Origin: Candidatus Shapirobacteria bacterium
Lineage (GTDB): Bacteria; Patescibacteriota; Microgenomatia; UBA12405
NCBI GenBank assembly: GCA_041665485.1
Contig: JBAYIT010000003.1
Location: forward strand, 67,146-131,145
Direction: 5' to 3'
Length of the DNA stretch: 64,000 nucleotides
Shown here: piece after piece, positions 1 to 64,000 of the stretch
Position numbering within the stretch: position 1 is the first letter of the stretch
How the letters are laid out: each line of letters starts with the position of its first letter
The notes under the pieces: generated by a model
Told to the model about the DNA's origin: nothing
Databases searched by the model: none
Seen by the model: only the letters and a program-made list of their open reading frames with translations
Program-made: the position numbers and the translations under genes

Positions 1-75
1 CTTATCGATCTTTTGGGAATAATTATCGGTCTCATTCTCTATCAAGTATTTACCCGATTTGACAGATCAAAATAA
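1..75 (+). CDS. 3' fragment of an upstream membrane-protein gene (partial; ends TAA at 73-75)
   Basis: An open frame runs in from the window edge and translates to a hydrophobic tail, LIDLLGIIIGLILYQVFTRFDRSK*. It is too short to assign. Confidence 0.25.
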   Translation, partial: LIDLLGIIIGLILYQVFTRFDRSK

Positions 76-132
76 TCTCCGTAGTATTAACGCAAGACAT
101 ATTTGTTTAACACTATAGGAGGTGAGTATTAA

Positions 133-669
133 ATGAAGAAAATTCTTATTAGTTTTGTTACCGTTATTGCCCTTACTGCTTCGGTTGCCGCCGGAACCAG
201 AGCTATCTTTTCTGGCAACGATAAAGTTTTGGGCAACACCGTCACTACCGCCCGGATTTCTATTGACGCTGAAACCATCGTCAATAAACCGTTAAATATT
301 ACCGGTTTACTTCCCGGCCAAAGCGGATCCCCGGGAACCGTCGATCTCGTCAACGATGGCGACGCCCCCCAAATCCAATACATGTACGTCGAAAATGTTG
401 CCGGTACTCTCTGTCCGGCCCTTGACCTGACAATTGGCTATAGCGTCTCTAGTCCGGGTGTTTTTAGTCATACCTTTGGAACCTGGAAATTGGCGGATAT
501 AACCGGACCAGCTAATCGTCAGGGTGTTGGTGAAACAGTTCCGGTTTCTGCCGGTAGTAACACTCGCCTAGTTCAACAGGCCTCTTTGGCCTCCTCTGTC
601 AGCGACCCAAGCTTAATGGGTGCCACCTGCACCTGGGATGAGGTTTTTGTCGGCGAGCAGGTTCAATAA
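133..669 (+). CDS. TasA/camelysin-like secreted protein with SipW-cognate class signal peptide
   Basis: A strong SD (AGGAGGTGA) lies 5 nt upstream. The N-terminus, MKKILISFVTVIALTASVAAGTRAIFSGNDKV, matches the SipW-cognate signal consensus (KK..hydrophobic..GT.A.FSD). The gene sits directly upstream of a SipW-type peptidase. Confidence 0.6.
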   Translation: MKKILISFVTVIALTASVAAGTRAIFSGNDKVLGNTVTTARISIDAETIVNKPLNITGLLPGQSGSPGTVDLVNDGDAPQIQYMYVENVAGTLCPALDLTIGYSVSSPGVFSHTFGTWKLADITGPANRQGVGETVPVSAGSNTRLVQQASLASSVSDPSLMGATCTWDEVFVGEQVQ

Positions 670-735
670 CTACTTGTCGGCCTAAGAGTTGCTCAAGCCC
701 CTCACGGTTTGTGCAACTTAGTAGGTTAGACAAGT

Positions 736-1272
736 ATGAAAAATCTATATCTAGTTGTCGTTTTTTGTTTGATTGCTATTGCCAGTCTTTCGGCCATGTC
801 GGTTTTAGGTCTGCCCCAAAATCTCCGGGCTTTTGTTGTTCTTTCTGGCTCGATGGCGCCCAGTCTCAAAACTGGCAGTCTTATTTTTGTCAAACCATCT
901 TCTGAATACAAAGTTGGTGATATTGTTACTTTTAAAGCCGGCTCCGATGCCGATATTAAAAACCCTGCCAACACCGTCACTCATCGTGTTATTGACATTA
1001 AATTCAAAGATAACCAAATTTCTTACCTCACCAAGGGTGATGCCAACACTACCCCAGACCTTGACCCTCGTCCGGCCGGCCACGTTCTTGGTCGGGTCAT
1101 TTTGTCTATTCCCTATATCGGTTATCCGGTAGGCTACGCTAAAACTCAACAAGGTTTTATTCTTCTTGTTGTTATCCCCGCCACTCTTATTGTTTACAGC
1201 GAGCTTATTAATATCCAGAAATCAGTCGCTAAACTAATTAAAAACAAAAAGAAACATGGCCAGAAAACTTAA
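736..1272 (+). CDS. sipW: Signal peptidase I, archaeal/SipW type (S26 family)
   Basis: There is an N-terminal TM segment, then LSGSMAPSL (catalytic Ser box), GDIVTF, THRVI and TKGDAN motifs characteristic of SipW/Sec11-type peptidases. Confidence 0.8.
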   Translation: MKNLYLVVVFCLIAIASLSAMSVLGLPQNLRAFVVLSGSMAPSLKTGSLIFVKPSSEYKVGDIVTFKAGSDADIKNPANTVTHRVIDIKFKDNQISYLTKGDANTTPDLDPRPAGHVLGRVILSIPYIGYPVGYAKTQQGFILLVVIPATLIVYSELINIQKSVAKLIKNKKKHGQKT

Positions 1273-3397
1273 TCGAATTCTGGTTATTTTAGTTGTTGTT
1301 TGTTTTCACTTTCTCCCATCTACTAATGCCTATTTTATCGGTCAAACCCAAGTCACGACCAATTCGGTCTCCTCTGGTTGCTGGCTGCCCCCCGCCACCC
1401 CTGATCCGATTTCTCCTTCTGATAATTCATTTGTTGGCCAAGGGGCTTCGTGGTTGGCCGACCCCTATTTTGATTGGAGTAATTCCATTAGCCTTTGTCC
1501 CCAAGCCTTTCAAATTAGCTATCAATACGAGTCTTACTCCGACTCCGATTTACAAACCCTTCTTTTCCACTCCACTCTCTTGTCAGATTCCCAAATTCCT
1601 GCCCCCCAAACTTCCGATGGTGTTTATTATTGGCGTGTTCTCGCTTGCGATAATTTAGGTAGCTGTTCTCCTTGGTCGTCTGTCCAAAAATTAACCATCG
1701 ACACTTCTGCCCCCAGTTCCGAAATTACCGATCTTCCAAGCTCTTCTTCGAGTTCCAATTTTATTATTAATTACCTAGCCACCGGCGACAATCTCGATTA
1801 TGTCACTCTCTGCTATTCTTGGAATTTAACTCCTTGGATCTGTTCACCCGGGTTTCAAGACCATCCCCATTCTCCCGGCTCTTTTGACTTTACTTCCCCG
1901 AAAGGTGATGGCACTTATCATTTTGCCACTCTTGCCCATGATCTTGCCGGCAACGGCGAAAACAAAAATTTATCTGCCGATCCATTAGCTATTCTTTCTT
2001 TTCCCTCCACGGTTGTCGACACTAAGTCACCCACCACTAACCTCAATCAATCTTCTTTTTCCGATGATCACTGGACTGGCCAAAACTTAGCCATCAATAC
2101 TTGGCAAATCGATCCTTTATCTACTGGCGATCATTTTATCGGTTCTACCTCTGTCGAAATTGGTTTTTCCGGGGCGCCTTTGAGTGAAGATGCTCTCGAC
2201 GCCGTCTACCAAATCTTTTCTCTACCTCAAAACATTTCTTCCCACCTTTCCTTTTGGTTTCGGGGGCAAAGCCAAGACACGGTTGATTTTGACCAATTTC
2301 AGGTTCAAATTCGTCGCCCCGACGACTACTTACTGGAATATATTTTAGCCACTGGCAACAAAGAACTGCCCGATAGCGATACCTGGCTAGGCGGTGATTC
2401 CGATTGGCGCTGGTTAAGCCACCCTCTACTGTCTTATGCCGGCCAAACTATTAAAATTTGGTTTGGCCTCACCAATCGCGATTCAGAGCCTAATGCCCGC
2501 ACTTGGGTCGAGCTTAAAGATGTTGTCGTTTCCACTCTCGACCCTCGCCTTTCTGGTACCGATCCGGTTACCATCGACACTCACGATACTGGCACTGGTG
2601 TTGGGGATACAACCGCTCCATTCTCCACCACTGTCGGCGAAAATAATTTAAATATCGGCGCCACTGATAACGCCGGTAATTCCGAAACCCCTAATTCTTC
2701 CTCAATTGTTGTTTTGCCACCCCTAGTTCTTAATCAAATAAGTTTTAATCCCTCAAATCAATTTATCGAGCTTTATAACAACGGCTCGGAAAATATTGAT
2801 CTTTCTGGTTGGTATATTTCTCAAGTTGGTCAAACCCTGTCTATTGGTTCAACCATCATCTCTTCTAAATCGTCCCTTAAAATAGAAAATATCGATACTA
2901 GTCTATTTGATTTTACCGATACCTCCGGCACGGTTGACTTAATTTCTCCCCTGACGACTAAGGTTGATTCCACTACTTATTTTTCCGCCGGCCATGCCGG
3001 TGAAGTCTGGCAACGCCTCCCCGATGGTATTGGTAACTGGGGGCTTTACTACGAAGATGTTTCCGGCAACATTGGTTTCCGTTTGAATGTCAACCGCATT
3101 ACTCTAACTATCGCCAATATCCCCTCCGATTTTGGCGCCAATCCAGCCGACCGTCTTGATTACAAAATTACTTATACGAAAACTGTCGATGGTACATCAT
3201 TAGGTCAGCAGATTGCTGGTTCCATTTCTATTGGCACGATCGTTAATCATCGCGCCGATCGTGATTTTTATCTTGGCACTTGTAGTAGTGGTGGGGCTTG
3301 CACCCCCGACTCCGGTTTAGGTGCCAACTTTGTTCTTTCTCTTACTGGCCAAATCGGCTCGGAATCAGTTAATATCAACCAAGTCTTTTCTCCATGA
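1256..3397 (+). CDS. Large (713 aa) secreted protein with SipW-cognate-like N-terminus; Ser/Thr/Pro-rich, no recognisable catalytic motif
   Basis: The N-terminus, ...FLPSTNAYFIGQTQVTTNSVSSG, resembles the TasA-family signal (AYFSD.E..N.F.AG). The ORF is long and low-complexity, and its start overlaps the sipW stop by 17 nt, which suggests an operon. Confidence 0.55.
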   Translation: MARKLNRILVILVVVCFHFLPSTNAYFIGQTQVTTNSVSSGCWLPPATPDPISPSDNSFVGQGASWLADPYFDWSNSISLCPQAFQISYQYESYSDSDLQTLLFHSTLLSDSQIPAPQTSDGVYYWRVLACDNLGSCSPWSSVQKLTIDTSAPSSEITDLPSSSSSSNFIINYLATGDNLDYVTLCYSWNLTPWICSPGFQDHPHSPGSFDFTSPKGDGTYHFATLAHDLAGNGENKNLSADPLAILSFPSTVVDTKSPTTNLNQSSFSDDHWTGQNLAINTWQIDPLSTGDHFIGSTSVEIGFSGAPLSEDALDAVYQIFSLPQNISSHLSFWFRGQSQDTVDFDQFQVQIRRPDDYLLEYILATGNKELPDSDTWLGGDSDWRWLSHPLLSYAGQTIKIWFGLTNRDSEPNARTWVELKDVVVSTLDPRLSGTDPVTIDTHDTGTGVGDTTAPFSTTVGENNLNIGATDNAGNSETPNSSSIVVLPPLVLNQISFNPSNQFIELYNNGSENIDLSGWYISQVGQTLSIGSTIISSKSSLKIENIDTSLFDFTDTSGTVDLISPLTTKVDSTTYFSAGHAGEVWQRLPDGIGNWGLYYEDVSGNIGFRLNVNRITLTIANIPSDFGANPADRLDYKITYTKTVDGTSLGQQIAGSISIGTIVNHRADRDFYLGTCSSGGACTPDSGLGANFVLSLTGQIGSESVNINQVFSP

Positions 3398-4599
3398 AAA
3401 CTAAATTAATTTTTCTAGTTTCTAGTATCTTGTTACTAGTTTCTAGTTTCCCCGCCTTGGCGGGAAACAACATCACCATCACTTGCTCCTCCGCCGATAC
3501 CTGCACCAATTCCTCCTCACTTCCAATTTTTGACGAAACCAATATCGCCCCCGGTTATATTGTTTCTCCCGCTCCCATCTTAACTGTTATCAATCAACGT
3601 CAAAACGATGAATGTAATCTAACTTTTTCTGCCGGTAACCTGGCCGGCTCTTCCGACTTATTGTCAAAAATTAGTTTAAGCATTACCAGTCTTGGTAATG
3701 TTGATTATGCCGGTAATATTTCCAGTCTTCTTGATGGAGAATCTCGATCCTTAGGTATTATTCCCCCATCTTCCGACCGTCAATATGTCTGGACTACTAG
3801 TTTTGATCAAGATGCCGGCAACGATCTTAAAAATACCTCTGCCAAATTTGACCTAGATTTTAATTTCAGTTGCGATTTACCTCCCACTCCGACTCCAACT
3901 CCAATCGCAACCTCAACGCCAGTACCAACATCTAAGATCCAGGATCCAGGATCTAATAATTCCGGTTCTGTTCTCGGCGTCGCCTCCGCCCCCAGTTGTA
4001 ACGACACCGCCCCCAAAGGCGCCCCCATTTTATCCGGCATTATCGCTGGAGTAAATAGTGCCACTCTTACCTGGCTTCCCGCCCCTGCTCCGGTTAGTTA
4101 CTATTTAATTGCTTACGGCACTTCGCCCGGCAAATACCTTTACGGCAATCCCAATGTTGGTGGCCCGGGCACCACTAGCTACACGGTCACCAATCTTTCC
4201 GCCAACACCACTTATTATTTCGTTGTCCGGGCCGGCAATGGCTGTGCTCCTGGCCCATTTTCCGCAGAGCTTTCCTCCACCCCCGGCGGCGTAGTTCTTC
4301 CCGCCAGTCAGATTCCCCCCGGCTTTCAGCCCGGCGTTTTAGGTGAAACGACTGAACCTACTCCCACCATCACTCCACCCACCGGAGAAGTTATCGGTGT
4401 CAATACCAGTTGTCAACAAAACATAATTCCATTTATCATCAGCCTAATTATCTTTATTATCTCCTCCTTTCTTTATTTCAAACTCCGTCTAAAATTAGTC
4501 TTATCTATCTTAATTATTTCAATAATTTTATCAATAGTCTTTTTCCCAAATTGTTTGTGGTATTTCTACATTTCAAATTTCAAATTGATTAAAAATTAA
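3394..4599 (+). CDS. Secreted cell-surface protein with fibronectin type III-like domain, Pro/Thr linker and C-terminal TM anchor
   Basis: It has a signal peptide (MKTKLIFLVSSILLLVSSFPALA). A PTPTPTP linker precedes an FN3-like segment (ATLTWLPAPAPVSYYLIAYGTSPG...TTYYFVVRAGN). The C-terminus is hydrophobic (IIPFIISLIIFIISSFLYF). Confidence 0.55.
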   Translation: MKTKLIFLVSSILLLVSSFPALAGNNITITCSSADTCTNSSSLPIFDETNIAPGYIVSPAPILTVINQRQNDECNLTFSAGNLAGSSDLLSKISLSITSLGNVDYAGNISSLLDGESRSLGIIPPSSDRQYVWTTSFDQDAGNDLKNTSAKFDLDFNFSCDLPPTPTPTPIATSTPVPTSKIQDPGSNNSGSVLGVASAPSCNDTAPKGAPILSGIIAGVNSATLTWLPAPAPVSYYLIAYGTSPGKYLYGNPNVGGPGTTSYTVTNLSANTTYYFVVRAGNGCAPGPFSAELSSTPGGVVLPASQIPPGFQPGVLGETTEPTPTITPPTGEVIGVNTSCQQNIIPFIISLIIFIISSFLYFKLRLKLVLSILIISIILSIVFFPNCLWYFYISNFKLIKN

Positions 4600-4625
4600 A
4601 AATTTAAAATTAAAAATTTTCTCCA

Positions 4626-5465
4626 ATGACTCGTCTCTGGCACCTGCTTTTCCTGCCACATCCCAAGAATAACCACAAGGCTTTTTTAATTCAACCAGGT
4701 TTTCTTGGCCTTTTTATCGCCCTCTATCTTCTCAACCAATCTTTTATTCGTACTTTTACCATGCTTCGCCCTGGCGTTTTGGGCTATTCCTCCGAAATTA
4801 CCGCCGCCAAAGTTTTAACTCTCACTAACGCTGAAAGGCAACGGGAAAATCTACCCATTCTGGTTTACAACTCAAAACTTGAAGCCTCAGCCACCAAAAA
4901 AGCCCAAGACATGTTTGCCAAAAACTATTGGGCCCACTCTGCCCCCGACGGCACCTCTCCTTGGAGTTTTTTTAAAGATGCCGATTATCAATATACTGTT
5001 GCCGGTGAAAATCTGGCCCGCGATTTTTACGACACTGAAACTATGTTTCAAGCCTGGATGAACTCTAAAACCCATCGCGACAACATTGTCGACAAACGTT
5101 ATCAGGAAATCGGTATCGGTGTTGTCAATGGCATTCTCGGTGGTGTTAAAACCACCCTAGTTGTCCAACATTTTGGTACTCCGGTTGTGGCTGTTGCCAC
5201 TCTCCCCCCAGGCCAGCAAGTTCTTCCCGCCACCGTTGAATCAGGTCCGGCGGTTAAGCCTCAATTTACTCTCAACCCCCTCCTTATCAGTAAGGTTTTT
5301 GGCGGAGCCATCTTTATGATCATCATGGTTGTTTTGGTTGTTGATGCTTTCATCACTCTCAAAAACAAAACCCACCGTCTAAGTGGCTCGGCCACCTCTC
5401 ATCTTGGCTTTATTGCCATTATTTTTCTCCTCTTATTATTTAGCCGTCAAGGCACCATCTTTTAA
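4626..5465 (+). CDS. CAP/SCP (YkwD-like) domain protein, membrane-anchored
   Basis: The CAP-domain signature is present (NAERQ...YWAHSAPDG...GENLAR...AWMNSKTHRDNIV...EIGIGV). Hydrophobic segments lie at both termini. Confidence 0.7.
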   Translation: MTRLWHLLFLPHPKNNHKAFLIQPGFLGLFIALYLLNQSFIRTFTMLRPGVLGYSSEITAAKVLTLTNAERQRENLPILVYNSKLEASATKKAQDMFAKNYWAHSAPDGTSPWSFFKDADYQYTVAGENLARDFYDTETMFQAWMNSKTHRDNIVDKRYQEIGIGVVNGILGGVKTTLVVQHFGTPVVAVATLPPGQQVLPATVESGPAVKPQFTLNPLLISKVFGGAIFMIIMVVLVVDAFITLKNKTHRLSGSATSHLGFIAIIFLLLLFSRQGTIF

Positions 5466-5467
5466 CC

Positions 5468-5734
5468 ATGCATTTTGTCTTTCATTATCTTCGTCAAAAA
5501 CCGCTCGATTTTGTTCTCCTTTTCCTCTTTTTTGCCATTTGTCTGGTCTCTTTTTTTGTTTTTGGAATCGATGGCCACTCCCGTCGTTCTATCGTTTACA
5601 TTACTGCCGGTGGCTATTTCCTCTGGAGCCTGGCCTATCACTATCGCCGTGGCGATCTCCATCCCTCCATCATCATCGAATACCTCGTCATGGCCTTACT
5701 CGGCACCATCGTCCTCTCCACCACCCTTTTTTAG
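5468..5734 (+). CDS. Small integral membrane protein (hypothetical)
   Basis: The 88 aa product has two or three predicted TM helices and no conserved motif. Two ORFs overlap it in other frames. Confidence 0.35.
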   Translation: MHFVFHYLRQKPLDFVLLFLFFAICLVSFFVFGIDGHSRRSIVYITAGGYFLWSLAYHYRRGDLHPSIIIEYLVMALLGTIVLSTTLF

Positions 5735-5827
5735 TTTCTTAAATTCTTAAATTTTTAAATTATTTTAGTTTGTAATTTGTTAACTGGAACTTGTTTGGAA
5801 ATTGTAAATTTGTTTTTTGTAATTTTA

Positions 5828-6481
5828 TTAATTCTTGCTTCTTAGTTCACCAATTTTTCTCGGATCCCCCGACAACAACTCTTGGGGCACTTTTATTCCC
5901 CTAAATTCCGCCGGTCTGGTGTATTGAGGGTATTCTTTTACTCGCCTTTTTTTATCTCCGCTTTGGATTAAACTAAAACTTTCGTTTTTAGCCGAATCTT
6001 TATTTCCCAACACCCCCGGAATCAGTCTGGCAATCGCATCGATCATTGTCAATGCTGGAAGCTCACCTCCGGTCAATACATAGTTACCAATCGATATTTC
6101 CTCATCCACCATTAAATCAACTATCCTTTGGTCTACTCCCTCGTAGTGTCCGCAAATTATAATAAACTCTTCATCTTTTGCCATTTTTTCAGCCTTAGCT
6201 TGAGAAAAAGTTTTTCCTCGGGCCGAAGTCAAAATTACTTTGCCCTTATTTGTCTTTTTAACTTCCAATAATGCTTTTTCTATTACATCAGGTCTAATCA
6301 CCATTCCCGGGCCCCCGCCAAATGGTCGATCATCCACTGCTCCATAACTGTTCCAAGCCCACTGCCTCATTTGGTGTAAATTAACCTCAACGAGCCCATT
6401 TTTCACCGCCCGCCCTAAAATACTGGCCCCCAGTATTCCCTCAAACATCTCTGGAAATAGCGTAATTACATCAAATTTCAT
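5828..6481 (-). CDS. trmD: tRNA (guanine37-N1)-methyltransferase TrmD
   Basis: From the internal Met onward the protein reads MKFDVITLFPEMFEG...GGGPGMV...EYPQYTRP...GDP, which are TrmD SPOUT motifs. The upstream 119 codons of the long ORF overlap the + strand GT2 gene and are rejected. Confidence 0.85.
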   Translation of the reverse strand: MKFDVITLFPEMFEGILGASILGRAVKNGLVEVNLHQMRQWAWNSYGAVDDRPFGGGPGMVIRPDVIEKALLEVKKTNKGKVILTSARGKTFSQAKAEKMAKDEEFIIICGHYEGVDQRIVDLMVDEEISIGNYVLTGGELPALTMIDAIARLIPGVLGNKDSAKNESFSLIQSGDKKRRVKEYPQYTRPAEFRGIKVPQELLSGDPRKIGELRSKN

Positions 6482-6502
6482 TATTTGTATTATACTTAAC
6501 CT

Positions 6503-7693
6503 ATGACCAAAAACACCAAACCTAGTCAAAAGACTGCCGTTGTTGTCATCGCCACCTATAATGAAGCCGGAGCCATCGGCAATATGATCGATACTCTTTT
6601 TGGCAAAATTTTCCCCAAAATCACCAATTGGCACTGCCAAGTTCTTGTCGTCGACGACACCTCCCCCGATAAAACCTATGAAATTGTTCAAAGGTATCAG
6701 AAAAAATATTCCGATCTTCATTTGGTTATCAACCCGGAAAAGAAGGGGATGGGCAATGCCATTGTCAAAGGCTTTCAATATGCCATGCAACACCTCAAGG
6801 CCGATGTGGTCTGTGAATTCGATGCTGATTTTCAACACCCTCCCGAAGATATTCCTAATTTATTGGCAAAAATCGACGAGGGTTATGATTTTGTCATCGG
6901 CTCTCGCAAAATCAAAGGTGGTTCGGTTCCCTCATCTTGGGGTTTCATGCGTAAATTTTGGACATATGTTGGCGGGTTTGCTTCCCGTTCTGTTATGTTT
7001 TTTCCTTTCCCTTCCTTTTTTAAAGTCACCGACCCCACTACTGGTCTCCGGGCTTCCCGGGTTAAGGGCTTTGTCGATCAAATCGATCTTGATCATCTTT
7101 ATTCCCTAAAATTCGGCTACAAAATCGAGCTTCTTTATCGGATGATCAACCTTAAAGCCAAATTTACCGAGATTCCTCTCCGCTTCGGTCTTCGGGAAAC
7201 CGGCGAATCAAAAATTTCAAAAGACACCGCCAGAGACATCTTTTTTGTCTCTCTTAAATGTCGCTGGTACGACGAATTTACCCAAAAATTCCTAAAATTT
7301 GGCCTAGTTGGTGGCTTTGGTTTTATTATCAATGTCGTTGGTGCCAGAGTCTTCAAGTCCTTTCTCCTCACCCCCGATTCCAATATTAGCCTAATTAATG
7401 GTTTATCAAACGGCCTGGCCGCCGAAATCTCCATCATTTCCAATTTTATTTGGAACAATCTTTGGACTTTCAAATCGGAAAAGATTACCCAAGCCAGTCA
7501 GCTCGTTTCCAAATTCCTCACCTTTAATTTATCCTCAATTCTCAATGGTATCGTTATCCCCTCGGTCATTATTTCTCTCTTAACCGGCCTCTTTGGCGAC
7601 CATCTTTTCCTTTACCAAGTCATCGCCATCTTCGGTCTCACCATCCCCCTCAACTGGCTCACCTACAACAGGGTAATTTGGAAGAAAAAATAG
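6503..7693 (+). CDS. GT2 family polyprenol-phosphate glycosyltransferase fused to a GtrA-like C-terminal membrane domain
   Basis: The N-terminus carries VVIATYNEAG...VVDDTSPDKT...FDADFQHPPEDI (GT-A DxD/ED motifs, DPM1-like). The C-terminal ~130 aa form four TM helices, as in the GtrA family. Confidence 0.8.
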   Translation: MTKNTKPSQKTAVVVIATYNEAGAIGNMIDTLFGKIFPKITNWHCQVLVVDDTSPDKTYEIVQRYQKKYSDLHLVINPEKKGMGNAIVKGFQYAMQHLKADVVCEFDADFQHPPEDIPNLLAKIDEGYDFVIGSRKIKGGSVPSSWGFMRKFWTYVGGFASRSVMFFPFPSFFKVTDPTTGLRASRVKGFVDQIDLDHLYSLKFGYKIELLYRMINLKAKFTEIPLRFGLRETGESKISKDTARDIFFVSLKCRWYDEFTQKFLKFGLVGGFGFIINVVGARVFKSFLLTPDSNISLINGLSNGLAAEISIISNFIWNNLWTFKSEKITQASQLVSKFLTFNLSSILNGIVIPSVIISLLTGLFGDHLFLYQVIAIFGLTIPLNWLTYNRVIWKKK

Positions 7694-8043
7694 CAGTGAC
7701 AGGAGAACTTGTTTATCACCGCTGGGCTCTAGCCAAATTAGTTGCCCGATATGCCAGTGGTGGACTTTCTGTTGGAAATTCTGAAGTCGGAGGAATTGCT
7801 GGATATGTCGATAGGCAAATCGTTTTTTTTACAGAAAACAAACCGTCTCGCAGGCCTGGTCCTGTTCCAACCTCATACACCCTAGAACAGGCAAGACAGA
7901 TGTTGTCAACAATCTCCTCAAGGATTGGTGGTAGTCAAACGGTTGCCGTTAATATGGAAAAACTTGGCGTAACTTCGGAATTGATCAACTATCTTTATCA
8001 GGAAATTCTACCTCGCGCTTCGGTCACGAATTGGGATTCGTGA
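7678..8043 (+). CDS. Hypothetical protein (121 aa)
   Basis: It is an ORF only, with no motif. It overlaps the end of the GT2 gene by 16 nt and is followed by a strong intrinsic terminator. Confidence 0.3.
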   Translation: MEEKIAVTGELVYHRWALAKLVARYASGGLSVGNSEVGGIAGYVDRQIVFFTENKPSRRPGPVPTSYTLEQARQMLSTISSRIGGSQTVAVNMEKLGVTSELINYLYQEILPRASVTNWDS

Positions 8044-8050
8044 ATCAAAA

Positions 8051-8078
8051 ACCCGCCTCTTGCGAAGCGGGTTTTTTC
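8051..8078. terminator. Rho-independent terminator, bidirectional, between convergent genes
   Basis: The sequence is AAAAACCCGCctcttgcgaaGCGGGTTTTTT. A GC stem is flanked by an A-run on one side and a T-run on the other, so it can terminate either strand. Confidence 0.6.
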
Positions 8079-8114
8079 TAGATTCGTAAACTCTAGACTC
8101 GTAGATTCTTAACT

Positions 8115-8891
8115 CTAGAGTAGCTTATCCACACTTGCCTTCACCGATTCTAGTGGTAAGGCTCCGGGGATAAGTTCCACCGCTTTGCCATTAACCACAA
8201 TTATCGTTCCCGGAGTTCCATTAATTCCGGCTTCAGCACCTTTGTTCATCTGGTCTTTGACTTTTTGGGTAAATTTACCGGCATCGAGGCAAGTTTTAAC
8301 TTTAGCCGTATTCACCCCAATCTGTCCGGCCATTTCCACCATTTGTTCCTTGGTAAAGCTGGTTCCAGTTGATGCTGTTTTGCTATACACCATGTCGCTA
8401 TAACTCCAGAACTTGTCCTTACCACCAACATCATTAACGCATTCAGCCGCTTCGGCTTCCATTTGAGCATTGGCATGGAAGGGGAGTGGGTAGTGGCGGT
8501 ACACCCAACCGATTTTGTTGCCATACTCTTTCAACACTTGAATCATTGTTTCATGAAATCGTTTACAGAATGGGCACTCATAGTCCGAATATTCCACCAG
8601 CATTACCTTAGCATTTTTATTGCCTCGAACATAATCATTGCCGTCAATTTTGGGCATTGCCACCAAATTCGGTGTCGGTTCTGGTTGAGCCGCCGCCGGA
8701 TCATTTTGGCTGGGAACTACCGCCGCCGGAGCACTGGCTACCCCCTTCTCTAGATTCTGGATTTTAACAAAGGTATAGGCTGAAAAAACAGCCGTAAATA
8801 AGGTCAAAACCAAAAAAGGTGTCATCCACCCATTGTTGTTATTACAACATTCTTTTTTGTCTATCATTTTTGTAAAAATTATTAAAAGCAA
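8115..8891 (-). CDS. DsbA-family thiol:disulfide oxidoreductase (BdbD-like), membrane-anchored
   Basis: A CPFC active site sits in the thioredoxin-fold context (VEYSDYECPFCKRFH). An N-terminal TM helix is present. The likely true start is an internal Met (MIDKK or MTPF). Confidence 0.8.
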   Translation of the reverse strand: MLLIIFTKMIDKKECCNNNNGWMTPFLVLTLFTAVFSAYTFVKIQNLEKGVASAPAAVVPSQNDPAAAQPEPTPNLVAMPKIDGNDYVRGNKNAKVMLVEYSDYECPFCKRFHETMIQVLKEYGNKIGWVYRHYPLPFHANAQMEAEAAECVNDVGGKDKFWSYSDMVYSKTASTGTSFTKEQMVEMAGQIGVNTAKVKTCLDAGKFTQKVKDQMNKGAEAGINGTPGTIIVVNGKAVELIPGALPLESVKASVDKLL

Positions 8892-8916
8892 TTTTTGCTA
8901 CTACGAGTATAGCAAT

Positions 8917-10011
8917 TCAACCAATCTTTACCAGACTCAAATTGTGGGCCGATCCGCCTTCAAACCAATTATTGCCGTGAATTACCAAAGTCACTTTCTT
9001 TTTTGTTAATAATTTTCTCGCCACCAATTCTTCAAAAACTTTATCTTCCTGTCTAAACTCGCTATTTTTAAACACCCTGTAATAGGGGATTATTCCATAG
9101 CTAATTCCCAATTGAGAGAGCTGACTTTGGCTGTCGCTAATTGCAATCACTGGTATCGCCAATCGATAACTGCTAATTATTTTGGCTGTTTTACCGCTTT
9201 TGGTAAACACCACTACCCCGCCAATCTCTTCTTTGCCGATCTTCTTAATTATTTCTACCGCTCCCGCCACCAAGCTATCGCCCAAGTCGTCAGCTTCAAT
9301 TTCCACCTGCCTCAATTCGCCACTTTCCTCGCAGTATCTGGCAATTTTGTCCATTACTTTAACTGCTTCCACCGGGTTTTTGCCAATGGCCGTTTCGTCG
9401 GAAAGCATTATCGAGTCGGTTCCGTCGAAAATAGCATTAGACACGTCGGTGGCTTCTGCCCGAGTCGGTTTCGGGTTCACCGTCATTGACTGCAACATTT
9501 GTGTTGCCACTATCACCGAAGTGTGGTTTTTACGGCAACTATCAATAATTTTTTTCTGGAAAAAACCCAGTTCTTCAATCGGCAAATCCTCGCCCAAATC
9601 GCCTCGGGCCACCATGATTGCTTCTGATTTAGGAATTATTTTTTCAAGTCGACTAAGTGCGGCTCTATTCTCGATTTTGGCGACAATTCCAGCTTTAATT
9701 TTTTTCTTTTCTAGTCTTTGCCTCAAATTATCAACTTCGTTCTCACTTTTCAAATATGATAGGGCCACCAGATCATAGTCCTTGACTTCAATTGGATAGT
9801 CGCTTCTAACAATATCAATCATTATACCTATGTTTTTACCTATCTTTTCAGACATTTTCCTGGCCATCGTAATTTTATCTTGATGCCACTCTTGGGTGTT
9901 GTGCTTCAAATTAAATCGGAAATAATTGGCCCCCGCTTCGATTAAACCCGCCATCATCTCTTTACTGCCTGTTGCTGGTCCTATAGTGGTAATTATTTTT
10001 GTTTTTCGCAT
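8917..10011 (-). CDS. pyk: Pyruvate kinase (short form)
   Basis: Pyruvate kinase signatures are present: KIITTIGPAT, MVARGDLG and a TQMLQSM-like segment. Confidence 0.85.
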   Translation of the reverse strand: MRKTKIITTIGPATGSKEMMAGLIEAGANYFRFNLKHNTQEWHQDKITMARKMSEKIGKNIGIMIDIVRSDYPIEVKDYDLVALSYLKSENEVDNLRQRLEKKKIKAGIVAKIENRAALSRLEKIIPKSEAIMVARGDLGEDLPIEELGFFQKKIIDSCRKNHTSVIVATQMLQSMTVNPKPTRAEATDVSNAIFDGTDSIMLSDETAIGKNPVEAVKVMDKIARYCEESGELRQVEIEADDLGDSLVAGAVEIIKKIGKEEIGGVVVFTKSGKTAKIISSYRLAIPVIAISDSQSQLSQLGISYGIIPYYRVFKNSEFRQEDKVFEELVARKLLTKKKVTLVIHGNNWFEGGSAHNLSLVKIG

Positions 10012-10039
10012 AATTTATTGCTATCATTAATATTACCTT

Positions 10040-11368
10040 ATGTCCCAATACCAAATCATTGGTGGTAATCCCCTCAAAGGTGAAGTTTCTATCCGTGGCG
10101 CCAAAAACGCCTCTTTCAAACAAATCATCGCTTCGATGTTAACCAAAGACACCGTTCATCTCACTAATGTCCCTAGTATCTCTGACGTCCACCTTACTCA
10201 AAGCATCGCTCAAAGTTTAGGTTCTCAAATCAAGCAAGTTGGTCTCCATGGTTTAGAAATAACCACCAAAAAAATCACTAGTTCAATAGTTCCCAGTGGT
10301 ACCGGCGAAAAATCCCGCTCTTCCTTTATGTTTGCTCCGCCCCTTCTACTGCGTACCGGCAAGGCTGTCGTCCCCACTCCCGGCGGTGATAAACTTGGCG
10401 CCCGCCCCCTCGACCGTCTTTTTGATTGTTATAAAAGCATGGGAATTGATGTTGACGTTACCAATAGTTCCATTGCTTTTAAAACAAGCGGTATCAAAGC
10501 CACTCATTATATTTTTCCTCAACCTTCCCACACTGTTACTGAAGTCGTCATTATGACCGCTTCCCTGGCCAAGGGTGATACGGTAATTGAAAATTCAGCC
10601 CGTGAGCCGGAAATCGATGATCTTATAGATATGCTCAATTCCATGGGCGCCAAGATTCAACGCGACCCAAAAAATTTATCCACCATTTACATCACCGGTG
10701 TCTCATCTCTCCATCAAACCGAGCATCAAATAATTGCCGACCGCAACGAATCGGTCACCTTTGCCTGCGCCACTCTGGCCACCAAGGGTTCGATCAATAT
10801 CTTGCGGGTTGACCCTAAAATCATCAACACCTTTCTTGACACTATCACCGCCATGGGCGCTGAAGTTGTCCGTGGCCGCGACGAAGTTACTATTTCCTGG
10901 GTCGGCCCTCTTAAAGCCTGTGATATTGAAACTTCCCCCGAGCCCGGCTTTATGACCGACTGGCAGGCTCTTTTTAGCTTGGTTTTAACTCAAGCCGTTG
11001 GCAGTAGCTCGGTTATCGAGCGGGTTTTCCCCTCCCGTTTTCAGCACATAGCCACCCTTAATCAGATGGGTGCCAAAACTAAGTTTTTTAATCCAACGCC
11101 CGAAGATCCAGCCAAATACTACCATTTCAATCTCGACACTGACAAACCGGAGTATTTCCACGGCGTCAAAATCTACGGCCCAACAAAATTAAAACCAATT
11201 AATCTGACTGTTTCCGACCTCCGTGCTGGCGCCACCGCCACTCTGGCCGCCCTCACTGCCGTCGGCAAATCAACCATTCAGGGAGTCGAATTCATCGAGC
11301 GTGGTTACGAAAATTTGGCCGACCGTCTCCGTTCCCTTGGCGCCCAAATCACTTACATCAAGACTTAG
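10040..11368 (+). CDS. murA: UDP-N-acetylglucosamine 1-carboxyvinyltransferase MurA
   Basis: The N-terminus reads IIGGNPLKGEVSIRGAKNA. The product is 442 aa, an EPT-family length. It diverges from pyk across a 28 bp spacer. Confidence 0.9.
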   Translation: MSQYQIIGGNPLKGEVSIRGAKNASFKQIIASMLTKDTVHLTNVPSISDVHLTQSIAQSLGSQIKQVGLHGLEITTKKITSSIVPSGTGEKSRSSFMFAPPLLLRTGKAVVPTPGGDKLGARPLDRLFDCYKSMGIDVDVTNSSIAFKTSGIKATHYIFPQPSHTVTEVVIMTASLAKGDTVIENSAREPEIDDLIDMLNSMGAKIQRDPKNLSTIYITGVSSLHQTEHQIIADRNESVTFACATLATKGSINILRVDPKIINTFLDTITAMGAEVVRGRDEVTISWVGPLKACDIETSPEPGFMTDWQALFSLVLTQAVGSSSVIERVFPSRFQHIATLNQMGAKTKFFNPTPEDPAKYYHFNLDTDKPEYFHGVKIYGPTKLKPINLTVSDLRAGATATLAALTAVGKSTIQGVEFIERGYENLADRLRSLGAQITYIKT

Positions 11369-13089
11369 CCCGTCTGCAACGCCCAAAACCGGCTATACAA
11401 ACTTTCTTTATCTGCCAATAATTGTCGGTGCGAGCCAACTTCTTTAATTCTCCCTTTTTCCATCACTACAATTTTTTCGGCGCGAACGACTGTCGACAAT
11501 CGGTGGGCAATTACAATTGTTGTTTTGTTTTCCGCCGCTTTCCAAAAAGCCTCCTGAATTAATTTTTCTGATTCCGAATCCAGTTGAGAGGTCGCCTCAT
11601 CAAAAATAATGATTTCCGGATTTTTCAAAATCATTCTGGCAATTGCCAGTCTTTGCTTTTGTCCGCCGGACAGTTTTACTCCTCGCTCGCCCACATTAGT
11701 TTCAAATTTCTGGGGAAGTGTCATTATAAAATCGTAAAGATTAGCCATTTTTGCTGCCGCTATCATTTCCTTTTTGCTGGCTGAACTTCGGCCATAGGTA
11801 ATGTTGTAGCCAATCGTATTATTAAACATAATCGGTTCCTGGGGCACTACTCCCACCATGGCCCTTAAATCACTTTTCCTCATCTCTTTAATATCAATTC
11901 CGTCAATAGTAATTTTTCCCGAATCGGGGTCATAAAACCGCAAAAGTAATTTTACTAAAGTTGTTTTGCCTACTCCCGAATGGCCCACAAATGCCACTGA
12001 CTGGCCTCCTCTGATGTCCAGATTTATCTCTTCCACCGCTTTATTTTTATTTTTTGGGTAAGCAAACCAAATGTTGTCAAATTTTATTTCTCCGGCGACT
12101 TCTCTTATAGTTTTTGGTTTTTTTGGGTCAGCCACTTCCGGTGTTTCGTTTAGAATAGCAAAATATTTTTGAATATCCACCGTATGTTTGGCCACTTGTC
12201 GCAAGTTGTATACCAATTCGAAAAAACGATTATAAAAACTACTCACAAAACCCACCACCATTACAAAACTACCCGTACCTATTTCATCCTGTGTCACCAG
12301 TTTCAAACCATAAATTAGGGCCACTACTAAACCAATATTTCCTAGCCCTCCGATTATGATATCTATCATTCTAAAGCTCATTGAATAATCCCATAATCGC
12401 CGAAACCAGTTTACAAATTTTTTCTGCAACCTCCGCCTTTCCCATTTTTCCCTAGCAAAGAGTTTAACTGTCTCAAAATTAATTAAGTTATCCACAATAA
12501 TATCCGATATTTCATCTTCTACTTGGTTAAATTCTCTTCTGGTTCGAATATTATTTCTTATCAATGATCCTGTTACCGCCAAAGCTATTCCGAAGGTCAT
12601 GAATACGATCAGCCCAATTTCCCATTTAATTTTAACCAAGAAAAAAAGCATTGTTACAAATCCAATTACCACCCTAGTGCTGGAAATGTTGATTGACTGA
12701 AAAAAATCGAAAAATGCTCCGTCGCCCCTTTTGATTAAACTAATTAAAGAGCCGGTACTTTTTGAAGTATGAAAAGCAAAATCCAGATTATGAATTTTTT
12801 CTACCACCGCCATTCTGGCATCACGCGATGCTGGTATTACCGCCTTGTCTCCTGCCGCCCTCATCAAATTATCGCTTAGTAAACCAACCACCCTCACTAG
12901 TCCAAACAATATTAAGACTATAATAGCTTCGGAATAGTTTCTTGTAGGGATAATATCCACAAATAATTTATAGAAATACGGCTCGACTGCTTCCAGTACT
13001 CCATTTAAAATTAAGGCCACCGTAAACACCGCCATTGCCCCTCGGTAACGCCCCAAAAATTTATAGTATGTTTTTAGAATCAACCACAT
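11365..13089 (-). CDS. ABC exporter, fused permease + ATP-binding domains (MsbA/ABCB-like)
   Basis: Six TM helices at the N-terminus are followed by Walker A GHSGVGKTT, the signature LSGGQKQR and Walker B IIIFDEATS. Confidence 0.85.
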   Translation of the reverse strand: MWLILKTYYKFLGRYRGAMAVFTVALILNGVLEAVEPYFYKLFVDIIPTRNYSEAIIVLILFGLVRVVGLLSDNLMRAAGDKAVIPASRDARMAVVEKIHNLDFAFHTSKSTGSLISLIKRGDGAFFDFFQSINISSTRVVIGFVTMLFFLVKIKWEIGLIVFMTFGIALAVTGSLIRNNIRTRREFNQVEDEISDIIVDNLINFETVKLFAREKWERRRLQKKFVNWFRRLWDYSMSFRMIDIIIGGLGNIGLVVALIYGLKLVTQDEIGTGSFVMVVGFVSSFYNRFFELVYNLRQVAKHTVDIQKYFAILNETPEVADPKKPKTIREVAGEIKFDNIWFAYPKNKNKAVEEINLDIRGGQSVAFVGHSGVGKTTLVKLLLRFYDPDSGKITIDGIDIKEMRKSDLRAMVGVVPQEPIMFNNTIGYNITYGRSSASKKEMIAAAKMANLYDFIMTLPQKFETNVGERGVKLSGGQKQRLAIARMILKNPEIIIFDEATSQLDSESEKLIQEAFWKAAENKTTIVIAHRLSTVVRAEKIVVMEKGRIKEVGSHRQLLADKESLYSRFWALQTG

Positions 13090-13103
13090 GGAACTATTCT
13101 ACA

Positions 13104-13805
13104 CTACATTCCATCAATTTCGTATCTACTTGTTTTAGATCGATACCGGCAAAACTCGCAGTCTTTATTTGGTGGTGGCAGTCGGTCGTCGGTCAAGGTC
13201 TTTGCTAATTTGCTAATTGTTCCTTCAATCCAATCTCGGTTGCCCACATAGGGAATTATTTTTATCCTAAATTCTAGCTTTGCGTCAAACGCCTCATTAT
13301 CACTTCTACCGTTAACATAGACAAAATAACCGGTGTTACTTACTTCAAAGCCGTTATTAGCCAAAAGCCATTGATAAATCTCCATCTGTCTTCGGTAACT
13401 GTCGTGCCACGGGCTATCAGTTAGTTCTACCTCGCCCTCTTTGGCCGTCGACTTGTAATCTACTACAAATAACTTTTTCTCTTTATCAACCCAAATATCA
13501 TCCACTGCTCCAAAAAATTCAATCTCCGTTTCCGGGTGGTAAAAACTAACTCCCTTAAAATTATTCCGCCATTTATCCATATTTTCATGATCAAATGGCA
13601 CTGCCTCAATTCCGTAAGCCGTCATTAATGGGTGCGGTTCATGTTTGGTTCGGTAGATATCAAATTCTTTTTTAAGCAATCGATCCACTTCTGAATTAAG
13701 AGTAAACGGCATTCCTCCTGGTTGCTTTATTTTCAACACCACGTCGAAATAAAAACATCTTGGGCACCGCACAAACAATTCAATTTTCGACCTCGACAAT
13801 CTCAT
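13104..13805 (-). CDS. PD-(D/E)xK nuclease, Cas4-like with 4-Cys cluster (stand-alone, no CRISPR nearby)
   Basis: An N-terminal CPRC and a C-terminal CEFC bracket a VVDYKS (D..K) nuclease core. This is the Cas4/AddB/DUF83 architecture. Confidence 0.55.
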   Translation of the reverse strand: MRLSRSKIELFVRCPRCFYFDVVLKIKQPGGMPFTLNSEVDRLLKKEFDIYRTKHEPHPLMTAYGIEAVPFDHENMDKWRNNFKGVSFYHPETEIEFFGAVDDIWVDKEKKLFVVDYKSTAKEGEVELTDSPWHDSYRRQMEIYQWLLANNGFEVSNTGYFVYVNGRSDNEAFDAKLEFRIKIIPYVGNRDWIEGTISKLAKTLTDDRLPPPNKDCEFCRYRSKTSRYEIDGM

Positions 13806-13918
13806 TACCTATTTTAACCCAAAATATCTGTTATTATTTTTTATAAACTAATCATACGTCATTGCGACCCTGAGCTTGTCGAAGGGGAAGCAATCTCGAT
13901 GGGATTTAAAATAACATC

Positions 13919-14491
13919 ATGAAATTATCGGCATCGCTAATTTTTGTTTTCACTCTTTTGTTTTTTGCTAATTTTTTTGTCGTTAAAAATATCCCCGAAA
14001 CTGGTATTTATAATAATCAGCCTGTCGTCGTTCCCAACTTTGATTTTTCCTCTCCGGAGGTTTTGGGCGAAACCACTGGCTCCGATAAATGGATTGAAGT
14101 TGATCTTACCACTCAACAAGCCACCGCCTACGAAAACGGCCAAAAAGTTTTTGAGTTTCTTATATCTTCTGGCACCTGGGGCCGAACTCCCACTGGCACT
14201 TTCAAAATTTGGACCAAGGTCAAATCTCAAAAAATGTCCGGCGGCTCCAAAGAAAACGGCACCTATTATTATCTCCCCAACGTTCCTTATATTATGTTTT
14301 TCTACAACGACGACGTCCCCAAAAAAATGGGCTTTAGTTTTCACGGCACTTATTGGCACGACAATTTTGGTGTCCCCATGTCCCACGGCTGTATCAACAT
14401 GAAAACGGCTGAAGCCAAAATGCTTTTCGATTGGGCCGAAATCGACACCCCCATCTTCATCTTCGGTAAATACGCCCCGGTGTCTACCTAA
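13919..14491 (+). CDS. L,D-transpeptidase (YkuD domain)
   Basis: A signal/TM segment precedes the catalytic HGT..........SHGCINM motif. Confidence 0.8.
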   Translation: MKLSASLIFVFTLLFFANFFVVKNIPETGIYNNQPVVVPNFDFSSPEVLGETTGSDKWIEVDLTTQQATAYENGQKVFEFLISSGTWGRTPTGTFKIWTKVKSQKMSGGSKENGTYYYLPNVPYIMFFYNDDVPKKMGFSFHGTYWHDNFGVPMSHGCINMKTAEAKMLFDWAEIDTPIFIFGKYAPVST

Positions 14492-14804
14492 CCAAATATC
14501 TCTGCATTCTGACCAACTGCTTGTCCGAATGTTGGCCGTTAAAAACTGCCGTCATATCCGTTCCGCAGTTGAAAATATCGCCCCCCGAATGTTGATTGCG
14601 GTATTGAGTCACATCATATTTTTGTCCTCGCACTGTAATTAAGCATCGGTTATCAACCGCCGTCGGGGCTACCGATATTGTTTGTATTGTTGTCGGTGTC
14701 GGCATTATTTCAGTCAACTGTTTTTTGGGCTGATTGCTAATTACTGCCACTCCTAAAACCACTAAAAATACCGCCATTGTTACTAAAAATATGTTTTTAA
14801 CCAT
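14484..14804 (-). CDS. Cytochrome b5-like haem-binding domain protein, N-terminal TM anchor
   Basis: The sequence KYDVTQYRNQHSGGDIFNCGTDMTAVFNGQHS matches the cyt-b5 pattern (YDVT.F...HPGG....G.D.T..F...HS). It lies immediately downstream of the NOX-like gene. Confidence 0.5.
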   Translation of the reverse strand: MVKNIFLVTMAVFLVVLGVAVISNQPKKQLTEIMPTPTTIQTISVAPTAVDNRCLITVRGQKYDVTQYRNQHSGGDIFNCGTDMTAVFNGQHSDKQLVRMQRYLVR

Positions 14805-14805
14805 A

Positions 14806-16056
14806 TTAGCCTAAATAAAAATTTTCATAATAAATATTTAACTTATCAACTCCAAGATCAATTAATTGATTTTGAATATCAGTCATCATCGCTTCTGGCC
14901 CACAAACTAGAAATGTCCAATCAGTAAAATTGCCAATTTTCTCTTTAATAAAATTTCCTGTTAACCTCTGTTTCTCACTTGTGTAAACCGGAAAATAAGC
15001 AAAATTATTTGTTTTAATTTTCGTTAATCTATCGTCAGCGTAGCCGTTTCTTTCTCTCATCGAATAAAATAATGTCATTTCTTTTTCAGATCCCACCATG
15101 CTCAAAAATGGTGTTATTCCAATTCCTCCCGCTACCACTACTATTTTTTTGCCACCATCAAAAATCTCCCCCATTTTTCCGTACGGCCCTATTATTTCCG
15201 CCACATCACCAGTCTTTAATCCTGTCAGTTTATCAGTATAATCACCGCCCATTTTTATTGCTAACTTGATTTCTTTTTCTTCTGGCGCTGACGCAATTGA
15301 AAATGGATGTGACTCTTCTCCTGTCACTTTGTTTTTAAAACTGACAAATACAAACTGCCCCGGTCTAAATTTTATTTCTTTATTTTTTGCCTCCAAACTA
15401 ATCTCTATTATTTTGTTAAATTGATTAATTTTTTTAACTATATAATCCGTTTTCGTTTTATTAAGCAACCACTTTCGGTAAACCACCGCCGCCAGTGCCA
15501 AGCCCATCCACCCCAGCATCCACAGTTTAAGTGGCCAAAATCGCGCCACATCGCTGTCGATCAATAAAACATGCCCAAAAGCCATTAACGCTACCAATCC
15601 CATTAATTGGTGGGTTTTAAGCCAGGACTGGTAGGGGAGTTTGATAATTAGAGTAAACGTCAATAGCAATATTAGTCCATACACTGCCCCCACTCCTAAG
15701 TTGTAGGGTAAAAGGGTTGATGGTAATAAATATAAGAGTCCGTTTCCCCCAACACTTATTGCTTTTATTGCCAGCAACACCGGGTGAGCCATTAGTAAGC
15801 TAAAAGCTATTCCTCCCAATAGGTGGTGCTTTTTATAAACTTTATCCAAGCCGCCAAACCAATCTTCAAGCCAACTTATCCGGCTACTCAGGCCAAAAGT
15901 TATCGCCAAAAGCACTCCGCCCGAAAGTGAGCTCATCTGGCTTAATACTTGCCAAAAATTAAACGCCGGGGCGTCTGGTACTGTTTTTGAGACCAAAAAT
16001 AATCCCGCTGTTATCACTAAACCAATAATGATCAACCAACTCCCTTTATCTTTCAC
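14806..16056 (-). CDS. Ferric reductase/NADPH-oxidase-like flavocytochrome (SpNOX-like: FRD TM domain + FAD/NAD(P)-binding FNR domain)
   Basis: A 6-TM region carries paired His ligands (MAHPVLL; HQLMG...FGHVLL). The dehydrogenase domain follows, with RPGQFVFV, HPFSIAS (FAD) and GGIGITPF (NAD(P)H). Confidence 0.75.
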   Translation of the reverse strand: MKDKGSWLIIIGLVITAGLFLVSKTVPDAPAFNFWQVLSQMSSLSGGVLLAITFGLSSRISWLEDWFGGLDKVYKKHHLLGGIAFSLLMAHPVLLAIKAISVGGNGLLYLLPSTLLPYNLGVGAVYGLILLLTFTLIIKLPYQSWLKTHQLMGLVALMAFGHVLLIDSDVARFWPLKLWMLGWMGLALAAVVYRKWLLNKTKTDYIVKKINQFNKIIEISLEAKNKEIKFRPGQFVFVSFKNKVTGEESHPFSIASAPEEKEIKLAIKMGGDYTDKLTGLKTGDVAEIIGPYGKMGEIFDGGKKIVVVAGGIGITPFLSMVGSEKEMTLFYSMRERNGYADDRLTKIKTNNFAYFPVYTSEKQRLTGNFIKEKIGNFTDWTFLVCGPEAMMTDIQNQLIDLGVDKLNIYYENFYLG

Positions 16057-16097
16057 TTCTCAATTTTACCAGCTCCAATCTGAAATTTAACTGAAGT

Positions 16098-16436
16098 TTA
16101 ATTTTGCTTCTTTAGGTATCCTGATAAATTTCCCGTTCTTGGTTTTTCTATCTCCTCTTTTTCTTTAACTGCATTGTCCTCTTCAATTCTTTTTAATTTA
16201 ATTTTCATTAGTCCATCGACAAAATCGGCGCCACTATAACCCCCAAGTAGCGCCATCACCCCCTCGCCATTAAAAAATGTCGCCACCACCGCTCCCAAAA
16301 TCGCCGAAATTAAAACTGAAATCAAAAGCCAAGTCCAATTTATCGTTACCTCTTTTTTCAGGGCCAAGTCTTTGGCAATTCCCAACACTCCCCGCAATAT
16401 TCCCCCCATCGCTCCCGCCACCACTATCCACCACAT
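16098..16436 (-). CDS. Small membrane protein (hypothetical)
   Basis: The product has three TM helices and a charged C-terminal tail. No motif was found. Confidence 0.35.
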   Translation of the reverse strand: MWWIVVAGAMGGILRGVLGIAKDLALKKEVTINWTWLLISVLISAILGAVVATFFNGEGVMALLGGYSGADFVDGLMKIKLKRIEEDNAVKEKEEIEKPRTGNLSGYLKKQN

Positions 16437-16466
16437 AAACCAATTCTACACCAATTTAAGTCTCCC

Positions 16467-17165
16467 TTGTCAAAGGGAGATTTAGAGGGATTGAATCATT
16501 TATACTTACTCATGACTTTCAGAAAACTAGCCGTTGCCAGTTTAATTCTACTTGTTCCGGCCCTGGCCACTGCCATTCGCTTTACTCAAAATTCAACCGT
16601 TGGTGACAAAGTTGTCACCATCATCGATGGCGACACTTTTAAACTCGAAAACAAACAAACCATCCGCCTGGCCTCAATCGATGCTCCCGAGTTGGGCAGT
16701 TGTTATTCGCAAGAGGCTAAAAACGCCCTATCGCAATTGATTTTAAATAAACGGGTCGTTCTCCTCGAGCCGTATGCCGATAATTTTAGCCGGGTTATCG
16801 CTCTCGTTATCAGTAATGGTCAAGTAATCAATGAGGTTATGGTTCGAAACGGCTTTGCCGTCGACACCTACGATAACTTTTCCGCCAAAAAAGCCCTTCA
16901 GTCTGCCAACGATTATGCCCGGGCCAATAGTCTCGGAGTTTATGGCCCCAAATGTTCCCAAGTCGTTCCGCCTAATTTAAGCTGTTTAATCAAAGGCAAC
17001 CACGACCAGCGCCAAGGTCGCCCTCTATACTCATATCCTGGTTGCACCAATTACAACCGAACTGTCGTTGAAACTTTTCGCGGTGATCAATGGTTTTGCA
17101 CCGAAGCTGAAGCCCAAAAAGCCGGCTACACCCGCTCCGGCGACTGCCAGTCCGACTTCCACTAA
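16467..17165 (+). CDS. Thermonuclease (SNase/micrococcal nuclease family) with Cys-rich C-terminal extension
   Basis: A signal peptide precedes TIIDGDTF...IRLASIDAPE...R (the SNase catalytic core). The C-terminal ~80 aa carry six Cys residues (GPKCSQ...SCLIKG...PGCTNY...WFCTEAE...GDCQSDFH). Confidence 0.8.
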   Translation: MSKGDLEGLNHLYLLMTFRKLAVASLILLVPALATAIRFTQNSTVGDKVVTIIDGDTFKLENKQTIRLASIDAPELGSCYSQEAKNALSQLILNKRVVLLEPYADNFSRVIALVISNGQVINEVMVRNGFAVDTYDNFSAKKALQSANDYARANSLGVYGPKCSQVVPPNLSCLIKGNHDQRQGRPLYSYPGCTNYNRTVVETFRGDQWFCTEAEAQKAGYTRSGDCQSDFH

Positions 17166-17166
17166 T

Positions 17167-17397
17167 TTATCTCCTTTCCCTTTTCCACACTGCAATCACG
17201 ATATAGTCAAAACTTACTTTAGTCGTTTTAGCGTAAAACAACCCAATTTCGTAACCATTATATTTCCTAACAGCAACTTTCGAATCCGGCGTCACTCCGT
17301 GTTCACCCTTATTAAACACTTCGTAAATCTCCGCCTCACTCACCCTCAAATTCCTCATCTTTTCTAAAACCTTTGGTGGAAAAAATAGGGTAGACAT
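17167..17397 (-). CDS. Small hypothetical protein, possible BrnT/RelE-fold toxin-like orphan
   Basis: The 76 aa product ends in ...FDYIVIAVWKRERR, which weakly recalls the BrnT C-terminus (IISARRA..RER). No partner gene is visible. Confidence 0.25.
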   Translation of the reverse strand: MSTLFFPPKVLEKMRNLRVSEAEIYEVFNKGEHGVTPDSKVAVRKYNGYEIGLFYAKTTKVSFDYIVIAVWKRERR

Positions 17398-17439
17398 ACT
17401 TAAATAACTTTTTCGTTACTAGTATATAATAATTTAATT

Positions 17440-18568
17440 GTGGAAGAAGAATTGAATCGTCGATTGGTGGTTCAAGATGAAAACCTAAATAAACTGGTCA
17501 CTAAGGGTATCTTTCAGCCACTTTCGGCAGTTTCAAATCCCCATTATGACTGTACGGGCGCATATTTTAATCCGCATTTAACATACACAAATCCTAATTT
17601 TGATTTTAGTTCAAGTTTCCCCCCGGTTTACCCTATATGTTGGCACTCGGAAGTGGCAAAAGGTTTCCCGATTCTCTGGTTTATTGTCGGCCCGGTAACA
17701 GAAGAACTGGAATTGTAACCTCTTCATCTGGAATCCAACTAGCCGGTGTCCCACTTAGGTATCTTGATGAAAAAGGGTTAGGCCAACTGTCAGAGAGACG
17801 TATAGAAACAGGTCTTATTAGACAGGAATATGTCCGAACTTGTCCGCCCAAAGCTGGAAAATTACATGGTCGTCCTATTACTTGGGGTATTACCGATCTT
17901 GAAACGGCAAGATATGATGTCGAGTCAACCCACGGTTTAGTCCAAGATGGCCTAAGAATCATCCCAACAGTTGCCATCGTACCTCTGACAAAAATACTTG
18001 ACGAGACGGGAAACTATCTCGCCATTAAGGATGCTGTTGAAAATGGCCTTCTCGCGGCCGGATCTATTCCGGCAATTCAATTTAGGGCTTATGTAACACC
18101 GTATCGGCCGGGCGAATTTATCTTTACAAAGTTACATAACCTATCACAAGGGGAGATAAACAGAAGAAAAATCATGTTTCTAGAGGGTATGGCGGATATG
18201 TCTCTAGACCCTAGTATCCCGATAGATTTTAGTAATCCGGAAAAATCTATCCTTGAGTATTTAGATTGGTTCGCAACAACCTTTGGGGGTAGTCTAGCTC
18301 GTTTGCACAGAGCAAAAAAACACACGGCTATCTTAACGAACTTCACAACGTCACCTTAGATGTCCGTTTCACTGACTCCGACGGACTCGAAACTGGCGTA
18401 ACTAGTCATGAAACTTACCAAGAATATGGTTCTTTGTTTAATGCATGTCCAAATTGTCCACCGGAGTTATGGAAATACTATGACAGTATTATTAATCTAT
18501 TTGATCTTCGAATAGGCCCTAGTATTTTTATGAATAAAACAATCAAGACATACAACGATCACCAGTAG
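17440..18568 (+). pseudogene. Disrupted gene (at least two frame changes) with composition unlike flanking DNA
   Basis: ORF 17440..17718 overlaps ORF 17637..18359 in another frame. After the TAG at 18357-18359 an open frame continues in the next frame (...DVRFTDSDGLETGVTSHETYQEYGSLFNACPNCPPELW...NDHQ*) to about 18568. No domain is recognised. Confidence 0.3.
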
Positions 18569-18636
18569 CATTCTCTTCATAACAGTACTTATTTATCTAA
18601 TCTGTTGCCCGACAAGGATTCGGACCTCAATTCCTA

Positions 18637-18711
18637 CGTTCAGAGCGTAGTGGCCTACCATTAGCCGATCGGGCATTAATTCAAGATCCTAGGCAGTATT
18701 TTATCTTATCC
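18637..18711 (+). repeat. Intergenic direct repeat, copy A (ACGTTCAGAGCGTAGTGG...CCGATCGGGCATTAATTCAAGATCCTAGGCAGTATTTTATCTTATCC)
   Basis: Copy B at 18763..18876 is near-identical. The pair was read directly from the sequence. Confidence 0.7.
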
Positions 18712-18762
18712 TTCAACACTTCTCTACCATATCTGTTTTTATCAGAAAAAACTCATATCTCA

Positions 18763-18876
18763 CGTTCAGAGCGTAGTGGACTGCTGTTAGCTTGTCCGTC
18801 CACTGACGGACTTGCCCGGCTCAGACGGGCCGATCGGGCATTATTCAAGATCCTAGGCTGTATTTTATCTTATTTC
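18763..18876 (+). repeat. Intergenic direct repeat, copy B, with ~50 nt hairpin-rich insertion
   Basis: It shares the same ends as copy A. The internal insertion contains the hairpins GTCCGTccactgACGGAC and GCCCGgctcagaCGGGC. Confidence 0.7.
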
Positions 18877-18899
18877 CTATCTTATTCAAAATTGCCCTT

Positions 18900-19142
18900 T
18901 TGCCGCGTCCGCCACCAGGAGGAAAGGGAAATGTCCCGAAGGGACAAAGGGTTTCGAAATGTTACAATAACCCAATGCAAACTTTAAAAGACCTCGCCAC
19001 CGAACTCAAATTAACCCCCCAAGCCACTGCCAAGCTTGAGCAATTTGTTAATCAATTAGTTATCGAACTGCTTCAATCAATTCAGGAAGACAACAATCGC
19101 AATTTCGACGAAACCGTTGCTAATCTAAAGAATCCAGCCTAG
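18900..19142 (+). CDS. Small hypothetical protein (likely starts at internal Met ~18975)
   Basis: It is an ORF only. An AGGAGGAAAGGG SD-like run lies near 18917. Confidence 0.3.
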   Translation: MPRPPPGGKGNVPKGQRVSKCYNNPMQTLKDLATELKLTPQATAKLEQFVNQLVIELLQSIQEDNNRNFDETVANLKNPA

Positions 19143-19814
19143 TTCAAACCCCTCCTCATGTCCCGGTAAAACCAGTGTTTCTTTCGGTAATTTTGGCAAA
19201 TCTGTAGTTGGTATGTCTCCACAAAACAGCCAGCCAGCTGATTTGCTATAAAAGCACACACTCCCGGGAGTATGGCCGGGGCAGGGGATAATCTCAATTA
19301 TCTCTTTGTCCAGATTCAAATGCTTTAATTTACCCAAATCTACGTCAATTTTACTAAAATCCGGCACCGCCACTTTTCTTTTTAGAAAATAATTAGCCGT
19401 CCGATTTTGTCTTTTAAGCAAATATAAGTCAGCCTCATGGCAATAAAACGGCGCATTAAAAATTAATTTCAAATCTAATCCTCCCAATAAATGATCAAAA
19501 TGGCCATGAGTTGCCAAAATGCCTGTTAATTTAATCTTTTTTTGGTCTATCTCTTGAGCAATTTCCACCCCACTATCGGCCGGATCTATTACTACCCCCT
19601 CCTTGGTTTCGCTATCCCACAGCAGGTAACAATTAGTTCCTAGATCACCAACGATAAATTTTTCGTATAATAGAGTCATGAAATTATCACATCTTACCAC
19701 CCCCGCCCTAGTCCTCGCCTCTGCCCTGCTCTTATCTGCCTGTAATTCTTCAGTCCTCCCCCAGAAGAAAATTACTTTCAGCGACGACACTGCCCCTGAA
19801 GCCGAAACCAACAC
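19125..19814 (-). CDS. MBL-fold metallo-hydrolase (glyoxalase II-like)
   Basis: The HxHxDH motif (ATHGHFDHLLG) is present, with downstream His/Asp ligands. Confidence 0.8.
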   Translation of the reverse strand: MLVSASGAVSSLKVIFFWGRTEELQADKSRAEARTRAGVVRCDNFMTLLYEKFIVGDLGTNCYLLWDSETKEGVVIDPADSGVEIAQEIDQKKIKLTGILATHGHFDHLLGGLDLKLIFNAPFYCHEADLYLLKRQNRTANYFLKRKVAVPDFSKIDVDLGKLKHLNLDKEIIEIIPCPGHTPGSVCFYSKSAGWLFCGDIPTTDLPKLPKETLVLPGHEEGFELGWIL

Positions 19815-20319
19815 TCCCTACGTTGATAAGTTTGCCACCACTCCCATTGTTATTTCTAAAACCTACAAACTAAACCAAGAGTTTAAAGTTGCCTACAAAA
19901 CATTTAATCCAGATGGTCAGGGAATCGCCGAGTTTAAAGGAAGGTCGATGAAAGAGGTCGCCAATGTTGATTCCCGTCTACCCGAAGATGGCAAAAAACT
20001 AGTTTTAGTTGAAATCGGCGTCAAGGGTAAGGCCGACAATAAAGGCAGTCCTTCTACTTTCAACCAAGTGGGGGACACCCCTTCCCCCCAGTTTGTTTTA
20101 ATCGATAAATCTAAAAATCTCTCCAATGCCGAGGAGACTTACTATTCCGACGCCTACACTGTCAGCAAAAAATTATTTGAATTAAGCAAAATCACTCTCG
20201 ATCACGAGCAGTGGGTCAACACCGCTCTTGTTTTCCAAATCGATAAAAATCAGGCCCCCGATCTGGCTTTCCGTTTTATTAATCCCGAGGGTAAAACCGA
20301 GTTTTATGATGTCGAATAA
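19678..20319 (+). CDS. Lipoprotein (hypothetical)
   Basis: A signal peptide carries a lipobox (LLLSAC). There is no catalytic motif. Confidence 0.5.
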   Translation: MKLSHLTTPALVLASALLLSACNSSVLPQKKITFSDDTAPEAETNTPYVDKFATTPIVISKTYKLNQEFKVAYKTFNPDGQGIAEFKGRSMKEVANVDSRLPEDGKKLVLVEIGVKGKADNKGSPSTFNQVGDTPSPQFVLIDKSKNLSNAEETYYSDAYTVSKKLFELSKITLDHEQWVNTALVFQIDKNQAPDLAFRFINPEGKTEFYDVE

Positions 20320-20779
20320 GCGCCTATTTGTCGGTAGTCTTCCTTATCGCTTTACTGAAGGCCAACTTTTGGATCTTTTTGTTCCCTATGGCCGGATTGT
20401 TGCCATTAGAATTATGCACAATCGTTGGGGCAAAAGTCGTGGGCTAGGCTTTGTTGAATTTGACAACCTTGAATCGGCCATCAGGGCTAAAGAAGAGCTA
20501 CACAATTATCAAATCGAAGATTTAAAAATCATCGTCGACTATTCCAAACCTGACCCTCTCAACACCCCCGAAGGTCAGGAGCGCCACCAACAAGCCCTTC
20601 TCCGTCATCCTCCCAAACCACCCAAAAATACCTCAAAGAATTCTTCTGTGAAAGTTGTCGAACCGCCAAAAAGGTTTTTTAATCACGATCAACCTCATCT
20701 TCGCCAAAGTGTTTTCAAATCCCGTTTTCATGGTTCTCACGTCGGCCGCAAATTCTCCAGCCGCACTAAGAAAAAATGA
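20306..20779 (+). CDS. RRM-domain RNA-binding protein with basic C-terminal tail
   Basis: RNP-2 (LFVGSL) and RNP-1 (RGLGFVEF) motifs are present. The start is set at the ATGATG that overlaps the upstream stop. Confidence 0.75.
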   Translation: MMSNKRLFVGSLPYRFTEGQLLDLFVPYGRIVAIRIMHNRWGKSRGLGFVEFDNLESAIRAKEELHNYQIEDLKIIVDYSKPDPLNTPEGQERHQQALLRHPPKPPKNTSKNSSVKVVEPPKRFFNHDQPHLRQSVFKSRFHGSHVGRKFSSRTKKK

Positions 20780-20788
20780 AATCAGTAA

Positions 20789-20893
20789 AACGTCATTGCG
20801 AGGACCCCGATAGCTATCGGGGGACGAAGCAATCCCAAAGAGATCGCCACGGCCTCCGGCCTTCCGTCTGAGCCGGACACGGCGCGATGACGT
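20789..20893. ncRNA. Structured intergenic element (candidate regulatory RNA/terminator) with nested palindromes
   Basis: The outer arms are CGTCATTGCG...CGCGATGACG. Inside lie a perfect 18-nt palindrome (CCCCGATAGCTATCGGGG) and a GGCCTCCGGCC hairpin. Its 5' end (ACGTCATTGCGA...GAAGCAATC) recurs at 13857..13903. A 13-nt core (CCGGCTCAGACGG) also occurs in reverse orientation inside repeat copy B (~18810). Confidence 0.3.
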
Positions 20894-20924
20894 ATTTTGG
20901 TTTTTAAAATTTGATATTTAAAAA

Positions 20925-21980
20925 TTGATTAAAAATTTAAAATTTCAAATTAAAAATTATATTGTCGGATTATCTCCCATGGACGGTGTCACCGACGAAC
21001 CCTTTCGTCTCACCCAGTGCCACATCGCTAAGCCCGACCTGATTTTCACTGAATTCGTTAGTGCTGAAGGCATTTCTCGCGGTGGGGTTAAGCTCTACGA
21101 CCAATTGCTCTATTCAGATTCCGAACGCCCAATTATTGGCCAACTTTTTGGCAAAGACCCCGATAGTTTTTACAAAGCCGGAGTTATTCTCTGCCATCTT
21201 GGCTTTGATGGTATCGATATCAACATGGGTTGTCCTGCCAAAACCGTCACTCATCATGGCTCCGGCGCTGCCCTCATCGGTCAGCCCGAGCTGGCCTCGG
21301 CCATTATTAAAGCCGTCAAATCAGCCGTTTCCGACTTTTCTAAGGGCAAAGTTACTATCAACGACCTAAAACTCAACCAAAAAACAATTGAAGTTATAAA
21401 TAGAAATTTAAAATATTCCGATTACCGGTTACAGATTACTGGTTACCAATTACCAAGCGTCAGCGTCAAAACCCGTCTCGGTCTTGATACCCCCGTTATC
21501 GACACTTGGCTGCCCTTTTTACTCGAGCACCAACTAGATTTTCTCACCCTTCATGGCCGGACTCTCAAACAAGGCTATTCTGGCGAAGCCAATTGGGATT
21601 TGATTGGCGAGGCTGGCAAACTTGCTAAAACATTTGCCACCCCTCTTTTTGGCAACGGTGATCTTCAAACCAAACAACAAGCTTTGGATTATTGTCAAAA
21701 ATATAACCTATCTGGTGCCTTAATTGGCCGTTCTGCTATGGGCAATCCTTGGGCCTTTTCTGATCTCATTCCTTCTTGGGAAGACCGTTTTTCTGCCATG
21801 GTTTTCCATGCCCATAAATTCCAAGAAGTTTTCCCCACTCGTCGTCTCGATTGCCTTCGCCACCATTTTCTTCTTTATGTTTCCGGCCATCCCTGCGCCA
21901 AATCCCTCCGTTCCCAAATCATTAAATTTAATCAAGTCTCCGACCTCTATTCCCTCGAATCCGACCTTCTTAGCTCTTAG
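20925..21980 (+). CDS. dus: tRNA-dihydrouridine synthase (Dus family)
   Basis: Dus motifs are present: LSPMDGVTD, NMGCP and a conserved Lys/Cys context in the TIM-barrel flavoenzyme. Confidence 0.8.
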   Translation: MIKNLKFQIKNYIVGLSPMDGVTDEPFRLTQCHIAKPDLIFTEFVSAEGISRGGVKLYDQLLYSDSERPIIGQLFGKDPDSFYKAGVILCHLGFDGIDINMGCPAKTVTHHGSGAALIGQPELASAIIKAVKSAVSDFSKGKVTINDLKLNQKTIEVINRNLKYSDYRLQITGYQLPSVSVKTRLGLDTPVIDTWLPFLLEHQLDFLTLHGRTLKQGYSGEANWDLIGEAGKLAKTFATPLFGNGDLQTKQQALDYCQKYNLSGALIGRSAMGNPWAFSDLIPSWEDRFSAMVFHAHKFQEVFPTRRLDCLRHHFLLYVSGHPCAKSLRSQIIKFNQVSDLYSLESDLLSS

Positions 21981-21983
21981 TTC

Positions 21984-22421
21984 TTGCTTCTTATCTCTTA
22001 CTTCTCTATAGTAAATTCCATGTCCGATAACCAAAACGCCCAAACAATCTTAAGTCTCGAATCTTTAATCAATAGTTTCGACTCCCGTCTTGAGTCTCTT
22101 ACCAAGGAAGCCAGAACTCACAAGGAAATGCTCCAGTCTCTTCTTGATGGCAATGCCGAATACGTTACTGCCAATGATGCCTCCACCAAAGCCTCCAAAC
22201 TAACCCAAATTGCCAAGCAAAAAGCCCTCAAAGTTCCCGAAGCTGTTACTCTCATCGACAAAATCAAAGACTACCAATCACAAATTAAAGAAGTCAAAGT
22301 TGGCCTCTCTGATTATTTATCCCAATACGTTACCCTTTCTGGCACCACCCAAATCGATTCCCCCGACGGCACCACCAAGCAAATCGTCTACTCCGCCAAG
22401 TTGGTTAAGAAGAAGGGTTAA
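21984..22421 (+). CDS. Hypothetical protein; its last 14 codons are duplicated at 24055..24096
   Basis: It is an ORF only. The C-terminus reads ...TTKQIVYSAKLVKKKG*. Confidence 0.4.
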   Translation: MLLISYFSIVNSMSDNQNAQTILSLESLINSFDSRLESLTKEARTHKEMLQSLLDGNAEYVTANDASTKASKLTQIAKQKALKVPEAVTLIDKIKDYQSQIKEVKVGLSDYLSQYVTLSGTTQIDSPDGTTKQIVYSAKLVKKKG

Positions 22422-23517
22422 CCTTGTCCTCAATCGATTCAAAAATGTACCCCTTATCTTTAATCGTCTTTATTTGATATTTGCCCTTAATCTTATTTTT
22501 CAGTCTCGAAATAGTTTTATAAACTGACCACAGTGAAAAGTCGTCTTCAGCAACGCCCATTAAAAACGCTATTTTATCCTTACTAATGATTTTGCCCTTT
22601 GATTTAACCAGGTAGCTTAATATTGTTTTCTCCCTCTCGCTCAAATCGGGCATTAATTCATCTACATTCTCCGCCTCATATATTTTCAAATAGTATTCCA
22701 ACAGTTTTGCAAATATTTTGTTTTCTCCACTCACCATTCCAATTTTTTCCAATTGGTCAAAAGGAACGTCGATCACTGCCTCTACTAACTCGTTGAGTTT
22801 TATTCTAATCGACGGAAAATTAGACAAAATGTCAAGTTTATCTAAAACTTCCAATCCTAACTCGTCCACACATCGGCCAATATGTTTTACTAGTCCCGGG
22901 TGCCCTCCCGAGAGCTCATAAACTTTTTCGGCCATCGATAAGGGGTAATTGTAGCCATAGTAGTCTTTGTTTATTACTAAAATTCTTTTTGTCCCCTCAA
23001 GGTCAAAAGGAGGAATATACAACAATGTTGAAAATATGGATTTGCCGTGTTTGTAATACACCTCTGGCTGGTAAATTATCGGGTAGTCAGCACTACTTAA
23101 TACCGTCAAGTTGGTTGAGGAAAGGTATCTTAGATGGTAAACAAGCTCAATTGTTTCTTTCTGATCTTTGCCTAAAAAATCTATATGTCTTAAAATCAAA
23201 ATTATTTTTTTGTTTTTAATTTTTTCGGCGAAATCCACAAAGAAATCTCGACTCGGGTCAAGCTCCAGTGTTTTGCTAACCGATGTCTTGATTACTTCGT
23301 AACTATTTTTTGGGTAGGCAAAACACTCAAAAAAGAGAATATTGCTTTTACTGATGTATTTTTCCAACGAGTTCTGAATTGTCTGTAGAAAATATCTCGT
23401 TCCACACCCCGGCATGCCATAAATACAAATGCATTCTCCTTTCAGGAGGGTATTTACCGCCTTTTCGGCTTTATCGCCAAAGTGGCCGGTGGGTAGTTGA
23501 TTAATGATATTTTCCAT
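22405..23517 (-). CDS. Putative transcriptional regulator: degenerate P-loop NTPase domain + OmpR/PhoB-type winged-helix C-terminus
   Basis: The N-terminus has a Walker-A-like GMPGCGTRY with no Lys. The C-terminus, ...YKTISRLKNKIKGKYQIKTIKDKGYIFE, matches the trans_reg_C wing. Confidence 0.45.
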   Translation of the reverse strand: MENIINQLPTGHFGDKAEKAVNTLLKGECICIYGMPGCGTRYFLQTIQNSLEKYISKSNILFFECFAYPKNSYEVIKTSVSKTLELDPSRDFFVDFAEKIKNKKIILILRHIDFLGKDQKETIELVYHLRYLSSTNLTVLSSADYPIIYQPEVYYKHGKSIFSTLLYIPPFDLEGTKRILVINKDYYGYNYPLSMAEKVYELSGGHPGLVKHIGRCVDELGLEVLDKLDILSNFPSIRIKLNELVEAVIDVPFDQLEKIGMVSGENKIFAKLLEYYLKIYEAENVDELMPDLSEREKTILSYLVKSKGKIISKDKIAFLMGVAEDDFSLWSVYKTISRLKNKIKGKYQIKTIKDKGYIFESIEDKVNPSS

Positions 23518-23555
23518 TTTTATTCAAGTCCAATACCTGTCCAAAATAGCAGATA

Positions 23556-24047
23556 TTGAATGTCAACAATGTCCCTAAAGTTCGGATTATAATCGAGAGT
23601 AATTATTACATAATTCTGTCCAAAAGTAAAGAAAACATGCCAAACATCCTCTTAATTTCCCGTTGTTTCATTGAAAAAGCCGGCCAAGTTCTTTTACTGC
23701 ATCGTAGTTCCAAAAGAAAATACAACCCCAATCTTTGGGAGCTTCCCGGAGGCAAGGTTGAGGCTGGGCAAGACATTAATAATGCCACCGAAAGAGAAAT
23801 CCTTGAAGAAACTGGGTTGCTTATAAAAATCATTAGCCCGGTTGCTTTTTCCGAATCCAAAGTTGTCGATCATGGTAAATATAAAGGCATGATTTATCTT
23901 GAGCTCGTCAATCGGGCTATTATCGTTGCCGGTAAAATCAGTTTAGGTGACGATCACGTTGGCTTTGCCTGGGCCAAAAAGAAAGATATTTTTAATTATG
24001 ATTTAAGCCAAGAATCGCGCAAATCCCTCACCTTTTTCCTAAGTTAA
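23556..24047 (+). CDS. NUDIX hydrolase
   Basis: The Nudix box GGKVEAGQDINNATEREILEETGL is present. Confidence 0.75.
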   Translation: MNVNNVPKVRIIIESNYYIILSKSKENMPNILLISRCFIEKAGQVLLLHRSSKRKYNPNLWELPGGKVEAGQDINNATEREILEETGLLIKIISPVAFSESKVVDHGKYKGMIYLELVNRAIIVAGKISLGDDHVGFAWAKKKDIFNYDLSQESRKSLTFFLS

Positions 24048-24054
24048 CCGCACA

Positions 24055-24096
24055 AATTATCTACTCCGCCAAACTAGTTAAGAAGAAAGGATAGTC
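24055..24096 (+). pseudogene. Remnant copy of the 3' end of gene 21984..22421 (encodes QIIYSAKLVKKKG*)
   Basis: About 35 of 42 nt are identical to 22380..22421. The differences are mostly synonymous. A stop codon lies two codons upstream, so it is not part of a longer ORF. Confidence 0.6.
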
Positions 24097-24389
24097 AAGG
24101 GAGGTGTTAATCCTCTCACTTCTACTTCTACCATTCCTTGAGTCGGACACAAGTCGTCTCCCAAGAAAAATCCTGGATTAACTTTCCCTTCCGGTAGTAT
24201 CATTCTGTGTATTTCTCCTTGTACTGGTCTAATCCATTCCAACCCTTCAATATTTGCCACCTGATATCCAGGCACATCTTGCTTTCGGAAACTTAGTCTT
24301 CTGCCAACAACAAAACCAATCACTACTTCCGTTGGTGGTGTCGCAAAGGAAATTGTGTCTCCACTTGTAAAAACTAATCTATCACCCAT
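24078..24389 (-). CDS. Hypothetical protein (103 aa)
   Basis: It is an ORF only. Confidence 0.35.
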   Translation of the reverse strand: MGDRLVFTSGDTISFATPPTEVVIGFVVGRRLSFRKQDVPGYQVANIEGLEWIRPVQGEIHRMILPEGKVNPGFFLGDDLCPTQGMVEVEVRGLTPPLTILSS

Positions 24390-24589
24390 GCTCTGTTTAT
24401 ATCAAACTACCTCTTTTTTGTCAGCCAGTAGATGATTCCGCCCACAATCCCGGCAAACATTGTCACAATTATTCCCAAAAGTATTGTCGTCGTCCCTTCT
24501 TGCATAAAATAATTATAGTTTAAAAATTAGAAATTTTAAATTGAATAAAAATTTCAAATTAAAAATTAAAAATTAGATATAATGGTCCA

Positions 24590-25546
24590 ATGTTAATCGA
24601 CGAATCCCGCATCACTGTCAAAGCCGGCAACGGCGGTAAAGGCCTGGTTCACTTCTTTACCGACAAATCCCGCCCCAAAGGTGGCCCCGACGGTGGTAAT
24701 GGTGGCGCTGGTGGTAATCTCTACTTTAAGGCCGTCAGCGACATTAGCCGTCTTCATCAGTTTCGTCATAAGCGCATTTTCCAGGCTCCCAATGGCGACC
24801 CGGGTGGCCCCAATCAGCGCACCGGCCACGATGGCGCCGATCTTACCCTGGAAATTCCTATTGGCACCATTGTTCATTACGACAATGGCTCAATTATTGA
24901 ATTTACCAAGGTCGGTCAAACCGAAATTATTGTCAAAGGTGGTAAAGGCGGTCGGGGCAACTATCATTTCAGAAGCTCCACCAACCAAACCCCCCAAGAG
25001 TCCGAGCCGGGAATTAAGCCACTTCCCAGAAACCTTTTTATTGAATTAAAGTTAATCGCCAATGTTGGCCTAATTGGCCTGCCTAATGCCGGTAAAACTA
25101 GTCTTTTAAACGAGCTGACTTCCGCCAACGCCAAAGTCGCCAACTACCCCTTCACCACCCTCGAGCCCAATCTTGGCGTCACTAAAGGCGGTAAAGTTAT
25201 CGCCGATATCCCGGGCCTGATTGAAGGCGCCACTACCGGTCACGGTCTTGGATCAAAGTTTCTTAAGCACATCGAACGCACCAATCTCTTGGTCCACTGC
25301 CTTTCCCTTGAGTCTCAAAATCTTTCCGTCGACTACCAAACCATTCGCCATGAGTTAGAAAGTTACAGCACTGCTTTAGCCAAAAAGCCAGAAATTATTA
25401 TCCTAACCAAGTCTGATTTAGTCGACCCCAAAGATATCAAAAGTCTCTTAAAATCCACTAAAGCCGTTTTGGCTGTCTCCATTGCCGACGATCAAAGTAT
25501 TAAAGCTCTAAACGACCTAATTGCTCTCAAACTAGACTCTTTTTAA
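24590..25546 (+). CDS. obg: GTPase Obg/CgtA
   Basis: The Obg fold N-terminus is Gly-rich (GGKGGDGGNGG). G1 is GLPNAGKT. DIPG and TKSD motifs follow. Confidence 0.9.
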   Translation: MLIDESRITVKAGNGGKGLVHFFTDKSRPKGGPDGGNGGAGGNLYFKAVSDISRLHQFRHKRIFQAPNGDPGGPNQRTGHDGADLTLEIPIGTIVHYDNGSIIEFTKVGQTEIIVKGGKGGRGNYHFRSSTNQTPQESEPGIKPLPRNLFIELKLIANVGLIGLPNAGKTSLLNELTSANAKVANYPFTTLEPNLGVTKGGKVIADIPGLIEGATTGHGLGSKFLKHIERTNLLVHCLSLESQNLSVDYQTIRHELESYSTALAKKPEIIILTKSDLVDPKDIKSLLKSTKAVLAVSIADDQSIKALNDLIALKLDSF

Positions 25547-25922
25547 TTTTTAGCCAATCTTTTTTTAAGTAACTAGCCATTTTGATCATTCCGGCCCGCC
25601 CGCTTTTAATGTCTTTGCTAAAACCTGTCAGCACTTCGTCCACCGTCTTGCCGTACTTTTCTTTGTCAATTTTCTCTCCGGCCAATTTCAATTTAGCCAC
25701 TTTAGCTGCCACTGTTGCCTTAATATCCTCATATTTATCCGCCAACTCAACTCTTTTTTTAGTTTCTGTTGCTCCGGTTTTGATCGCCCTAGAAACATCC
25801 TTGGCCAATTTCGCCACCTCACTCCTCGCCTGCTTACCAGTTTTTGGTGCTAACAACAAACCGCCCACCAATCCTGCCACCACTCCAAATAAACTTGCCA
25901 TCACAAAATTATTTTTTGCCAT
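25527..25922 (-). CDS. YtxH-like (DUF948) membrane-anchored stress protein
   Basis: An N-terminal TM helix is followed by a Lys/Ala/Glu-rich helical region typical of YtxH. Confidence 0.5.
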   Translation of the reverse strand: MAKNNFVMASLFGVVAGLVGGLLLAPKTGKQARSEVAKLAKDVSRAIKTGATETKKRVELADKYEDIKATVAAKVAKLKLAGEKIDKEKYGKTVDEVLTGFSKDIKSGRAGMIKMASYLKKDWLKIKKSLV

Positions 25923-25930
25923 AAATCATT

Positions 25931-26671
25931 CTAGTTTAATATTTTTTTGCTGTCAATCTCAAAGTAATTTTTGCCATCAATTGTTCCCCAGTTTGCTCCT
26001 ATAGTTAGGTTAATACTTTCTTTTTCTGTCGTTAGTTTAATTTCCGCCAATGTCTTAGACGGTTGTTTGTCTCCCAAATATTTAGTTGTTTTCAAGTAAG
26101 CCACCGCATTAATCAACCTTTCTTCTGGCCACTTACCCTCTTTGACTGTCAACACCCTTTCTCTGCCTTGTCTCTTTATTTTCACTTCAGTAATTTGGTA
26201 AATCGATAAATTTGTCAGCCACTTCTTTCGCCAATATTCTTCTTTTGCTACCTCGCTCTTATCAATTACAATGTCCGTCAGGTAAACCGGGCCATCTTCG
26301 TTGATTCGCACATAGGTTCCGCTATAATTATCATTAATTCTTCCCAATTCTATTTTTTCGTCACCGATTTTTAACCAAACCCGATTATCTTCCTCAAATC
26401 CTAGCTTTTTAAAATTTTGGCTATTTTCTGCCACCATCTCGCCGATTTCTAATTCTCGGATTTTTTTAAGCATATTTTCCACTAGTTCGTTATCCACTAG
26501 TTCATTTTTCATCAAACAGAGGTCATTAAAACAAAAATTCTCTATCTTTTCCCCAAAATATGGCGCACTATTTTCAATAGTTTTTTGTTGCTCTTGATAT
26601 TTAAGGCCAAGAAACACCGCCATTAAAAACACTAAAATAATTCCGCTAATTGCCGTTAAATTAATTTTCAT
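25931..26671 (-). CDS. DUF4340-like protein (accessory to GldG-type ABC system)
   Basis: It has a signal anchor. It lies downstream of a GldG-like gene, in the usual operon position. Confidence 0.4.
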   Translation of the reverse strand: MKINLTAISGIILVFLMAVFLGLKYQEQQKTIENSAPYFGEKIENFCFNDLCLMKNELVDNELVENMLKKIRELEIGEMVAENSQNFKKLGFEEDNRVWLKIGDEKIELGRINDNYSGTYVRINEDGPVYLTDIVIDKSEVAKEEYWRKKWLTNLSIYQITEVKIKRQGRERVLTVKEGKWPEERLINAVAYLKTTKYLGDKQPSKTLAEIKLTTEKESINLTIGANWGTIDGKNYFEIDSKKILN

Positions 26672-28079
26672 GCTTTCGCCTGATAAAAACTATCAAGCCG
26701 ATAATCCCCAAAATCACTATCGGCCCGGCGATGTTTGCCACTCTAATTATAGTTTTCCTATTTTCCGGCACGTTCCCCAACGGGTAACTCTTAACTGTCT
26801 TGCTTCTGATTTGAATCAAACTTTCGTCGGCCCCCAAATAATCAACCAAATTAAGGGCCATCACTAAATTTTGTTGATTATTTTGTAGTATTTGATCTTT
26901 AAGCCAATCAGTGTCGCTAACTACTGCCACTCTCTTTTGATCAAGATTAATCGCTCCCACCACATATTGCTGTTTATTCCCGCCTGGCAACTTTTGTCCA
27001 ATTGGTGATAAATTATTCACCTCACTCTCCTCAAGTGAATTTTTACTCGTCTTAAGTATTGCCCTAGCTCCGGCTTCTATTTTAATCGGCGACACCCAAG
27101 CCAGCCCCACCGAGCTTATCGAAGACAGCGGTGGCAAGCTACGGTCGATATTCTCTCCTAAAATTTGTGGCCAAAACAAGTAATTAGTCATAAAGTTACC
27201 TCTTCCGCTTTGAAAGCTGGCAATACTGCTATTTTCGTCAAGAATCAATTTCGGCTCAATCGTCATCCCCACCAACTTCAATATCTCTTCTAGTCCGGTG
27301 TCAGGCGACCTAATCGCTTCCATATTTTGTGTCACTTCAAATCGGTCATCTAAAACCAACAGTCCCTTGCCCTCCTCCACCCATGTTTTTAATCTGTCTT
27401 TAGCCCCATCATCTAATTTACTAGTATTTCTTAAAATCACCCATGTTTTTATTTCGCTGTTAATTGGGGCAGTGCTTCCGATATCAATATCTTCCAATTG
27501 GTACATCTGTCCCAAAAATTTTCTAAATATTTTATACTGGCTCTGGCCGTCAGCCAAACTTTCGCTAATTGCCACTACTCTCTGCTTTTCTTGAGTTAGT
27601 TTTTTAATACTTGAAACCAAGAAATACTCCAAATTTCCCACATCTCCGGCCACTGGCAACACCTCTCGTTTGTCGCCGTAGCTCATCACCAGCCCCAAAT
27701 AGCCGTTACTTATTTCAAATTTATCCGACTTCAAAACATTAAATTGTAGTGGTTGAACCCCTGCTTTTTCCGCCTCCGTTTTAATTGCTTCATTTTTACT
27801 TGGGTCGTAATAATTAATTTTCAGTCGGCCGGGGTTGATCCTGGCTACTTCGTCCAAAATCGTCTTTAGATTATTGGCCACCGGTTTTATTTGTGGTGGC
27901 AAATCTTTTGTCACATATACCTTTATATTAATAATGTCGTCGAGTTTTTTAATCGTTTCTTCTGTTGTTTTTGAAAGCGAGTGAATCTTATCTTGGGTCA
28001 CGTCTAACTTAACTGTTGGCAACATCCCTAAAAGTAAATTAGCCACCACAATTATAAGAATTAAATTAATTCGGCTCAT
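26661..28079 (-). CDS. GldG-like ABC-transporter auxiliary protein
   Basis: N- and C-terminal TM anchors flank a large periplasmic domain. It sits in the order ABC ATPase, ABC-2 permease, GldG. Confidence 0.55.
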   Translation of the reverse strand: MSRINLILIIVVANLLLGMLPTVKLDVTQDKIHSLSKTTEETIKKLDDIINIKVYVTKDLPPQIKPVANNLKTILDEVARINPGRLKINYYDPSKNEAIKTEAEKAGVQPLQFNVLKSDKFEISNGYLGLVMSYGDKREVLPVAGDVGNLEYFLVSSIKKLTQEKQRVVAISESLADGQSQYKIFRKFLGQMYQLEDIDIGSTAPINSEIKTWVILRNTSKLDDGAKDRLKTWVEEGKGLLVLDDRFEVTQNMEAIRSPDTGLEEILKLVGMTIEPKLILDENSSIASFQSGRGNFMTNYLFWPQILGENIDRSLPPLSSISSVGLAWVSPIKIEAGARAILKTSKNSLEESEVNNLSPIGQKLPGGNKQQYVVGAINLDQKRVAVVSDTDWLKDQILQNNQQNLVMALNLVDYLGADESLIQIRSKTVKSYPLGNVPENRKTIIRVANIAGPIVILGIIGLIVFIRRKHEN

Positions 28080-28789
28080 TTATCTCTATTTTTAACCACT
28101 ATTACCGTTAATATTAAAAAGACTGCCATAAAAGACAAGAAAAACAGCAAGTTGTTAAGCTCAATTAGTCCTCCTCCCATTTTTCCGGCTCTAAAACCTA
28201 AACTTAATCCTGCCACCATTTCCCGCCACTGGCCGTCAATTCTTGACAACAGCATCTCCTGAGAAAAAAGATTATTAATCAATAGAGTCAATGTGGTTAA
28301 TATAAAAGCCACCACCGGTTGTGACGTCAGGCTAGACATAAACAAACCCAGCGCCAAATATCCCCAGGCCAATAAAATTGTTGTCAACCATTGGGAAATC
28401 ATCGGCCCATAATCCGGCCGGCCCAAGAAATAAACCGTTAGCACTGCCGGTATTAACATCGTCATAACCGAAGCCAAATAAACCGCCACTCCCACAAATT
28501 TTCCCACCACCATTTGCCATTCGTTAATCGGGCTGGTCAGCAACACTTCCCATGTTCCTGATCTTTTCTCTTCAGACAGTAGCCCCATTGCCACTGCCGG
28601 CACAAAAATAGACAGTAAAAATGCCATGGTAGTAAATAGTGGCCCGGCGTCAGCCTGTCCCAAAATAAACAAATCGTTAAAAAATAGCCAATTAGCAATT
28701 ATTAGCAATAAACCGGCAAAAATGTACCCGGTGGGGCTACCCCACCACCCCCGCCATTCTTTAATTGCAATCGCTTTAATGATTCTCAT
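28076..28789 (-). CDS. ABC-2 type permease (GldF-like)
   Basis: Six TM helices are predicted. Its stop overlaps the downstream gene start. Confidence 0.6.
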   Translation of the reverse strand: MRIIKAIAIKEWRGWWGSPTGYIFAGLLLIIANWLFFNDLFILGQADAGPLFTTMAFLLSIFVPAVAMGLLSEEKRSGTWEVLLTSPINEWQMVVGKFVGVAVYLASVMTMLIPAVLTVYFLGRPDYGPMISQWLTTILLAWGYLALGLFMSSLTSQPVVAFILTTLTLLINNLFSQEMLLSRIDGQWREMVAGLSLGFRAGKMGGGLIELNNLLFFLSFMAVFLILTVIVVKNRDK

Positions 28790-28974
28790 TTTAAAATTTA
28801 AAATTTAGAATTAAAAATTTTCTTTTATTGCTATCGCTTTAACTATTTTCATATTTAGAAATTAGAAATTAGAAATTAGAAATTGGAAATTTCTTTCGCA
28901 ATTGCTTTTATTATCTTCATTTTATTTGGAAATTAGAAATTAGAAATTGGAAATTTCTTTTTGGACTTTTTGGA
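28790..28974 (-). repeat. Tandem degenerate duplications of the permease gene 5' end + upstream region, with (GAAATTA)n microsatellite
   Basis: On the minus strand, ATGAAAATAGTTAAAGCGATAGCAATAAAAG (start at 28852) and ATGAAGATAATAAAAGCAATTGCGAAAG (start at 28920) mimic the real start ATGAGAATCATTAAAGCGATTGCAATTAAAG (28789). Each is preceded by AAATTTC/TAATTTC repeats. Confidence 0.65.
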
Positions 28975-29661
28975 CTAATTAGTAAGTTCTACGAACCTTT
29001 TCTCAAGATTCCGGATTTTTTTAGTTTCCTCATCCAGCACAATCCTGCCCTGACTAATTATCACTATCCTGTCGCAAATTTCCCTGGCTTCAGTCAGAAT
29101 ATGAGTCGACAAAATTACCGCCTTATTTTTGGCTATTTTTTTAATTAGCTGTCTGATTTCTATAATTTGGTTCGGGTCTAGTCCGGTTGTTGGTTCATCC
29201 AAAACCATCAGTTTAGGGCTACCCAAAATTGCCCCCGCCACTCCTACCCTTTGTTTAAATCCCCGCGACAGAGTATCTATTTTCTGGCCAGTTACCTCTG
29301 TCAGTCCGCACTCACTTATCACTTTCAACACTTCGGCCTCAATTTTAGCAATCCCCTTAATTTGAGCCATAAATTCCAAATACTCCCTCGTTTTCATTTG
29401 GCCGTATAGCGGGTTATTCTCCGGCAAATACCCAAGATTTCTTTTGTATTCCACTCCTCTTGTGTCAGCCTTCTCTCCCTTCCAGGCAACTTCTCCCTCG
29501 CTGGCTCGGTAAAAGCCGGTAATTATCCTCATTAAAGTTGTTTTCCCTGCACCATTTGGGCCAAGAAGTCCCACTACTCCCGTCCTTCCAATCTCCAAAT
29601 CCACCCCATCCAAAGCAATCTTTTCTCCAAATTTTTTGGTTATTTTTCTCAACTCCAACAT
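28975..29661 (-). CDS. ABC transporter ATP-binding protein (GldA-like)
   Basis: Walker A is GPNGAGKTT, the signature is LSRGFKQR and Walker B is LMVLDEPT. Confidence 0.85.
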   Translation of the reverse strand: MLELRKITKKFGEKIALDGVDLEIGRTGVVGLLGPNGAGKTTLMRIITGFYRASEGEVAWKGEKADTRGVEYKRNLGYLPENNPLYGQMKTREYLEFMAQIKGIAKIEAEVLKVISECGLTEVTGQKIDTLSRGFKQRVGVAGAILGSPKLMVLDEPTTGLDPNQIIEIRQLIKKIAKNKAVILSTHILTEAREICDRIVIISQGRIVLDEETKKIRNLEKRFVELTN

Positions 29662-29695
29662 CTTGTCCTAGTATCTAACATCTGGCATCTAAGAT

Positions 29696-30559
29696 CTAGT
29701 AACTAATTTTTTCTTGCCAGTGATGATCTACTTTTACCTCAAGATCCAAGAAAATCTTCCTCCCCGACATTATCTCCAATTCCTTTCTGGCGTCATGGCC
29801 AATTTGTTTAATCTTTCTTCCCTCCCGTCCGATTATCATTTTTTTATACCTGGTGGCATTGGTCAGGATATTAGCCCTCACATAAATCAACTTTCTCTTG
29901 TCTTTGACCTCCAGCACCTCGACGTCAGTTGAATAGGGGAGCTCTTCTCTCAGGCAAAGATAAACCTTCTCTCTAATAATTTCGCTAATATACAGGTTCG
30001 ACCCCATTGCCATTTGTGGCCCATTCTTCCTCTCTATCTCTTCATTTGATTCTGGCAACAGTTCAAAAATTATGTTAACCAATCCCTTCACAAATTTATC
30101 CCTAATCGAGCTCACTTCAATTGATTTATCAAATTCGTCTTCCCAATATAAATATTCGTTTCGATGGTCTTTACTCCCCACTGCCTTATCCATTTTATTA
30201 AACACTAGAATTTTCTTGGCCTCCGCTTTTCTGGCCAGGGCTAGTGTTTTATTATCTTCTTCGTTTTTTGGTCGGGAAATGTCCACCAGCGCCACCACTA
30301 TCTCTGCTCCCTTAATTGACTTCGGCGCAATTGTATTAATTTTTTTACCCATTAGATCGTCAACTTTACCCATAACCCCCGGAGTATCTGTCAGTCTAAA
30401 CCAGCCTCGGTCATCCTCGTAAAGAGTTGTTGTCATCCGCCTGGTTGTTTGGGGTAGGGGAGAGGTAATCGCCACCTTTTGATTCATCATGGTGTTAATC
30501 AAGGTTGATTTCCCCGTATTGGGTCTGCCGATTACTACCACTGTCCCGCCTTTTTTCAT
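29696..30559 (-). CDS. era: GTPase Era
   Basis: G1 is GRPNTGKST, with DTPG and NKMD motifs. A C-terminal KH domain is present. Confidence 0.9.
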   Translation of the reverse strand: MKKGGTVVVIGRPNTGKSTLINTMMNQKVAITSPLPQTTRRMTTTLYEDDRGWFRLTDTPGVMGKVDDLMGKKINTIAPKSIKGAEIVVALVDISRPKNEEDNKTLALARKAEAKKILVFNKMDKAVGSKDHRNEYLYWEDEFDKSIEVSSIRDKFVKGLVNIIFELLPESNEEIERKNGPQMAMGSNLYISEIIREKVYLCLREELPYSTDVEVLEVKDKRKLIYVRANILTNATRYKKMIIGREGRKIKQIGHDARKELEIMSGRKIFLDLEVKVDHHWQEKISY

Positions 30560-30669
30560 TACTCCTATTGTACCCCCTTTTCTTTCTAGGATCTAAGATC
30601 TAATATCTAGGATCCAATTATTCGTTTATCCGTTGACAACTTAGCAATGCCAATGTTAGACTGCTAACA

Positions 30670-33060
30670 ATGCCTGAAAACATACCTCTCTCTAATCAAA
30701 CGACCACTCTCGAGCCGGTCCGCAAGGTTTTACCTCTCATCCCGCTACGCAATGTTGTCCTTTTTCCTTCTGTGGAAACTTCCCTATTTTTTGGTCGTAA
30801 AGAGTCAACCAACGCTCTTCTTCACGCCTACGATCACACCAATCGTCTGGTTATTATCACTGCCCAAAAACAGTTCAAAACCGAAAAGCCGGCTCTGGCT
30901 GATCTTTACACTGTCGGTGTTTTGGCTAAAATTCAACACATTCTTCAGAGCGACGGCAATCTTCACGCCATTGTCCGTGGCCTTTCCCGAGTCAATATTG
31001 TCAATCTAACCTCTTCCGAAGATCGATTAATGGCCGAGTTTGTTGATTTACCTATCATCCCCGAGTCGGCCACCGATGTTCAGCAGGCCGCCGAGGCCCT
31101 CTTGAGTCAGCTCAAAAAAGCTTTTGCCTCCGGCCGGCAATTCGACCTTCCGGCTATGTTGCAGTTAAGTACTGGTATCAGTAGTAGCGATCTAGCCGAC
31201 CAAATCGGTTTCGCTGTCGAGGCTAAAGTTGCCGAAAAACAGGATCTTTTAGAAACTCTCATGGTCAGCCAGAGGCTGACTAAAGCCACTGAATTGCTTA
31301 TTGGTGAGATGAAAACCAACGAGCTCGAACGCTCAATCGAGCAGAAAACTCAGGAGAAGTTCAACAAACACATGCGTCGCAACATTCTTGAAGAGCGCAA
31401 ACATCAAATCGAAAAAGAGCTCCGTAAACTTGGCACCAAAACCAGAAAAGACGACGACGATTTTTCCGATCTTCGCCGTAAAATAAAAAAGATCGATCTT
31501 CCCGAAACTATTCGCAAGAAGCTTCAAAAAGAGCTTCATCGTCTTGAAGATATGGGCCCCATGGCTCCCGAGTCAAGTTATATCCGCACTTATTTGGAAA
31601 CCGTCACCGATCTTCCCTGGGGCAAATACGCCAAAAACCACGTCACTATTTCTCAAGCTAGCGGTATTTTGGAAGAGGATCATTATGGCCTAAAAGATGT
31701 TAAAAACCGCATTCTTGAATATCTTTCTGTCCTCAAACTTAAATCAAAAAATAAAGACACCACCAGCGCCACCAGCAATATCCTCTGTTTTATTGGCCCT
31801 CCCGGTGTTGGTAAAACCTCCCTTGGTCGTTCCATTGCCCGGGCTCTTGGTCGTGATTTTGTTCGCGCCTCCCTAGGTGGTATCCGCGATGAAGCCGAAA
31901 TTCGTGGTCATCGTCGGACTTATGTTGGCGCCATGCCCGGCCGAATTGTTAAGGGCCTCAAAGACGCCGGTAGTTTTAATCCGGTCTTTATGCTCGATGA
32001 AGTCGACAAAATTGGTGCCGATTTTAGGGGCGATCCATCTTCGGCTCTCCTAGAAACCCTCGATCCCGAGCAAAATCGTGAATTCTCCGATCATTACCTC
32101 GATTTCCCCATCGACCTTTCTCGGGTTTTCTTCATCCTCACCGGCAACGACATTAGCACCATTCCCTACGCCCTCAGGGATCGCTTGGAAATCATTAGTT
32201 TCTCCGGCTACACTCCCGAAGAAAAGCTCCATATTGCCCAAAAATATCTTATTAGCAAACAACTCAAATCCAATGGCCTTGTTGCCGGCAATATCACTCC
32301 CATTACTGCTAATACCCTCAAATATCTTATCGATAAATACACCCGCGAAGCCGGCGTCCGCAATCTCGAAAGAACTATTGCTAGTCTTTTTCGCAAAGTT
32401 GCCAGAAAAATTGTTTCCAAAAAAACCAACAAGGTCGACCTAAACGATCTGGCTCTTATTCGCAAAATGTTGGGCCCGGAGAAATTTCAAAGCCAGCTTA
32501 AGGGTAAAAAAGATGATGTTGGTGTTTCTACTGGTTTGGCTTGGACTAGTGTTGGTGGCGACATTCTCTTTATTGAAGTCAATATTATGCCGGGAAAAGG
32601 CCAGTTAATTCTTACTGGCAAGCTTGGCTCGGTCATGAAAGAATCCTGTCAGGCCGCTCTTTCTTATGTCCGAAGCCAGTCCAAAGAGTTTGGGATCAAA
32701 CAGGATTTTCACAAAATTGATATTCATATTCATGTCCCCGAAGGCGCCACTCCAAAAGATGGGCCTAGTGCTGGCGGCGCCATCACCACTGCCCTTATTT
32801 CTGCCCTAAAAAATCAACCTATTCCTCGCCATGTTGGTATGACCGGCGAAATCACTCTTCGTGGCAACATTCTCGAAATTGGCGGTTTAAAAGAAAAGTC
32901 TCTGGCCGCCCATCGTGCCGGTTTAACCACTATCTTTATTCCCAAAGACAACAAAAAATCCCTTGTCGACGTTCCTCTTGAAGTCAAAAAAGCTCTCAAA
33001 TTTATCCCCGTCGACCACTATTCCCAAATCTACCGCCACCTTTTTGCTCTAAATTCGTAG
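30670..33060 (+). CDS. lon: ATP-dependent protease Lon
   Basis: A LON N-domain (LPLIPLRNVVLFP) precedes the AAA+ domain (GPPGVGKTS) and the Ser-Lys protease domain (PKDGPSAGGA). Confidence 0.95.
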   Translation: MPENIPLSNQTTTLEPVRKVLPLIPLRNVVLFPSVETSLFFGRKESTNALLHAYDHTNRLVIITAQKQFKTEKPALADLYTVGVLAKIQHILQSDGNLHAIVRGLSRVNIVNLTSSEDRLMAEFVDLPIIPESATDVQQAAEALLSQLKKAFASGRQFDLPAMLQLSTGISSSDLADQIGFAVEAKVAEKQDLLETLMVSQRLTKATELLIGEMKTNELERSIEQKTQEKFNKHMRRNILEERKHQIEKELRKLGTKTRKDDDDFSDLRRKIKKIDLPETIRKKLQKELHRLEDMGPMAPESSYIRTYLETVTDLPWGKYAKNHVTISQASGILEEDHYGLKDVKNRILEYLSVLKLKSKNKDTTSATSNILCFIGPPGVGKTSLGRSIARALGRDFVRASLGGIRDEAEIRGHRRTYVGAMPGRIVKGLKDAGSFNPVFMLDEVDKIGADFRGDPSSALLETLDPEQNREFSDHYLDFPIDLSRVFFILTGNDISTIPYALRDRLEIISFSGYTPEEKLHIAQKYLISKQLKSNGLVAGNITPITANTLKYLIDKYTREAGVRNLERTIASLFRKVARKIVSKKTNKVDLNDLALIRKMLGPEKFQSQLKGKKDDVGVSTGLAWTSVGGDILFIEVNIMPGKGQLILTGKLGSVMKESCQAALSYVRSQSKEFGIKQDFHKIDIHIHVPEGATPKDGPSAGGAITTALISALKNQPIPRHVGMTGEITLRGNILEIGGLKEKSLAAHRAGLTTIFIPKDNKKSLVDVPLEVKKALKFIPVDHYSQIYRHLFALNS

Positions 33061-33283
33061 ATTCGTAAATTCTAGATTCCTGTTCTCATATCCCATAACT
33101 TGATCTATATACATATTTAATATATAATTTCGCCAATCTTTTCCCACCTAAAAACATTGGCGTTTTAACCGTGGTTAAGGAGGTTCTTTAACAATCGACC
33201 GCATTGGTTTTATATTATTTTGGTTATTGGTTATTGGAATTTGGTTATTTCCGTTGGAAGGACTCTTTTAAATCCACTACTTC

Positions 33284-33328
33284 AAACTTTTTGGACTTTC
33301 TAACTTTCAAACTTTTTGGACTAAATAG
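33284..33328. repeat. (TTTTTGGACT)n direct repeat, left flank of GC-rich insert
   Basis: The sequence AAACTTTTTGGACTTTCTAACTTTCAAACTTTTTGGACTAAATAG is near-identical to 34701..34738 and to 28957..28977. Confidence 0.7.
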
Positions 33329-33399
33329 TGGCTTTACATGAGCCCTTCCAACAATTCGGTTGGTAAGGTACCTAGGCCTGCTCGGCCAGGAGGTGCGCC

Positions 33400-34581
33400 A
33401 TGAAGCGCAAGTTCTCTCTTCCGTTGTTCGGGTTGTTCTTGGCCGCCCTATTGTTTTTGGGCATCGCATCGACTGCCGAAGTTTTGGCAGATTCGCCAAT
33501 CGTTAGCACCAGTTCCTGGTGTTCGAGTGATGGGACACCCATCGTCTCACTGCAAGCCGTCAACACCTTTTCTGGTCCGATCTGGACAGGTATGGGCGCG
33601 GGCGACTTCTTCCCGATGATTGTCGGCTACGATGGCCCGAGTTCGATTTACGGTGGCTATGTTTTCCCTGGCTACGCGAGTTCCATTTGGGGCACACCCA
33701 AAACCGTATTTTTGTCGCGCAACATGAACTACTGGTTCGACCTCTTTGAAGGGGATTACAACACTGGTCCAGGCCGTGTTATCACCTACACAGACGGTTG
33801 GACGCCTGCATGTGGTAGCTCCATCACCCAGACTGCACCAGCGACTATCACTCTCGGCGAAGTTATCACCTACGAGCTCGAGACGGCGCATCAGTTCCGT
33901 CTCCCGTATATGTCAGTCGAAACTACTGTTCCCGAGAATATGGACTTCATTGGTATCGGTACGATCACCCCACCCAACTCTCGATGTGCGAGGGGTGCCG
34001 CAGGTGGCTATGATTCCAAGACACGGATTCTCCGTGTTGGTACCGGTACCGGAATCTGCGCCGGTGACAGTCTCAAAGTCACCTACATGCTGAAGCCCAA
34101 AACGGCAGGGACGTCTGTCATCACTGCTTGCATTAGCCCTTCCAAGAGCCAGTGTGTGAACACTACGACGACAGTGGTAGATACCGAACCGATCTGCGAC
34201 TTGCCATTGAACACAACGTGGCAGGACGCCTTGGCCGTGACCAACGGTGGAGTCTATACCACCAGCCTGCCCGGGCAACTGGGTCTCGACGGTGTTTGGT
34301 ATAGCCTCGTGCTGACACGGACGTCCGATCTAAGCATCCTCGTCGAGGACCTGAGCGGTGGCGCGAGTGGGGACATTGCTTTTTACGACCGGCAGGGTTT
34401 GCCCGTATCTCGGCTGTCGACAACATCGACCGATGATGCGGCACTTCTCTGGCCGGGTCTGCCTAAGGGTGAGTATTGGGTGAAAGTTTCCCAACACAAT
34501 CCCGAGATCTGTCCTCGTGTCCGGGTGACCATCGGCTGGGTCAATTGGAGAGCGACCTTTCTCCCCCTGATCCAGCGCTAA
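33400..34581 (+). CDS. Secreted protein of foreign (visibly GC-rich) composition with C-terminal PPC (pre-peptidase C-terminal)-like domain
   Basis: Signal peptide is MKRKFSLPLFGLFLAALLFLGIASTAEVLA. The C-terminal segment, YSLVLTRTSDLSILVEDLSGGASGDIAFYD...GEYWVKV, fits the PPC pattern. The base composition differs strikingly from the flanks, and nested other-frame ORFs are GC artefacts. Confidence 0.55.
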   Translation: MKRKFSLPLFGLFLAALLFLGIASTAEVLADSPIVSTSSWCSSDGTPIVSLQAVNTFSGPIWTGMGAGDFFPMIVGYDGPSSIYGGYVFPGYASSIWGTPKTVFLSRNMNYWFDLFEGDYNTGPGRVITYTDGWTPACGSSITQTAPATITLGEVITYELETAHQFRLPYMSVETTVPENMDFIGIGTITPPNSRCARGAAGGYDSKTRILRVGTGTGICAGDSLKVTYMLKPKTAGTSVITACISPSKSQCVNTTTTVVDTEPICDLPLNTTWQDALAVTNGGVYTTSLPGQLGLDGVWYSLVLTRTSDLSILVEDLSGGASGDIAFYDRQGLPVSRLSTTSTDDAALLWPGLPKGEYWVKVSQHNPEICPRVRVTIGWVNWRATFLPLIQR

Positions 34582-34700
34582 ACCTAGCGACTCGGTTTCT
34601 TACCTGTTGTTTTAGGTAAGAGATCGAGTCCCCCTAGGGGGACTCACCAACACCAACCAACAAGCTCCAATGCGGTCGATCTCTCAAAATTTTGTCTTTA

Positions 34701-34738
34701 ACTTTTTGGACTTTCTACTTTTTGGACTTTTTGGACTA
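34701..34738. repeat. (TTTTTGGACT)n direct repeat, right flank of GC-rich insert; supplies ArgS stop codon
   Basis: ACTTTTTGGACTTTCTACTTTTTGGACTTTTTGGACTA is read from the sequence. The ArgS TAG stop is the CTA at 34736-34738. Confidence 0.7.
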
Positions 34739-36421
34739 CATCCTCTCCACCACCTCAATCCCCAGCAACCCAAGTCCTTTCTTAATCGTCTGCGCTGTTT
34801 TTTGGGTTAGCCACAAGCGCCATTCTTCCTCCGGTTCGCCAATTATCCTATATTTATTATAAAACTCGTTGTATTTTCGAGCCAAGGCCAGAAGATATTC
34901 CGCCACCACCGATGGCGCCAGCCTCTCTCCCGCCTCAACTATCTTTTCCGGAAACTTCCCCAACTCCCTCACCACCCCCATTTCCTCTGCTTTTATATTT
35001 TCCAAATTCTTAGTTCTTAGCTCTGTGTTCTTAGTTCTAGATTTAGCGAGCAAGCTTGCGCAGCGAGCGTAGGTATATTGCAGGTACGGCCCCGAATCGC
35101 CATTCAAACTCATAATCTTGTCCCAATCAAAAATCACATCCTTTTTTGGGTCAGAAGATAGATCACTAAATTTCACCGCTCCGATTGCCACTGCTTTAAT
35201 CATTGCCTCTTTCTCTTCGGCCCCCATCTCTTTTGAAATTTTTGACGTTTCAGCAATCTCTCTGGCCGCTTTAATGGCGTTATCAATCACATCCGAAAGA
35301 TGGATAGTATCGCCTTTTCTGGTAGAAAATTTCCCAGTCGCCCAGCGAATCAGCCCGTGTCCAAGGTGATAAAACCCCTTTGATGGTTCCCAGCCCATTA
35401 ATTTCGCCGCCGCAAACACTTGCTTAAAATGCAAATTTTGTTCTGAGCCAACTTCGTAAACAATTAAATCCGGCTTCCAGGTTTCCATTCTATATTTAAT
35501 CGTTGCCAAATCACGGGTAAAGTAGGTCGTCGCATCGTCTGTTTTCAAAAGCATCGCCGGTGGCAAATCATCAAACTCAACGATCAAGGCTCCTTGGCTC
35601 TCGGAGGCCAACCCCCTCTTTTTGAATTCTTCCACAATCTCCTGCCACATCGACGAATAAAAAGCCTCGCCCAGAGCATAATCAATTTTTACTCCAAGCA
35701 TTTCATATACTCGGTTAAATTCTGCCAAAGATATGTCCACACATTTTTGCCAAATCTCTCCTGCTTCTTTATCTTTTTTCTCCAACTTGGCAAACCACTC
35801 TCGCCCCTCATCTTTTAATTTCTCGTCTTTTTCCGCTTCCTCGTGAAATCTAACATATAGTTTTTCTAGGTCCGCAATTGCCATCTCTTCCACTGGTTTG
35901 TCACCCCAATGTTTAATAGCACAAATCATTTTGCCAAACTGCGTTCCCCAATCGCCCAGGTGGTTGTCGCCAATGCATTTCCACCCCAAAGTTTGGTAAA
36001 TGTTATAAATTGCTTGGCCGATGTTGGTTGATCTTAGGTGGCCAATTCCAAACGGCTTGGCAATATTAGGAGCACTATAGTCAATCACCATTGTTTTCCC
36101 TTTACCTGTTTGGGGAATTTCTTGCTTTTCTGCACTTTCAATCAAATACTCCGGTTTTAAATAAAAATTAATATATCCCCCAACCACTTCAATTTTTTCT
36201 ATCACACCATCCGAAGCCTTGGCGAAGGATTGGTCTAGTTTTTCTTTTATTTCATTAGCAATTTCGACAGGGGATTTCTTTAATTCTTTGGCTAGTGTCA
36301 TTGCCACATTAGTGGTGTAATCGCCAAAATTCTCATTAGTTGTTCTGGTAACCTCCGCCTCATGTCCGGCTTGTTCTAATGCTTCTTTAATATATTTTAC
36401 TGCCATGGCTAATTCTACCAA
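34736..36421 (-). CDS. argS: Arginine--tRNA ligase
   Basis: The HIGH region is SAPNIAKPFGIGHLRS. The GDSGPYLQYTYAR region and a C-terminal DALR-type anticodon-binding domain are present. Length is 561 aa. Confidence 0.9.
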   Translation of the reverse strand: MVELAMAVKYIKEALEQAGHEAEVTRTTNENFGDYTTNVAMTLAKELKKSPVEIANEIKEKLDQSFAKASDGVIEKIEVVGGYINFYLKPEYLIESAEKQEIPQTGKGKTMVIDYSAPNIAKPFGIGHLRSTNIGQAIYNIYQTLGWKCIGDNHLGDWGTQFGKMICAIKHWGDKPVEEMAIADLEKLYVRFHEEAEKDEKLKDEGREWFAKLEKKDKEAGEIWQKCVDISLAEFNRVYEMLGVKIDYALGEAFYSSMWQEIVEEFKKRGLASESQGALIVEFDDLPPAMLLKTDDATTYFTRDLATIKYRMETWKPDLIVYEVGSEQNLHFKQVFAAAKLMGWEPSKGFYHLGHGLIRWATGKFSTRKGDTIHLSDVIDNAIKAAREIAETSKISKEMGAEEKEAMIKAVAIGAVKFSDLSSDPKKDVIFDWDKIMSLNGDSGPYLQYTYARCASLLAKSRTKNTELRTKNLENIKAEEMGVVRELGKFPEKIVEAGERLAPSVVAEYLLALARKYNEFYNKYRIIGEPEEEWRLWLTQKTAQTIKKGLGLLGIEVVERM

Positions 36422-36432
36422 AACTACTTAGT

Positions 36433-36618
36433 TTATTCTCTGACTTGTGGCATCTCGGTCATAGCCATTAGTTCAATTTCTCGATAGTCAGTTTCTCCAG
36501 TAAGTGCCGGATTTCTGCCAACGATATTCACACCATCGGGATCAGTGTCACAAATAACAGCCATTGTGTACGGATTTCTTTCCTCTAATCTTTTCAAAAT
36601 TAATTCTCCCTGAGTCAT
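36433..36618 (-). CDS. Small hypothetical protein (61 aa)
   Basis: It is an ORF only. Confidence 0.25.
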   Translation of the reverse strand: MTQGELILKRLEERNPYTMAVICDTDPDGVNIVGRNPALTGETDYREIELMAMTEMPQVRE

Positions 36619-36637
36619 CCGTGCGATAATATCACAA

Positions 36638-36943
36638 ATGCAAAAAGATTTAGTTGACCAAGTTTACGATGCCCTAAAAAAGGTCTACGACCCCGAAGTC
36701 AACGTCAGTATCGTCGATATGGGTTTAATTTACGATGTTCGGGAAAAGGAGGGCAAAGTTACTATTGACTACACTCTTACCAGTATGGGTTGCCCCCTCG
36801 CTTTTGAAATTGAAGGTCTTGTTAAAACTGCTATCAAAAAAATCAAAGCCATTAAATCACTAAAACTCAAGCTTGTTTGGGACCCACCTTGGGACCAATC
36901 CAAAATGTCTCCCACCGCCAAAGCCGAACTAGGAATTGAATAA
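36638..36943 (+). CDS. DUF59/MIP18-family Fe-S cluster assembly protein (SufT-like)
   Basis: Motifs VYDPEVNVSIVDMGLIY...TLTSMGCP match the MIP18/DUF59 family. Confidence 0.7.
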   Translation: MQKDLVDQVYDALKKVYDPEVNVSIVDMGLIYDVREKEGKVTIDYTLTSMGCPLAFEIEGLVKTAIKKIKAIKSLKLKLVWDPPWDQSKMSPTAKAELGIE

Positions 36944-36967
36944 AAGATCGGTTGTATAATCTATCTT

Positions 36968-38416
36968 ATGACTAAAGTATCTCTCGCCAAGTTAGGTCAG
37001 GAAACTGGTGTCGGTTTTGGTAGTAGTGGGGTTAGAGCTAAAATCGAAGACCTAACCGACAGGCTGGTTTATGTTTATACTACCGCCTTTCTCTCTTATC
37101 TCAAACAAATCGATCAAATTAAGGAAAGTGTCGTCATTGCCGGAGACTTACGCAATAGCACGCCAAGAATAACCGTTGCCGCCGCCAAAGCCGTCACTGA
37201 TTTTGGCTGTCAAATTATTAATTGTGGTCTTATTCCCACTCCGGCAGTTTGTTTCTATGGCTTTCAACACAATATTCCTTCTATTATGGTTACTGGCAGT
37301 CACATTCCAGACGATCGTAACGGCCTTAAATATAATTGTCCTCAAGAAGAACTTCTAAAAAGCGGTGAGCAATACATCGCTAATTCCGAAGTTGAAATCG
37401 ACGATCATCTATTCGATTCGAATGGTCAATTTCGGGAAACTGAATTAAGTCTCCCGCCATCTCAAAATCCAGCTTTAGAAATTTATATCCAAAGATATCT
37501 TGATTTTTTCCCTAATTTGTTTCTTCGGGGGAAGACCATTGCTCTTTATGGTCATAGCGCTGTTGGTCGGGAAATATTGTTTGAAATTCTTTGCAAGCTA
37601 GGGGCCAAAGTTATTAGACTTGGTTTTTCCGATCAGTTTAAGGCTGTCGACACTGAAGCAATCGAAGAAGAGACAATTAATTTAGGTAAGCAATGGGCTC
37701 GGCAAAATAATTTTGATGCTATTGTTTCCACTGATGGTGATAGCGATCGTCCCTTGATTGGCGATGAGAATGGCAATTGGCTTCGTTCCGACATTCTCGG
37801 CATCCTTACTGCCAAGGACCTTGGCGCTGAAGCTGTTGTTGTTCCCGTCAGTTGCAACACGGGGGTTGATAAATCTGGCTGGTTTAAAAAAGTTGTAAAA
37901 ACTAAGATAGGTTCTCCTTATGTTGTTGAAGCCATGAAAAATCTCGTAAACCAAGGTTTTTCCAATGTCGTTGGCTACGAAGGTAATGGTGGTTTTTTTC
38001 TTGGTAATCAGGTTGGAAGTCTCAAACCTTTAGTTACTCGCGATGCCCTTATTCAAATTCTTTCTTGGTTAAAGATGTCCGTCATTTCCAATAAAAGCAT
38101 CTCCAAGTTGGCCGAAATCATTCCTAAAAGATACACCCAAAGCGGTAGTCTTAAAGGTTTCCCCACCCAAAAGAGTTTACAAATTGTCGAGGTTCAAACA
38201 AAGCAAACCCTGGCCATTCTGGAAGAAAACTTTGGTTCCATCAATTCCGTTGATCAAACCGACGGCTTAAGGGTCACTTTCGACGATGGTGACATTGTCC
38301 ATCTTAGACCATCAAAAAATTCACCAGAATTCAGGAACTACTGCGAATCAGACTCCCCAGACAAAGCCAAAGAATTGTCTCTTAAAGCCGGCAAACTTAT
38401 TGCCAGTTGGCTGTGA
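36968..38416 (+). CDS. Alpha-D-phosphohexomutase family enzyme (phosphomannomutase/phosphoglucomutase)
   Basis: The active-site Ser loop is TGSHIPDDRNGLK. The metal loop is DGDSDRP. There are four domains and 482 aa. Confidence 0.75.
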   Translation: MTKVSLAKLGQETGVGFGSSGVRAKIEDLTDRLVYVYTTAFLSYLKQIDQIKESVVIAGDLRNSTPRITVAAAKAVTDFGCQIINCGLIPTPAVCFYGFQHNIPSIMVTGSHIPDDRNGLKYNCPQEELLKSGEQYIANSEVEIDDHLFDSNGQFRETELSLPPSQNPALEIYIQRYLDFFPNLFLRGKTIALYGHSAVGREILFEILCKLGAKVIRLGFSDQFKAVDTEAIEEETINLGKQWARQNNFDAIVSTDGDSDRPLIGDENGNWLRSDILGILTAKDLGAEAVVVPVSCNTGVDKSGWFKKVVKTKIGSPYVVEAMKNLVNQGFSNVVGYEGNGGFFLGNQVGSLKPLVTRDALIQILSWLKMSVISNKSISKLAEIIPKRYTQSGSLKGFPTQKSLQIVEVQTKQTLAILEENFGSINSVDQTDGLRVTFDDGDIVHLRPSKNSPEFRNYCESDSPDKAKELSLKAGKLIASWL

Positions 38417-38544
38417 GCCCACTGTCCCGATTTTGGAACCCTTAATAAGCAGTATTCTACAACTTTATGAAAAGTTAAAACAGTTGGGTTTTACCTATTA
38501 CCAAGGTAAAATTGTAGTTATTGATTTCGAAATAGATAACCAAC

Positions 38545-39021
38545 ATGTTTAAACTGTTTAATCGTCAAAATAGTCAAGATCTCTTACGCTCAAGTCTTTA
38601 CGATGAAAGAACTTTTTATCGTCAATTCATACGGGACTTAGAAAACAGTAAAAAAGAGGTGGTTATCGAAAGTCCGTTCATCACTTCGAGCCGAATGAGC
38701 CATCTTACCCCCATCTTCACCAACTTAGTAAGAAGGGGAGTAAAAGTCTACGTTTTAACTCGAAATCCCAAAGAACATACCGCCATCTATGAGCAACAAT
38801 CAGAAACCGAAATACGTAAGTTTGAAATATTAGGTGTCCAAGTTCTCATCTGTACGGGAAATCATCACCGCAAGCTTGCCATAATCGACCAGGGCATACT
38901 TTGGGAGGGAAGTCTTAATATTTTGTCTCAAACAAAAAGCCGTGAGATTATGAGGCGTATGGAGAGCAAGACGCTTGCCATAGAAATGTTTAATTTTTTA
39001 AAGTTAAAAAAGTTCCTATAA
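38545..39021 (+). CDS. PLD-family (single HKD) Nuc-like nuclease
   Basis: The HKD motif is NHHRKLAIIDQGILWEGSLN (H.K....D......GS.N). Confidence 0.65.
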   Translation: MFKLFNRQNSQDLLRSSLYDERTFYRQFIRDLENSKKEVVIESPFITSSRMSHLTPIFTNLVRRGVKVYVLTRNPKEHTAIYEQQSETEIRKFEILGVQVLICTGNHHRKLAIIDQGILWEGSLNILSQTKSREIMRRMESKTLAIEMFNFLKLKKFL

Positions 39022-39052
39022 TCTACAATCCGGGTTATAATACTTCAAAACC

Positions 39053-39265
39053 ATGGCTAAAAAACTTGACCAAATCGAAAAAGATATTGCAAAAGTCATT
39101 AACTTTCTCAAAAAAACTGATCCGACCAAAGCCACCCGAAAACATGCGTTAGAAATGCTCGGTAACATGCAAACATTGGCCCATCTTATTGCCCACAAAG
39201 TTGTTGATGATGAAAGAAATGGCAAAATCAAAAAAGTTAAGAAAATCCCCTCAAGACTAAACTAA
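39053..39265 (+). CDS. Small hypothetical protein (70 aa)
   Basis: It is an ORF only. Confidence 0.25.
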   Translation: MAKKLDQIEKDIAKVINFLKKTDPTKATRKHALEMLGNMQTLAHLIAHKVVDDERNGKIKKVKKIPSRLN

Positions 39266-39468
39266 AACGACAAAATATCCGATGACCTGACTTTTAGTGC
39301 CTTTAAAATCTTTTCAAAGTTTTCAATAGAGACGTTTTCTTCATCACGCTCAAGCCGAGCATAAAAATTAGGATGTATCCCGGCGGCTTTAGCCACTTCC
39401 GCTTGTGTCATATCTTTTTCTTCCCGAACCTCTCTAAGTCTTTTACCAATTTTATTTTGGACGTTCAT
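39262..39468 (-). CDS. XRE-family HTH transcriptional regulator
   Basis: A Cro/C1-type HTH is present (LREVREEKDMTQAEVAKAAGIHPNFYARLER). Confidence 0.75.
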   Translation of the reverse strand: MNVQNKIGKRLREVREEKDMTQAEVAKAAGIHPNFYARLERDEENVSIENFEKILKALKVRSSDILSF

Positions 39469-39499
39469 AGTTTGATTATAACTCCTTTATACCTGCGAT

Positions 39500-40138
39500 T
39501 TAATTAACCACATTAATTTTTGTAGGTATTGTCCTAAGCTTCTTTACGTTTGGAACCATTATATTATCCCGATGAAACAACAAAATCTTATCTGAACTCA
39601 TAATTAGTACTTTCGACCCATTTTTTGGTTTAGTCATCTGTTTAGTATTCTGTTCATTTCCAAACTCATTTAATAACGCCTCCATCTTTTGCGTTTGGTT
39701 TGGAAATATTAAGTAAGTTGAAAGCTCTTTTAGAAAAACCCACTTAATGTTTCTGATTTCTTCTTCCTGAGGCTTTAAGTCCATTTCTTCACCTAAAAAT
39801 TTCACCAAAAACTGGACTCTTTCTTGGCCACGGTAAACTGATTTATTTTCAGCTATCTTTTTGTTTATTACCTCATCGGGCCATTCATACCGATCCACCT
39901 GCTCACTAACCTTAATTACCTCAAATTTATCACTACCCAATTCTTCATTCAATTCTCTGATTATTGCGTTTCTTGGTGTCTCACCCTCAATAATCCCTCC
40001 GCCAGGTATATCCCATTCATTATCTTTATAGCTACTTTTTTGGACAATCAGAATCCGGCCCGATTTATCCAATATTACAGCACTGGTACTCTGTCTGTAA
40101 GTTAAATTATCACGATAAATTTTCTGAGCATTATCCAT
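39500..40138 (-). CDS. NUDIX hydrolase (with C-terminal extension)
   Basis: The Nudix box GGGIIEGETPRNAIIRELNEELG is present. Confidence 0.7.
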   Translation of the reverse strand: MDNAQKIYRDNLTYRQSTSAVILDKSGRILIVQKSSYKDNEWDIPGGGIIEGETPRNAIIRELNEELGSDKFEVIKVSEQVDRYEWPDEVINKKIAENKSVYRGQERVQFLVKFLGEEMDLKPQEEEIRNIKWVFLKELSTYLIFPNQTQKMEALLNEFGNEQNTKQMTKPKNGSKVLIMSSDKILLFHRDNIMVPNVKKLRTIPTKINVVN

Positions 40139-40191
40139 AAGTTAATTATATAAGTAATGTTTAATCCAACAATTTTCTCCCGCTCTTACTT

Positions 40192-40668
40192 TCATTTTGA
40201 ACTCAAACTATTATCAAATGTTTGTATCCACCCATTCCACTTTTCATTATTCATTTCCGTTTCTTCAAAATTATTGTTGGTGAACTCGGCAATAAACTTT
40301 AACCAGAAGGTGTGAGCCTTTGGATTTTCCCTTATTTGTCTATTTTCCCATTTGCCCGGTGATTGGGTAAATACTAACCTAGCTGCTTCTGACCCAATTC
40401 CGTTTTTTCTAAATTCTTTTTTAACATAAAACTCGGAAATTGTTTTTCCCTCTGTCAATACCAACAAGTATGAATTTATTAGGGCAAATCCGGCTATTTT
40501 TCCGTCGACCTTTATGAAATATGGATACCTGTTCGGTTTCTCCCAATATGAATCTAAATATTTATATTCTTCTGCTTTTTCACCTACCATTTCTTTCTCA
40601 TAATCCCAAAGCATGTCACTCAAAATTTTTTTATCGGCAATATCAATTAAAACTATTTCAATTTTCAT
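40192..40668 (-). CDS. GNAT-family N-acetyltransferase
   Basis: Motif A is VKKEFRKNGIGSEAARLV. The fold length is about 158 aa. Confidence 0.6.
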   Translation of the reverse strand: MKIEIVLIDIADKKILSDMLWDYEKEMVGEKAEEYKYLDSYWEKPNRYPYFIKVDGKIAGFALINSYLLVLTEGKTISEFYVKKEFRKNGIGSEAARLVFTQSPGKWENRQIRENPKAHTFWLKFIAEFTNNNFEETEMNNEKWNGWIQTFDNSLSSK

Positions 40669-41641
40669 GGTTGATTATAACCCAGTATATAATTACCCAT
40701 ATATGCACATCATTTATCTTTCCGGTGGTAGCCTTCGCAACAAAACTTGGATTGAAACTATCAAATCAAATTTTGACACCTTTTCTGATGGTCAAATTCT
40801 TTATTACGACCATTGGCAAACCGGAGAGAAAAATCTAAATTTTGAAATTGAATCTCAGAAATTAGCTGAATTGGTTAAAGATAAGGATGAATATTTTGTT
40901 TTCGCTAAATCCATTGGTTCAATTCTGGCTCTAAAAAGTATTTATGAAAAAACAATCAATCCAAAAAGAATGATAATTTGCGGTCATCCCTATAATCTGA
41001 CCAAAGAGTTAGGCTTTCCAGTAAATGATTACCTAAAATATCTGGCTGTTCCCACCATGTTTATCCAAAACGAGTTTGATCTCCTATTTAACTATGTCGA
41101 TTTGGAAAAAGTTTTAAAAGAAAACAGTCCGGTGGACTATCAGCTAATCAAAAACCCGGATAATAATACTCATGATTACGAGGATTTTGAACAATTGGCT
41201 GAATTATCTAAAATATATTTTGGAGATGAAGACAAACAAGTCCATCTTGGAAAGATTTATACCACTTTGGACATTGTTGCCAAAAAACTTAACTCTCTAG
41301 ACATCAAATGGTTTTTGGGTGCTAGTGGCGCTTTAATGGTTCATGGCGTAAATATTGTTCCATGGGACATTGATGTTTTAACCACTTCTGAAAATATTGA
41401 TATTATTGCCAAAGAATTCGAAAAGTTTTTAGTTAGTACCGACGATGATGGATTATTTTTAAAGATTAATGGAATAGAAGTTGAGATAATAAAATTAAAT
41501 GATCTTGGTGATCCCACTCCAACATTATTTCAAAATAATTTAATCCCTGTAAATACGCTCAAAAACGAATTGTATTATTACGAACAACGCCCCGGAAAAG
41601 AAAACACTATTAGATTAATAAAAGAAAAGTTAGGTATTTAA
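40667..41641 (+). CDS. Fusion protein: alpha/beta-hydrolase-like N-domain + ANT(2'')-like minimal nucleotidyltransferase C-domain
   Basis: The C-terminus carries GASGALMVHGVNIVPWDIDV (the Pol-beta NTase motif hG[GS]x10DhD), then EVEII. The N-terminus has GHPY and a serine-hydrolase-like AKSIGS. The start is uncertain; Met at 40667 or 40700 is plausible. Confidence 0.45.
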   Translation: MVDYNPVYNYPYMHIIYLSGGSLRNKTWIETIKSNFDTFSDGQILYYDHWQTGEKNLNFEIESQKLAELVKDKDEYFVFAKSIGSILALKSIYEKTINPKRMIICGHPYNLTKELGFPVNDYLKYLAVPTMFIQNEFDLLFNYVDLEKVLKENSPVDYQLIKNPDNNTHDYEDFEQLAELSKIYFGDEDKQVHLGKIYTTLDIVAKKLNSLDIKWFLGASGALMVHGVNIVPWDIDVLTTSENIDIIAKEFEKFLVSTDDDGLFLKINGIEVEIIKLNDLGDPTPTLFQNNLIPVNTLKNELYYYEQRPGKENTIRLIKEKLGI

Positions 41642-41650
41642 GAATATTCA

Positions 41651-42157
41651 TTGTTTATGAATCTAACTCCTAAAATTAGAAAAGCATTGCGAGTGGCTGC
41701 AACCCAACATGATGGTCAGTACCGCAAAGACGGTGTCACCCCATTTATCATTCACCCGTTCGAAGTCGCTATGATTGTCTCGGAATATACCAACGATGAG
41801 GATATTATTAGTTCTGCCTTACTTCATGATGTATTGGAGGATACTCAAGGTTATTCTTACGAAAGACTAATAGAGGACTTTGGCAATAAAGTGGCCGATA
41901 TCGTTCAATCATTAACTGACAAACCATTACCTGATTTAACTTGGAATGATAAGCATATTAAATACTTGGAAAACTTAAAACATAGTAGTGATGAATCTGT
42001 CTTAATTTGTTTGGCAGATAAATATTCTAATGTATCCACGGGACCGGTGGATCAAAATAGGGTTTGGTATTACCAAGGAGTGATTAATGTGGCCAAAGAG
42101 AGAAAACTGACCAAAGATACTAAATTATTAGAAGATTTTGAAGATTTAATTAAATGA
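41651..42157 (+). CDS. HD-domain phosphohydrolase, RelA/SpoT-hydrolase-like (small alarmone hydrolase/Mesh1-like)
   Basis: The HD core reads RKDGVTPFIIHPFEVAMIV...HDVLEDT, as in the (p)ppGpp hydrolase domain. Confidence 0.65.
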   Translation: MFMNLTPKIRKALRVAATQHDGQYRKDGVTPFIIHPFEVAMIVSEYTNDEDIISSALLHDVLEDTQGYSYERLIEDFGNKVADIVQSLTDKPLPDLTWNDKHIKYLENLKHSSDESVLICLADKYSNVSTGPVDQNRVWYYQGVINVAKERKLTKDTKLLEDFEDLIK

Positions 42158-42729
42158 ACCAGGGTATAAATTTAGATATAGCTAAGAAAACAGTTGCGTG
42201 GGGCACTAAATCAGACATGCCCCGACTAATTATTTTGATGGGTCTTCCTGGCTCGGGAAAATCGTATGTTTCTTCTTATCTCCATGACAAACACGGTTTT
42301 ACGATTTTATCCGGAGAAAACATCACCTTTGCACTTTTTGGTAAGGTTGACTGCACGGGTAGCGAATATTCTCTAGCTTACGACATTTTACGTCAATTGG
42401 CTATTAAGTTAATTTCCCAAGGTTATTCGGTTGTTATTGATGGTACCAATTTAAAATATATTTTTCGTCAACAAATTTATGATGATGTAAATTGTCCCAA
42501 CACCACTCTTTTATTTCTCAAAGTTGACGATAAAACCGCTTTAAACAGAATCTCACAAAGGGGAATTGATTATCAGAACGAAAAAGATATTAGAAGCTCA
42601 ATTTCGACAGAAGTATTCAAAAAATTTAAAAGCCAAACAGAAGAACCTCTACCCAGAGAAAATTCCATCACTCTAATTTCTGACGATAACTTGTTTCCCC
42701 AAATTGACGCAGTTTTTAGAGTAAAATAG
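42154..42729 (+). CDS. P-loop kinase, AAA_33/polynucleotide-kinase-like
   Basis: Walker A is IILMGLPGSGKSY. The downstream VVIDGTN motif resembles Pnkp/zeta-toxin-type kinases. It is translationally coupled to the HD gene. Confidence 0.6.
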   Translation: MNQGINLDIAKKTVAWGTKSDMPRLIILMGLPGSGKSYVSSYLHDKHGFTILSGENITFALFGKVDCTGSEYSLAYDILRQLAIKLISQGYSVVIDGTNLKYIFRQQIYDDVNCPNTTLLFLKVDDKTALNRISQRGIDYQNEKDIRSSISTEVFKKFKSQTEEPLPRENSITLISDDNLFPQIDAVFRVK

Positions 42730-42733
42730 AGTC

Positions 42734-43189
42734 ATGTCTAATCAGGTTGATATTTCTAAATTACATTCGGTGATAGTTAATGCTGTTGTCGAAAAAGACG
42801 GCAAGATTTTAGTATCACAGCGAAGCTTCGAAGAAGCTCATGAACCAGGAAAATGGACTATCCCGGGTGGCAAGATTGACAAGACTGAAGGTAATATTTT
42901 CAATATTATCGAAAAAACTTGTGCCAGAGAAATCGAAGAAGAAACAGGGATTAAGATTAAAGAAAATATTCAATTAATGACCAACAATACATTTATTAGG
43001 TCAAATGGCCAACACGTCATTGCCTTAATTTGTCTTTGTCACTGGGAATCAGGTGAGGCTCAGGCTTTAGAAGACACCATCGGCATAAAATGGATATCTA
43101 AAGATGAAATCGACAAGTTCGATTTTGCCCCAAACGTCAAAGGATATATTGAGATGGGATTTGAAAAATTAAACAAAATGAAGGTTTAA
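42734..43189 (+). CDS. NUDIX hydrolase
   Basis: The Nudix box PGGKIDKTEGNIFNIIEKTCAREIEEETGI is present. Confidence 0.75.
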   Translation: MSNQVDISKLHSVIVNAVVEKDGKILVSQRSFEEAHEPGKWTIPGGKIDKTEGNIFNIIEKTCAREIEEETGIKIKENIQLMTNNTFIRSNGQHVIALICLCHWESGEAQALEDTIGIKWISKDEIDKFDFAPNVKGYIEMGFEKLNKMKV

Positions 43190-43435
43190 AAAATACGACT
43201 AAAGGGATTCGGACTGCCGTAATTGACGTAGGGACTCTTAAAAGTAAGTTTGAAGTAAGGGAGTTTGACGAATTCCTGAATTTTTATTGTTTTTGGCGCC
43301 GGCATCATTTTTGAAGTTTAAGGTGGTCATTTATTACTAGTAGTGTCAAGGTTGTCATGGCGCCAAGACAATTGAATATCTGACTTCAAAAAATAGAACC
43401 ACACTTAGAATGAACCGTTCGTCAGGGTTGTAATT

Positions 43436-43449
43436 TCCCGATATCGGGA
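43436..43449. promoter_or_regulatory. Perfect 14-bp palindrome TCCCGATATCGGGA immediately upstream of the HTH gene (candidate operator)
   Basis: The palindrome was read from the sequence. Its half-site CCGATA also forms the palindrome at 20805..20822. Confidence 0.3.
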
Positions 43450-43454
43450 TATAA

Positions 43455-44387
43455 TTGGTCATGTCTGTACTACTAAAAATACCAGGTTACCTTACTCTAT
43501 CTGAAGCTGAAGAACGCTACAAAGTGAAAGCTGACACTTTGAAGAAAAAATGTCAAAACGGAAAAATTAAAGGAGCCGTAAAACAGGGGAAAACTTGGTT
43601 TGTTCCTAGTATCCCCAATATTGATCCAAATTTACCAATTGTAGATAACTACCCTGGATTAAATTTTGATTCCGCCTATAAATCAAATATTCTTTTATAC
43701 GAAGCTGAAGATGAAGCTCAAAATTATTTCCAATCAAAATTTAATAGTTATATTTACATTTGGGAGTATGGGTATTATTTTGTCACCTTGGCTTTTAATC
43801 ACTCTTCCTTGGAAAGGTCTTATCTTCCACTGGCTTCCTTTATAACAGAAGCCCATGGCGCATTACGAGAATCCTTCTTGTTGAATCTTAAGGGTTATGC
43901 TCCTGGTTCTTTTGCATTACTTAGGAAGACCCACGAGAATACGCTAAAAGCCCTGGCTGGTAAAATAAAACCAGCTGTGATTTGGACTATAGCCCCCGAA
44001 GGTAACATTCAAAAGGCAGAGAGTGTTATTGGTATTCAGCTTAAAAGTGTGTGGATATTGGGATCAAGCTTTGCACATTCGAATTTACTGAAACTTTTTA
44101 AAGCAAAACAAGATATGGACAATAACGTTTCCGAGCTAGGAGTGACATATGGTCCACAAATTGACGAGAAACAGTTTAGGGCGGCGTCTAATTGTTCAAT
44201 TTTCTGGCTTTACGTTTTAATCAAATTCTTGCCACTAATATTTCCCGGTCAATTAAGTGACTATTGGATGTCAAAACAAGACGAGTCAGCAAAGATGATG
44301 AAAGATTATATTGTTTCGACTGGTGGTTTAAAAAGAGAAATCGAATCTATTGATAGGGCGGTAACTAACTTGAAAAAACAAAAGTAA
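43455..44387 (+). CDS. Protein with N-terminal AlpA/Xis-like (HTH_17) DNA-binding domain; C-terminal domain unknown
   Basis: The N-terminus, LTLSEAEERYKVKADTLKKKCQNGKIKGAVKQGKTWFVP, fits the excisionase/AlpA HTH pattern. Confidence 0.45.
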   Translation: MVMSVLLKIPGYLTLSEAEERYKVKADTLKKKCQNGKIKGAVKQGKTWFVPSIPNIDPNLPIVDNYPGLNFDSAYKSNILLYEAEDEAQNYFQSKFNSYIYIWEYGYYFVTLAFNHSSLERSYLPLASFITEAHGALRESFLLNLKGYAPGSFALLRKTHENTLKALAGKIKPAVIWTIAPEGNIQKAESVIGIQLKSVWILGSSFAHSNLLKLFKAKQDMDNNVSELGVTYGPQIDEKQFRAASNCSIFWLYVLIKFLPLIFPGQLSDYWMSKQDESAKMMKDYIVSTGGLKREIESIDRAVTNLKKQK

Positions 44388-44413
44388 TTCCCTCGATGTC
44401 GAAAGATTGATGC

Positions 44414-45682
44414 TTATTGATCTATCTTTATAGTATCTTCTTCCCCTTCAGGTAATTCCAGCATATCAATTTTTGGTAAGGCGGTACCAATCAATCCCTG
44501 AAGATCACCATAAATACCGGCGGTGTTGAGATAAACCTTTTGCATATTTTTTTCTTCTTTTTCCCACTTTTTGGTGAAATAGGCTTTTTCGATATTAAGT
44601 TCTTTTTGTCGACTAGTAAAATATTCCAACCAAACTTCAATTCTTTGTTTGAAGTCGTTACTAGTCAAATAGTTGTAAACAATCTCGGACTTTTTACCCC
44701 TGTCTTCACCTGACGTTCTGGCATTGCTTAGGTCAATCAATTGACTACGGAGGATAGTTGTTAGTGCGATAACTGAATTAAAGTTGACCACCATGACACC
44801 ATCGCGAAGGCCGAATGTTTTTATATCTTCAGGCATAACAATAGAAACGATAACCGCCAAATCAGCTTTTTCCCTTCTTTTGTCATCTTTTAGTTTTGGT
44901 ATCCAAGTATCAGTCCAATTTTTGGTTCTTTTTGATTCCCACACAATCGTCCCACAAACTTTGCCATAGTTATTTTTAACTCTTTGGATAACGTCGGCGC
45001 CATTATCACCCTTGGGAACTGGAAGAATATCATCATAAATAAATGCTTGACGCAATAATTCCTCAAGTTCCACTTCAAGTATTTCACCCTGTGATTGTTG
45101 TGAACCTTGTTGAAGTTTTCTGGTTAAACCGTCAATCGCCTTTTCGGCATCTGATAATTTTTTGTCTTTTTCCGCTATTTGTAACTTGTACTTGTCACCC
45201 AATTGACCCGTAACTTCTTGAGATACTTTTTGGGTAATCTCCTGTTCTTTTTTCATCATATCCAACTCAAAGGCTTTCTTTTCGTCCTCAAAACTCTGTT
45301 TTTCTTTCATCAGTTCAACCTGATCTTTTCGCAACTCCTCCAATTTAGTATCTTTTTGCTTTAACACTTCTTTTAAACCATCGACTTCGGCAGATGTTTC
45401 CTTGACCGCTTCTTCTTTAGCTCTCTTTTCGATTTCAACTTTTTCTGTTTTTAGTTTTTCTTCGACTTGACGATTGACGACGCCAATCAAATCAAGTTTG
45501 GCTGCTTCAATCTTTTGAGCTTTTTCTGTCAGCGCCTTTTCTTTTTCGCTGATTTCCAAATCCTTCTGTTTTTGCTTGGCTTCGTATTCTAGGCGATATT
45601 TTTCTTCTAGTTGATGGCTCAACGCTTCATCCGGTAAAAATTCAAAACTACATTGTGGACATTTTATTTTTTGATTTGTCAT
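44414..45682 (-). CDS. DUF2130-like protein: N-terminal zinc ribbon (CPQC), long coiled coil, C-terminal PD-(D/E)xK-like domain
   Basis: The N-terminus has KCPQCSFEF. A coiled coil rich in E/K/Q spans roughly residues 30-200. The C-terminus, ...PKGDNGADVIQRV...GTIVWESKRTKNW, carries D...E.K. Confidence 0.5.
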   Translation of the reverse strand: MTNQKIKCPQCSFEFLPDEALSHQLEEKYRLEYEAKQKQKDLEISEKEKALTEKAQKIEAAKLDLIGVVNRQVEEKLKTEKVEIEKRAKEEAVKETSAEVDGLKEVLKQKDTKLEELRKDQVELMKEKQSFEDEKKAFELDMMKKEQEITQKVSQEVTGQLGDKYKLQIAEKDKKLSDAEKAIDGLTRKLQQGSQQSQGEILEVELEELLRQAFIYDDILPVPKGDNGADVIQRVKNNYGKVCGTIVWESKRTKNWTDTWIPKLKDDKRREKADLAVIVSIVMPEDIKTFGLRDGVMVVNFNSVIALTTILRSQLIDLSNARTSGEDRGKKSEIVYNYLTSNDFKQRIEVWLEYFTSRQKELNIEKAYFTKKWEKEEKNMQKVYLNTAGIYGDLQGLIGTALPKIDMLELPEGEEDTIKIDQ

Positions 45683-48222
45683 TTTTTTAATAATTTTATT
45701 GTACCTTTTAATGCATTAAACTTTTCAATTTCAGCCTTTAAATTTGACGATTCAGGAGTATTACCTACGGTGTCATCCGAATGTAAATGACCTTCAATGT
45801 ATTCTGATAAACGACTATATGTTTCACATATTTCTATTGTAATTGCTGGAGTTACAATCACATTTTTTAAACTGTCTATACTTATCCTTTCTTCCCATCT
45901 TTTTACAACTTTATTAAATAATTCATTTACTATCAGATGTTCGTAACATGTTCTCAAAAGACTAAAACCGTCTTTAATAATCTTTTCATTTTCTGATCCA
46001 TTCACAGTAAGGGATTGGTTGTACAGTACCGACACTTCATCACTGTTTTTGTAACGACTTTCGTCCCCTGGCCCGTCATTATTAGCAATAATGCCAGGGA
46101 TACCATTTATTTTTTTGATCCAATGAAAAGAAGTATCTATTTTTCGCAACTCCGCTTTTTTCCGCAAAAAGAAGAGAAAAATTGGATCGTGAGTAAAGAT
46201 AATTACTTGTTTTAACTCGCTTAGGTCAGTTAACCTTGTCGCGATTTTTTCTTTTCTTTCTAAGTCTAGGGAGGTAACAGGATCGTCGAAAATCATCCCA
46301 TAATTATTTGGACATAATGTATTTTCTGTAACGAAGTCTGCGATTGAGGTGACTTTTTGTTCACCTTCGCTTAATACCTTATCCGGTTGCCTGCCACAAA
46401 TTTGAAGTTGCCGGTATGATTTACCTTTATCTCCTGATTGATTAATAGCTATACCAAATCCGGCGTCGAGTAGAGTACATTCTGCATTAAATATGTCTTT
46501 ATATTTTTGATCTACCAATTTTCTATATAGTTCAGAATGTTTTAGAGTTATCTTTGTTGTGTCTAATTCTTTGATTCCGTTTCTAAAGTTGTTACTAATT
46601 CTAAGATTTCTAAGATGTAATTTAATCTGTTGAAGTAAATCAGAATAAATTTGTTTATTTTTTAGGGTCTCCAGTGTTGTATTGATATTCTCGATTTCTT
46701 TTGTTTTGTCTGCCTTTGTTAGCTTGTCAATTTCAGTTTGAATCTTGATTACAGACTTATTCAAGTTATAAAATCTTTTATAAAGTCTAGAAGTTTTAGT
46801 CCAATCACCCACGTTAATATTGGCTAATAATTGGATTTTTAGTCGACTTAACAATTTTGAATATTTTATTAGTTTTACCAGAATAGCTTTATCATTATCT
46901 TCCAACCATTTGTAAACTACTGTACCTTCAGACACCAATACAGTATCCAGTGCTTGAAGTTCTAGTTCCAAATTTTTTAATATGGTCTCATCATATTTCA
47001 ACTTAGTTTCGAGTGCATTTGATAATAATTCCCAATATCTTTCAACTAACTTTACCGACTCAGGTGAAAGTGGCTGCCAACAAAATATACATGGGTCTCC
47101 AACTTTTGGATATACATAGCCATTGCGCTTGATAAAATCTTGACCAGCGACAAGGAAATTTTTCCATTTTTCATTACCTACACCATCAATGTCTTTATTC
47201 TTAAAATCTTGCACCCCTCTTTTCAACAAAAGTGATTTATTATTTTTAATTGACCTTATGAGAACTTTAATATTATTTCTTACCTGTAAATTCAAGTTTA
47301 TTTTTGCCTGAATAAGTATTTGCTGGGCTTGGAGAATACCTTTTTTTACCACCTCTAACTCATCAAGTTTTCTTTTTATATCTAGTGCTACCAAAATTTG
47401 CTTTTCTTTCTCTAGTGACTTTGCTTTGTCTTTTTCAATATTTGTAATTTCATATTTTTTCAGTTCTTCATCGGTAGTTGTCGCCTTTATTCCGATAATA
47501 AATGTTTTTACCTCTGAATCACCAGAAAAATGTATGGAGAAGTCGATTTCGTCGTTATACTTTTTAAGATTTTCTTCGGCTAGTACTTTTATTTCACTAA
47601 AAACTGTCGCTAATTTTTCGAAATAATCTAGTCCCTGTGGTTTGAACGTTAATTGATTTTTGTCGTCAAGATGAACGCGAACGCTTTTGTTATCGAAGAC
47701 AGAAAAGCAGTCAAATCTGCCGTCTGCTTTATCGTTTGGAAATTCCAAGACGAATTCTTCACTATCTTCACTAGTAAATGTAAATTTTCCGTGGGGTTCA
47801 ATTGAAGTATCTTTAAATACGTTTGGCAAGATTTCCATATCCCCTCGGGAAATAAATGAGTTATTCAGTAATCTGATGTACCCAGTCTTGCCTGATCCGT
47901 TGTTTCCGTAAATTACAGTTAAATTCTTTGAAAATTCAATTTTTTGATTTGTAGCCAAGGCATTGGCAACTACTTCCTCAAGTCTTTTCAAATAAACACG
48001 ACTATTGCCTTTATCTGTTGCAACCTTGTCGATCAGAACTGCTTCTGGTTTAGATTCTGCTGGTTTTGATAACTTATGCTCCTCAAGAAAGTATTTGAAT
48101 ATTACCGCAAGTTCAATGTTTTTATCGTTTAAGATTAATCGAGACGTATATTGCACCCAATATGGTTGTTGCTTCACCCACGCAACAATTTCCTGATTTA
48201 CATCCAGTTCGCTGTCAATCAC
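45679..48222 (-). CDS. AAA_13/Rad50-SbcC-like ABC ATPase with coiled-coil insert and CxxC zinc-hook; RloC/PrrC-like candidate
   Basis: Walker A is VIYGNNGSGKTGYIRLL. The middle has about 450 aa of coiled coil with CIFC at its centre. The signature is LSEGEQKV and Walker B/D-loop is MIFDDPVTSLD. A C-terminal domain of about 170 aa carries R-x3-E (LLRTCYEH) and His residues. A 4-nt overlap joins it to the downstream gene. Confidence 0.6.
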   Translation of the reverse strand: MIDSELDVNQEIVAWVKQQPYWVQYTSRLILNDKNIELAVIFKYFLEEHKLSKPAESKPEAVLIDKVATDKGNSRVYLKRLEEVVANALATNQKIEFSKNLTVIYGNNGSGKTGYIRLLNNSFISRGDMEILPNVFKDTSIEPHGKFTFTSEDSEEFVLEFPNDKADGRFDCFSVFDNKSVRVHLDDKNQLTFKPQGLDYFEKLATVFSEIKVLAEENLKKYNDEIDFSIHFSGDSEVKTFIIGIKATTTDEELKKYEITNIEKDKAKSLEKEKQILVALDIKRKLDELEVVKKGILQAQQILIQAKINLNLQVRNNIKVLIRSIKNNKSLLLKRGVQDFKNKDIDGVGNEKWKNFLVAGQDFIKRNGYVYPKVGDPCIFCWQPLSPESVKLVERYWELLSNALETKLKYDETILKNLELELQALDTVLVSEGTVVYKWLEDNDKAILVKLIKYSKLLSRLKIQLLANINVGDWTKTSRLYKRFYNLNKSVIKIQTEIDKLTKADKTKEIENINTTLETLKNKQIYSDLLQQIKLHLRNLRISNNFRNGIKELDTTKITLKHSELYRKLVDQKYKDIFNAECTLLDAGFGIAINQSGDKGKSYRQLQICGRQPDKVLSEGEQKVTSIADFVTENTLCPNNYGMIFDDPVTSLDLERKEKIATRLTDLSELKQVIIFTHDPIFLFFLRKKAELRKIDTSFHWIKKINGIPGIIANNDGPGDESRYKNSDEVSVLYNQSLTVNGSENEKIIKDGFSLLRTCYEHLIVNELFNKVVKRWEERISIDSLKNVIVTPAITIEICETYSRLSEYIEGHLHSDDTVGNTPESSNLKAEIEKFNALKGTIKLLKK

Positions 48223-48807
48223 CTAATACCTCCATATTTTTTGGTTTCATCTTCCAATTGTCTCATGGCCTTATTCTACCGCCAAAGATGATAATTATCA
48301 GACAATCAGTCTAGTAGTGACTAGTGTATCGTAATTAAATTGACGTAGAGGAGAAATTTAAACTTACTTAATGTTGTTGACGTTATATAACAGTGTCTTC
48401 ACCTTGGTGGTCGGCCGGACTCGACAAAAACGTTCTCCAGTGGATGCTGGATAACGTGAAATAAACGCAATCGCCAGAGGGGGAAAAAGAATCCGCCCTC
48501 TCTAATTGTTAATTCAGTCTACACAAAAAAATATGTTAATTGTTTAATCTTTCATGAAAAAACCAACTAAAGCTCAACTAAGCCGGGCCGGTAAAGATCT
48601 GCGGAATCCTCACACCAGAGAGGTGAAAGAAAGGAAAGCGACACAAACACTCGTCGCAGGTAGGAAGAAAAAATAGAGAGATCGAATTGTAGCCCATTTT
48701 CATATTTATAGATAAAATATTATTATTTGGAATAATTCAATAACAAATACAAACATGACATAGAATGATATATGGCGCGCAATCCGTGAATCAGATAGAC
48801 TGTCTAT

Positions 48808-49902
48808 ATGCAAAAAAGAAAGGGGGGTAAACCCAGAATATTATCTTTATTTTCCGGGTGCGGAGGGCTGGACTTAGGATTCGTACAAGAAGACTTTAGG
48901 ATTGTTTGGGCAAATGATTTTTATCATCCTGCTTGCGAAACATATAAGAACAACTTTGGTGACCACATTTTCGAAAGAGATATTACCGAAGTCGATTTTA
49001 AAAATCTTCCGGACTGCGATATTATCACGGGAGGGTTTCCTTGTCAGGATTTTTCAATGATTTGGAAGCGGGGAGGTATCGGCACCGATAGGGGCAATTT
49101 ATATAAATATTTTGTTAAAGCAGTATCCGCAAAGTTACCCAAAATATTTGTTGCAGAGAATGTTAAAGGTCTCCTCACCGCGAATAAAGGAATGGCGATA
49201 AAACAAATCGTTGAAGATTTTCAAAAGATCGATCATTCGGGTTATAGAATTTATATTAATCTATATAACTTTGCAGAATACGGAGTACCTCAATTAAGAG
49301 AAAGGGTCATTATTGTGGGTGTAAGGAGCGACATCCCCTTTAAGTTTCGTAAACCTGCTCCAATCCGTAGTCAAAATAATTACGTGACCTCTAAAGAAGC
49401 CCTTAAAGACGTTGAAAAAGTTGTATATAACAATGAGCACATAAATATAATGGAAAGGACTAAAAAAATAATAAGTTTAATTCCGCCGGGAGGAAATTTT
49501 ACCGATATACCAAAAGACAGCCCTTATTACGTAAAGGGAATGATAAGCCACGTATATAGGAGACTCCATCCGGACAAGCCCTCGACAACGATAATTGCAG
49601 GCGGTGGTGGCGGTACATGGGGTTATCATTTCAATGAACCTAGACCATTAACAAACAGAGAAAGAGCTCGATTATTCGGATATCCGGACGATTTCATATT
49701 CACAGGTTCTGTCGCTGAAGTTAGAAAGCAAATTGGTAACTCAGTTCCGCCTCCGGGGGCCAGAGCAGTAGCGAAAGAAATAAAAAAGCTCTTTAAAGAA
49801 ACGTTTACGCCGGTAAATGTGAACAATTTAAGACCATTATCCGGGGATGCGTTAAAATACATTAGTTATGATGAATCGGGAGAGCTTAAACTAAAAAAAT
49901 AA
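48808..49902 (+). CDS. DNA (cytosine-5)-methyltransferase
   Basis: Motif I is LFSGCGGLDLGF, motif IV is GGFPCQDFS, motif VI is ENVKGLL and the motif IX/X region is RERARLFGYPDDFIF. Confidence 0.9.
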   Translation: MQKRKGGKPRILSLFSGCGGLDLGFVQEDFRIVWANDFYHPACETYKNNFGDHIFERDITEVDFKNLPDCDIITGGFPCQDFSMIWKRGGIGTDRGNLYKYFVKAVSAKLPKIFVAENVKGLLTANKGMAIKQIVEDFQKIDHSGYRIYINLYNFAEYGVPQLRERVIIVGVRSDIPFKFRKPAPIRSQNNYVTSKEALKDVEKVVYNNEHINIMERTKKIISLIPPGGNFTDIPKDSPYYVKGMISHVYRRLHPDKPSTTIIAGGGGGTWGYHFNEPRPLTNRERARLFGYPDDFIFTGSVAEVRKQIGNSVPPPGARAVAKEIKKLFKETFTPVNVNNLRPLSGDALKYISYDESGELKLKK

Positions 49903-49903
49903 T

Positions 49904-50920
49904 ATGCTATGGAATAATGTCGACACTTTAGGCGGAGATTTTATAAATCAAGTAGACACAGAGTTTGGCGATGCCCTTGGAGTAACAATCGCTTCGGGAT
50001 ATGTTTCTTTGGATATTATCAATAAGTATTATTCTAATTTTCAAACAATTTCACAAAACGGAGGGTCGTCAAGATTGTTGGTTGGAATGGCCTTTTATGA
50101 GGGATTGTCAGCAAATAAACTGTCATTGTTGACTAGTCTTAATAATCAATTAAAACAAACAAATGAAAATAACGGAGTATTTGTGAGCTACAATGGAAAA
50201 TTCCATGGGAAAATATACCAGTTCGACAAAGACGCAGGAAAATCCTACTATTTAGGATCGTCGAATTTTTCCAGAAGCGGTTTATCTGGAAACATTGAAT
50301 GTACAGCATCCATTTCTGATTCGGACACACAATCGAGACTAAGTACATTTATAGGCTACTTATTCTTGCCAGAAAATGCCATCCATATTGATAAGGCGGA
50401 AATTGTAGTACCCGGAAGTTCAGAATATCGACAAAAAATGGCGATTACTCTCGACGATCTTGAAAAATACGATCCAGCAACTGTCGATAAGTCGATCCTC
50501 CCAATTTTTGAATTCCCTCTTTCGCGTATTGCCAATAAAGAAAAGTCAAATTTAAACGCGTATTTTGGGAAGGGTCGATGGTCAAGGGCAACTGGAAAAA
50601 TCGTTCCTAGGCCCTGGTATGAAGTCGAATTAATAGCCGACAGTAGTGTTCGAGGTACTCCGTTATACCCTAGAGGCGATTTTAAAGCATATACCGATGA
50701 CGGATATATTATCCCAATGGTAACCAACGGAGACTACGATAAAAATATAAGATCCAAAAGTAATTTAAAGATACTTGGCCAATGGATAAAGAACAAACTT
50801 CAAAAAAGCGGTGCATTACTCCCGTTAATGCCGGTCACTCAAGATACTTTGGACGCATATGGACGAAGTTCTATAAACTTCTACAAAATAAGGGATGGTA
50901 AATACTACATGGAGTTTTAA
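49904..50920 (+). CDS. PLD-family restriction endonuclease (BfiI/NgoAVII-like: N-terminal HKD catalytic domain + C-terminal DNA-binding domain)
   Basis: The HKD motif is HGKIYQFDKDAGKSYYLGSSNFS. It lies directly downstream of the MTase with a 1-nt spacer, and the product is 338 aa. Confidence 0.5.
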   Translation: MLWNNVDTLGGDFINQVDTEFGDALGVTIASGYVSLDIINKYYSNFQTISQNGGSSRLLVGMAFYEGLSANKLSLLTSLNNQLKQTNENNGVFVSYNGKFHGKIYQFDKDAGKSYYLGSSNFSRSGLSGNIECTASISDSDTQSRLSTFIGYLFLPENAIHIDKAEIVVPGSSEYRQKMAITLDDLEKYDPATVDKSILPIFEFPLSRIANKEKSNLNAYFGKGRWSRATGKIVPRPWYEVELIADSSVRGTPLYPRGDFKAYTDDGYIIPMVTNGDYDKNIRSKSNLKILGQWIKNKLQKSGALLPLMPVTQDTLDAYGRSSINFYKIRDGKYYMEF

Positions 50921-50948
50921 TCGGGCATCTTTATAATTCATTCCATAA

Positions 50949-51350
50949 ATGGATAACCTGATAAAAGAGCAACGCAGTTTAAACATGTCGCGGATAAAAA
51001 GTTCTAATACTAAATTAGAACAAAAATTCTTTAAACTCCTTAATGAACGGCACATCGATTATATTGACCATCCAAACCTATTTGGAAAGCCAGACTGCCA
51101 AATAAACAATGTATTGATCTTTATAGATAGTGACTTCTGGCACGGCTGGAATTTTAAACGATGGAAAGAAAGATTGCCAAAAGAGTACTGGAGATTAAAA
51201 ATTGCACGTAATATTAATCGTGATCATCACAAATTTAGAAAATTAAAAGACGAAGGATATGTTGTAATTAGGATTTGGGAACATAATCTAAAAAAAGAAG
51301 ATAAAATGAACAAATTACTCCATAACATCACACAGAATAACAAAGGTTAG
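50949..51350 (+). CDS. vsr: Very-short-patch repair endonuclease Vsr
   Basis: Vsr-family signatures are present: RSLNMSRIKSSNTKLE...GKPD...IFIDSDFWHGW. Confidence 0.8.
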   Translation: MDNLIKEQRSLNMSRIKSSNTKLEQKFFKLLNERHIDYIDHPNLFGKPDCQINNVLIFIDSDFWHGWNFKRWKERLPKEYWRLKIARNINRDHHKFRKLKDEGYVVIRIWEHNLKKEDKMNKLLHNITQNNKG

Positions 51351-51355
51351 ATAAA

Positions 51356-51982
51356 TTACGGCCCAATCTCTCCCACAAACGTTCTTGGATTCACTGGTAT
51401 TCCAAATACATTAATTTGGAAATGTAAATGTGGTCCAGTTGACCAGCCAGTTGTTCCTTCTTTGCCAATCACATCCCCGATTTTTACCTTTTGGCCTTTA
51501 TAAACCAACACTTTATCTAAGTGGCCATATAAGGAAGTCACATTATTCCCATGGTCAATAATTATGTGCTTGCCGTAGCCTATCGCCGTTTGAGCCGCAT
51601 AAGTTACTGTTCCATCCATAAAGGGAGTAATATCATCGCCAGTTTTTCCTTCGGGGTTAGCAATATCAATCCCAGTATGAAATAGTTGGTAGGGGAGATG
51701 AGGTTTGCCAAATTCCAAAGTTATTACCCCCTTAACCGGCCAGACCATTGGTGAAGAAATAACCTTAACAACCTTGCCACTGGCTGGATCATGAATGTCA
51801 ACCGTGTTGGTGGCTGAATCGACTGTCGCCAGCTTATCAGAAACAATGTTTATGCCCGTCTGGGTCAAAATAATAACGGCGATTACCGGCAACAATAAAA
51901 CCAAAAGAAAGGCAAAGATTACAATTTTTAACTCCCCTCGATACGACCAAAGGGCAAAAATGGTTCCAATTGGCATGGGCAT
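51356..51982 (-). CDS. M23-family metallopeptidase (LytM-like), membrane-anchored; likely T4SS-associated cell-wall hydrolase
   Basis: The zinc ligands are HTGIDI...HGNNVTSLYGHL...GPHLHF (H.GxD and HxH). Confidence 0.8.
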   Translation of the reverse strand: MPMPIGTIFALWSYRGELKIVIFAFLLVLLLPVIAVIILTQTGINIVSDKLATVDSATNTVDIHDPASGKVVKVISSPMVWPVKGVITLEFGKPHLPYQLFHTGIDIANPEGKTGDDITPFMDGTVTYAAQTAIGYGKHIIIDHGNNVTSLYGHLDKVLVYKGQKVKIGDVIGKEGTTGWSTGPHLHFQINVFGIPVNPRTFVGEIGP

Positions 51983-51983
51983 A

Positions 51984-53783
51984 TTAGCTATAAATTTCTC
52001 TTGGGTCAGTCGTCAGTAGGGGATGTTCTTTTTCCGAAGCCACCACCTTTAAAGCCACATGGTTTTGATCGGCAATAATCAATGCCTCACCCCGATCGCA
52101 AGTTAACAAGAAATGTTGTTCATAACCGCTTAAATGAAACTCTTCCGCCACTTTCTTAATCGTCGTCGTATCCTGTTTCATTAACACTCGCAGTGATGAT
52201 TGGGAGGCAATCGCTCGGCCGTATTCGGAACTCAAAAAATCATTGGCTTGTTGGGAAATAATCGTTACCCCCAGATAATACTTTCTTGCCCGTCTTACTA
52301 ATCCCGAGATATAGCGCGCACTTTCTTCCTGTTGTAAAAGTATCCACCCCTCATCAATTACCAATATTCTTTTTTGCGGATGAGTCTTTACTTGTGAATT
52401 AACAAAATTAGCAATCGTCAACATCATAATTGGTCGCAAGGTTTCACTAAGATCTTTAATATCAAAAACTACCAATCGGTTATCAAGTTCAATATTAGTT
52501 TGGGAATCAAACACAGAAGACAATGACCCTTTGACAAATCTTTCTAATCGGTCGCCTAAATCTTTCTGTTTCAGCCGCTTAAGTGTTTTGTAAAAATCTT
52601 TAAGTAGCGGGAACTCCTGTTTCTTTTTCGCCTTATTCTTGCCGTTTAGGGTATAGCCAAACTCTTTGTAAGTCAGAATAATCACCCTATCTACCACCGC
52701 TTTTTCTTCCGATGATAACCCTCCAACCATCAGGGAGATTATTTCTGTTAAATCCTGAATGTGTTCCGACAAACCATTTTCACCGGTCACAGTCGTGGTT
52801 GAAAAATCAAAGGGGTTGATTTTTTCTTTTGATTTAGCCGAAAGCTGGATATAAACACCATCAACCGAGGCCGCTAATTGTTTATATTCCCGCTCTGGAT
52901 CAACCACAATTACCCGAGTCCCCTGCATCAATTGTCTTAAAATTTCCACCTTGGCGGTATAGCTTTTGCCAGATCCCGATTGAGCAAAGATAATACTATT
53001 GGCGTTAGTCAGAGAAAAACGGTCAATTATCACCAATGAATTATTTGACCGATTAACCCCATAGAGTATCCCCGACTCTTGAACCAATTCCGACGACACA
53101 AACGGAAATGTCAGTGCCGCCGATGAGCTGTCTAAGTTTCGTTTTTGATCTAAAAGGTTTTGGCATCGGGGCAAAATAGATTGCAACCCCTCAACTTGTT
53201 GAAAGGTGGCCGTTTTTATATAAAACATTCGGGTTGACATCACTGTTTCTAAAAGAGTCGTCAATTTTTGTAATTCAGATAAAGAATCAGCCGAAATCGT
53301 CATATATATTGAGACTTGAAATAGCTTTTCCTGCCCCCTCAAAATCTTATCTTTTAACTCCATGGCCGATTCCAGTGGATCAGTAATTTCGCTCCCCACC
53401 ACCTTACCATCTTTAAACATGTTTCTTTTAGTCGATTCCAACTCCGTGATTTTTCGGTTTAACTTAGGTAGGGCCAAGAGGGGATCGACTTGTTCTATGT
53501 GATAGGCAATATCAATATTATGGTTAAAGTTAATCAGCATTGATAACCAGCCGGTTGTCGCCACATAGGGGTAGCCGGAAATAAACAGGGTTCTAATATA
53601 ACGATTACCGATTTGCAAGTAACTCGAATCTTCTTTTAGTCCGGAATAGGAAATTAAATCCACCTGATCTTGTTCGCCAAAATAGAAGTTAACCGATTTT
53701 TTTGGCGTTTGGATTTTTACCAATTTACGCTTTCTTTTTAGAATCGGCTTCATTTTTTGGATCCGTTTTTTTAAATTAAACAT
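51984..53783 (-). CDS. VirB4/TrbE-like type IV secretion ATPase, C-terminal (ATPase) portion
   Basis: Walker A is FAQSGSGKSYT and Walker B is RILVIDEGW. The DUF87-like context is typical of VirB4. Confidence 0.7.
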   Translation of the reverse strand: MFNLKKRIQKMKPILKRKRKLVKIQTPKKSVNFYFGEQDQVDLISYSGLKEDSSYLQIGNRYIRTLFISGYPYVATTGWLSMLINFNHNIDIAYHIEQVDPLLALPKLNRKITELESTKRNMFKDGKVVGSEITDPLESAMELKDKILRGQEKLFQVSIYMTISADSLSELQKLTTLLETVMSTRMFYIKTATFQQVEGLQSILPRCQNLLDQKRNLDSSSAALTFPFVSSELVQESGILYGVNRSNNSLVIIDRFSLTNANSIIFAQSGSGKSYTAKVEILRQLMQGTRVIVVDPEREYKQLAASVDGVYIQLSAKSKEKINPFDFSTTTVTGENGLSEHIQDLTEIISLMVGGLSSEEKAVVDRVIILTYKEFGYTLNGKNKAKKKQEFPLLKDFYKTLKRLKQKDLGDRLERFVKGSLSSVFDSQTNIELDNRLVVFDIKDLSETLRPIMMLTIANFVNSQVKTHPQKRILVIDEGWILLQQEESARYISGLVRRARKYYLGVTIISQQANDFLSSEYGRAIASQSSLRVLMKQDTTTIKKVAEEFHLSGYEQHFLLTCDRGEALIIADQNHVALKVVASEKEHPLLTTDPREIYS

Positions 53784-54396
53784 AGTTGTTCTCCAATAGT
53801 TTTTGTAACGTTTGTCCGGTTAATGCCTGGGTTTTAATCTGTTCGGAATTATAGAAACTGTAAAATAAATCGAGTATCTCCAGGCTACTTAAAGTTTTGG
53901 CTTTCATCCCCAGTTTTTCCAAACCGCGAACGATAATATCTGTCAATAAATGTAGCTGTTCTTTCACTAACTGAAAGTCTTTATTTTTATCAGCATGCCT
54001 GTAGGGGACAACGATATAAAATTTTCGGGAAAGTATTTTGTTTCCGGCCACCAGGTTGGTTATAAAGTCACAATAGTTATCAATCTGATTCCGATAAGCT
54101 TTTTCTTTCTCGTTTTTTTTCGTTAGAGAAATTTCCTGTAAATAGCGGTCAATATCTACCTCACGAACCCGAACTAATATTTGCAACTGGCAAGGTAGGG
54201 AATTTAAAAAGTTTTGGAAACCATCAATTAATACATCTTGCTCCTCTTCGCTTTTCAGTTCAAAATTAATCGAAGAAGTTTCTAATAATACTCGATATTC
54301 TTGATTGAGAAGCACTAAAATATCGTCCTTAACTTCCTTAATTTCTATTTGTCGCCGACTACTTAATTTACTTTTTGATTTGTTTAAGAGCCACAT
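53776..54396 (-). CDS. Probable N-terminal portion of split VirB4
   Basis: Its 206 aa, added to the 599 aa ATPase, give about 805 aa, which is the typical VirB4 length. The two ORFs overlap by 8 nt in different frames. There is no independent motif. Confidence 0.35.
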   Translation of the reverse strand: MWLLNKSKSKLSSRRQIEIKEVKDDILVLLNQEYRVLLETSSINFELKSEEEQDVLIDGFQNFLNSLPCQLQILVRVREVDIDRYLQEISLTKKNEKEKAYRNQIDNYCDFITNLVAGNKILSRKFYIVVPYRHADKNKDFQLVKEQLHLLTDIIVRGLEKLGMKAKTLSSLEILDLFYSFYNSEQIKTQALTGQTLQKLLENNYV

Positions 54397-54880
54397 GCAA
54401 GCCTCCTTGTTTGCCTAACTTAAAACTTAAACTATTTTTTTGATTGTTGATGACATGTAAAAACTTTACCGATTCAACTTGGGCTAATTCGTTTTCTTTT
54501 CTGTCAACCGGCCTGGCAGAATTTACAGTCACTAATTTCCTTTTCTTTTCCATAATTGGTATCTCAATATCTCGAAGATAATTATCGTTCTTATTAAAAA
54601 TAAAATACATCGGTCGAACATTGAATCGCCATAAAATTAATAGCCAACTTAAAACCACCCTCCCCTTAATTCGGAGAGACAGAACTAAACACACAAACAA
54701 AACGATGACTATCAATGGCAGTTTGTACCAAGCCAATTTCATTACCGGTGGCACAAAAGCAAAAAGAACCGTTGTCCAAAAAATCGGGATCATCAGAATA
54801 AATATCTGCGTTATATTTAAGTTCCCGGCAATCTTATCTTCAACTGTGGTTATTTGAGCTGGAATTACCGTTGTCCTCAT
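54368..54880 (-). CDS. T4SS small membrane protein (VirB3/PrgI-like, tentative)
   Basis: Two or three TM helices are predicted. The gene sits immediately upstream of VirB4 on the same strand, which is the VirB3 position. Confidence 0.35.
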   Translation of the reverse strand: MRTTVIPAQITTVEDKIAGNLNITQIFILMIPIFWTTVLFAFVPPVMKLAWYKLPLIVIVLFVCLVLSLRIKGRVVLSWLLILWRFNVRPMYFIFNKNDNYLRDIEIPIMEKKRKLVTVNSARPVDRKENELAQVESVKFLHVINNQKNSLSFKLGKQGGLHVALKQIKK

Positions 54881-56184
54881 GCGTGAACCTCCTTTCGGGG
54901 CGATTTAGCCGTTGCTTTGGCGGTGGCCGAGTTTCTGGAGATCGAAGACGAATTGTCAGCCGTTATAACGTTGATTATTTGGCCTCCTAACTTTTTTAAC
55001 TTTCCATTACCAGAGGTATAAAACATCATGTTAGTTATTAATGAAGGGGTCTTAAGTAAGGTTAAAAATAGACCAATGGCCACGGCAATCGATATCAATG
55101 AGTTATTCGAGTGTTCCGGTAGGGCCAGAAACGACGACGCCAACTGAATCACCACCACATGCACAAAAACTATAAAAATAGTCGCCACATATGATTTAGT
55201 TGCAATTTCTGCAAAATCCGAAAACTTAGGTATTGTCCATAAAAGAAATACAAAAGGAGAAAGTACTGCCCCCAATGACACAAAAATTAACCTGGTTATA
55301 TACATGAAAAGTAAAACAATAGCCACGATTAAAAAGATAATTAAAAATATAAGAGTAATTAAAGGGGTGGTTCCGGTTATCAGAGTAGTTGGGTTGATAA
55401 TATTGACCACCCACGAGTGACTTAAGCCACCAGTCGAATTCAATACCGCACTAACCAAAGCGTTACAAGTAATGATTGTATAATCGGCCAAAAACAATGA
55501 GATGTTGGCGCCCAAAAAGAATAAGCCAAGCCGAGGCAAAATTTGTTTAAACTCGACTTCTTCAAAGCCAAAAGTATCAGCACTCATCAAATGAAGCCCC
55601 AAAACCGCCGCTACCACCACAAACAGCGAATCAACGATCCCCAACGATATCATCCAAAAATTAACGATTACCTGATTTGAGAGCAAATTCGGGGTAGTAG
55701 TCAGATAACCAAGGATGCCGTCAACAATCGGTCTGGTTGCACTCTCCACAATGTTTTGCATGAAAGCAGACATGGCATCAATTAATACTTGGGTTAATCC
55801 GTCACTTGGTTTAACTGAATTAAGGGGGGCGAGAGTGATCGCCGGAGTAGTTCCGCTACCCGACCCTGACGACAAAGCGTTGCTAAAAAGGGAAATTAAA
55901 ACTCCGGAGACGAGCACTATCACCAGGCCCATCATCGTATTTCGAATCGTTTGTTTGGCCGAGATTAATGATTGTGGATTACCACTTGAGGTTAAATATT
56001 GATAACCAGCTTTGATTAAGAAAAACACCCCCGCTATTCCCGCAATTGCCGTAATAATCGTTAAAGTATCATTGGTATAAGTCGTTATTTCACTTGCCGT
56101 CGTGACTGCTAGAACTTGCCTGGAGGCCGCCAAACTCATGCTTAAAAACCCAATCACAGATACTAGAACTCTTCGTAAGAACAT
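54877..56184 (-). CDS. Fusion of VirB2-like pilin N-domain with VirB6/TrbL-like polytopic membrane domain
   Basis: The first ~100 aa, IITAIAGIAGVFFLIKAGYQYLTSSGNPQSL...LVIVLVSG, parallel the adjacent pilin (GLISAGFFVWGGIGYITSSGNPEAL...LAIVLGA). At least six TM helices follow. Confidence 0.5.
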   Translation of the reverse strand: MFLRRVLVSVIGFLSMSLAASRQVLAVTTASEITTYTNDTLTIITAIAGIAGVFFLIKAGYQYLTSSGNPQSLISAKQTIRNTMMGLVIVLVSGVLISLFSNALSSGSGSGTTPAITLAPLNSVKPSDGLTQVLIDAMSAFMQNIVESATRPIVDGILGYLTTTPNLLSNQVIVNFWMISLGIVDSLFVVVAAVLGLHLMSADTFGFEEVEFKQILPRLGLFFLGANISLFLADYTIITCNALVSAVLNSTGGLSHSWVVNIINPTTLITGTTPLITLIFLIIFLIVAIVLLFMYITRLIFVSLGAVLSPFVFLLWTIPKFSDFAEIATKSYVATIFIVFVHVVVIQLASSFLALPEHSNNSLISIAVAIGLFLTLLKTPSLITNMMFYTSGNGKLKKLGGQIINVITADNSSSISRNSATAKATAKSPRKEVHA

Positions 56185-56193
56185 AAGAACACT

Positions 56194-56532
56194 TTATTGA
56201 GTTGTTGAACCACCAAAAGCACCGGTGGCCAATTGGGTTACTACCGTGGAGAGAACAAAAGCTCCCAAAACAATGGCTAAACCAATTGCTGAATAAAGGA
56301 TTGTTTTCTTTGATCGGTCTAAAGCTTCTGGATTACCAGAACTAGTAATATAACCAATTCCTCCCCAGACAAAAAAGCCAGCCGAAATTAGACCAGCCAG
56401 GGTTACTAACACCTGTATCACTCCTTGGATAAAGGTTTCGATCTTAATAACATCGGCCGACACCGCCAAGGTGGGTGTTGCCAAGAGAAGGAAAGATAGT
56501 AATGTACCGGAAAGTACCATTATCTTTTTCAT
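56194..56532 (-). CDS. VirB2/TrbC-like T4SS pilin
   Basis: A signal peptide precedes two hydrophobic helices with a conserved GGIGYITSSGNPE loop. Confidence 0.55.
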   Translation of the reverse strand: MKKIMVLSGTLLSFLLLATPTLAVSADVIKIETFIQGVIQVLVTLAGLISAGFFVWGGIGYITSSGNPEALDRSKKTILYSAIGLAIVLGAFVLSTVVTQLATGAFGGSTTQ

Positions 56533-56859
56533 ATAAAATGACTTTGTAAATTTATAACTGATACAGTATATAATATATAAATCTAGTTTGTATCTTTTAT
56601 AACAAATACTCTAAGTCAAGTCAATCACTTATCCCCATACTTTTCGAAAATTTCAAAGCTCTTAAATCTTTTCACTCTTCGAGTGGCGCCTGGGGCGCCG
56701 AAATAATAATAAATTTCCATTAATGTTATAAAATCCCGCACCCATTATTTAAGAAATCGTTCATCATTTTATCCCATGAAAATCACTTAAATTTCCAAAA
56801 AATGATTTGTATTGATAACATAAAAGATCAAATAGACATGAAACTTTTATCGGATCTTA

Positions 56860-56887
56860 TTGACATTTTGTAAATTAGTATTATATT
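56860..56887 (+). promoter_or_regulatory. Sigma70-like promoter for the ArgS-like gene cluster
   Basis: TTGACA (56860-56865), a 16-nt spacer and TATATT (56882-56887) lie about 30 nt upstream of the ATG at 56919. Confidence 0.35.
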
Positions 56888-56918
56888 AGAACTCACAATA
56901 TCATTTTCTAGTATTTAC

Positions 56919-59165
56919 ATGATCAAACAAGAACGAATAATTGACGGACCCGAAAGAGAGCATTTAATTGCTAAATTATGGAATGAAAGAAGAGGTCGTG
57001 TGCCTTCTCAATCACTTCAGTCTACTTCTTTATTTATTACAGTTCCATCAATGGATGTGTCAATAGATGAAGTGTTTAATGGACTACTTAATGCCATGGT
57101 CTCTTCAAACACAGACATGCTATATAAATGGGCAAGCAATTGGGGACAAACTAGAATTACGGTTCATGCTCAAAAAGGACTGTCTTTTCAATATATGAAT
57201 CGACTATCCAGAGAAGCTAAAAGTTACGAATTTTTGACAACAAATGCACTGATCGATCCGAAAAGAACTTTTGGAAATTCGCAAAACGATAATCATGCAA
57301 AATACCACATTCTTTTGGGTGATTCACCTGTGAGAATTGAAGGTGCAATACTACAAGCAGAAAGGATGATGGATGAGCTTGTTTGGTGTGTGAGCGAAAA
57401 GAAAAAACTTGAAGGGATGGGAGAGTTGGAAGCTTATGGAGCAGCTTTAACTGATGTAAAAGAAAATGGTTTCGACTTTAGATATGTTTCTGCGGAAGAC
57501 ATATTAGCACTAAAACAAGAAGAACCAGAATTGGCGGTGAGAATTTATGGTAATTTCTTGAATCGAGAAACGGTGCCTCAAATAGTAGGGGCAATTTGTC
57601 CCTTGGATAAAGAAATTACACTACCTGAAGAAAATCTCAGCGACCTACCTACAATTAGGGGTTTAGAAAAATCTCCCAAAAGCAGTGAAAAAAAGGAAAA
57701 TGTAGACAACCAAATTCCTTTTGTGGCAATAGGAATAACACTTGCTAAACAACCCCATATAGGTCATATGTTGTTGGCAAGTATTGCTGCTTCCACAAGC
57801 CGAATACTAGACAATGCACCCATATGTATTGATGGCAACGATACTGGACCTAGAGTCAATGCGGCTATCAAATATGGTGCGAGAGTATTGGGGGTTTCAA
57901 CGCAACAAGTTATAAAAGGTATAACGGACGGGACAATTGGGATTAGCACAGTGGAAGAGTGGTACAGAGACAGAAAAAATATTGATGATAGAACGATAAT
58001 TCAAGATTCGAAGATCGAGGGTGAGTTGTCTTTGGTTCAACAAGCAAGAAACACTCAAAGAATATTTAAAGATTTTTTTGGTGATAAATCAGATGTAAAG
58101 ATAATACTTGAGAGTCAAATATTGGAAGAAACCGATCAATATTTAGAAGTTGGTGATAGTTGTTGGTCAGGTACAGGTTTTAGCTGTATTAATATGGGCA
58201 ATAGATTACTCATTTTGGAAAGAGAGGGTAATCCATCTTCTGAAGCTATAAGAGCAACATTTATTGGATGTGCAGCAAAACAACTCCAAAGAGGGAAAGC
58301 TTACTTTGTTGATTCAGATCCTCAATTAAAGGATGTCTTTCATGTAAATAAATTAGCTACGAGTAAAGATAATGTTCAAATACCTGGAACTGCTATTGGA
58401 TTTAATTTTGAGATTGCTTCTGGTACTTCAGGTAATTCAATGCCCATGGAGGCATTTTTATCTTGGTATAAAGAGAAATATCCAAACTCAGATGTGGTTG
58501 CTGATATTTCATATTTGGTTCATACAAGATATCAAGTACTTCCTTTCAATGAACCTTCTTTCTTTAATTATAAGGACATTGAATCATTTTTAACTGATGT
58601 CCAACGCAGTCACGACGAGAGAACTATATTTATTAAGGAGACGGAAGGTGCTCTTTTTAAATTAAAAGAAAAGTTAAACGCTGATTCGGACAATACAAGT
58701 TTTTCAGGTGAAAAGAAAGAAAGAAAGAGAGGTCAATATGTCTTAAACATTCTAAGAGAAATTAAAGACTCTTTAATAAACGGAAGTGCGGAAGTTTATT
58801 CTCAAGCAGAAAACCTGAAAGAATCCCCAGAAGTTTGCCAAGCGATTGACTTAAAGGCAAATGAAAGACAAATAACTAAAGAGGAAGCGCGGTTAACAGT
58901 GCTTAAGGAAATAGCTTTGGATAATTCTAATCTAGATTCAAGATTCATAAATCAACTTAAAAATCAGGGTTTTAGGACTGGAGAAGAACTGGCAACTGCC
59001 TTGGAAGTTTTATGTTCCAGAGGTTTAGGATTAGCAAGGTTAACAAATGTTCTGTATGCAACGGCAAATTATTTAATAGAAGTTAGCAACAGAGTAGAAG
59101 TGATCGATAAGAACACCTTAAAAATGCTTAATAATTTACATGAAATTGTAGTCGGAAAAATATAA
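56919..59165 (+). CDS. Divergent class-I aaRS-like protein (ArgS-like HIGH region) with unique N-terminal ~270 aa
   Basis: FVAIGITLAKQPHIGHMLLASIAASTSRIL aligns with the ArgS HIGH region P.HVGH.......D.L.RLL. The genuine argS is elsewhere in the window. No clear KMSKS motif was found. Confidence 0.4.
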   Translation: MIKQERIIDGPEREHLIAKLWNERRGRVPSQSLQSTSLFITVPSMDVSIDEVFNGLLNAMVSSNTDMLYKWASNWGQTRITVHAQKGLSFQYMNRLSREAKSYEFLTTNALIDPKRTFGNSQNDNHAKYHILLGDSPVRIEGAILQAERMMDELVWCVSEKKKLEGMGELEAYGAALTDVKENGFDFRYVSAEDILALKQEEPELAVRIYGNFLNRETVPQIVGAICPLDKEITLPEENLSDLPTIRGLEKSPKSSEKKENVDNQIPFVAIGITLAKQPHIGHMLLASIAASTSRILDNAPICIDGNDTGPRVNAAIKYGARVLGVSTQQVIKGITDGTIGISTVEEWYRDRKNIDDRTIIQDSKIEGELSLVQQARNTQRIFKDFFGDKSDVKIILESQILEETDQYLEVGDSCWSGTGFSCINMGNRLLILEREGNPSSEAIRATFIGCAAKQLQRGKAYFVDSDPQLKDVFHVNKLATSKDNVQIPGTAIGFNFEIASGTSGNSMPMEAFLSWYKEKYPNSDVVADISYLVHTRYQVLPFNEPSFFNYKDIESFLTDVQRSHDERTIFIKETEGALFKLKEKLNADSDNTSFSGEKKERKRGQYVLNILREIKDSLINGSAEVYSQAENLKESPEVCQAIDLKANERQITKEEARLTVLKEIALDNSNLDSRFINQLKNQGFRTGEELATALEVLCSRGLGLARLTNVLYATANYLIEVSNRVEVIDKNTLKMLNNLHEIVVGKI

Positions 59166-60274
59166 TGCCAGAAAAGTTTTCATACTTCTTTGATTCTGAG
59201 AAATTTGCCTTACCTTTTGACGCCAAATGGATTGGTTCCTTGTCAATACTTTCAGGAGGACAGGTACAGACAACAATGATTCACTCCAGAGATGGTGTGA
59301 TTCACATATCACCGGCTTTAAGTAGAGAAACAAACGAAAATGAAGCAATTATTTGCAGCAGATGGATTCATCCTAAAAAAGGACTACTAACCGCAAATCA
59401 GCAAAATTTAGCTAAAAGTGACATTGTTACTATTCCTAAGGTAAAAGTTGTCGGAGATGTAAGGCCAAGAAACGGCGTTTCTTATCCCTTTTGGTTGGAA
59501 GAGGAAGTCGAAGGTAAATTACTAAATCAAGTAGTTTTAGAGGGAAAACCAACTTTGGGAATTTATAGGAAATTAGTAAAGTGGATGGCTGAGTTTCACT
59601 CGCCTACTGAAGGAAAAACCAGTCTTAAAGCCAACTACAATTGTAGATTGGGGTCTATCGAATCGATTTTAAAAAACGATGAAGAGTTGAGAAATTGCTT
59701 GGGTCCTCAACGTATTGAAGCAATTAATAGGCTATTAATTCTGGCAAAACAAAACATTGCAAGCTCGATTGACGAAAACGAATTAGTGGATAAAATTCAT
59801 GGCGACCTAAGAGGTAATAATGTCATGATAAATGAAAAAAGTGTCTCTGTGATCGACTTTGAACAAGGACTCTTCGGAGGAGATTGGTATTACGATTTAG
59901 AAAAGCTTTTACTAATTGAAAAACATGACCAACCAGATGTTAATAAGCCATATATGTATTTTCCAAATTTAAGCCAGAAACAAAAATATTCACTAGTCAA
60001 AACTTATTCGAAAGAAAGAGCAGCCAGAGGCTGGGAATTACCAACAATAATGCAGAATTACTTGAAAAGTCATGATCCGATTGCCTTTGAATCAAGAAGA
60101 CAACTTTATGATATTGAAAATGCTCTATCTATAATGATTTTTAGACATTTAATGGGCTGGGATTTTGGAATTAGTCCAGACGGGTCAAATAGAAGAGGTG
60201 TTAACTTTATTGCAGATTTAGTGATTCAAAATTATAATCACCTTATTTTCCAGAAAAACAATGAAACAGAATAA
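59165..60274 (+). CDS. APH/protein-kinase-like fold phosphotransferase
   Basis: The Brenner motif is IHGDLRGNNVMI and the DFE motif is VIDFEQG. Confidence 0.6.
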   Translation: MPEKFSYFFDSEKFALPFDAKWIGSLSILSGGQVQTTMIHSRDGVIHISPALSRETNENEAIICSRWIHPKKGLLTANQQNLAKSDIVTIPKVKVVGDVRPRNGVSYPFWLEEEVEGKLLNQVVLEGKPTLGIYRKLVKWMAEFHSPTEGKTSLKANYNCRLGSIESILKNDEELRNCLGPQRIEAINRLLILAKQNIASSIDENELVDKIHGDLRGNNVMINEKSVSVIDFEQGLFGGDWYYDLEKLLLIEKHDQPDVNKPYMYFPNLSQKQKYSLVKTYSKERAARGWELPTIMQNYLKSHDPIAFESRRQLYDIENALSIMIFRHLMGWDFGISPDGSNRRGVNFIADLVIQNYNHLIFQKNNETE

Positions 60275-61673
60275 TGAAATTAATATCCTAATAATCGGAG
60301 GAAGTGGTTTTTGGTCCGAAAAGAACCACTATCCTGCTATTCTCAAACTTCAAGAAAAGGGACTACCCGTAAAGGTCAGACTAATTTGTGATATTAGAAA
60401 TCCTCGTGAAGAGGCAAACCGAAAATATTTACCTGAAATATTTAGAATCAATGACCCAAAGTGGATTAATCCTAACGAGACAAGTTTGAACCAGCTTGGA
60501 AAAATTTGTAAAAAAGAGAAGATTAACATGGTGATTGTATCGACTAATCCGGCGTTTCATTATACCTACTGCAAATGGGCGGTGAAAAACAACTTAAATG
60601 TTTTGTGCGATAAACCTTTGGTGGTTAATTTTAATTCTGCTTCAGATATAAAAGCTGCAAGAAAAAACGAAAAGCTATATCAGGAATTAAAATCATTTGT
60701 ACTCAAAAAGCAACAAAAGAATAAGAGGTATTTATTCTGCTTACCCTTAAGAAGAAGAGTTTTGACGCCTTATGTATTTGTGGCAAAACAATTAGAGGCA
60801 GTTAACAAGAATACAGGAGAAGGAATCAGATATTTAAATATAATTGTAAACGGAGGAATATTTAAATACCCAATCGAGTTATTAGGCGGTGGATCGCATG
60901 GATATCTTGATGGCGTAGGATCATTGTCACATTCTAGTTATCACTATATTGATGTATTAGCTTGGTATCTCCAGGTTGCCCAAGGAAAGGCTAAAAAGAT
61001 AAAAATTAATTTGACAAATCTTATTCGGGTCCATGATTATTTAAGAACCAAAACTTATCAAAATTTAAGAAATATTGTTGAGGATGAATCAAATAATTTT
61101 GAAGACGAATTAGCATTGCCAGAACAAGTGCTAAACTCCGAGCTCGATTTTACATTTACTCTTAAGTTACTTGATGAAAACAATAATCAAGTAGGTATGG
61201 CTGAATATACTTGCAACCATACATCTTTTTGTCCCCGTGAAGTTAAATATCAACCAGGTGTATTGGAACCTGCAAATTACTTGCATGGCGGTAGAATGTC
61301 GCATGTATATCTTGATATCCATCAAGGAGCATTACAGAATTGGCAGATAATCAAAAATGATGTCGTGTTTGAGGGGAACAATATTACGGTTATTGGGCGA
61401 CAGCATCCATATGTTGGCAAAAAGTATATAAAAAAGGTGTTCAGGGATGCTTATGATAAAAATACATTAACACCAACTGATTTGATTGAATCATTCGTCA
61501 ATTATACTTTGGGAGAAAAATTATTAAGCAAGAAGATGAATTTACTATCCTCTTTTAATAACCAAGATCTGACCAACAAGATATTTTGCAAATTCTACGA
61601 AAAAATAGCTGAAGAATATTACAATCAAACACATAGACGAAAAATTCATATAAACTCAATTATAAATATTTAA
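60261..61673 (+). CDS. Gfo/Idh/MocA-family NAD(P)-dependent oxidoreductase
   Basis: A Rossmann motif ILIIGGSGF is at the N-terminus. The family motif VLCDKPL (EKP-like) is present, followed by a C-terminal alpha/beta domain. Confidence 0.55.
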   Translation: MKQNNEINILIIGGSGFWSEKNHYPAILKLQEKGLPVKVRLICDIRNPREEANRKYLPEIFRINDPKWINPNETSLNQLGKICKKEKINMVIVSTNPAFHYTYCKWAVKNNLNVLCDKPLVVNFNSASDIKAARKNEKLYQELKSFVLKKQQKNKRYLFCLPLRRRVLTPYVFVAKQLEAVNKNTGEGIRYLNIIVNGGIFKYPIELLGGGSHGYLDGVGSLSHSSYHYIDVLAWYLQVAQGKAKKIKINLTNLIRVHDYLRTKTYQNLRNIVEDESNNFEDELALPEQVLNSELDFTFTLKLLDENNNQVGMAEYTCNHTSFCPREVKYQPGVLEPANYLHGGRMSHVYLDIHQGALQNWQIIKNDVVFEGNNITVIGRQHPYVGKKYIKKVFRDAYDKNTLTPTDLIESFVNYTLGEKLLSKKMNLLSSFNNQDLTNKIFCKFYEKIAEEYYNQTHRRKIHINSIINI

Positions 61674-61679
61674 TAAATT

Positions 61680-62120
61680 ATGGACCAATGCGATTTCTGT
61701 GATTCAGAAGTATTAAAAAAACAAGGTGTTTATGAAGATGAATATATTATAGCTATATATCCACAAAAACCAATAATCTATCATCATTTTATAATATTTC
61801 CAAAAAGACATTCTCAGTTAGTAACTGAGATGACTGCTAAAGAAATTGCAGCAATGAACAAAGTTTTTGAGCGAATCTATAAAAATTATAAAAAGGAAAA
61901 CAAATGTATTGGTTACAATTTGTCTAGCAACAACGGATCTCCCAAGGTCGGACAAACAGTAGCCCATTGTCACTTCCATATTTATTTAAGGTTTGAAGAC
62001 GAAAAGGTGTCCCCCTATAAGGTCATGGGTGATATGTCGCTGAGGGATGTATTATCGGAAGATGAGTGGGAATTAAGAAAGAAAAAGGTTTCAGAAATAA
62101 TAAACAATAATGAAGTTTGA
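61680..62120 (+). CDS. HIT-family nucleotide hydrolase/transferase
   Basis: The histidine triad is HCHFHIY. An N-terminal CDFC is present. Confidence 0.75.
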   Translation: MDQCDFCDSEVLKKQGVYEDEYIIAIYPQKPIIYHHFIIFPKRHSQLVTEMTAKEIAAMNKVFERIYKNYKKENKCIGYNLSSNNGSPKVGQTVAHCHFHIYLRFEDEKVSPYKVMGDMSLRDVLSEDEWELRKKKVSEIINNNEV

Positions 62121-62796
62121 GACTACCGTAGGCGTTAAAAAGTTGTGTTTTGATTCTGAGGTTAATGGATTAATCGCTAATGGCCAAGAATATGAAATGA
62201 GTAATGATGGAGGATTAATTTATGACAAAGTTAAAGATATAAAGTCAGATCAAGTGACTACTCAAATGTCTTCTGACACCAGCACACTGATACCTAGCTT
62301 TATGATCCTGGATTGGGTATATAACCCATATTTTGACGAAAGAAATGTTGTTGAGTCGCAGAATGATATAACCTTTTATTGGAATAAATCTAAGCTTGCA
62401 GCTTTTTATAACCTTTATGCTACAGATGAACTCAAGTACAAAAAGAGAGAAGAAACAATAAGAGATGCCATAAATTTCTTATTAAGCACTAGCAAAGACT
62501 TAAGGTTAAACGATGAATATCTCAATAAGTTATCTGAACCATGTATTTTGGTTGGTTTCTTTCAGGGTTTTCCAGTTTTTGATAGTTCCAAAGGATTGGC
62601 AAAATTACAATCTAGACTAGGCATCCATATCGATTCTGAGTCGATAATGATATCGACACCATTGGATAAATATGAGGGCGATATTTATGATTTAGCCGAA
62701 AAAATATCTGATTTAACGGGCGAAACTTTTAATAGAAAAAAGAATAGAGTTGTTTTTTGTAAAAGCAACAAAATGCTTGAATTAATAACAAAATGA
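62110..62796 (+). CDS. Hypothetical protein (228 aa), last gene of cluster
   Basis: It is an ORF only. It overlaps the HIT gene by 11 nt, suggesting an operon. Confidence 0.35.
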   Translation: MKFETTVGVKKLCFDSEVNGLIANGQEYEMSNDGGLIYDKVKDIKSDQVTTQMSSDTSTLIPSFMILDWVYNPYFDERNVVESQNDITFYWNKSKLAAFYNLYATDELKYKKREETIRDAINFLLSTSKDLRLNDEYLNKLSEPCILVGFFQGFPVFDSSKGLAKLQSRLGIHIDSESIMISTPLDKYEGDIYDLAEKISDLTGETFNRKKNRVVFCKSNKMLELITK

Positions 62797-63223
62797 AAAT
62801 TGCAATTTTAGATAATTATTTTCTTAATGAGTCCAATTATAGAGACTATATTTTTTATACTCTACTTGATGCAGAGTATAAAAAATGAATTATAAAGTCA
62901 TCCGGTTTCAGAAAAAATCATTTTCACACAATATATATTTTGAGAATCTCAAGAATAGCTGATACTACGTATCCGGAAAATGTTTTCTATCTTTTTTATA
63001 AAGATTCTTTTAATTTTAGGTTTACTTATATTATTCTTTCCTACCGGCTGAGCCACATTTTACTCCAACAAAGTTGAGCTCGATTGGCTTTTAAGGGTTT
63101 GCACCTACTCATTTCACAAGGGTTTCGAACTGACCTCTATATAACCTCACTCTATATTTTAAAACATTAAATTTTAAAAAAAAGGGAAAATGGAACTTTT
63201 GGTATGATTCATACATGGCTAAT

Positions 63224-64000
63224 TCACAAAAAAGTGACTTAAAAGAAATCAAAGATTTCTTAACATCGAACTTCAGTGACAATATTGGAGATGTCTTACA
63301 ACTTAATTGTGGCGAAAGGTCGAAAGCTTTTTCCTTTGTCTCATGTGGAATTAAATATGTTTTTAGAATGAACAACCACGACAATGGATTTAAAAAAGAC
63401 GAATTTGCCTTTAAACACTTTTCCGAAAAAGTACCGATACCAAAAATATTAAAAATTGGTACATTCAAAGACAGCTTTTATTCAATTTCCGGATTATGTC
63501 TTGGTAACCCGCTTATTGATGGCAATAAAGAGCTGCCGTCTGTACAAGTCGAAAGCATTATTTCTGCCGCCGATCAAATTCATTCGGTTTCAGTTCCGAA
63601 GTTTACAAACTTTGGCGTCGCCGACATAAACGGAGCTGCCGTATATAAAAGTTGGGAAAAATGGATTTTTAAAAAAAACACGGTCGTTACTAAGGACGAT
63701 GGCAGCTTTTATTCTTGGGAAGAAGTTGAAAAAATCCCGTTTGTAGATGAAAAAACTATTAAAAGCTTAGCTGTTCAAATTAAAAAATTGGTCCATTTTG
63801 TTCCTGAGGAAAGATACCTAATTCACGGTGATTTTGGTCCGGGCAATATCATGATCAATAATGATTTAGTTACCGGTGTGATTGACTGGAATGAATTTGG
63901 TTATGGTGATTTCCTTTTTGATATTGCCTGGCTGGATTTCTGGATATCCAAAACCAATTTTTCTAAAGCTTATAAAAGCCATTTTCAAAAGAAGAATCAA
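63224..64000 (+). CDS. Aminoglycoside-phosphotransferase (APH)-family kinase, partial (runs off window end)
   Basis: Translation from the ATG at 63224 gives ...YLIHGDFGPGNIMINNDLVTGVIDWNEFGYGDFLFDIAWL..., the classic APH HGD...N / IDW..D motifs. It is absent from the ORF track only because no stop falls within the window. Confidence 0.65.

What the first reader, a model, noticed from the sequence alone, without database searches (positions are those of the whole stretch)
133..4599. SipW-TasA-type fibre operon with an unusually large SipW-cognate substrate
A SipW-type (archaeal-like) signal peptidase is flanked by two proteins whose N-termini match the SipW-cognate signal class. One is a 178 aa TasA/camelysin-sized protein. 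The other is a 713 aa Ser/Thr/Pro-rich protein. An FN3 surface protein and a CAP-domain protein follow. SipW/TasA systems are known from Bacillus biofilm fibres. A giant SipW substrate in a small-genome organism suggests a novel surface-filament or adhesin system.
Basis: partly seen in the sequence, partly recalled or inferred. Interest (0 to 1): 0.55.

Follow-up and report, generated by a model that had tools for sequence, protein, structure and literature searches.

The report
TasA-type fibre operon in CPR bacterium
An ultra-small Candidatus Shapirobacteria bacterium carries a conserved gene cassette for a Bacillus-TasA-like surface fibre with its own signal peptidase, and the large 713 aa neighbour is most likely an adhesin that plugs its N-terminal strand into that fibre, not a fibre subunit itself.

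Summary
The genes are present as described. The peptidase is an ER/archaeal (SipW-type) signal peptidase I, passing TIGR02228 with a Ser39-His83-Asp102 active site. The 178 aa protein is a divergent TasA/camelysin homologue. It misses TIGR04088 and PF12389 itself, but 51 of 77 relatives hit TIGR04088 and 37 of 77 hit PF12389. Its family profile and its confident AF2 model both find TasA first.

The 713 aa protein also misses TIGR04088. Even so, it is the only other window ORF matching the family's N-terminal profile, and it matches in register. The rest of it is FN3/Ig-like and LTD modules plus an uncharacterised C-terminal domain.

Across 11 cassettes, the large protein's post-cleavage strand matches its own genome's subunit strand (3 of 500,000 permutations). 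The peptidase is repeatedly fused in-frame to such proteins.

Best reading: a TasA/TapA/SipW-type donor-strand fibre. The 713 aa protein acts as a TapA-like strand donor carrying adhesin modules. The "FN3 protein" is a membrane-anchored TasA-like domain without the cognate strand.

Large accessory proteins have precedent (C. perfringens BsaC), and TasA homologues were already noted in Patescibacteria. This is a new variant of a known kind. Fibre assembly itself is inferred, not shown.

The parts
1..75 (+). 3' end of a VanZ-like membrane protein gene, cut by the window edge. On the parent contig it is preceded by a 275 aa LTD-domain surface protein and gltX.
   Evidence: L001 coordinate = window coordinate + 9265. 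The LTD-VanZ pair precedes the TasA-like gene again in L012-L015, and LTD precedes it in L009 and L018.
59..87 (+). Promoter-like site (TTGACA-17-TAGTAT), followed by an AGGAGG ribosome-binding site upstream of the subunit gene. Weak evidence only.
   Evidence: Promoter-like sites are not enriched in the region (13 found, 9.8 +/- 3.2 expected).
133..669 (+). 178 aa TasA/camelysin-superfamily protein, the presumed polymerising fibre subunit. Signal peptide is residues 1-24 (nt 133-204). The predicted cleavage GTRA|IFSG is placed by alignment to TasA TWA|AF. The conserved post-cleavage strand is residues 25-41 (nt 205-255). The beta-sandwich body is residues 42-178.
   Evidence: 846 representatives at E<=1e-3; 51/77 hit TIGR04088; 37/77 hit PF12389; profile vs PDB: TasA 5of1 E 6e-5; AF2 pLDDT 93; Foldseek top hit TasA fibre 8aur, E 2.2e-5, TMq 0.60.
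671..736 (+). Stable RNA hairpin filling the subunit-peptidase spacer. Its 3' arm covers the peptidase ribosome-binding site and reaches the AUG. Presumed to set subunit-to-accessory stoichiometry by acting as an mRNA stabiliser, attenuator or RBS occluder.
   Evidence: dG -34.3 kcal/mol, z -7.3, 0/200 shuffles; comparable hairpins in the same spacer of L004, L006, L007, L009, L011 and L013m1 (z -3.6 to -7.1), with no sequence conservation.
736..1272 (+). 178 aa ER/archaeal-type (SipW-like) signal peptidase I. It has N- and C-terminal TM segments and a Lys-rich cytoplasmic tail. Catalytic residues are Ser39 (nt 850-852), His83 (nt 982-984) and Asp102 (nt 1039-1041).
   Evidence: TIGR02228 113.6 bits vs 51.85; the Bacillus SipW equivalog scores 111 against a cutoff of 190. 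(the only PDB relatives are SEC11C/SEC11A, E 3e-8, with SGSM, HRV and GDxN aligned). (TM segments 6-24 and 140-158).
1256..3397 (+). 713 aa large accessory protein. Signal peptide is residues 1-25 (nt 1256-1330), with predicted cleavage STNA|YFIG. The cognate-type strand YFIGQTQVTTNSVSSGC is residues 26-42 (nt 1331-1381). Two confident FN3/Ig-like domains span residues 41-247, and a further beta domain spans 315-425. Big_13 is at 436-485 and LTD at 490-575. The conserved novel C-terminal domain is residues 603-713 (nt 3062-3394).
   Evidence: AF2: residues 20-40 disordered; confident beta domains; Foldseek hits only tandem FN3/adhesin-type arrays; C-terminal domain has no Pfam or PDB relatives and hhalign vs TasA family gives 0.2%.
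3394..4599 (+). 401 aa membrane-anchored protein. It has an ordinary AxA signal (ALA|GNN, residues 1-23) and a TasA-like beta-sandwich domain (residues 24-161, nt 3463-3876). That domain lacks the A-x-F-S-D...GNT strand signature and has a conserved Cys pair. A Pro/Thr linker follows, then FN3 (residues 220-294, nt 4051-4275) and two C-terminal TM segments (residues 344-386, nt 4423-4551).
   Evidence: FN3. (subunit profile positions 47-177 match residues 37-157, 25.3 bits). (206 homologues, mostly Microgenomates). (hhalign 98.8%, E 7e-17). (TM segments).
4626..5465 (+). 279 aa membrane protein with a CAP/YkwD-like domain. It is conserved in synteny with the cassette. Its role is unknown.
   Evidence: PF00188, E 3e-19. 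Synteny in L010-L018.
5468..5734 (+). 88 aa two-TM protein. It is always the last gene of the cassette. Its role is unknown.
   Evidence: Orthologues directly after the CAP gene in L010, L011, L013, L014, L016, L017 and L018.

Best explanation
The region is the core of a conserved Microgenomates (CPR) cassette for a TasA/TapA/SipW-type surface fibre that assembles by donor-strand exchange.

Shown here:
- The 178 aa protein belongs to the TasA/camelysin superfamily. It has a Sec-type signal, a conserved 17-residue post-cleavage segment, and a beta-sandwich body.
- The adjacent enzyme is an ER/archaeal-type Ser-His signal peptidase, as SipW is.
- The 713 aa protein shares only the signal-plus-strand segment with the subunit. 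Otherwise it is a string of FN3/Ig-like, LTD and novel C-terminal beta domains.
- The 401 aa protein is a TasA-like body without that strand signature, followed by FN3 and a C-terminal membrane anchor.

Inferred:
1. The dedicated peptidase cleaves the subunit after Ala24 and the large protein after Ala25. This exposes N-terminal strands equivalent to TasA residues 28-38.
2. Subunits polymerise by inserting this strand into the next subunit's sandwich.
3. The 713 aa protein has a strand but no acceptor fold. It acts like TapA (or archaeal AbpB): it donates the first strand, so it sits at one end of the fibre and displays its adhesin-like modules there.
4. More tentatively, the membrane-anchored 401 aa protein, which has an acceptor-type body but no cognate strand, takes the last free strand and tethers the fibre to the cell.
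5. The hairpin after the subunit gene keeps the subunit in excess over the accessory proteins.
For: Subunit identity:
- 51 of 77 relatives hit TIGR04088 and 37 of 77 hit PF12389.
- The family profile's top two PDB hits are both TasA (5of1 and 8aur).
- The AF2 model (pLDDT 93) has the TasA fibre as its top Foldseek hit, followed by other donor-strand filaments: ABP, PapA, FimG, TLP-1, Saci_0406 and CanA.

Peptidase.

Linkage of the large protein to the peptidase and subunit:
- It is the only other N-terminal-profile hit among 220 window ORFs, and hhalign matches residues 1-42.
- Its start codon overlaps the peptidase stop by 17 nt.
- The gene order subunit, peptidase, large protein, TasA-body/FN3/TM, CAP, small TM recurs in independent contigs: L009-L018 for this order, L004-L008 for the subunit-peptidase core.
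- The peptidase is fused in-frame to a second TM segment, a cognate strand and a substrate. This occurs in five different architectures from different lineages: P0010/L017 871 aa, L011 753 aa, L013/L014 363 aa, L004 332 aa and L007 324 aa.
- The post-cleavage 17-mer of the large or fused protein matches the subunit of its own genome. The BLOSUM sum is 360 against 201.5 +/- 31.6, reached in 3 of 500,000 permutations. For the first 11 residues alone it is 0 of 100,000.

Support from minimal forms: in L004 and L007 the fused protein is only a strand plus a disordered tail. This parallels TapA, where residues 44-57 suffice (PMC10151520).

Mechanistic precedent:
- The TasA donor strand is the first 11 mature residues (PMC9674648).
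- TapA can only start a filament.
- AbpB was proposed as an initiator plus adhesin (PMC9245690).

401 aa protein: hhalign 98.8% to the subunit family.

Hairpin.
Against: - No experiment or multimer model shows polymerisation, cleavage by this peptidase, or strand insertion.
- The window's own 178 aa and 713 aa proteins do not hit TIGR04088 or PF12389. No large-protein relative reaches the 19-bit cutoff.
- The window's own strand pair is weakly matched: 5 of 17 identities, rank 3 of 11. L018 does not match at all.
- Strand matching within a genome could reflect shared peptidase recognition rather than a shared acceptor groove.
- The 713 aa AF2 model is low-confidence over residues 248-314 and 427-611.
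- The N-terminus of the 401 aa domain aligns ambiguously. It may be self-complemented and disulfide-locked, so its anchor or terminator role is speculative.
- The roles of the LTD, VanZ, CAP and small TM proteins are unexplained.
Confidence: 0.6

Rival explanations
1. The peptidase processes the 713 aa protein, but the protein is an independent secreted or surface adhesin. Its N-terminal similarity to the subunit reflects only the peptidase's substrate-recognition determinant. It does not insert a strand into the fibre.
For: TIGR04088 is defined as a signal-peptide class, not as a strand. Matching of N-termini within a genome is equally expected if both co-evolve with one peptidase. C. perfringens BsaC, a large protein in a sipW operon, is secreted as a monomer with unknown function (PMC11580942). 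The window's own strand pair is only weakly similar.
Against: In TasA the conserved residues just after the cleavage site are the donor strand itself. The matching signal is strongest in the first 11 mature residues but also extends to positions 12-17, well beyond a usual peptidase recognition site. In L004 and L007 the fused product is only a strand plus a disordered acidic or Ser/Thr tail. That makes little sense as an adhesin, but it fits a TapA-like strand donor.
Confidence: 0.22
2. The 713 aa protein is a generic cell-surface adhesin with an ordinary Sec signal cleaved by the housekeeping signal peptidase. Its position next to the SipW-type gene is incidental.
For: It does not hit TIGR04088, and its relatives stay below the cutoff. 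The T-N-A|Y site would also suit a standard signal peptidase I. Its domains are generic FN3/Ig/LTD modules.
Against: It gives a unique, in-register hit to the subunit N-terminal profile. Its position directly after the peptidase is conserved, with overlapping codons. In-frame peptidase::substrate fusions have arisen repeatedly. Strand covariation within genomes is significant.
Confidence: 0.08
3. The TasA-like proteins here do not form fibres. They act as monomeric or oligomeric cell-envelope proteins, either camelysin-like or S-layer-like. The cluster is then a general surface-protein island of a wall-less or thin-walled CPR cell.
For: Polymerisation is not shown. Monomeric TasA is stable, and camelysin was first described as a protease. 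The 401 aa protein carries a TasA-like domain as an anchored ectodomain, which shows the fold is used outside free subunits. The cassette also holds LTD, CAP and VanZ envelope proteins.
Against: The closest structural matches are donor-strand filaments, with the TasA fibre form first. The post-cleavage strand is the most conserved part of the family: A24, N35, P61, G62 and N74 are each at least 90% conserved. In the monomer model that strand is not packed against the body. A hairpin follows the subunit gene, as in pilus operons. There is also a TapA-like strand-only partner.
Confidence: 0.1

Closest known systems
Bacillus subtilis tapA-sipW-tasA biofilm fibre operon
   Same: It pairs a dedicated ER-type signal peptidase with a TasA-fold subunit whose first mature residues form a donor strand. 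It also has an accessory protein that shares only the N-terminal signal and strand and has unrelated, complete beta domains, as TapA does. The accessory and peptidase genes overlap. Basis.
   Different: The gene order is subunit, peptidase, accessory, not accessory, peptidase, subunit. The subunit is much shorter (178 vs 261 aa) and fails the PF12389, TIGR04088 and TasA equivalog models. The accessory protein is 713 aa with FN3/Ig/LTD modules and a novel C-terminal domain, and it has no similarity to TapA (TIGR04087 not hit). The cassette adds a membrane-anchored TasA-like/FN3 protein and LTD, VanZ, CAP and small TM genes. The host is a CPR bacterium.
Clostridium perfringens sipW-bsaA-bsaB-bsaC operon
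   Same: A SipW gene sits with TasA-like subunit genes and a large (about 70 kDa) secreted accessory protein with a protein-interaction domain. The fibre is anchored to the membrane rather than the wall (PMC11580942).
   Different: BsaC carries a vWA domain, not FN3/LTD. BsaA is locked by an N35-K74-E56 isopeptide. Here Asn35 is 95% conserved, but the candidate Lys and Glu are each only 66% conserved, so the triad is not supported. Whether BsaC has a matching strand was not examined.
Archaeal bundling pili (AbpA/AbpB) of Pyrobaculum calidifontis
   Same: A TasA-like donor-strand subunit is paired with a larger multi-beta-domain partner. That partner was proposed to donate the first strand and act as a tip adhesin (PMC9245690). 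7ueg is the second-best fold match of the 178 aa model.
   Different: No dedicated signal peptidase is encoded in the ABP operon, and the proteins show no detectable sequence relationship to those here.
Chaperone-usher pili (Fim/Pap)
   Same: The principle is a polar fibre built by donor-strand exchange, with specialised end subunits that lack either the strand or the ability to accept one. A hairpin after the major-subunit gene is also shared. PapA and FimG appear among the fold matches.
   Different: The resemblance is analogy only. There is no chaperone, no usher and no outer membrane. The polarity of the specialised ends is reversed: here the adhesin-like protein has a strand but no acceptor fold.

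Membership tests
ER/archaeal-type signal peptidase I (TIGR02228; the type to which SipW belongs) | Score above the curated cutoff of the family model | tested here: met
   113.6 bits against a cutoff of 51.85.
ER/archaeal-type signal peptidase I (TIGR02228; the type to which SipW belongs) | Ser-His(-Asp) catalytic residues instead of the bacterial Ser-Lys dyad | tested here: met
   Alignment to SEC11C/SEC11A conserves SGSM (Ser39), tHRV (His83) and kGDaN (Asp102). The bacterial-type model TIGR02227 scores only 26.6 bits against a cutoff of 47.
Bacillus SipW equivalog (NF046067) | Score above the equivalog cutoff (190 bits) | tested here: not met
   111.4 bits. It is SipW-like, not an orthologue of Bacillus SipW.
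TasA/camelysin family (Pfam PF12389 Peptidase_M73), for the 178 aa protein | The protein itself passes the Pfam gathering threshold | tested here: not met
   No hit even at E<=10. The TasA control scores 129 bits.
TasA/camelysin family (Pfam PF12389 Peptidase_M73), for the 178 aa protein | Homology to TasA detectable at family (profile) level | tested here: met
   37 of 77 full-length relatives hit PF12389, best E 4.6e-13. The family profile's top two PDB hits are both TasA (5of1 E 6.1e-5, 8aur E 8.8e-5).
TasA/camelysin family (Pfam PF12389 Peptidase_M73), for the 178 aa protein | TasA-type jelly-roll/beta-sandwich fold with a free N-terminal strand | tested here: met
   AF2 gives pLDDT 93.1, with residues 21-43 not packed against the body. 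Foldseek's top hit is 8aur (TasA fibre), E 2.2e-5, TMq 0.60.
TasA/camelysin family (Pfam PF12389 Peptidase_M73), for the 178 aa protein | Polymerisation by donor-strand exchange | not testable with these tools
   No multimer prediction or experiment is available here.
SipW-cognate signal class (TIGR04088), for the 178 aa protein | N-terminus scores at least 19 bits | tested here: not met
   The window copy does not hit. Orthologues score 28.9, 21.4, 18.9 and 13.8 bits, and three are not detected. 51 of 77 relatives hit at E<=0.01. The window copy has FSGND in place of the usual FSD(T/S)E.
SipW-cognate signal class (TIGR04088), for the 713 aa protein | N-terminus scores at least 19 bits | tested here: not met
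   No hit. Relatives score 16.5, 16.3 and 14.7 bits, and the others are not detected.
SipW-cognate signal class (TIGR04088), for the 713 aa protein | N-terminus related to that of the co-encoded TasA-like protein, with the gene next to a SipW-type peptidase | tested here: met
   The family N-terminal profile gives 16.0 bits, E 8.6e-5, in register and unique in the window. hhalign gives 79%, E 1.6e-5. Also adjacency and overlap, fusions and own-genome matching.
SipW-cognate signal class (TIGR04088), for the 713 aa protein | Actual cleavage by the SipW-type enzyme | not testable with these tools
   This needs protein chemistry with a wild-type and a Ser39Ala peptidase.
TapA (TIGR04087 YqxM_for_SipW), for the 713 aa protein | Sequence membership in the TapA family | tested here: not met
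   No hit. Only the L004 fusion gives a weak 13.5 bits against a cutoff of 80. The claim is functional analogy, not membership.
TasA-like domain, for the N-terminal domain of the 401 aa protein | Profile-profile homology to the subunit family over the whole sandwich | tested here: met
   hhalign gives 98.8%, E 7.4e-17, over 158 columns. hmmsearch gives 25.3 bits, with profile positions 47-177 matching residues 37-157.
TasA-like domain, for the N-terminal domain of the 401 aa protein | Presence of the cognate A-x-F-S-D...GNT strand | tested here: not met
   It has an ordinary ALA|GNN signal. Its N-terminal segment is about 10 residues shorter, with conserved Cys31 and Cys37, and it does not hit TIGR04088. 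Where exactly the deletion falls is ambiguous.

The most novel reading that the evidence does not exclude
The cassette encodes a complete, polar, usher-free pilus of CPR bacteria. A strand-only tip protein (the 713 aa protein, carrying FN3/Ig/LTD modules and the novel C-terminal domain) nucleates a rod of 178 aa TasA-like subunits. The rod grows from the membrane and is ended and tethered by a strand-less, membrane-anchored TasA-like protein (the 401 aa protein). The recurrent peptidase::initiator fusions are self-processing start modules. The fibre would be a main device by which these episymbionts attach to host cells or surfaces.
Probability: 0.25. Interest if true: 0.75.

Novelty: new variant of a known kind. 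Interest (0 to 1): 0.5.

Why it matters
CPR/Patescibacteria are ultra-small bacteria, largely uncultured, and many live attached to host cells. How they attach is poorly understood beyond type IV pili. A conserved TasA-type fibre cassette with an adhesin-like strand donor gives a concrete, testable candidate for a second attachment structure.

The natural peptidase::substrate fusions, and the matching of strands within each genome, are independent genomic evidence for the TapA-type strand-donor mechanism, which has so far been shown only in Bacillus. The strand-less, membrane-anchored TasA-like domain suggests how such fibres could be tethered in a cell without sortase or a thick wall. The conserved C-terminal domain of the large protein is an uncharacterised fold family worth solving.

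Tried and rejected
1. Direct TIGR04088 and PF12389 scans of the window proteins, including the isolated N-termini, found nothing. I did not take this as final because the positive control worked and the orthologues do hit.
2. Whether the 713 aa protein is a beta-rich fibre subunit or contains a TasA body: rejected. The subunit profile and hhalign match only residues 1-42. Foldseek gives only generic FN3/adhesin arrays. The C-terminal domain is unrelated to TasA.
3. Sequence search of the 713 aa protein and its C-terminal domain against the PDB, and of the C-terminal domain against Pfam: nothing meaningful.
4. A BsaA-type intermolecular isopeptide triad: Asn35 is 95% conserved, but the candidate Lys52 and Glu170 are each only 66% conserved. 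Not supported, and geometry could not be tested.
5. P0129, a 3245 aa hit in the profile search that looked like a giant cognate protein, is a false positive caused by 19 weak repeat matches.
The fallback alignment gave a mixed-quality model.
7. The search for related loci with the 77-sequence alignment failed for lack of a conserved stretch. The 7-sequence alignment worked.
8. A search for a housekeeping P-type signal peptidase in the window found none. This says nothing about the rest of the genome.
9. The promoter and terminator scan was not enriched over shuffles, and the terminator-like hits lie inside genes.

Full report
**Origin and anatomy.** The window comes from a 182.8 kb contig of a Candidatus Shapirobacteria bacterium (CPR/Microgenomates). 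Six co-directional genes lie on the + strand:
- 133-669, 178 aa
- 736-1272, 178 aa
- 1256-3397, 713 aa
- 3394-4599, 401 aa
- 4626-5465, 279 aa
- 5468-5734, 88 aa

The junctions are +66, -17, -4, +26 and +2 nt. The parent contig shows that the cluster continues upstream of the window edge: gltX, then a 275 aa LTD-domain surface protein with a Pro/Thr linker and a C-terminal TM segment, then a VanZ-like membrane protein whose last 75 nt open the window.

**The peptidase.** The 736-1272 product passes the archaeal/ER-type signal peptidase I model (TIGR02228, 113.6 bits against 51.85). It does not pass the Bacillus SipW equivalog (111 against 190) or the bacterial-type model. Its only relatives among solved structures are the eukaryotic SEC11A/C catalytic subunits (E 3e-8). 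Ser39 (SGSM), His83 (HRV) and Asp102 (GDxN) are aligned with them. It has an N-terminal and a C-terminal TM segment and a Lys-rich tail. It is therefore SipW-like in type, not an orthologue of SipW.

**The 178 aa protein.** Scanned directly, it hits neither TIGR04088 nor PF12389, even at E<=10. The negative is one of divergence, however:
- Of its seven close orthologues, two pass TIGR04088 (28.9 and 21.4 bits), one is borderline (18.9) and one is weaker (13.8).
- An exhaustive profile search found 846 cluster representatives at E<=1e-3, mostly 175-200 aa.
- Of 77 full-length members, 51 hit TIGR04088, 37 hit PF12389 and 15 partially hit the TasA equivalog.
- The family profile's best two PDB hits are TasA (5of1, 8aur; E about 6e-5 to 9e-5).
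- AlphaFold2 with this alignment gives pLDDT 93.1. The model has a signal helix, an unpacked segment at residues 21-43 and a beta-sandwich.
- Foldseek ranks the TasA fibre structure first (8aur, E 2.2e-5, TMq 0.60). Other donor-strand filaments follow: Pyrobaculum bundling pili, PapA, FimG, TLP-1, the Sulfolobus thread and CanA.

The 178 aa protein is thus a divergent TasA-superfamily member. Wang et al. 2022 had already noted PF12389 homologues in Patescibacteria (PMC9245690).

**The 713 aa protein.** It also fails TIGR04088. Its relatives reach only 14.7-16.5 bits. I built a profile from the first 46 columns of the subunit family and searched all 220 window ORFs of at least 50 aa. It finds the subunit (56 bits) and then only the 713 aa protein, at 16.0 bits and E 8.6e-5, with profile positions 7-40 on residues 8-41. 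The next ORF scores 3 bits. hhalign of the two families matches only residues 1-42 (79%, E 1.6e-5).

By alignment to the TasA cleavage site (TWA|AF), the predicted sites are GTRA|IFSG in the subunit and STNA|YFIG in the large protein. Böhning et al. showed that the TasA donor strand is residues 28-38, the first 11 residues of the mature protein (PMC9674648). The conserved post-cleavage part of this 'signal class' is therefore the strand itself.

Beyond residue 43 the 713 aa protein has no TasA body:
- Pfam finds near-threshold Big_13 and LTD hits.
- AF2 (mean pLDDT 60) gives a disordered segment at residues 20-40 and confident beta-sandwich domains at 41-247. It gives a moderate beta domain at 315-425, a poor region at 427-611 and a confident beta domain at 612-713.
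- Foldseek returns only tandem FN3/Ig arrays of adhesins, glycan-binding proteins, receptors and a phage tail fibre.
- The C-terminal domain (signature Y.I.Y...G...FYLGTCS.G.C) is conserved across the family. It has no Pfam or PDB relatives and is unrelated to TasA.

**Comparative genomics.** Loci retrieved through the subunit (L004-L008; WWE3, Parcubacteria, Saccharibacteria and others) show the subunit-to-peptidase core throughout CPR, except for L005, whose contig ends just after the subunit gene. Loci retrieved through the large protein (L009-L018) show the full cassette: (gltX)-LTD-VanZ-subunit-peptidase-large protein-TasA-body/FN3/TM protein-CAP-small TM, often followed by trmD and a GT2 gene as in the window.

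Three observations tie the large protein to the peptidase and the subunit.
1. **Fusions.** The peptidase is fused in-frame, after its C-terminal TM segment and Lys-rich tail, to a second hydrophobic segment, a cognate-type strand and a substrate. This occurs in five architectures from different lineages:
   - P0010/L017, 871 aa (intact ORF)
   - L011, 753 aa
   - L013/L014, 363 aa (strand, Pro/Thr linker and only the conserved C-terminal domain)
   - L004, 332 aa, and L007, 324 aa (strand plus an acidic or Ser/Thr tail)

   The topology is coherent: the cytoplasmic tail of the enzyme becomes the n-region of the substrate's signal.
2. **Own-genome strand matching.** The 17 residues after the predicted cleavage site of the large or fused protein resemble the same segment of the subunit from their own genome far more than those from other genomes. 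With nine modules the BLOSUM62 sum is 327 against 203.5 +/- 26, reached in 0 of 200,000 permutations. With eleven modules it is 360 against 201.5 +/- 31.6, z 5.0, reached in 3 of 500,000. For the first 11 residues alone it is 0 of 100,000. Comparisons between the two paralogous families should be equally distant in all genome combinations, so this indicates concerted evolution. The window's own pair is weak (5 of 17 identities, rank 3 of 11), and L018 is an outlier.
3. **Minimal forms.** The strand-plus-tail fusions mirror TapA, in which residues 44-57 suffice for function and the rest is dispensable (PMC10151520).

**The 401 aa 'FN3 protein'.** Its first 161 residues are homologous to the subunit family (hhalign 98.8%, E 7e-17; hmmsearch 25.3 bits on profile positions 47-177). 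It has an ordinary ALA|GNN signal. Its N-terminal segment is about 10 residues shorter, lacks the A-x-F-S-D...GNT signature and carries two nearly invariant cysteines. After a Pro/Thr linker come FN3 and two C-terminal TM segments. The family is common in Microgenomates (206 hits). So whether its sandwich can accept a strand is open.

**RNA feature.** The 66-nt spacer after the subunit gene folds into a hairpin at 671-736 (dG -34.3 kcal/mol, z -7.3). It abuts the peptidase AUG and covers its likely ribosome-binding site. Hairpins of similar strength occupy the same spacer in six other loci without sequence conservation. This fits a design in which the major subunit is made in excess over the accessory proteins.

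**Mechanism.**
- Shown: the homologies, domain architectures, synteny, fusions, strand matching and the hairpin.
- Inferred: the peptidase cleaves both cognate precursors. The subunit polymerises by donor-strand exchange. The 713 aa protein has a strand but no acceptor fold, so it donates the first strand like TapA (or as proposed for archaeal AbpB). It therefore sits at one fibre end displaying adhesin-like modules.
- More speculative: the membrane-anchored, strand-less TasA-like protein takes the last strand and tethers the fibre.

The main rival is that the N-terminal similarity serves only peptidase recognition and the large protein is an independent adhesin. The strand-plus-tail fusions and the extent of the matching argue against this, but do not exclude it.

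**Novelty.** TasA/TapA/SipW fibres, TapA strand donation, an archaeal TapA-like adhesin candidate, TasA homologues in Patescibacteria and a 70 kDa accessory protein in a clostridial sipW operon are all published. New here are:
- the conserved CPR cassette and its composition
- the strand-only adhesin-like partner with a novel C-terminal domain
- the repeated natural peptidase::substrate fusions
- the own-genome strand matching
- the strand-less anchored TasA-like domain
- the conserved post-subunit hairpin

I rate it a new variant of a known kind with moderate interest (0.5). It offers a concrete candidate attachment fibre for CPR bacteria.

Noticed in passing
window 671-736; same spacer in L004, L006, L007, L009, L011, L013: A very stable hairpin (dG -34.3 kcal/mol, z -7.3) lies between the subunit stop codon and the peptidase start codon and covers the peptidase ribosome-binding site. 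Structurally analogous hairpins, with no sequence conservation, occur at the same position in other CPR lineages.
   Followed up: yes
window 3062-3394 (residues 603-713 of the 713 aa protein); alignment A7: A conserved C-terminal beta domain of about 110 aa (Y.I.Y...G...FYLGTCS.G.C, with two invariant Cys). It has no Pfam or PDB relatives and is unrelated to TasA. In L013 and L014 it is the only part retained besides the strand.
   Followed up: partly
L017 781-3396; L011 6371-8632; L013 4326-5417; L014 1296-2387; L004 8602-9600; L007 8659-9633: In-frame fusions of the SipW-type peptidase to a second TM segment, a cognate strand and a substrate, in five architectures across CPR lineages. This implies self-processing or cis-processing.
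   Followed up: yes
L012-L015 (e.g. L013 3721-9927): Some genomes carry two tandem modules, each a TasA-like gene followed by its own peptidase paralogue, with up to three TasA-like genes. The first peptidase is the 363 aa fusion.
   Followed up: partly
L001 8191-9340 (upstream of the window); window 1-75: An LTD-domain surface protein (275 aa, Pro/Thr linker, C-terminal TM segment) and a VanZ-like membrane protein precede the subunit gene and are syntenic in several loci. LTD domains recur in three cassette proteins across loci.
   Followed up: partly
window 4626-5734: A CAP/YkwD-like membrane protein and an 88 aa two-TM protein always close the cassette. Their role in it is unexplained.
   Followed up: partly
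window ~36000-64000: GC content falls from about 0.45 to 0.33-0.39 and the GC skew changes. This half encodes a TraG/VirB4-like ATPase (51984-53783, -) and a T4SS pilin-domain protein (54877-56184, -). It also encodes a C5 DNA methylase (48808-49902, +), an SMC-like protein (45679-48222, -) and a DUF2130 protein. It may be the Patescibacteria type IV secretion locus or an integrated element.
   Followed up: partly
window 8115-8891 (-): A DsbA/thioredoxin-like membrane protein is encoded nearby. The cassette's secreted proteins have conserved cysteines: Cys94/Cys166 in the subunit, Cys31/Cys37 and others in the 401 aa protein, and the C-terminal domain Cys pair. Extracellular disulfides may matter.
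   Followed up: no
alignment A2, positions 35, 52, 74, 170 of the 178 aa protein: Asn35 in the strand and Asn74 are each 95% conserved. Lys52 and Glu170 are each 66% conserved. A BsaA-like isopeptide lock is not supported by conservation, and geometry could not be tested.
   Followed up: partly
P0129 (one search hit list): A 3245 aa protein appeared among the subunit-profile hits through 19 weak matches to an internal repeat. It is an unrelated repeat protein and a false positive.
   Followed up: yes
window 18604-18675 (-): A single tRNA-Gln(CTG) is the only RNA gene detected in the window.
   Followed up: no
L004 8602-9600, residues 175-232: The strand region of the WWE3 peptidase fusion gives a weak hit to the TapA model TIGR04087 (13.5 bits, far below the cutoff of 80). 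This is a curiosity consistent with a TapA-like N-terminus.
   Followed up: no

What the first reader, a model, noticed from the sequence alone, without database searches (positions are those of the whole stretch)
22380..24096. Duplicated gene 3' end brackets a two-gene cassette (AAA-wHTH regulator + NUDIX)
The last ~42 nt of gene 21984..22421 (encoding ...QIVYSAKLVKKKG*) reappear at 24055..24096 (encoding QIIYSAKLVKKKG*). About 35 of 42 nt match, and the changes are mostly synonymous. The 1.6 kb between the copies carries a regulator and a NUDIX hydrolase. The regulator's stop overlaps the intact gene's end. A duplicated gene 3' end is the classic footprint of site-specific integration into a gene terminus. 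No integrase remains, so this may be a decayed integrative element or a cassette acquired by another mechanism.
Basis: seen in the sequence. Interest (0 to 1): 0.55.

Follow-up and report, generated by a model that had tools for sequence, protein, structure and literature searches.

The report
Recombination scar: leftover gene tail
A 42-base copy of the end of a conserved gene sits 1.6 kb downstream of the real gene end in an uncultured Shapirobacteria genome; it is a leftover from a second, diverged version of that gene, most likely a scar of ordinary recombination between related strains, with no sign of a decayed integrating element.

Summary
The repeat is real. The last 42 nt of gene X (22380-22421) recur at 24053-24094, 2 nt left of the stated coordinates, with 34/42 identical. 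There are only two copies in the window, none expected by chance, and the same sequence appears in four independent assemblies. Seven of the eight differences keep the peptide and the stop. Random changes would do that in fewer than 1 in 1000 trials. So the second copy is the tail of a different, once-functional X allele, not an in-situ duplication.

Context weakens the integrative-element reading. No integrase or transposase domain was found in any window ORF tested. No X tail is duplicated in 87 other loci, apart from one assembly-like tandem repeat. There are no phage or plasmid relatives. The regulator's small family also lies in this interval in two related species.

71 of 80 species carry Dus-X-Trx-(RlmN)-Obg. 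Only the window's subclade has a remodelled, strain-variable interval. X is itself mosaic: its last 85 nt are 94% identical to one relative, against 76% just upstream. The relic keeps the neighbours an X tail has in relatives (orphan ORF, then a small membrane-peptide gene). Its last 17 nt supply the stop of ORF103.

Best reading: a scar of RecA-type recombination, homologous on one side and illegitimate on the other. This is a known kind of event and of modest interest.

The parts
20925..21980 (+). Dus (tRNA dihydrouridine synthase), the conserved left flank
   Evidence: Pfam PF01207, E 7e-46. Precedes X in most of the 80 species loci.
22020..22421 (+). Gene X: 133-aa coiled-coil-like protein conserved in Shapirobacteria, with no Pfam, NCBIfam or PDB match
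   Evidence: 160 homologues with a highly conserved C-terminus QI[VI]Y[ST]AKLVKK. No family hits.
22337..22421 (+). Mosaic tract: the last 85 nt of X, unusually close to the L001 lineage
   Evidence: 94.1% identity to L001, against 76.5% in the preceding 81 nt. Fisher p=0.0016; max-chi2 permutation p=0.0135.
22380..22421 (+). Copy 1: the functional 3' end of X, including the TAA stop
22405..23517 (-). REG: ORC/Cdc6-like AAA+ ATPase fused to an OmpR-type winged helix. Its last codons (..NPSS*) and stop are read from the antisense of copy 1
   Evidence: Pfam Trans_reg_C. PDB profile hits to ORC1/Cdc6 and OmpR-family domains. Its tail after the conserved GY is 13 residues, against 2-9 in homologues.
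23518..23636 (.). AT-rich (30% GC) divergent intergenic region between REG and NUDIX, with promoter-like sites
23637..24047 (+). NUDIX hydrolase, similar to NudI or pyrimidine (d)NTP diphosphatase. It occupies the divergent-partner position that HD-dTMP kinase holds in four related loci
   Evidence: Pfam NUDIX, E 5e-15. NCBIfam NudI, 2e-15, below the curated cutoff. Partner comparison.
24043..24049 (+). GTTAACC at the NUDIX stop, identical to the 7-mer spanning the X stop (22417-22423). Possible microhomology at the illegitimate joint
   Evidence: Read directly from the sequence. My rough chance estimate is 0.03-0.05, so it is only suggestive.
24053..24094 (+). Copy 2: relic of the 3' end of a second, diverged X allele. 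Not translatable on its own
   Evidence: 34/42 identical; 7 of 8 differences are synonymous or stop-to-stop. No start codon in the 31 open codons upstream.
24078..24389 (-). ORF103: a lineage-specific orphan ORF whose last codons (..ILSS*) and stop lie in the relic
   Evidence: Only self-hits among 5.8 billion proteins. Only two weak matches to giant proteins among 1.84 billion representatives. AlphaFold pLDDT 46.
24407..24505 (-). 32-aa membrane-peptide gene, conserved in the subclade upstream of the orphan slot
   Evidence: DNA match to L003 at 87%. Homologues in L004 and L006.
24590..25546 (+). Obg GTPase, the conserved right flank
   Evidence: Pfam GTP1_OBG, E 6e-47.

Best explanation
The 42-nt second copy is a fossil of the 3' end of another allele of gene X. 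It was left behind when two diverged Shapirobacteria versions of the Dus-X...Obg locus were spliced together by the cell's general recombination machinery, not by an integrase.

The most likely route is homology-facilitated illegitimate recombination (HFIR). DNA from a related lineage carried X(3' part)-REG-NUDIX. It paired homologously within X, with a crossover about 85 nt before the stop. Its far end was joined illegitimately 42 nt before the resident X stop. That deleted the intervening piece of the resident gene and pushed the resident tail downstream.

The mirror-image event fits nearly as well: relic-ORF103-peptide gene arrives as the incoming block, anchored on the obg side. A single crossover of a circularised fragment is a third variant.

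The relic has no att function. Its last 17 nt now serve as the C-terminal codons and stop of ORF103. REG likewise terminates in the antisense of the intact tail.

Shown: the repeat, the selection-shaped differences, the mosaic X, the variable interval, and the absence of mobile-element genes. Inferred: the direction of transfer, the donor, and the enzymology.
For: 1. Two alleles, not an in-situ duplication. The 8 differences give 1 conservative amino-acid change (V to I, also seen in homologues) and keep the stop. Eight random substitutions achieve this in 8e-5 to 6e-4 of simulations. Copy-to-copy identity (81%) equals whole-gene X identity between the window and its nearest relatives (82-85%). 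The relic shares ATT-ATC with the L003 tail, and a TAG stop with both L001 and L003.

2. Homologous exchange at this spot. X is mosaic: 94.1% to L001 over the last 85 nt against 76.5% just upstream.

3. The interval is a replacement hot spot in this subclade only. 71 of 80 species have X-Trx-(RlmN)-Obg. The window, L001, L003, L004 and L006 each have different content directly after the X stop.

4. The relic keeps the native neighbourhood of an X tail. Tail, then orphan, then membrane-peptide gene is also seen in L003 and L004.

5. No mobile-element machinery. No integrase or transposase was found in the window ORFs tested. There are no viral or plasmid relatives. No bracket repeats surround REG modules elsewhere.

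6. REG-family genes lie in the same interval in L004 and L006, and the block's GC matches that family and the genome. A related Shapirobacterium is therefore a plausible donor.

7. HFIR is defined by one homologous end, an illegitimate joint with 3-10 bp microhomology, and an insertion coupled to a deletion (PMC3240628). A possible ACC/GTTAACC microhomology sits at the joint. ComEC-type competence genes occur in related Shapirobacteria loci.
Against: - No donor-like genome (X abutting REG-NUDIX without a relic) and no empty-site genome (X directly converging on an ORF103 homologue) was found.
- The closest relatives are about 83% identical in DNA and lie on 1.8-2.5 kb contigs.
- The mosaic signal rests on three sequences. 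The exchange could have happened in the L001 or L003 lineage instead.
- The relic does not clearly group with any one relative (33-34 of 42 to all three).
- The microhomology could be chance (my estimate 0.03-0.05).
- HFIR and natural transformation have not been shown in these uncultured bacteria.
- Both joints are remarkably tight to gene ends, which random illegitimate joining does not predict without invoking selection.
Confidence: 0.55

Rival explanations
1. Decayed integrase-mediated integrative element. An element carrying a replacement X tail in its attP integrated into the 3' end of X. The copies are attL and attR. The integrase and the rest of the element were later deleted.
For: A direct repeat of a gene 3' end ending exactly at the stop codon brackets the block. 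The differences are synonymous, as expected if an element must restore the target gene. A 13-14 nt identical run (TCTACTCCGCCAA) could be a crossover core. REG modules occupy at least five different chromosomal contexts in Shapirobacteria.
Against: No recombinase domain was found in any window ORF tested. REG overlaps one repeat and NUDIX stops 5 nt before the other, so there is no room for arm sites. No second use of this site appears in 87 loci. No repeats surround other REG modules. There are no phage or plasmid homologues. The cargo is of the same kind as genes found in this interval in relatives. The GC content is not anomalous.
Confidence: 0.12
2. Same recombination chemistry, opposite direction. 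The resident locus was X-REG-NUDIX-Obg. The incoming DNA was the right-hand block (42 nt of a foreign X tail, ORF103 and the membrane-peptide gene), anchored homologously in or upstream of obg and joined illegitimately after NUDIX.
For: Tail, orphan and peptide gene form a contiguous unit in L003 and L004. The relic shares ATT-ATC with the L003 tail. The peptide-gene region is 87% identical to L003, against 79-82% for Dus and X. ORF103 has atypical codon composition, GC3 0.29.
Against: It leaves the 94% tract at the X 3' end, directly adjacent to the REG block, as an unrelated event. No right-flank sequence from close relatives is available to test for an anchor tract.
Confidence: 0.2
3. Remnant of a deleted paralogue. 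The ancestor carried two full X genes flanking REG-NUDIX, and the second was deleted except for its last 42 nt.
For: This would also give selection-shaped differences between the copies.
Against: No genome among 87 loci has two X genes. The one exception, L012, is a 100%-identical 3427-nt tandem repeat running from mid-Dus to mid-Obg and looks like an assembly artefact. This scenario needs a duplication, long co-existence and a precise deletion.
Confidence: 0.05
4. The X tail is a specific capture site (attI-like, or used by a recombinase encoded elsewhere). Lineage-specific ORFs and blocks are inserted there, and the relic marks a copied or moved capture site.
For: Every lineage of the subclade has different, unrelated ORFs starting or ending within about 10 nt of the X stop. 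The slot is sharply bounded on the other side about 10-13 nt past the peptide-gene stop. An 8-bp palindrome, GGTTAACC, spans the X stop in the window.
Against: Similarity must end where a conserved gene ends, so sharp boundaries are expected anyway. The tail is not conserved at synonymous sites across the family. No recombinase was found, and no shared motif or inverted repeat occurs at the orphan borders.
Confidence: 0.05
5. In-situ duplication (a long target-site duplication or replication slippage) followed by neutral decay, or a chance match.
For: Direct repeats flank an insert.
Against: 42 nt is far longer than known target-site duplications. There are no terminal inverted repeats and no transposase. 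Neutral decay would not spare the reading frame (p<=6e-4). A chance match is excluded.
Confidence: 0.02

Closest known systems
Homology-facilitated illegitimate recombination (HFIR) in naturally transformable bacteria (S. pneumoniae, A. baylyi, P. stutzeri; reviewed in PMC3240628)
   Same: An insertion of about 1-2 kb is coupled to deletion of resident DNA. One side is homologous (the mosaic tract in X) and the other is an illegitimate joint with possible 3-7 nt microhomology. No mobile-element genes are needed.
   Different: It has never been demonstrated in CPR/Patescibacteria. Donor and direction are inferred here. Both joints sit unusually tight against gene ends.
attL/attR duplication of a gene 3' end by integrase-encoding prophages and genomic islands
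   Same: A direct repeat of the target gene's 3' end brackets the insert, and the target gene stays intact.
   Different: There is no integrase, no arm regions, only a 13-14 nt identical run, cargo of a kind found in this interval in relatives, and no reuse of the site in other genomes.
C-terminal displacement in Rhs/CDI loci and T6SS effector-immunity arrays (PMC5361080, which also cites Jackson et al. 2009, PMC2935791)
   Same: An incoming block displaces the old 3' end of the upstream gene, and that end persists downstream as an orphan fragment. HFIR was proposed there as the mechanism.
   Different: Those systems swap variable toxin C-termini together with immunity genes. X has an almost invariant C-terminus, the relic is only 42 nt, and no toxin-immunity logic is evident.
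Campbell-type single crossover of a circularised fragment (RecA-dependent; PMC3240628)
   Same: It produces a direct duplication of the shared segment on both sides of the insert, exactly the geometry seen here.
   Different: The shared segment would be only 42 nt at 81% identity, with 14 nt or less of perfect match. To my knowledge that is well below what RecA normally needs.

Membership tests
Integrase-mediated integrative element at a gene 3' end | Direct repeats (attL/attR) flanking the element, with an identical crossover core | tested here: inconclusive
   A 42-nt repeat is present, 34/42 identical, with a longest perfect run of 13-14 nt.
Integrase-mediated integrative element at a gene 3' end | A tyrosine or serine recombinase gene in or beside the element | tested here: not met
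   The block holds only REG and NUDIX. No recombinase Pfam hit in any window ORF tested.
Integrase-mediated integrative element at a gene 3' end | The same att site is used again, or an empty site exists, in related genomes | tested here: not met
   No second X tail in 87 loci except the artefact-like L012. No empty site found. Four assemblies are identical.
Integrase-mediated integrative element at a gene 3' end | Mobile-element cargo or relatives in phages or plasmids | tested here: not met
   REG has no relative in the viral, phage or plasmid collections, and NUDIX none in viral contigs. The three X-tail pattern matches in viral contigs are chance hits outside any X-like gene. PHROG and PADLOC return only generic wHTH or NUDIX similarity.
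Homology-facilitated illegitimate recombination scar | A homologous anchor tract adjoining the insert | tested here: inconclusive
   The last 85 nt of X are 94% identical to L001, against 76% upstream (p=0.0016). The lineage in which the exchange occurred cannot be assigned.
Homology-facilitated illegitimate recombination scar | An illegitimate joint with 3-10 bp microhomology | tested here: inconclusive
   ACC/GTTAACC lies at the NUDIX-relic joint, but the parental sequences are unknown.
Homology-facilitated illegitimate recombination scar | Insertion coupled to deletion of resident DNA | not testable with these tools
   This is implied by only 42 nt of the second allele surviving. It needs the pre-insertion haplotype.
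Homology-facilitated illegitimate recombination scar | DNA uptake and RecA pathway in the organism | not tested
   ComEC-type 'Competence' domains appear in related Shapirobacteria loci. None was seen in this window, and the rest of the genome is not available.
Transposon target-site duplication | A short identical duplication, terminal inverted repeats and a transposase | tested here: not met
   42 nt with selection-shaped differences. No inverted repeats at the block ends. No transposase.
Rhs/T6SS-type C-terminal displacement array | A polymorphic C-terminal toxin domain with a cognate immunity gene | tested here: not met
   The X C-terminus is nearly invariant across 38 aligned homologues. 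The downstream genes are a regulator and a NUDIX hydrolase.

The most novel reading that the evidence does not exclude
The 3' end of gene X is a dedicated capture or exchange site in this Shapirobacteria subclade. Unrelated orphan ORFs and small gene blocks are repeatedly installed there, either by a recombinase encoded elsewhere or by a sequence-directed, integrase-free route. The relic would then be a copied capture site that still accepts cargo (ORF103). That would be a first gene-capture system described in CPR bacteria.
Probability: 0.06. Interest if true: 0.65.

Novelty: new member of a known kind. Interest (0 to 1): 0.3.

Why it matters
Taken as a scar, it is a clean natural example of gene content changing in an uncultured, streamlined CPR bacterium without mobile-element machinery. 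Two diverged alleles of one locus were spliced together, and the leftover tail records the joint. It also shows that recombination between lineages about 80-85% identical reaches into a conserved core neighbourhood (Dus-X...Obg). It flags that interval as a strain-variable hot spot. It does not reveal a new type of element. The practical lesson is that a duplicated gene end alone is weak evidence for an integrase-borne island.

Tried and rejected
- **GC dip as evidence of foreign DNA:** rejected. REG homologues in L004 and L006 are equally low in GC (0.33-0.35), and the window mean is 0.40.
- **A second X tail in L012 as a parallel case:** rejected. It is a perfect 3427-nt tandem repeat from mid-Dus to mid-Obg, typical of an assembly artefact.
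- **Bracket repeats around REG modules in L090, L091, L004 and L006:** none of 24 nt or more brackets a module.
- **Viral contigs:** scanned for REG, NUDIX and an X-tail pattern. The only three hits are chance matches outside any X-like gene.
- **Phage and plasmid collections:** no REG match.
- **PADLOC and PHROGs:** only generic NUDIX or wHTH similarity.
- **Rfam:** nothing near the repeat.
- **RNA folding of both copies and flanks:** no better than shuffles, z between -1.3 and +0.1. The terminator-like hairpin at 24099-24117 is therefore unsupported.
- **ORF103:** AlphaFold gave pLDDT 46. An exhaustive HMMER search found no family. Whether it is a real gene remains open.
- **Metagenome scan with the REG alignment:** returned only the two loci already known.
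- **A REG paralogue elsewhere in the window (40613-41641):** rejected by BLASTP.
- **Assigning the relic to one relative's allele:** inconclusive, at 33-34 of 42 to all three.
- **Orthology of the window's REG with the L004/L006 REG:** unresolved. The window's REG is a deep lone branch, 38-44% identical to all family members.
Full report
**1. The observation**

The window is from a Candidatus Shapirobacteria (CPR/Patescibacteria) genome. Gene X's product is 100% identical to NCBI protein WCV93_04425.

Gene X runs 22020-22421 and encodes 133 aa. The upstream TTG at 21984 is not used by homologues. X ends ...CAAATCGTCTACTCCGCCAAGTTGGTTAAGAAGAAGGGTTAA. The sequence CAAATTATCTACTCCGCCAAACTAGTTAAGAAGAAAGGATAG lies at 24053-24094.

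A degenerate 31-mer covering both copies hits only these two places in 64 kb, with zero hits in 100 shuffles. Between the copies lie an AAA+/winged-helix regulator, REG (22405-23517, minus strand; Pfam Trans_reg_C), and a NUDIX hydrolase (23637-24047, plus strand). A 4.7-kb stretch is 100% identical in two long contigs (ENA, JGI). It is also identical over two shorter Logan contigs of 3.6 and 2.6 kb. Assembly error is therefore excluded.

**2.

Both copies are used on the opposite strand. REG ends ..NPSS* with its stop at 22405-22407, 17 nt inside copy 1. ORF103 (24078-24389, minus strand) ends ..ILSS* with its stop at 24078-24080, 17 nt inside copy 2.

The antisense of ..GTT AAG AAG.. contains a TAA. 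Any minus-strand ORF running into an X tail in that frame stops there. The same 17-nt overlap is seen with unrelated ORFs in L001 and L003.

**3. The copies are two alleles**

The eight differences comprise seven transitions, and six are at third codon positions. They change one residue (V to I, a variant also found in homologues) and turn TAA into TAG. Placing eight random substitutions on copy 1 leaves at most one amino-acid change and an intact stop in only 8e-5 to 6e-4 of 200,000 trials.

Copy 2 therefore diverged while it was part of a working X gene. It has decayed very little since. It has no start codon in the 31 open codons upstream and is not itself a gene.

Its distance from copy 1 (81% identity) matches the distance between whole X genes of the window and its nearest relatives (82-85%). 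It shares ATT-ATC with L003, TAG with both L001 and L003, and the TCC codon with the window's own tail. This rules out an in-situ duplication or a target-site duplication.

**4. Comparative context**

A scan of one genome per GTDB species returned 80 loci.

| Arrangement after X | Loci |
|---|---|
| Trx directly after X (55 of these also have RlmN) | 71 |
| RlmN only | 1 |
| Contig ends after X | 1 |
| Distant relatives (X 33-38% identical) with other contexts | 6 |
| REG family member | 1 |

The canonical order is RRM-Dus-X-Trx-(RlmN)-Obg-YtxH.

Only the window's subclade differs, and every member differs from the others directly after the X stop:

- **Window:** X, REG (minus), NUDIX (plus), relic, ORF103 (minus), a 32-aa membrane-peptide gene (24407-24505, minus), Obg.
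- **L003 (X 89% identical):** X, orf127, orf120, peptide gene, then the contig ends.
- **L001 (88%):** an extra 193-aa ORF before X and an unrelated 113-aa ORF after it.
- **L004 (67%):** X, orf118, peptide gene, REG, HD-dTMP kinase, Obg.
- **L006 (67%):** X, peptide gene, REG, HD-dTMP kinase, Obg.

The small ORFs are unrelated to each other. ORF103 has no homologue in 5.8 billion proteins or 1.84 billion representatives.

The relic therefore sits where an X tail normally sits: next to an orphan ORF and the peptide gene. Relative to L004 and L006, the REG block is on the other side of that unit.

**5. Is REG-NUDIX a mobile cassette?**

REG belongs to a tiny family: 12 clusters, with the best match at 43% identity. 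It has an ORC/Cdc6-like AAA+ N-terminus and an OmpR-type winged helix.

In L004, L006, L090 and L091 it is divergently paired with an HD-dTMP kinase fusion. The window has a NudI-like NUDIX in that position. REG is therefore probably a regulator of nucleotide house-cleaning or salvage genes. This is an inference from gene order.

The module lies in at least five different chromosomal contexts. The window's REG is a deep lone branch, not specifically sister to the L004/L006 copies. So it has moved on evolutionary time scales.

Nothing marks it as an element:

- No repeats bracket it elsewhere.
- It has no relatives in viral, phage or plasmid collections.
- Its low GC (0.365) is shared by the family (0.33-0.35), and the window mean is 0.40.
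- No integrase, transposase or excisionase domain occurs in any window ORF of 110 aa or more that was tested.
- The block fills the space between the repeats completely. REG overlaps copy 1, and its tail is longer than in any homologue because it reads through to the antisense stop. NUDIX stops 5 nt before copy 2. No room remains for attP arms.

**6. Evidence for general recombination at this spot**

With L001 and L003 as references, X is mosaic. The window is 84% identical to L001 over nt 1-236, 76.5% over nt 237-317 (where it is 89% identical to L003), and 94.1% over the last 85 nt (80% to L003). Fisher's test gives p=0.0016, and a max-chi2 permutation gives p=0.0135.

A recombination tract therefore starts about 85 nt before the X stop and runs up to the boundary with the REG block.

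In the L004/L006 pair, the X protein is identical while REG is only 62-64% identical. A 470-nt indel begins 8 nt after the X stop. The interval behaves like a replacement hot spot flanked by conserved genes.

**7. Mechanism**

The simplest account is homology-facilitated illegitimate recombination. It has one homologous end, and an illegitimate joint that usually shows 3-10 bp microhomology. The insertion is coupled to a deletion of similar size (PMC3240628).

Incoming DNA from a related lineage (X 3' part-REG-NUDIX) would have crossed over inside X. Its far end would have joined 42 nt before the resident stop. This deleted the resident stretch in between and left the resident tail as the relic.

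GTTAACC spans the X stop (22417-22423) and recurs at the NUDIX stop (24043-24049), 3 nt from the relic. ACC also precedes the tail in every X gene. Either could be the microhomology. My chance estimate of 0.03-0.05 is not negligible.

The mirror event, with relic-ORF103-peptide gene incoming and anchored near obg, cannot be excluded. No close relative covers the right flank. A single crossover of a circularised fragment gives the same geometry. It would have to work on 42 nt at 81% identity.

A comparable pattern has been described for Rhs loci and Vibrio T6SS effector-immunity arrays. There an old 3' end is pushed downstream by an incoming block, and HFIR was likewise proposed (PMC5361080). 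X differs from those cases because its C-terminus is invariant rather than polymorphic.

**8. Verdict**

The repeat is an insertion or replacement footprint at a gene terminus. The evidence favours an integrase-free recombination scar between diverged alleles over a decayed integrative element.

It is a new example of a known kind of event, in a poorly studied lineage. Interest is modest at 0.3.

One more unusual reading remains open: that the X tail is a dedicated capture site for orphan genes. It has little support. The tail is not conserved at synonymous sites, and no motif is shared at the orphan borders.

Noticed in passing
window 24078-24505; L003 1035-1880; L004 10415-10973; L006 10415-10543: A strain-variable slot lies between the X stop and a conserved 32-39 aa membrane-peptide gene. 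It holds 0, 1 or 2 minus-strand orphan ORFs (103-127 aa). These are unrelated to each other and to anything in the databases. Homology between strains stops within about 10 nt of the X stop and about 10-13 nt past the peptide-gene stop.
   Followed up: partly
window 22337-22421 (X nt 318-402): Gene X is mosaic. Its last 85 nt are 94% identical to L001, against 76.5% in the preceding 81 nt, where the window instead resembles L003 (89%). This indicates homologous exchange between lineages about 80-85% identical.
   Followed up: yes
L004 vs L006 (X 10001-10414; REG 10962-12056 / 10543-11619): Two strains share an identical X protein, but their adjacent REG proteins are only 62-64% identical. L004 has a 470-nt insertion that starts 8 nt after the X stop.
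   Followed up: partly
window 22416-22423 and 24043-24049: The 8-bp palindrome GGTTAACC spans the X stop codon. The 7-mer GTTAACC recurs at the NUDIX stop, 3 nt before the relic. This may be junction microhomology or chance.
   Followed up: partly
window 20903-20962 and 24519-24578: A 60-nt AT-rich sequence is 80% identical upstream of dus and upstream of obg. The obg copy overlaps a good promoter-like site for the divergent peptide gene (TTTAAA-17-TATAAT, 24540-24512, minus strand).
   Followed up: no
L012 2748-9600: A perfect 3427-nt tandem duplication runs from mid-dus to mid-obg in a GTDB representative MAG (CAZJUH010000008.1). It is most likely an assembly artefact.
   Followed up: partly
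REG family: window 22405-23517; L004, L006, L090, L091, L092, L093: A very small Shapirobacteria-restricted family (12 clusters among 5.8 billion proteins) of ORC/Cdc6-like AAA+ plus OmpR-type winged-helix proteins. In four loci it is divergently paired with an HD-dTMP kinase fusion, and in the window with a NUDIX hydrolase. It is a candidate regulator of nucleotide salvage or house-cleaning.
   Followed up: partly
window 39500-43189: A second cluster of nucleotide house-cleaning-type genes: NUDIX, GNAT acetyltransferase, a 342-aa protein with no Pfam hit, an HD domain protein, an AAA_33 kinase and another NUDIX. These NUDIX genes are only 26-29% identical to the one in the finding.
   Followed up: partly
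window 48808-50920 and 51984-56184: A C5 cytosine methyltransferase with an NgoFVII-like restriction enzyme. Next to it lie a VirB4/TraG-like P-loop ATPase and a protein with a T4SS pilin domain.
   Followed up: no
L001 928-1509: A 193-aa minus-strand ORF is inserted between dus and X in one close relative only. Its GC is 0.51, against 0.46 for the contig, and it is rich in G, P and R residues.
   Followed up: no

What the first reader, a model, noticed from the sequence alone, without database searches (positions are those of the whole stretch)
33245..34740. Compositionally foreign secreted-protein gene inserted downstream of argS, flanked by (TTTTTGGACT)n direct repeats
The 1.2 kb gene at 33400..34581 is conspicuously GC-rich. 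Its codon usage differs from everything around it, and the many nested other-frame ORFs are a GC hallmark. It encodes a signal-peptide protein with a PPC-like C-terminal domain. It is bracketed by near-identical direct repeats, AACTTTTTGGACTTTCTA...CTTTTTGGACTA, at 33284..33328 and 34701..34738. The right-hand copy provides the TAG stop of argS. A third copy of the same repeat ends the ABC ATPase gene at 28957..28977. This looks like a repeat-mediated acquisition of a single cargo gene.
Basis: seen in the sequence. Interest (0 to 1): 0.65.

Follow-up and report, generated by a model that had tools for sequence, protein, structure and literature searches.

The report
GC-rich hypervariable secreted-protein gene cassette
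The GC-rich gene is real, but it is not a fresh insertion bounded by the repeats: it sits in a gene unit, shared with related Shapirobacteria, whose control regions are conserved while the secreted-protein coding part is GC-rich and changes extremely fast.

Summary
The 393-aa gene (33400-34581) has GC 0.553 and GC3 0.632, the highest of 61 window ORFs. TTTTTGGACT arrays lie on both sides of it and at the ABC ATPase stop.

The repeat-mediated insertion reading fails. A relative with 79% Lon identity (L070/L071) has, directly after lon, a different GC-rich secreted gene. That gene sits between the same promoter/5'UTR (75-81% nt identity, above lon's 70%) and a related 3'UTR. L066 (3' end), L069 (5' end) and L003 carry parts or all of the same unit. 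None has TTTTTGGACT.

The left repeat array lies in the variable apical loop of a conserved 5'UTR hairpin, so it is inside the conserved unit. The arrays belong to this genome's many intergenic short tandem repeats.

The coding sequences are barely alignable but share an N-terminal domain, a C-terminal YLP-box putative sorting tail and a non-host codon regime. No donor lineage appeared among 1.84 billion representative proteins.

New finding: a 14-20-nt inverted repeat links the 5'UTR and the 3' end and co-varies between loci.

Best reading: a resident, hypervariable surface or secreted protein expression cassette in the plastic lon-argS slot.

The parts
30670..33060 (+). lon (endopeptidase La), left neighbour of the slot
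   Evidence: Pfam Lon_C, LON_substr_bdg and AAA. The lon / argS / era synteny is conserved in about 40 Shapirobacteria-like loci.
33090..33207 (+). Conserved 5' module, block A. It holds the promoter-like TTGATC-N17-TATAAT (33100-33128) and leader sequence up to the left inverted-repeat copy.
   Evidence: Promoter scan scored 10 of 12. Block A is 75% identical to L070 10474-10595, also present at the end of L069, and partly present in L003.
33194..33207 (+). Left copy of the 14-nt inverted repeat, ATCGACCGCATTGG, in the presumed 5'UTR
   Evidence: Perfect inverted repeat with 34667-34680. None of 500 shuffles reached 14 nt. Homologous, co-varying inverted repeats occur in L003 and L070.
33220..33249 (.). 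(TTGGTTA)n short tandem repeat inserted in the variable part of the leader
   Evidence: TRF. Absent from L070 at this position.
33253..33352 (+). Long 5'UTR hairpin, with arms at 33253-33282 and 33323-33352. The base stem GGAAGGxCU.../...AGCCCUUCC is conserved and the apical part is variable.
   Evidence: Inverted repeat I1, 30 nt, 83% complementary. RNAfold predicts the same hairpin in the window, L070 and L003. There is a C-G to U-A compensatory change in L003.
33285..33326 (+).
   Evidence: L070 and L003 have unrelated sequence in this loop.
33375..33393 (+). Small hairpin GGCCTGCTCGGCC followed by the Shine-Dalgarno sequence AGGAGG
   Evidence: Identical in L070. L003 has a different hairpin (TTGCCCAAAGGGCAA) at the same place.
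33400..34581 (+). CDS of the 393-aa secreted protein (NCBI MFA6518873.1). Layout: signal peptide aa 1-30; family-specific N domain aa ~37-145; Ig/cohesin-like domain aa ~140-262; PPC/collagen-binding-like domain aa ~295-380; YLP-box tail TFLPLIQR aa 386-393.
   Evidence: GC 0.553 and GC3 0.632.
34589..34630 (+). 3'UTR hairpin 1 (17 bp)
   Evidence: 98% of cells paired across the window, L066 and L070. Six pairs show compensatory changes. One U.G pair is invariant and is valid only on the + strand RNA.
34626..34645 (+). 3'UTR hairpin 2, GAGTCCCCCTAGGGGGACTC (G+C-rich stem with a tetraloop)
   Evidence: Equivalent CCCC-N4-GGGG hairpins occur in L066, L070 and L003.
34667..34680 (+). Right copy of the inverted repeat, CCAATGCGGTCGAT, marking the right end of the conserved unit
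34700..34741 (+). Right TTTTTGGACT array, lying between the unit and argS. It includes the argS stop at 34736-34738.
   Evidence: Relatives have other sequence here; for example, L065 has (CCGTGAT/CCGTAAT)n.
34736..36421 (-). argS (arginine--tRNA ligase), right neighbour of the slot
   Evidence: Pfam tRNA-synt_1d, DALR_1 and Arg_tRNA_synt_N.
28957..28977 (+). Third TTTTTGGACT array, abutting the stop of the ABC ATPase gene. It is one member of a 190-nt run of short tandem repeats.

Best explanation
The gene is the resident occupant of a self-contained, conserved expression unit. The unit sits in the structurally plastic lon-argS interval of one Shapirobacteria (CPR) subclade.

The unit consists of:
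- a sigma-70-like promoter;
- a leader of about 265 nt, with a long hairpin and a small hairpin just before the ribosome-binding site;
- the coding sequence;
- two 3'UTR stem-loops;
- a terminal segment complementary to a segment of the leader.

Only the coding sequence is G+C-rich, and only it is hypervariable. It encodes a Sec-exported, all-beta, adhesin-like protein: a family-specific N domain, an Ig-like domain and a PPC-like domain. The protein ends in the ultrashort YLP-box putative sorting tail.

Shown here: the conserved flanks, the divergent but related cargo, the shared non-host codon regime, RNA-type covariation in the 3' hairpin, and the co-varying 5'/3' inverted repeat.

Inferred:
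(a) Alleles are renewed by homologous recombination through the conserved flanks and/or by strong diversifying selection, because this is an exposed surface protein of an episymbiont.
(b) The high GC is kept up by that recombination (GC-biased conversion) or by a gene pool shared within the clade, rather than by recent import from an outside phylum.
(c) The complementary 5' and 3' segments pair within the mRNA and, together with the stem-loops, control its stability or translation.

The TTTTTGGACT arrays are two of this genome's many intergenic short tandem repeats. They settled in tolerant spots (a hairpin loop and a gene-end spacer) and are not insertion scars.
For: Conserved flanks around a divergent CDS:
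- Window versus L070 nucleotide identity is 75% and 81% for the two 5' blocks. It is 70% for lon, 64% for argS and 53% (about random) for the cargo CDS.
- nhmmer finds the 5' and 3' blocks in the window/L001/L002, L070/L071 and L003/L004; L069 carries only the first 5' block and L066/L067 only the 3' block. It finds them nowhere else in about 700 kb of relatives.

Cargo proteins are related but very distant:
- Orphan versus P0005 gives E 2e-10, and versus P0003 gives E 8e-8.
- The N-domain profile versus the L070 340-aa protein gives hhalign E 7e-5.
- All end in LPL/LPF-type tails. The orphan tail scores 14.1 bits against a cutoff of 10 on NF053834.

Shared codon regime:
- RSCU correlation of the orphan is 0.48 with L070_340, 0.57 with P0003 and 0.42 with L066p, but 0.01 with its own host.
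- The GC shift appears in all codon classes.

No donor:
- The only hit among 5.8 billion clusters is the gene itself.
- There are 4 weak hits among 1.84 billion representatives. The two N-domain hits are themselves GC-rich genes in low-GC contigs.
- Every allele is a singleton cluster.

RNA structure:
- The 3' hairpin has 17 pairs, 98% paired, with 6 compensatory pairs and an invariant U.G.
- The 5' hairpin is predicted in all three leaders.

5'/3' inverted repeat:
- It is 14 nt in the window, 15 nt in L003 and 10+8 nt in L070, at a homologous position, and it differs between loci but matches within each locus.
- Control genes give only 7-10 nt.

Short tandem repeats:
- TRF finds 45 arrays, of which 18 lie in the 13.5% of the window that is non-coding (p about 1e-5). 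Real sequence gives 50 TRF rows against 11-21 in shuffles.

Slot plasticity:
- The gap ranges from -2 to 2760 bp and its contents vary.
Against: - Only four or five independent instances of the unit are available, and two of them are cut by contig ends. The covariation statistics therefore rest on three sequences.
- No transcript data exist. The promoter, the UTR extents and the 5'-3' pairing are inferred.
- A GC3 of 0.63-0.70 held in a genome at about 0.40 is unusual for a long-resident gene. GC-biased conversion is a hypothesis and was not tested here.
- The closest Lon relatives (L065/L089) carry a host-like YLP-tail gene without the long leader. The unit's distribution is therefore patchy and could also reflect transfer between lineages.
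- The unit sits on different sides of Wzy_C in L070 and L069, so it does move within the slot.
- The AlphaFold model is poor (pLDDT 51.6), so the domain assignments are soft.
Confidence: 0.6

Rival explanations
1. A single foreign cargo gene was recently inserted downstream of argS by a repeat-mediated event. The two TTTTTGGACT arrays are the duplicated target or recombination site.
For: - The 42-nt direct repeat is 86% identical and contains an identical 18-mer.
- The left copy even retains 'ATTTAG' where the right copy has the argS 'ATGTAG'.
- The gene is a composition outlier.
- Most distant relatives lack the gene.
Against: - Sequence on both sides of the left array (33090-33207 and 33324-33402) is conserved with relatives that have no such arrays.
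- Under an insertion model, the 30-nt hairpin arms and the 14-nt inverted repeat would each have to pair a 'host' half with an 'insert' half by chance.
- Relatives carry the same unit in the lon-argS interval without the repeats.
- No mobility gene was found among about 50 ORFs scanned.
Confidence: 0.05
2. True horizontal transfer of the coding sequence only. A GC-rich gene from an unsampled donor (for example a GC-rich bacterium, plasmid or phage) recently replaced the previous allele inside the resident cassette.
For: - GC3 is 0.632 against a host value of 0.394, and RSCU is uncorrelated with the host.
- The compositional boundary coincides with the CDS plus the proximal UTR hairpins.
- The gene is an orphan in very large databases.
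Against: - No donor-like homologue was found in 1.84 billion representatives.
- The only relatives of the N domain sit in low-GC, cassette-like contexts.
- Three other cassette alleles in other genomes show the same GC-rich codon regime. That would require repeated imports from the same unseen source.
- Replacement through the flanks requires a donor that carries the same flanks, which means the same clade.
Confidence: 0.15
3. Invertible phase-variation switch. The 14-20-nt inverted repeats are crossover sites for a site-specific recombinase. The recombinase flips the 1.49-kb segment 33194-34680, disconnecting the gene from the fixed promoter at 33100-33128 and so switching it between ON and OFF.
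For: - The inverted repeats flank the gene while the conserved promoter lies outside them.
- The two copies are identical within each locus but differ between loci, as expected if recombination homogenises them.
- Logan contigs repeatedly break around this gene.
Against: - All assemblies of all loci show the same orientation: window/L001/L002, L070/L071, L003/L004 and L066/L067.
- The contig breaks are not at the inverted-repeat edges.
- No recombinase was found in the ORFs of at least 100 aa scanned across the 64-kb window.
- 3'UTR structure with + strand-specific G.U pairs points to an RNA-level function for this region.
Confidence: 0.1
4. A non-autonomous mobile element. The inverted repeats are the terminal inverted repeats of a cargo-carrying MITE-like element, moved in trans by a transposase.
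For: - Perfect 14-15-nt inverted repeats flank the gene.
- The unit occurs in different local contexts: after lon, after a PT-rich gene, next to Wzy_C, and next to toxin-antitoxin genes in L003.
Against: - The conserved unit extends about 105 nt beyond the left repeat, taking in the promoter, in the window, L070, L069 and L003. The repeats are therefore not the termini.
- There is no target-site duplication next to the repeats (AACA| versus |CTCT).
- There is only one copy in the window and none in about 700 kb of relatives outside this slot, apart from L003.
- No transposase was found.
Confidence: 0.06
5. Assembly chimera. A GC-rich fragment from another organism was joined into the contig through low-complexity repeats.
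For: The gene is bracketed by short tandem repeats, where short-read assemblers can mis-join. The Logan contig L002 ends inside such repeats.
Against: - The sequence is identical across three assemblies made by different pipelines.
- L002 spans from host-type leader sequence through the gene to the array next to argS.
- Other projects show the same architecture, a low-GC argS or lon next to a GC-rich gene with the same UTRs.
Confidence: 0.02

Closest known systems
YLP-box putative sorting motif-containing proteins (NCBIfam NF053834 'ultrashort_CTERM' and NF050076 'sort_motif_YLP')
   Same: - The extreme C-terminus TFLPLIQR scores 14.1 bits on NF053834, above the cutoff of 10.
- The slot-resident 268-aa protein of L065 scores 17.4 and 17.8 bits.
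- The protein has an N-terminal signal peptide.
   Different: - The score is below the NF050076 cutoff (13.1 against 15), and the motif has F in place of Y.
- The match was not reported in the full-length scan.
- The models describe only the tail. They say nothing about the gene's cassette, its composition or its hypervariability.
- No paper on this motif was found.
Variable surface or S-layer protein expression sites with conserved flanks and long structured stabilising leaders, such as Lactobacillus slpA/slpB and Campylobacter fetus sap. This comparison is from my own knowledge and was not tested here.
   Same: One expression site has a strong promoter, a long hairpin-forming 5'UTR and a secreted surface protein. 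The coding part differs sharply between close relatives while the flanks stay conserved.
   Different: - No silent copies or invertase were seen.
- The protein is small and built of adhesin-type domains.
- The G+C-rich coding regime and the 5'/3' complementary ends are not features of those systems, as far as I know.
mRNAs regulated by 5'UTR-3'UTR base pairing, such as icaR of Staphylococcus aureus. This comparison is from my own knowledge.
   Same: A segment of the 3'UTR is perfectly complementary to a segment of the 5'UTR of the same gene. Here the complementarity is kept by covariation in three loci.
   Different: - Here the 5' partner lies about 190 nt upstream of the ribosome-binding site, so it does not cover it.
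- Pairing is inferred from DNA alone.
Invertons: phase-variable DNA segments flanked by inverted repeats
   Same: Short inverted repeats that are identical within a locus bracket a segment. The segment's orientation relative to a fixed promoter would decide expression.
   Different: - No second orientation was seen in any assembly.
- No recombinase was found in the window ORFs scanned.
- The flipped unit would be the whole gene rather than a promoter.
Genomic islet acquired by horizontal transfer
   Same: Strong compositional and codon-usage deviation, and a patchy distribution among relatives.
   Different: - There are no mobility genes and no tRNA or repeat boundaries.
- No donor was found.
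- The native regulatory flanks are shared with relatives, and the same deviation is seen in the other alleles.
Short tandemly repeated repetitive (STRR) heptamer sequences in the intergenic regions of heterocystous cyanobacteria. This comparison is from my own knowledge and applies only to the TTTTTGGACT arrays.
   Same: Arrays of 7-10-nt units concentrated in non-coding DNA, with the same unit recurring at several loci.
   Different: The phylum and the repeat units are different. No function is known in either case. Here two arrays supply the stop codons of genes.

Membership tests
YLP-box putative sorting motif-containing protein (NCBIfam NF053834 / NF050076) | Match to the ultrashort C-terminal model at the very end of the protein, above the curated cutoff | tested here: met
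   The last 21 aa score 14.1 bits on NF053834 against a cutoff of 10. Caveats: NF050076 scores 13.1, below its cutoff of 15, and neither model was reported when the full-length protein was scanned.
YLP-box putative sorting motif-containing protein (NCBIfam NF053834 / NF050076) | N-terminal signal peptide, meaning the protein is exported before sorting | tested here: met
   The translation shows MKRK, then a 19-residue hydrophobic core, then VLA|D. This is by inspection; no predictor was run.
YLP-box putative sorting motif-containing protein (NCBIfam NF053834 / NF050076) | Processing or anchoring of the tail by a cognate sorting enzyme | not testable with these tools
   No enzyme is known for this motif, and no literature was found.
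PPC domain (Pfam PF04151) | Pfam model match at the gathering threshold | tested here: not met
   No hit for the full protein or for residues 275-393 scanned alone at E<=10.
PPC domain (Pfam PF04151) | Sequence or fold similarity to bona fide PPC domains | tested here: inconclusive
   - phmmer matches residues 295-367 to P0002 (E 1.3e-12, 15 stretches) and to P0004 296-365, where Pfam PPC maps to 297-367.
- Foldseek gives local hits to the ColH collagen-binding domain 3jqw (rmsd 2.7 over 82 aa) and to the Tk-SP C-domain.
- The structural model has pLDDT 51.6.
Horizontally acquired islet bounded by direct repeats | Atypical base composition and codon usage | tested here: met
   GC3 is 0.632 against 0.394 +/- 0.074, the top of 61 ORFs. 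RSCU correlation with the host is 0.01.
Horizontally acquired islet bounded by direct repeats | The repeats mark the junction between foreign and native DNA | tested here: not met
   The left array lies inside a leader conserved with L070, L069 and L003, with conserved blocks on both sides. The compositional shift starts about 35-75 nt to the right of the array.
Horizontally acquired islet bounded by direct repeats | Relatives show an empty site holding one repeat copy | tested here: not met
   Empty or near-empty lon-argS sites exist (L008, L015, L028, L043 and L087), but none has the repeat. No relative closer than about 90% Lon identity is available.
Horizontally acquired islet bounded by direct repeats | Mobility gene or identifiable donor lineage | tested here: not met
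   No integrase or transposase was found in about 50 window ORFs. No donor was found in 5.8 billion clusters or 1.84 billion representatives.
Inverton (invertible phase-variation segment) | Inverted repeats flanking the segment | tested here: met
   A 14-nt perfect inverted repeat at 33194-33207 and 34667-34680, with counterparts in L003 and L070.
Inverton (invertible phase-variation segment) | Both orientations present in populations | tested here: inconclusive
   Nine assemblies of four loci all show one orientation. Assemblies hide minority orientations, and reads were not available.
Inverton (invertible phase-variation segment) | Site-specific recombinase encoded nearby | tested here: not met
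   None was found among the window ORFs of at least 100 aa that were scanned. The rest of the genome was not seen.
MITE-like / TIR-bounded mobile element | The inverted repeats are the termini and are flanked by a target-site duplication | tested here: not met
   The conserved unit extends about 105 nt outside the left repeat. The flanks AACA| and |CTCT are not duplicated.
Integron gene cassette | Promoterless ORF followed by an attC site, in an array next to intI | tested here: not met
   The unit has its own conserved promoter. It is a single unit, and no integrase was found in the window. A formal attC model search was not run.
mRNA with 5'UTR-3'UTR pairing | Complementary segments in the leader and trailer, maintained by covariation | tested here: met
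   Window 14 nt, L003 15 nt and L070 10+8 nt. The sequences differ between loci but match within each locus. Control genes give 7-10 nt.
mRNA with 5'UTR-3'UTR pairing | Both segments lie on one transcript and pair in vivo | not testable with these tools
   This needs transcript end mapping or structure probing.

The most novel reading that the evidence does not exclude
Shapirobacteria may carry a dedicated 'swap-in' expression cassette for an exposed protein. In this reading:
- A conserved promoter, a structured leader and a structured trailer bracket a coding sequence that is replaced or diversified far faster than the rest of the genome.
- The ends of leader and trailer are complementary in a locus-specific way.
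- The coding sequence is held at a G+C content about 15 points above the genome, with third codon positions about 24 points above.
- The complementary ends would be either the crossover sites of an undescribed gene-flipping or gene-swapping recombination system, or an mRNA end-pairing device.
- The GC excess would be the footprint of the diversification mechanism, such as recombination-driven biased conversion.
Probability: 0.25. Interest if true: 0.75.

Novelty: new variant of a known kind. Interest (0 to 1): 0.55.

Why it matters
CPR bacteria live attached to other cells, and their surface proteins are almost entirely uncharacterised.

A single locus with the following three properties is a strong candidate for a host-interaction or phage-evasion determinant:
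- its regulatory shell is more conserved than the housekeeping genes next to it;
- its secreted product is essentially unique in every genome sampled, each allele being a singleton among 15 billion proteins;
- the product carries a rare putative sorting tail.

It also offers a concrete case for asking how an island of high GC persists in a low-GC reduced genome without an identifiable donor.

For annotation practice, it shows that 'GC-rich gene flanked by direct repeats' can mislead in genomes whose intergenic DNA is full of short tandem repeats.

Tried and rejected
- **Pfam and NCBIfam on the full protein.** No domain hit. Scanning the domains separately added only a sub-threshold Por_Secre_tail hit.
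- **Rfam on 32900-35000 at E<=1.** Only noise-level hairpin matches, such as miRNA and 7SK models. No known riboswitch or leader.
- **Closer relatives in genome contigs and metagenome contigs via ArgRS.** At most 67% identity, and none has the cassette. Closer relatives had to be reached through the protein database.
- **Viral-contig scan with TTCTTTWACANNCGACCG.** 15 hits, none with further similarity to the modules, so these are chance matches.
- **Other copies of the 5' and 3' modules or of the 14-mer.** None elsewhere in the window or in the other held loci.
- **Other YLP-tail ORFs.** The window contains only this gene, and the relatives contain only the slot genes.
- **Integron, MITE and inverton readings.** See the membership tests; each lacks defining features.
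- **Translational selection for C-ending codons as the cause of high GC3.** Rejected as the sole cause, because G-ending codons rise as much.
- **Simple target-duplication model.** Rejected because it splits the 30-nt hairpin and the 14-nt inverted repeat between 'host' and 'insert'.
- **AlphaFold from a single sequence.** Gave a weak model (pLDDT 51.6). No alignment was deep enough to justify a second run.

Full report
**1. Observation**

- GC rises to 0.53-0.58 across 33400-34600, against 0.40-0.47 on either side.
- The 393-codon ORF has GC 0.553 and GC3 0.632. That is the highest of 61 ORFs in the window (mean GC3 0.394, sd 0.074; next highest 0.507).
- Five ORFs of at least 80 aa in other frames are nested in it.
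- Exact TTTTTGGACT occurs seven times, at three sites, all on the + strand.
- The two sites around the gene form a 42-nt direct repeat that is 86% identical.
- The right array contains the argS stop, and the third array contains the ABC ATPase stop.
- The same sequence appears in an independent JGI contig (L001, 9.1 kb) and in a Logan contig (L002, 1.5 kb, equal to window 33219-34729).
- NCBI names the source as a Candidatus Shapirobacteria MAG, and the protein is MFA6518873.1.

**2. The protein**

- The translation starts with a typical signal peptide (by inspection).
- Pfam gives no hit, and NCBIfam gives none for the whole chain apart from one noise-level match far below cutoff (CcmE, E 0.14).
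- A word-indexed search of 5.8 billion clusters returned only the protein itself.
- An exhaustive HMMER pass over 1.84 billion representatives returned four weak relatives.
  - Two are giant PPC-repeat proteins that match residues 295-367. In P0004 the matched stretch coincides with Pfam PPC.
  - Two are small proteins, P0003 and P0005, that match the N-terminal ~110 residues.
- A low-confidence AlphaFold model (pLDDT 51.6) gives local Foldseek matches to the ColH collagen-binding domain, to the Tk-SP C-domain, and to cohesin/Ig modules.
- The last 21 residues, scanned alone, match NCBIfam NF053834 'ultrashort_CTERM / YLP-box putative sorting motif' at 14.1 bits, above the cutoff of 10.
- The product is therefore an exported, all-beta, adhesin-like protein with a rare putative sorting tail. 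The 'PPC-like' label is reasonable but not established.

**3. The orthologous interval in relatives**

- The order argS (convergent) lon, then era, is conserved in about 40 Shapirobacteria-like loci whose ArgRS is 53-67% identical.
- The gap between the two genes ranges from -2 to about 1750 bp. It has native low GC and holds assorted small ORFs.
- None of these loci has a homologue of the gene or a TTTTTGGACT array.
- Closer relatives were reached through the protein database and their contigs:

| Locus | Relatedness | Content of the lon-argS slot |
|---|---|---|
| L065 / L089 | Lon at least 90-94% identical | Wzy_C, a PT-rich 180-aa secreted protein, and a 268-aa protein ending IYLPLVTK |
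| L069 | Lon 90% | Wzy_C, the PT-rich protein, a terminator, then the start of a promoter module at the contig end |
| L066 / L067 | ArgRS 81% | A different GC-rich gene convergent with argS (GC 0.54 against 0.425), ending RLPLVQR |
| L070 / L071 | Lon 79% (L071 is from the same JGI sample as L001) | Directly after lon, a 340-aa signal-peptide protein with GC 0.564 and GC3 0.695 in a 0.425 locus, ending LLPFALR |
| L087 | Lon 78% | Empty 22-bp gap |
| L088 | ArgRS 69% | Only the PT-rich protein and Wzy_C |

**4. A conserved shell around a hypervariable core**

Nucleotide identity between the window and L070:

| Region | Identity |
|---|---|
| 5' block A, promoter to left inverted repeat (window 33090-33207) | 75% |
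| 5' block B, hairpin 3' arm to ATG (window 33324-33402) | 81% |
| lon CDS | 70% |
| argS CDS | 64% |
| Cargo CDS | 53% (about random) |

- Block A includes a TTGATC-N17-TATAAT promoter-like site that is invariant in the window, L070 and L069.
- Block B runs through GGCCTGCTCGGCC-AGGAGGTGCGC-ATG.
- Similarity resumes at the last codons and continues for about 100 nt. This stretch has two stem-loops, a CACCAACACCAA tract and ...GCGGTCGAT. It is seen in the window, L066, L070 and also L003, the contig of P0003.
- nhmmer profiles of the three blocks find nothing else in the window or in about 700 kb of relatives.
- The cargo proteins are related only at the limit of detection.
  - Orphan against P0005 gives E 2e-10, and against P0003 gives E 8e-8.
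  - A profile of that N domain against the L070 protein gives hhalign E 7e-5.
- Each allele is a singleton 90% cluster among about 15 billion proteins.

**5. RNA-type structure and a co-varying 5'/3' inverted repeat**

- The first 3' stem-loop (34589-34630) has 17 pairs. Across the three sequences, 98% of cells are paired.
  - Six pairs change on both sides.
  - One U.G pair is invariant, and it is a valid pair only on the + strand RNA.
- RNAfold predicts the same long leader hairpin in the window, L070 and L003.
  - Its base is GGAAGGxCU.../...AGCCCUUCC, with a C-G to U-A exchange in L003.
  - Its apical part is unrelated between loci.
- At the homologous leader position:
  - L003 has ACAAACGACCGCAGA, matched by its own 3' end (15 nt; 0 of 500 shuffles).
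  - L070 has ACATCGACCG-TTT-GGAAATAT, matched by its own 3' end (10+8 nt).
- The longest such match for 40 control genes is 7-10 nt.
- The distal parts differ between loci but agree within each locus.
- The conserved promoter lies about 65 nt upstream of the left copy, so both copies would be on the mRNA. That step is inferred.

**6. The TTTTTGGACT arrays**

- The left array occupies the variable apical loop of the leader hairpin.
- A (TTGGTTA)n array sits just upstream, in another non-conserved stretch.
- The right array fills the spacer between the end of the unit and argS. At that place L065 has (CCGTGAT/CCGTAAT)n and L066 has unrelated hairpins.
- The window holds 45 tandem-repeat arrays, of which 18 lie in the 13.5% that is non-coding (p about 1e-5). 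TRF gives 50 rows on the real sequence against 11-21 on shuffles.
- The arrays are therefore members of a genome-wide class of short tandem repeats.
- The identical 18-mer, and the 'ATTTAG' against 'ATGTAG' resemblance, suggest that one array was copied from the other. This remains unexplained, but it does not delimit the GC-rich DNA.

**7. Composition**

- The orphan's RSCU is uncorrelated with host genes (r 0.01).
- It correlates with the other cassette alleles: 0.48 with L070, 0.57 with P0003 and 0.42 with L066p.
- The two hosts correlate at 0.69. The L065 268-aa gene is host-like, at 0.62.
- The GC shift affects C/T-ending, G/A-ending and four-fold codons alike. It is therefore not simply a preference for C-ending codons.
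- P0003 (GC3 0.64) and the two genes of L005 (GC3 0.50-0.60) also sit next to genes with GC 0.26-0.45.
- No mobility gene was found among about 50 window ORFs.

**8. Interpretation**

The most economical reading is a resident expression cassette for a fast-changing exported protein. It lies in a slot that also collects other surface-related genes, namely Wzy_C and PT-rich proteins.
- The repeat-mediated insertion model fails its own refutation test.
- A recent import of the coding part alone cannot be excluded. It would, however, need the same unseen donor for several genomes.
- An invertible switch and a TIR-bounded element are possible readings of the inverted repeat. Both lack a second orientation, a recombinase, terminal position and target duplications.
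- I favour mRNA end pairing because the neighbouring 3' structure behaves as RNA.
- The maintained GC excess is unexplained. Recombination-linked biased conversion within a clade-wide allele pool is my best guess, and it was not tested here.

**9. Limits**

- Only three complete and two partial instances of the unit are available.
- No reads, no transcripts and no complete genomes were available.
- The structural model is weak.
- Comparisons with S-layer expression sites, icaR and cyanobacterial STRR rest on my own knowledge.

Noticed in passing
window 28790-28976: The 190-nt spacer between the ABC permease start and the ABC ATPase stop is built of four short tandem repeat arrays (TTTAAAA, TTAGAAA, GAAATTA, CTTTTTGGA). 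Interleaved with them are two degenerate copies of the first ~30 nt of the permease gene, at 28822-28851 and 28896-28922; the real start is at 28761-28789. It looks as if the gene start was duplicated together with the repeats.
   Followed up: partly
window, whole (e.g. 3412-3450, 20903-20958, 24520-24575, 28855-28891, 30585-30618, 33050-33079, 33220-33249): Short tandem repeats with units of 7-15 nt are unusually frequent: 50 TRF rows against 11-21 in shuffles. They are concentrated in non-coding DNA, with 18 of 45 arrays in 13.5% of the bases. Related units (TCTAAGA, TTCTTAG, TTTCTAG) recur at several loci. Relative L065 has (CCGTGAT)n right after the argS stop.
   Followed up: partly
window ~39000-64000: GC drops from about 0.43 (1-39 kb) to 0.31-0.40. 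The low-GC half encodes a C5 DNA methylase plus an NgoFVII-type endonuclease (48808-50920), DUF2130, an SMC-like protein, a TraG/VirB4-like ATPase (51984-53783), two T4SS pilin genes (54877-56532) and an M23 peptidase. It looks like a type IV secretion / restriction-modification island.
   Followed up: partly
L065 3638-6225, L069 2401-4132, L070 11878-13452, L088 11223-12900, L089 2669-5256: In this subclade the lon-argS slot repeatedly holds a Wzy_C (O-antigen-ligase-like) gene and a 180-200-aa signal-peptide protein with a long Pro/Thr-rich linker. The order of these genes relative to the GC-rich cassette differs between L070 and L069.
   Followed up: partly
P0007, P0009, P0011 (L068 907-3357, L064 8001-10067, L088 8841-11273): In some close relatives, ArgRS is called as a 688-816-aa protein with an N-terminal B3_4 (tRNA-binding) domain fused to it. 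The window's ArgRS has 556-561 aa.
   Followed up: no
L064 10067-10084: This ENA contig ends in Illumina adapter sequence (AGATCGGAAGAGCGTCGT) directly after a premature stop in argS. This is an assembly artefact in the public record.
   Followed up: no
window 33334-33351 and 34128-34145: An 18-nt segment of the leader hairpin's 3' arm (TTACATGAGCCCTTCCAA) recurs with 16 of 18 identity inside the coding sequence (TTGCATTAGCCCTTCCAA). By my estimate this is only marginally beyond chance.
   Followed up: no
window 133-5465: A run of exported-protein genes: a signal peptidase S26-like gene, a 713-aa protein with Lamin-tail and Big_13 domains, an fn3 protein and a CAP-family protein. None has a YLP-type tail.
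   Followed up: no
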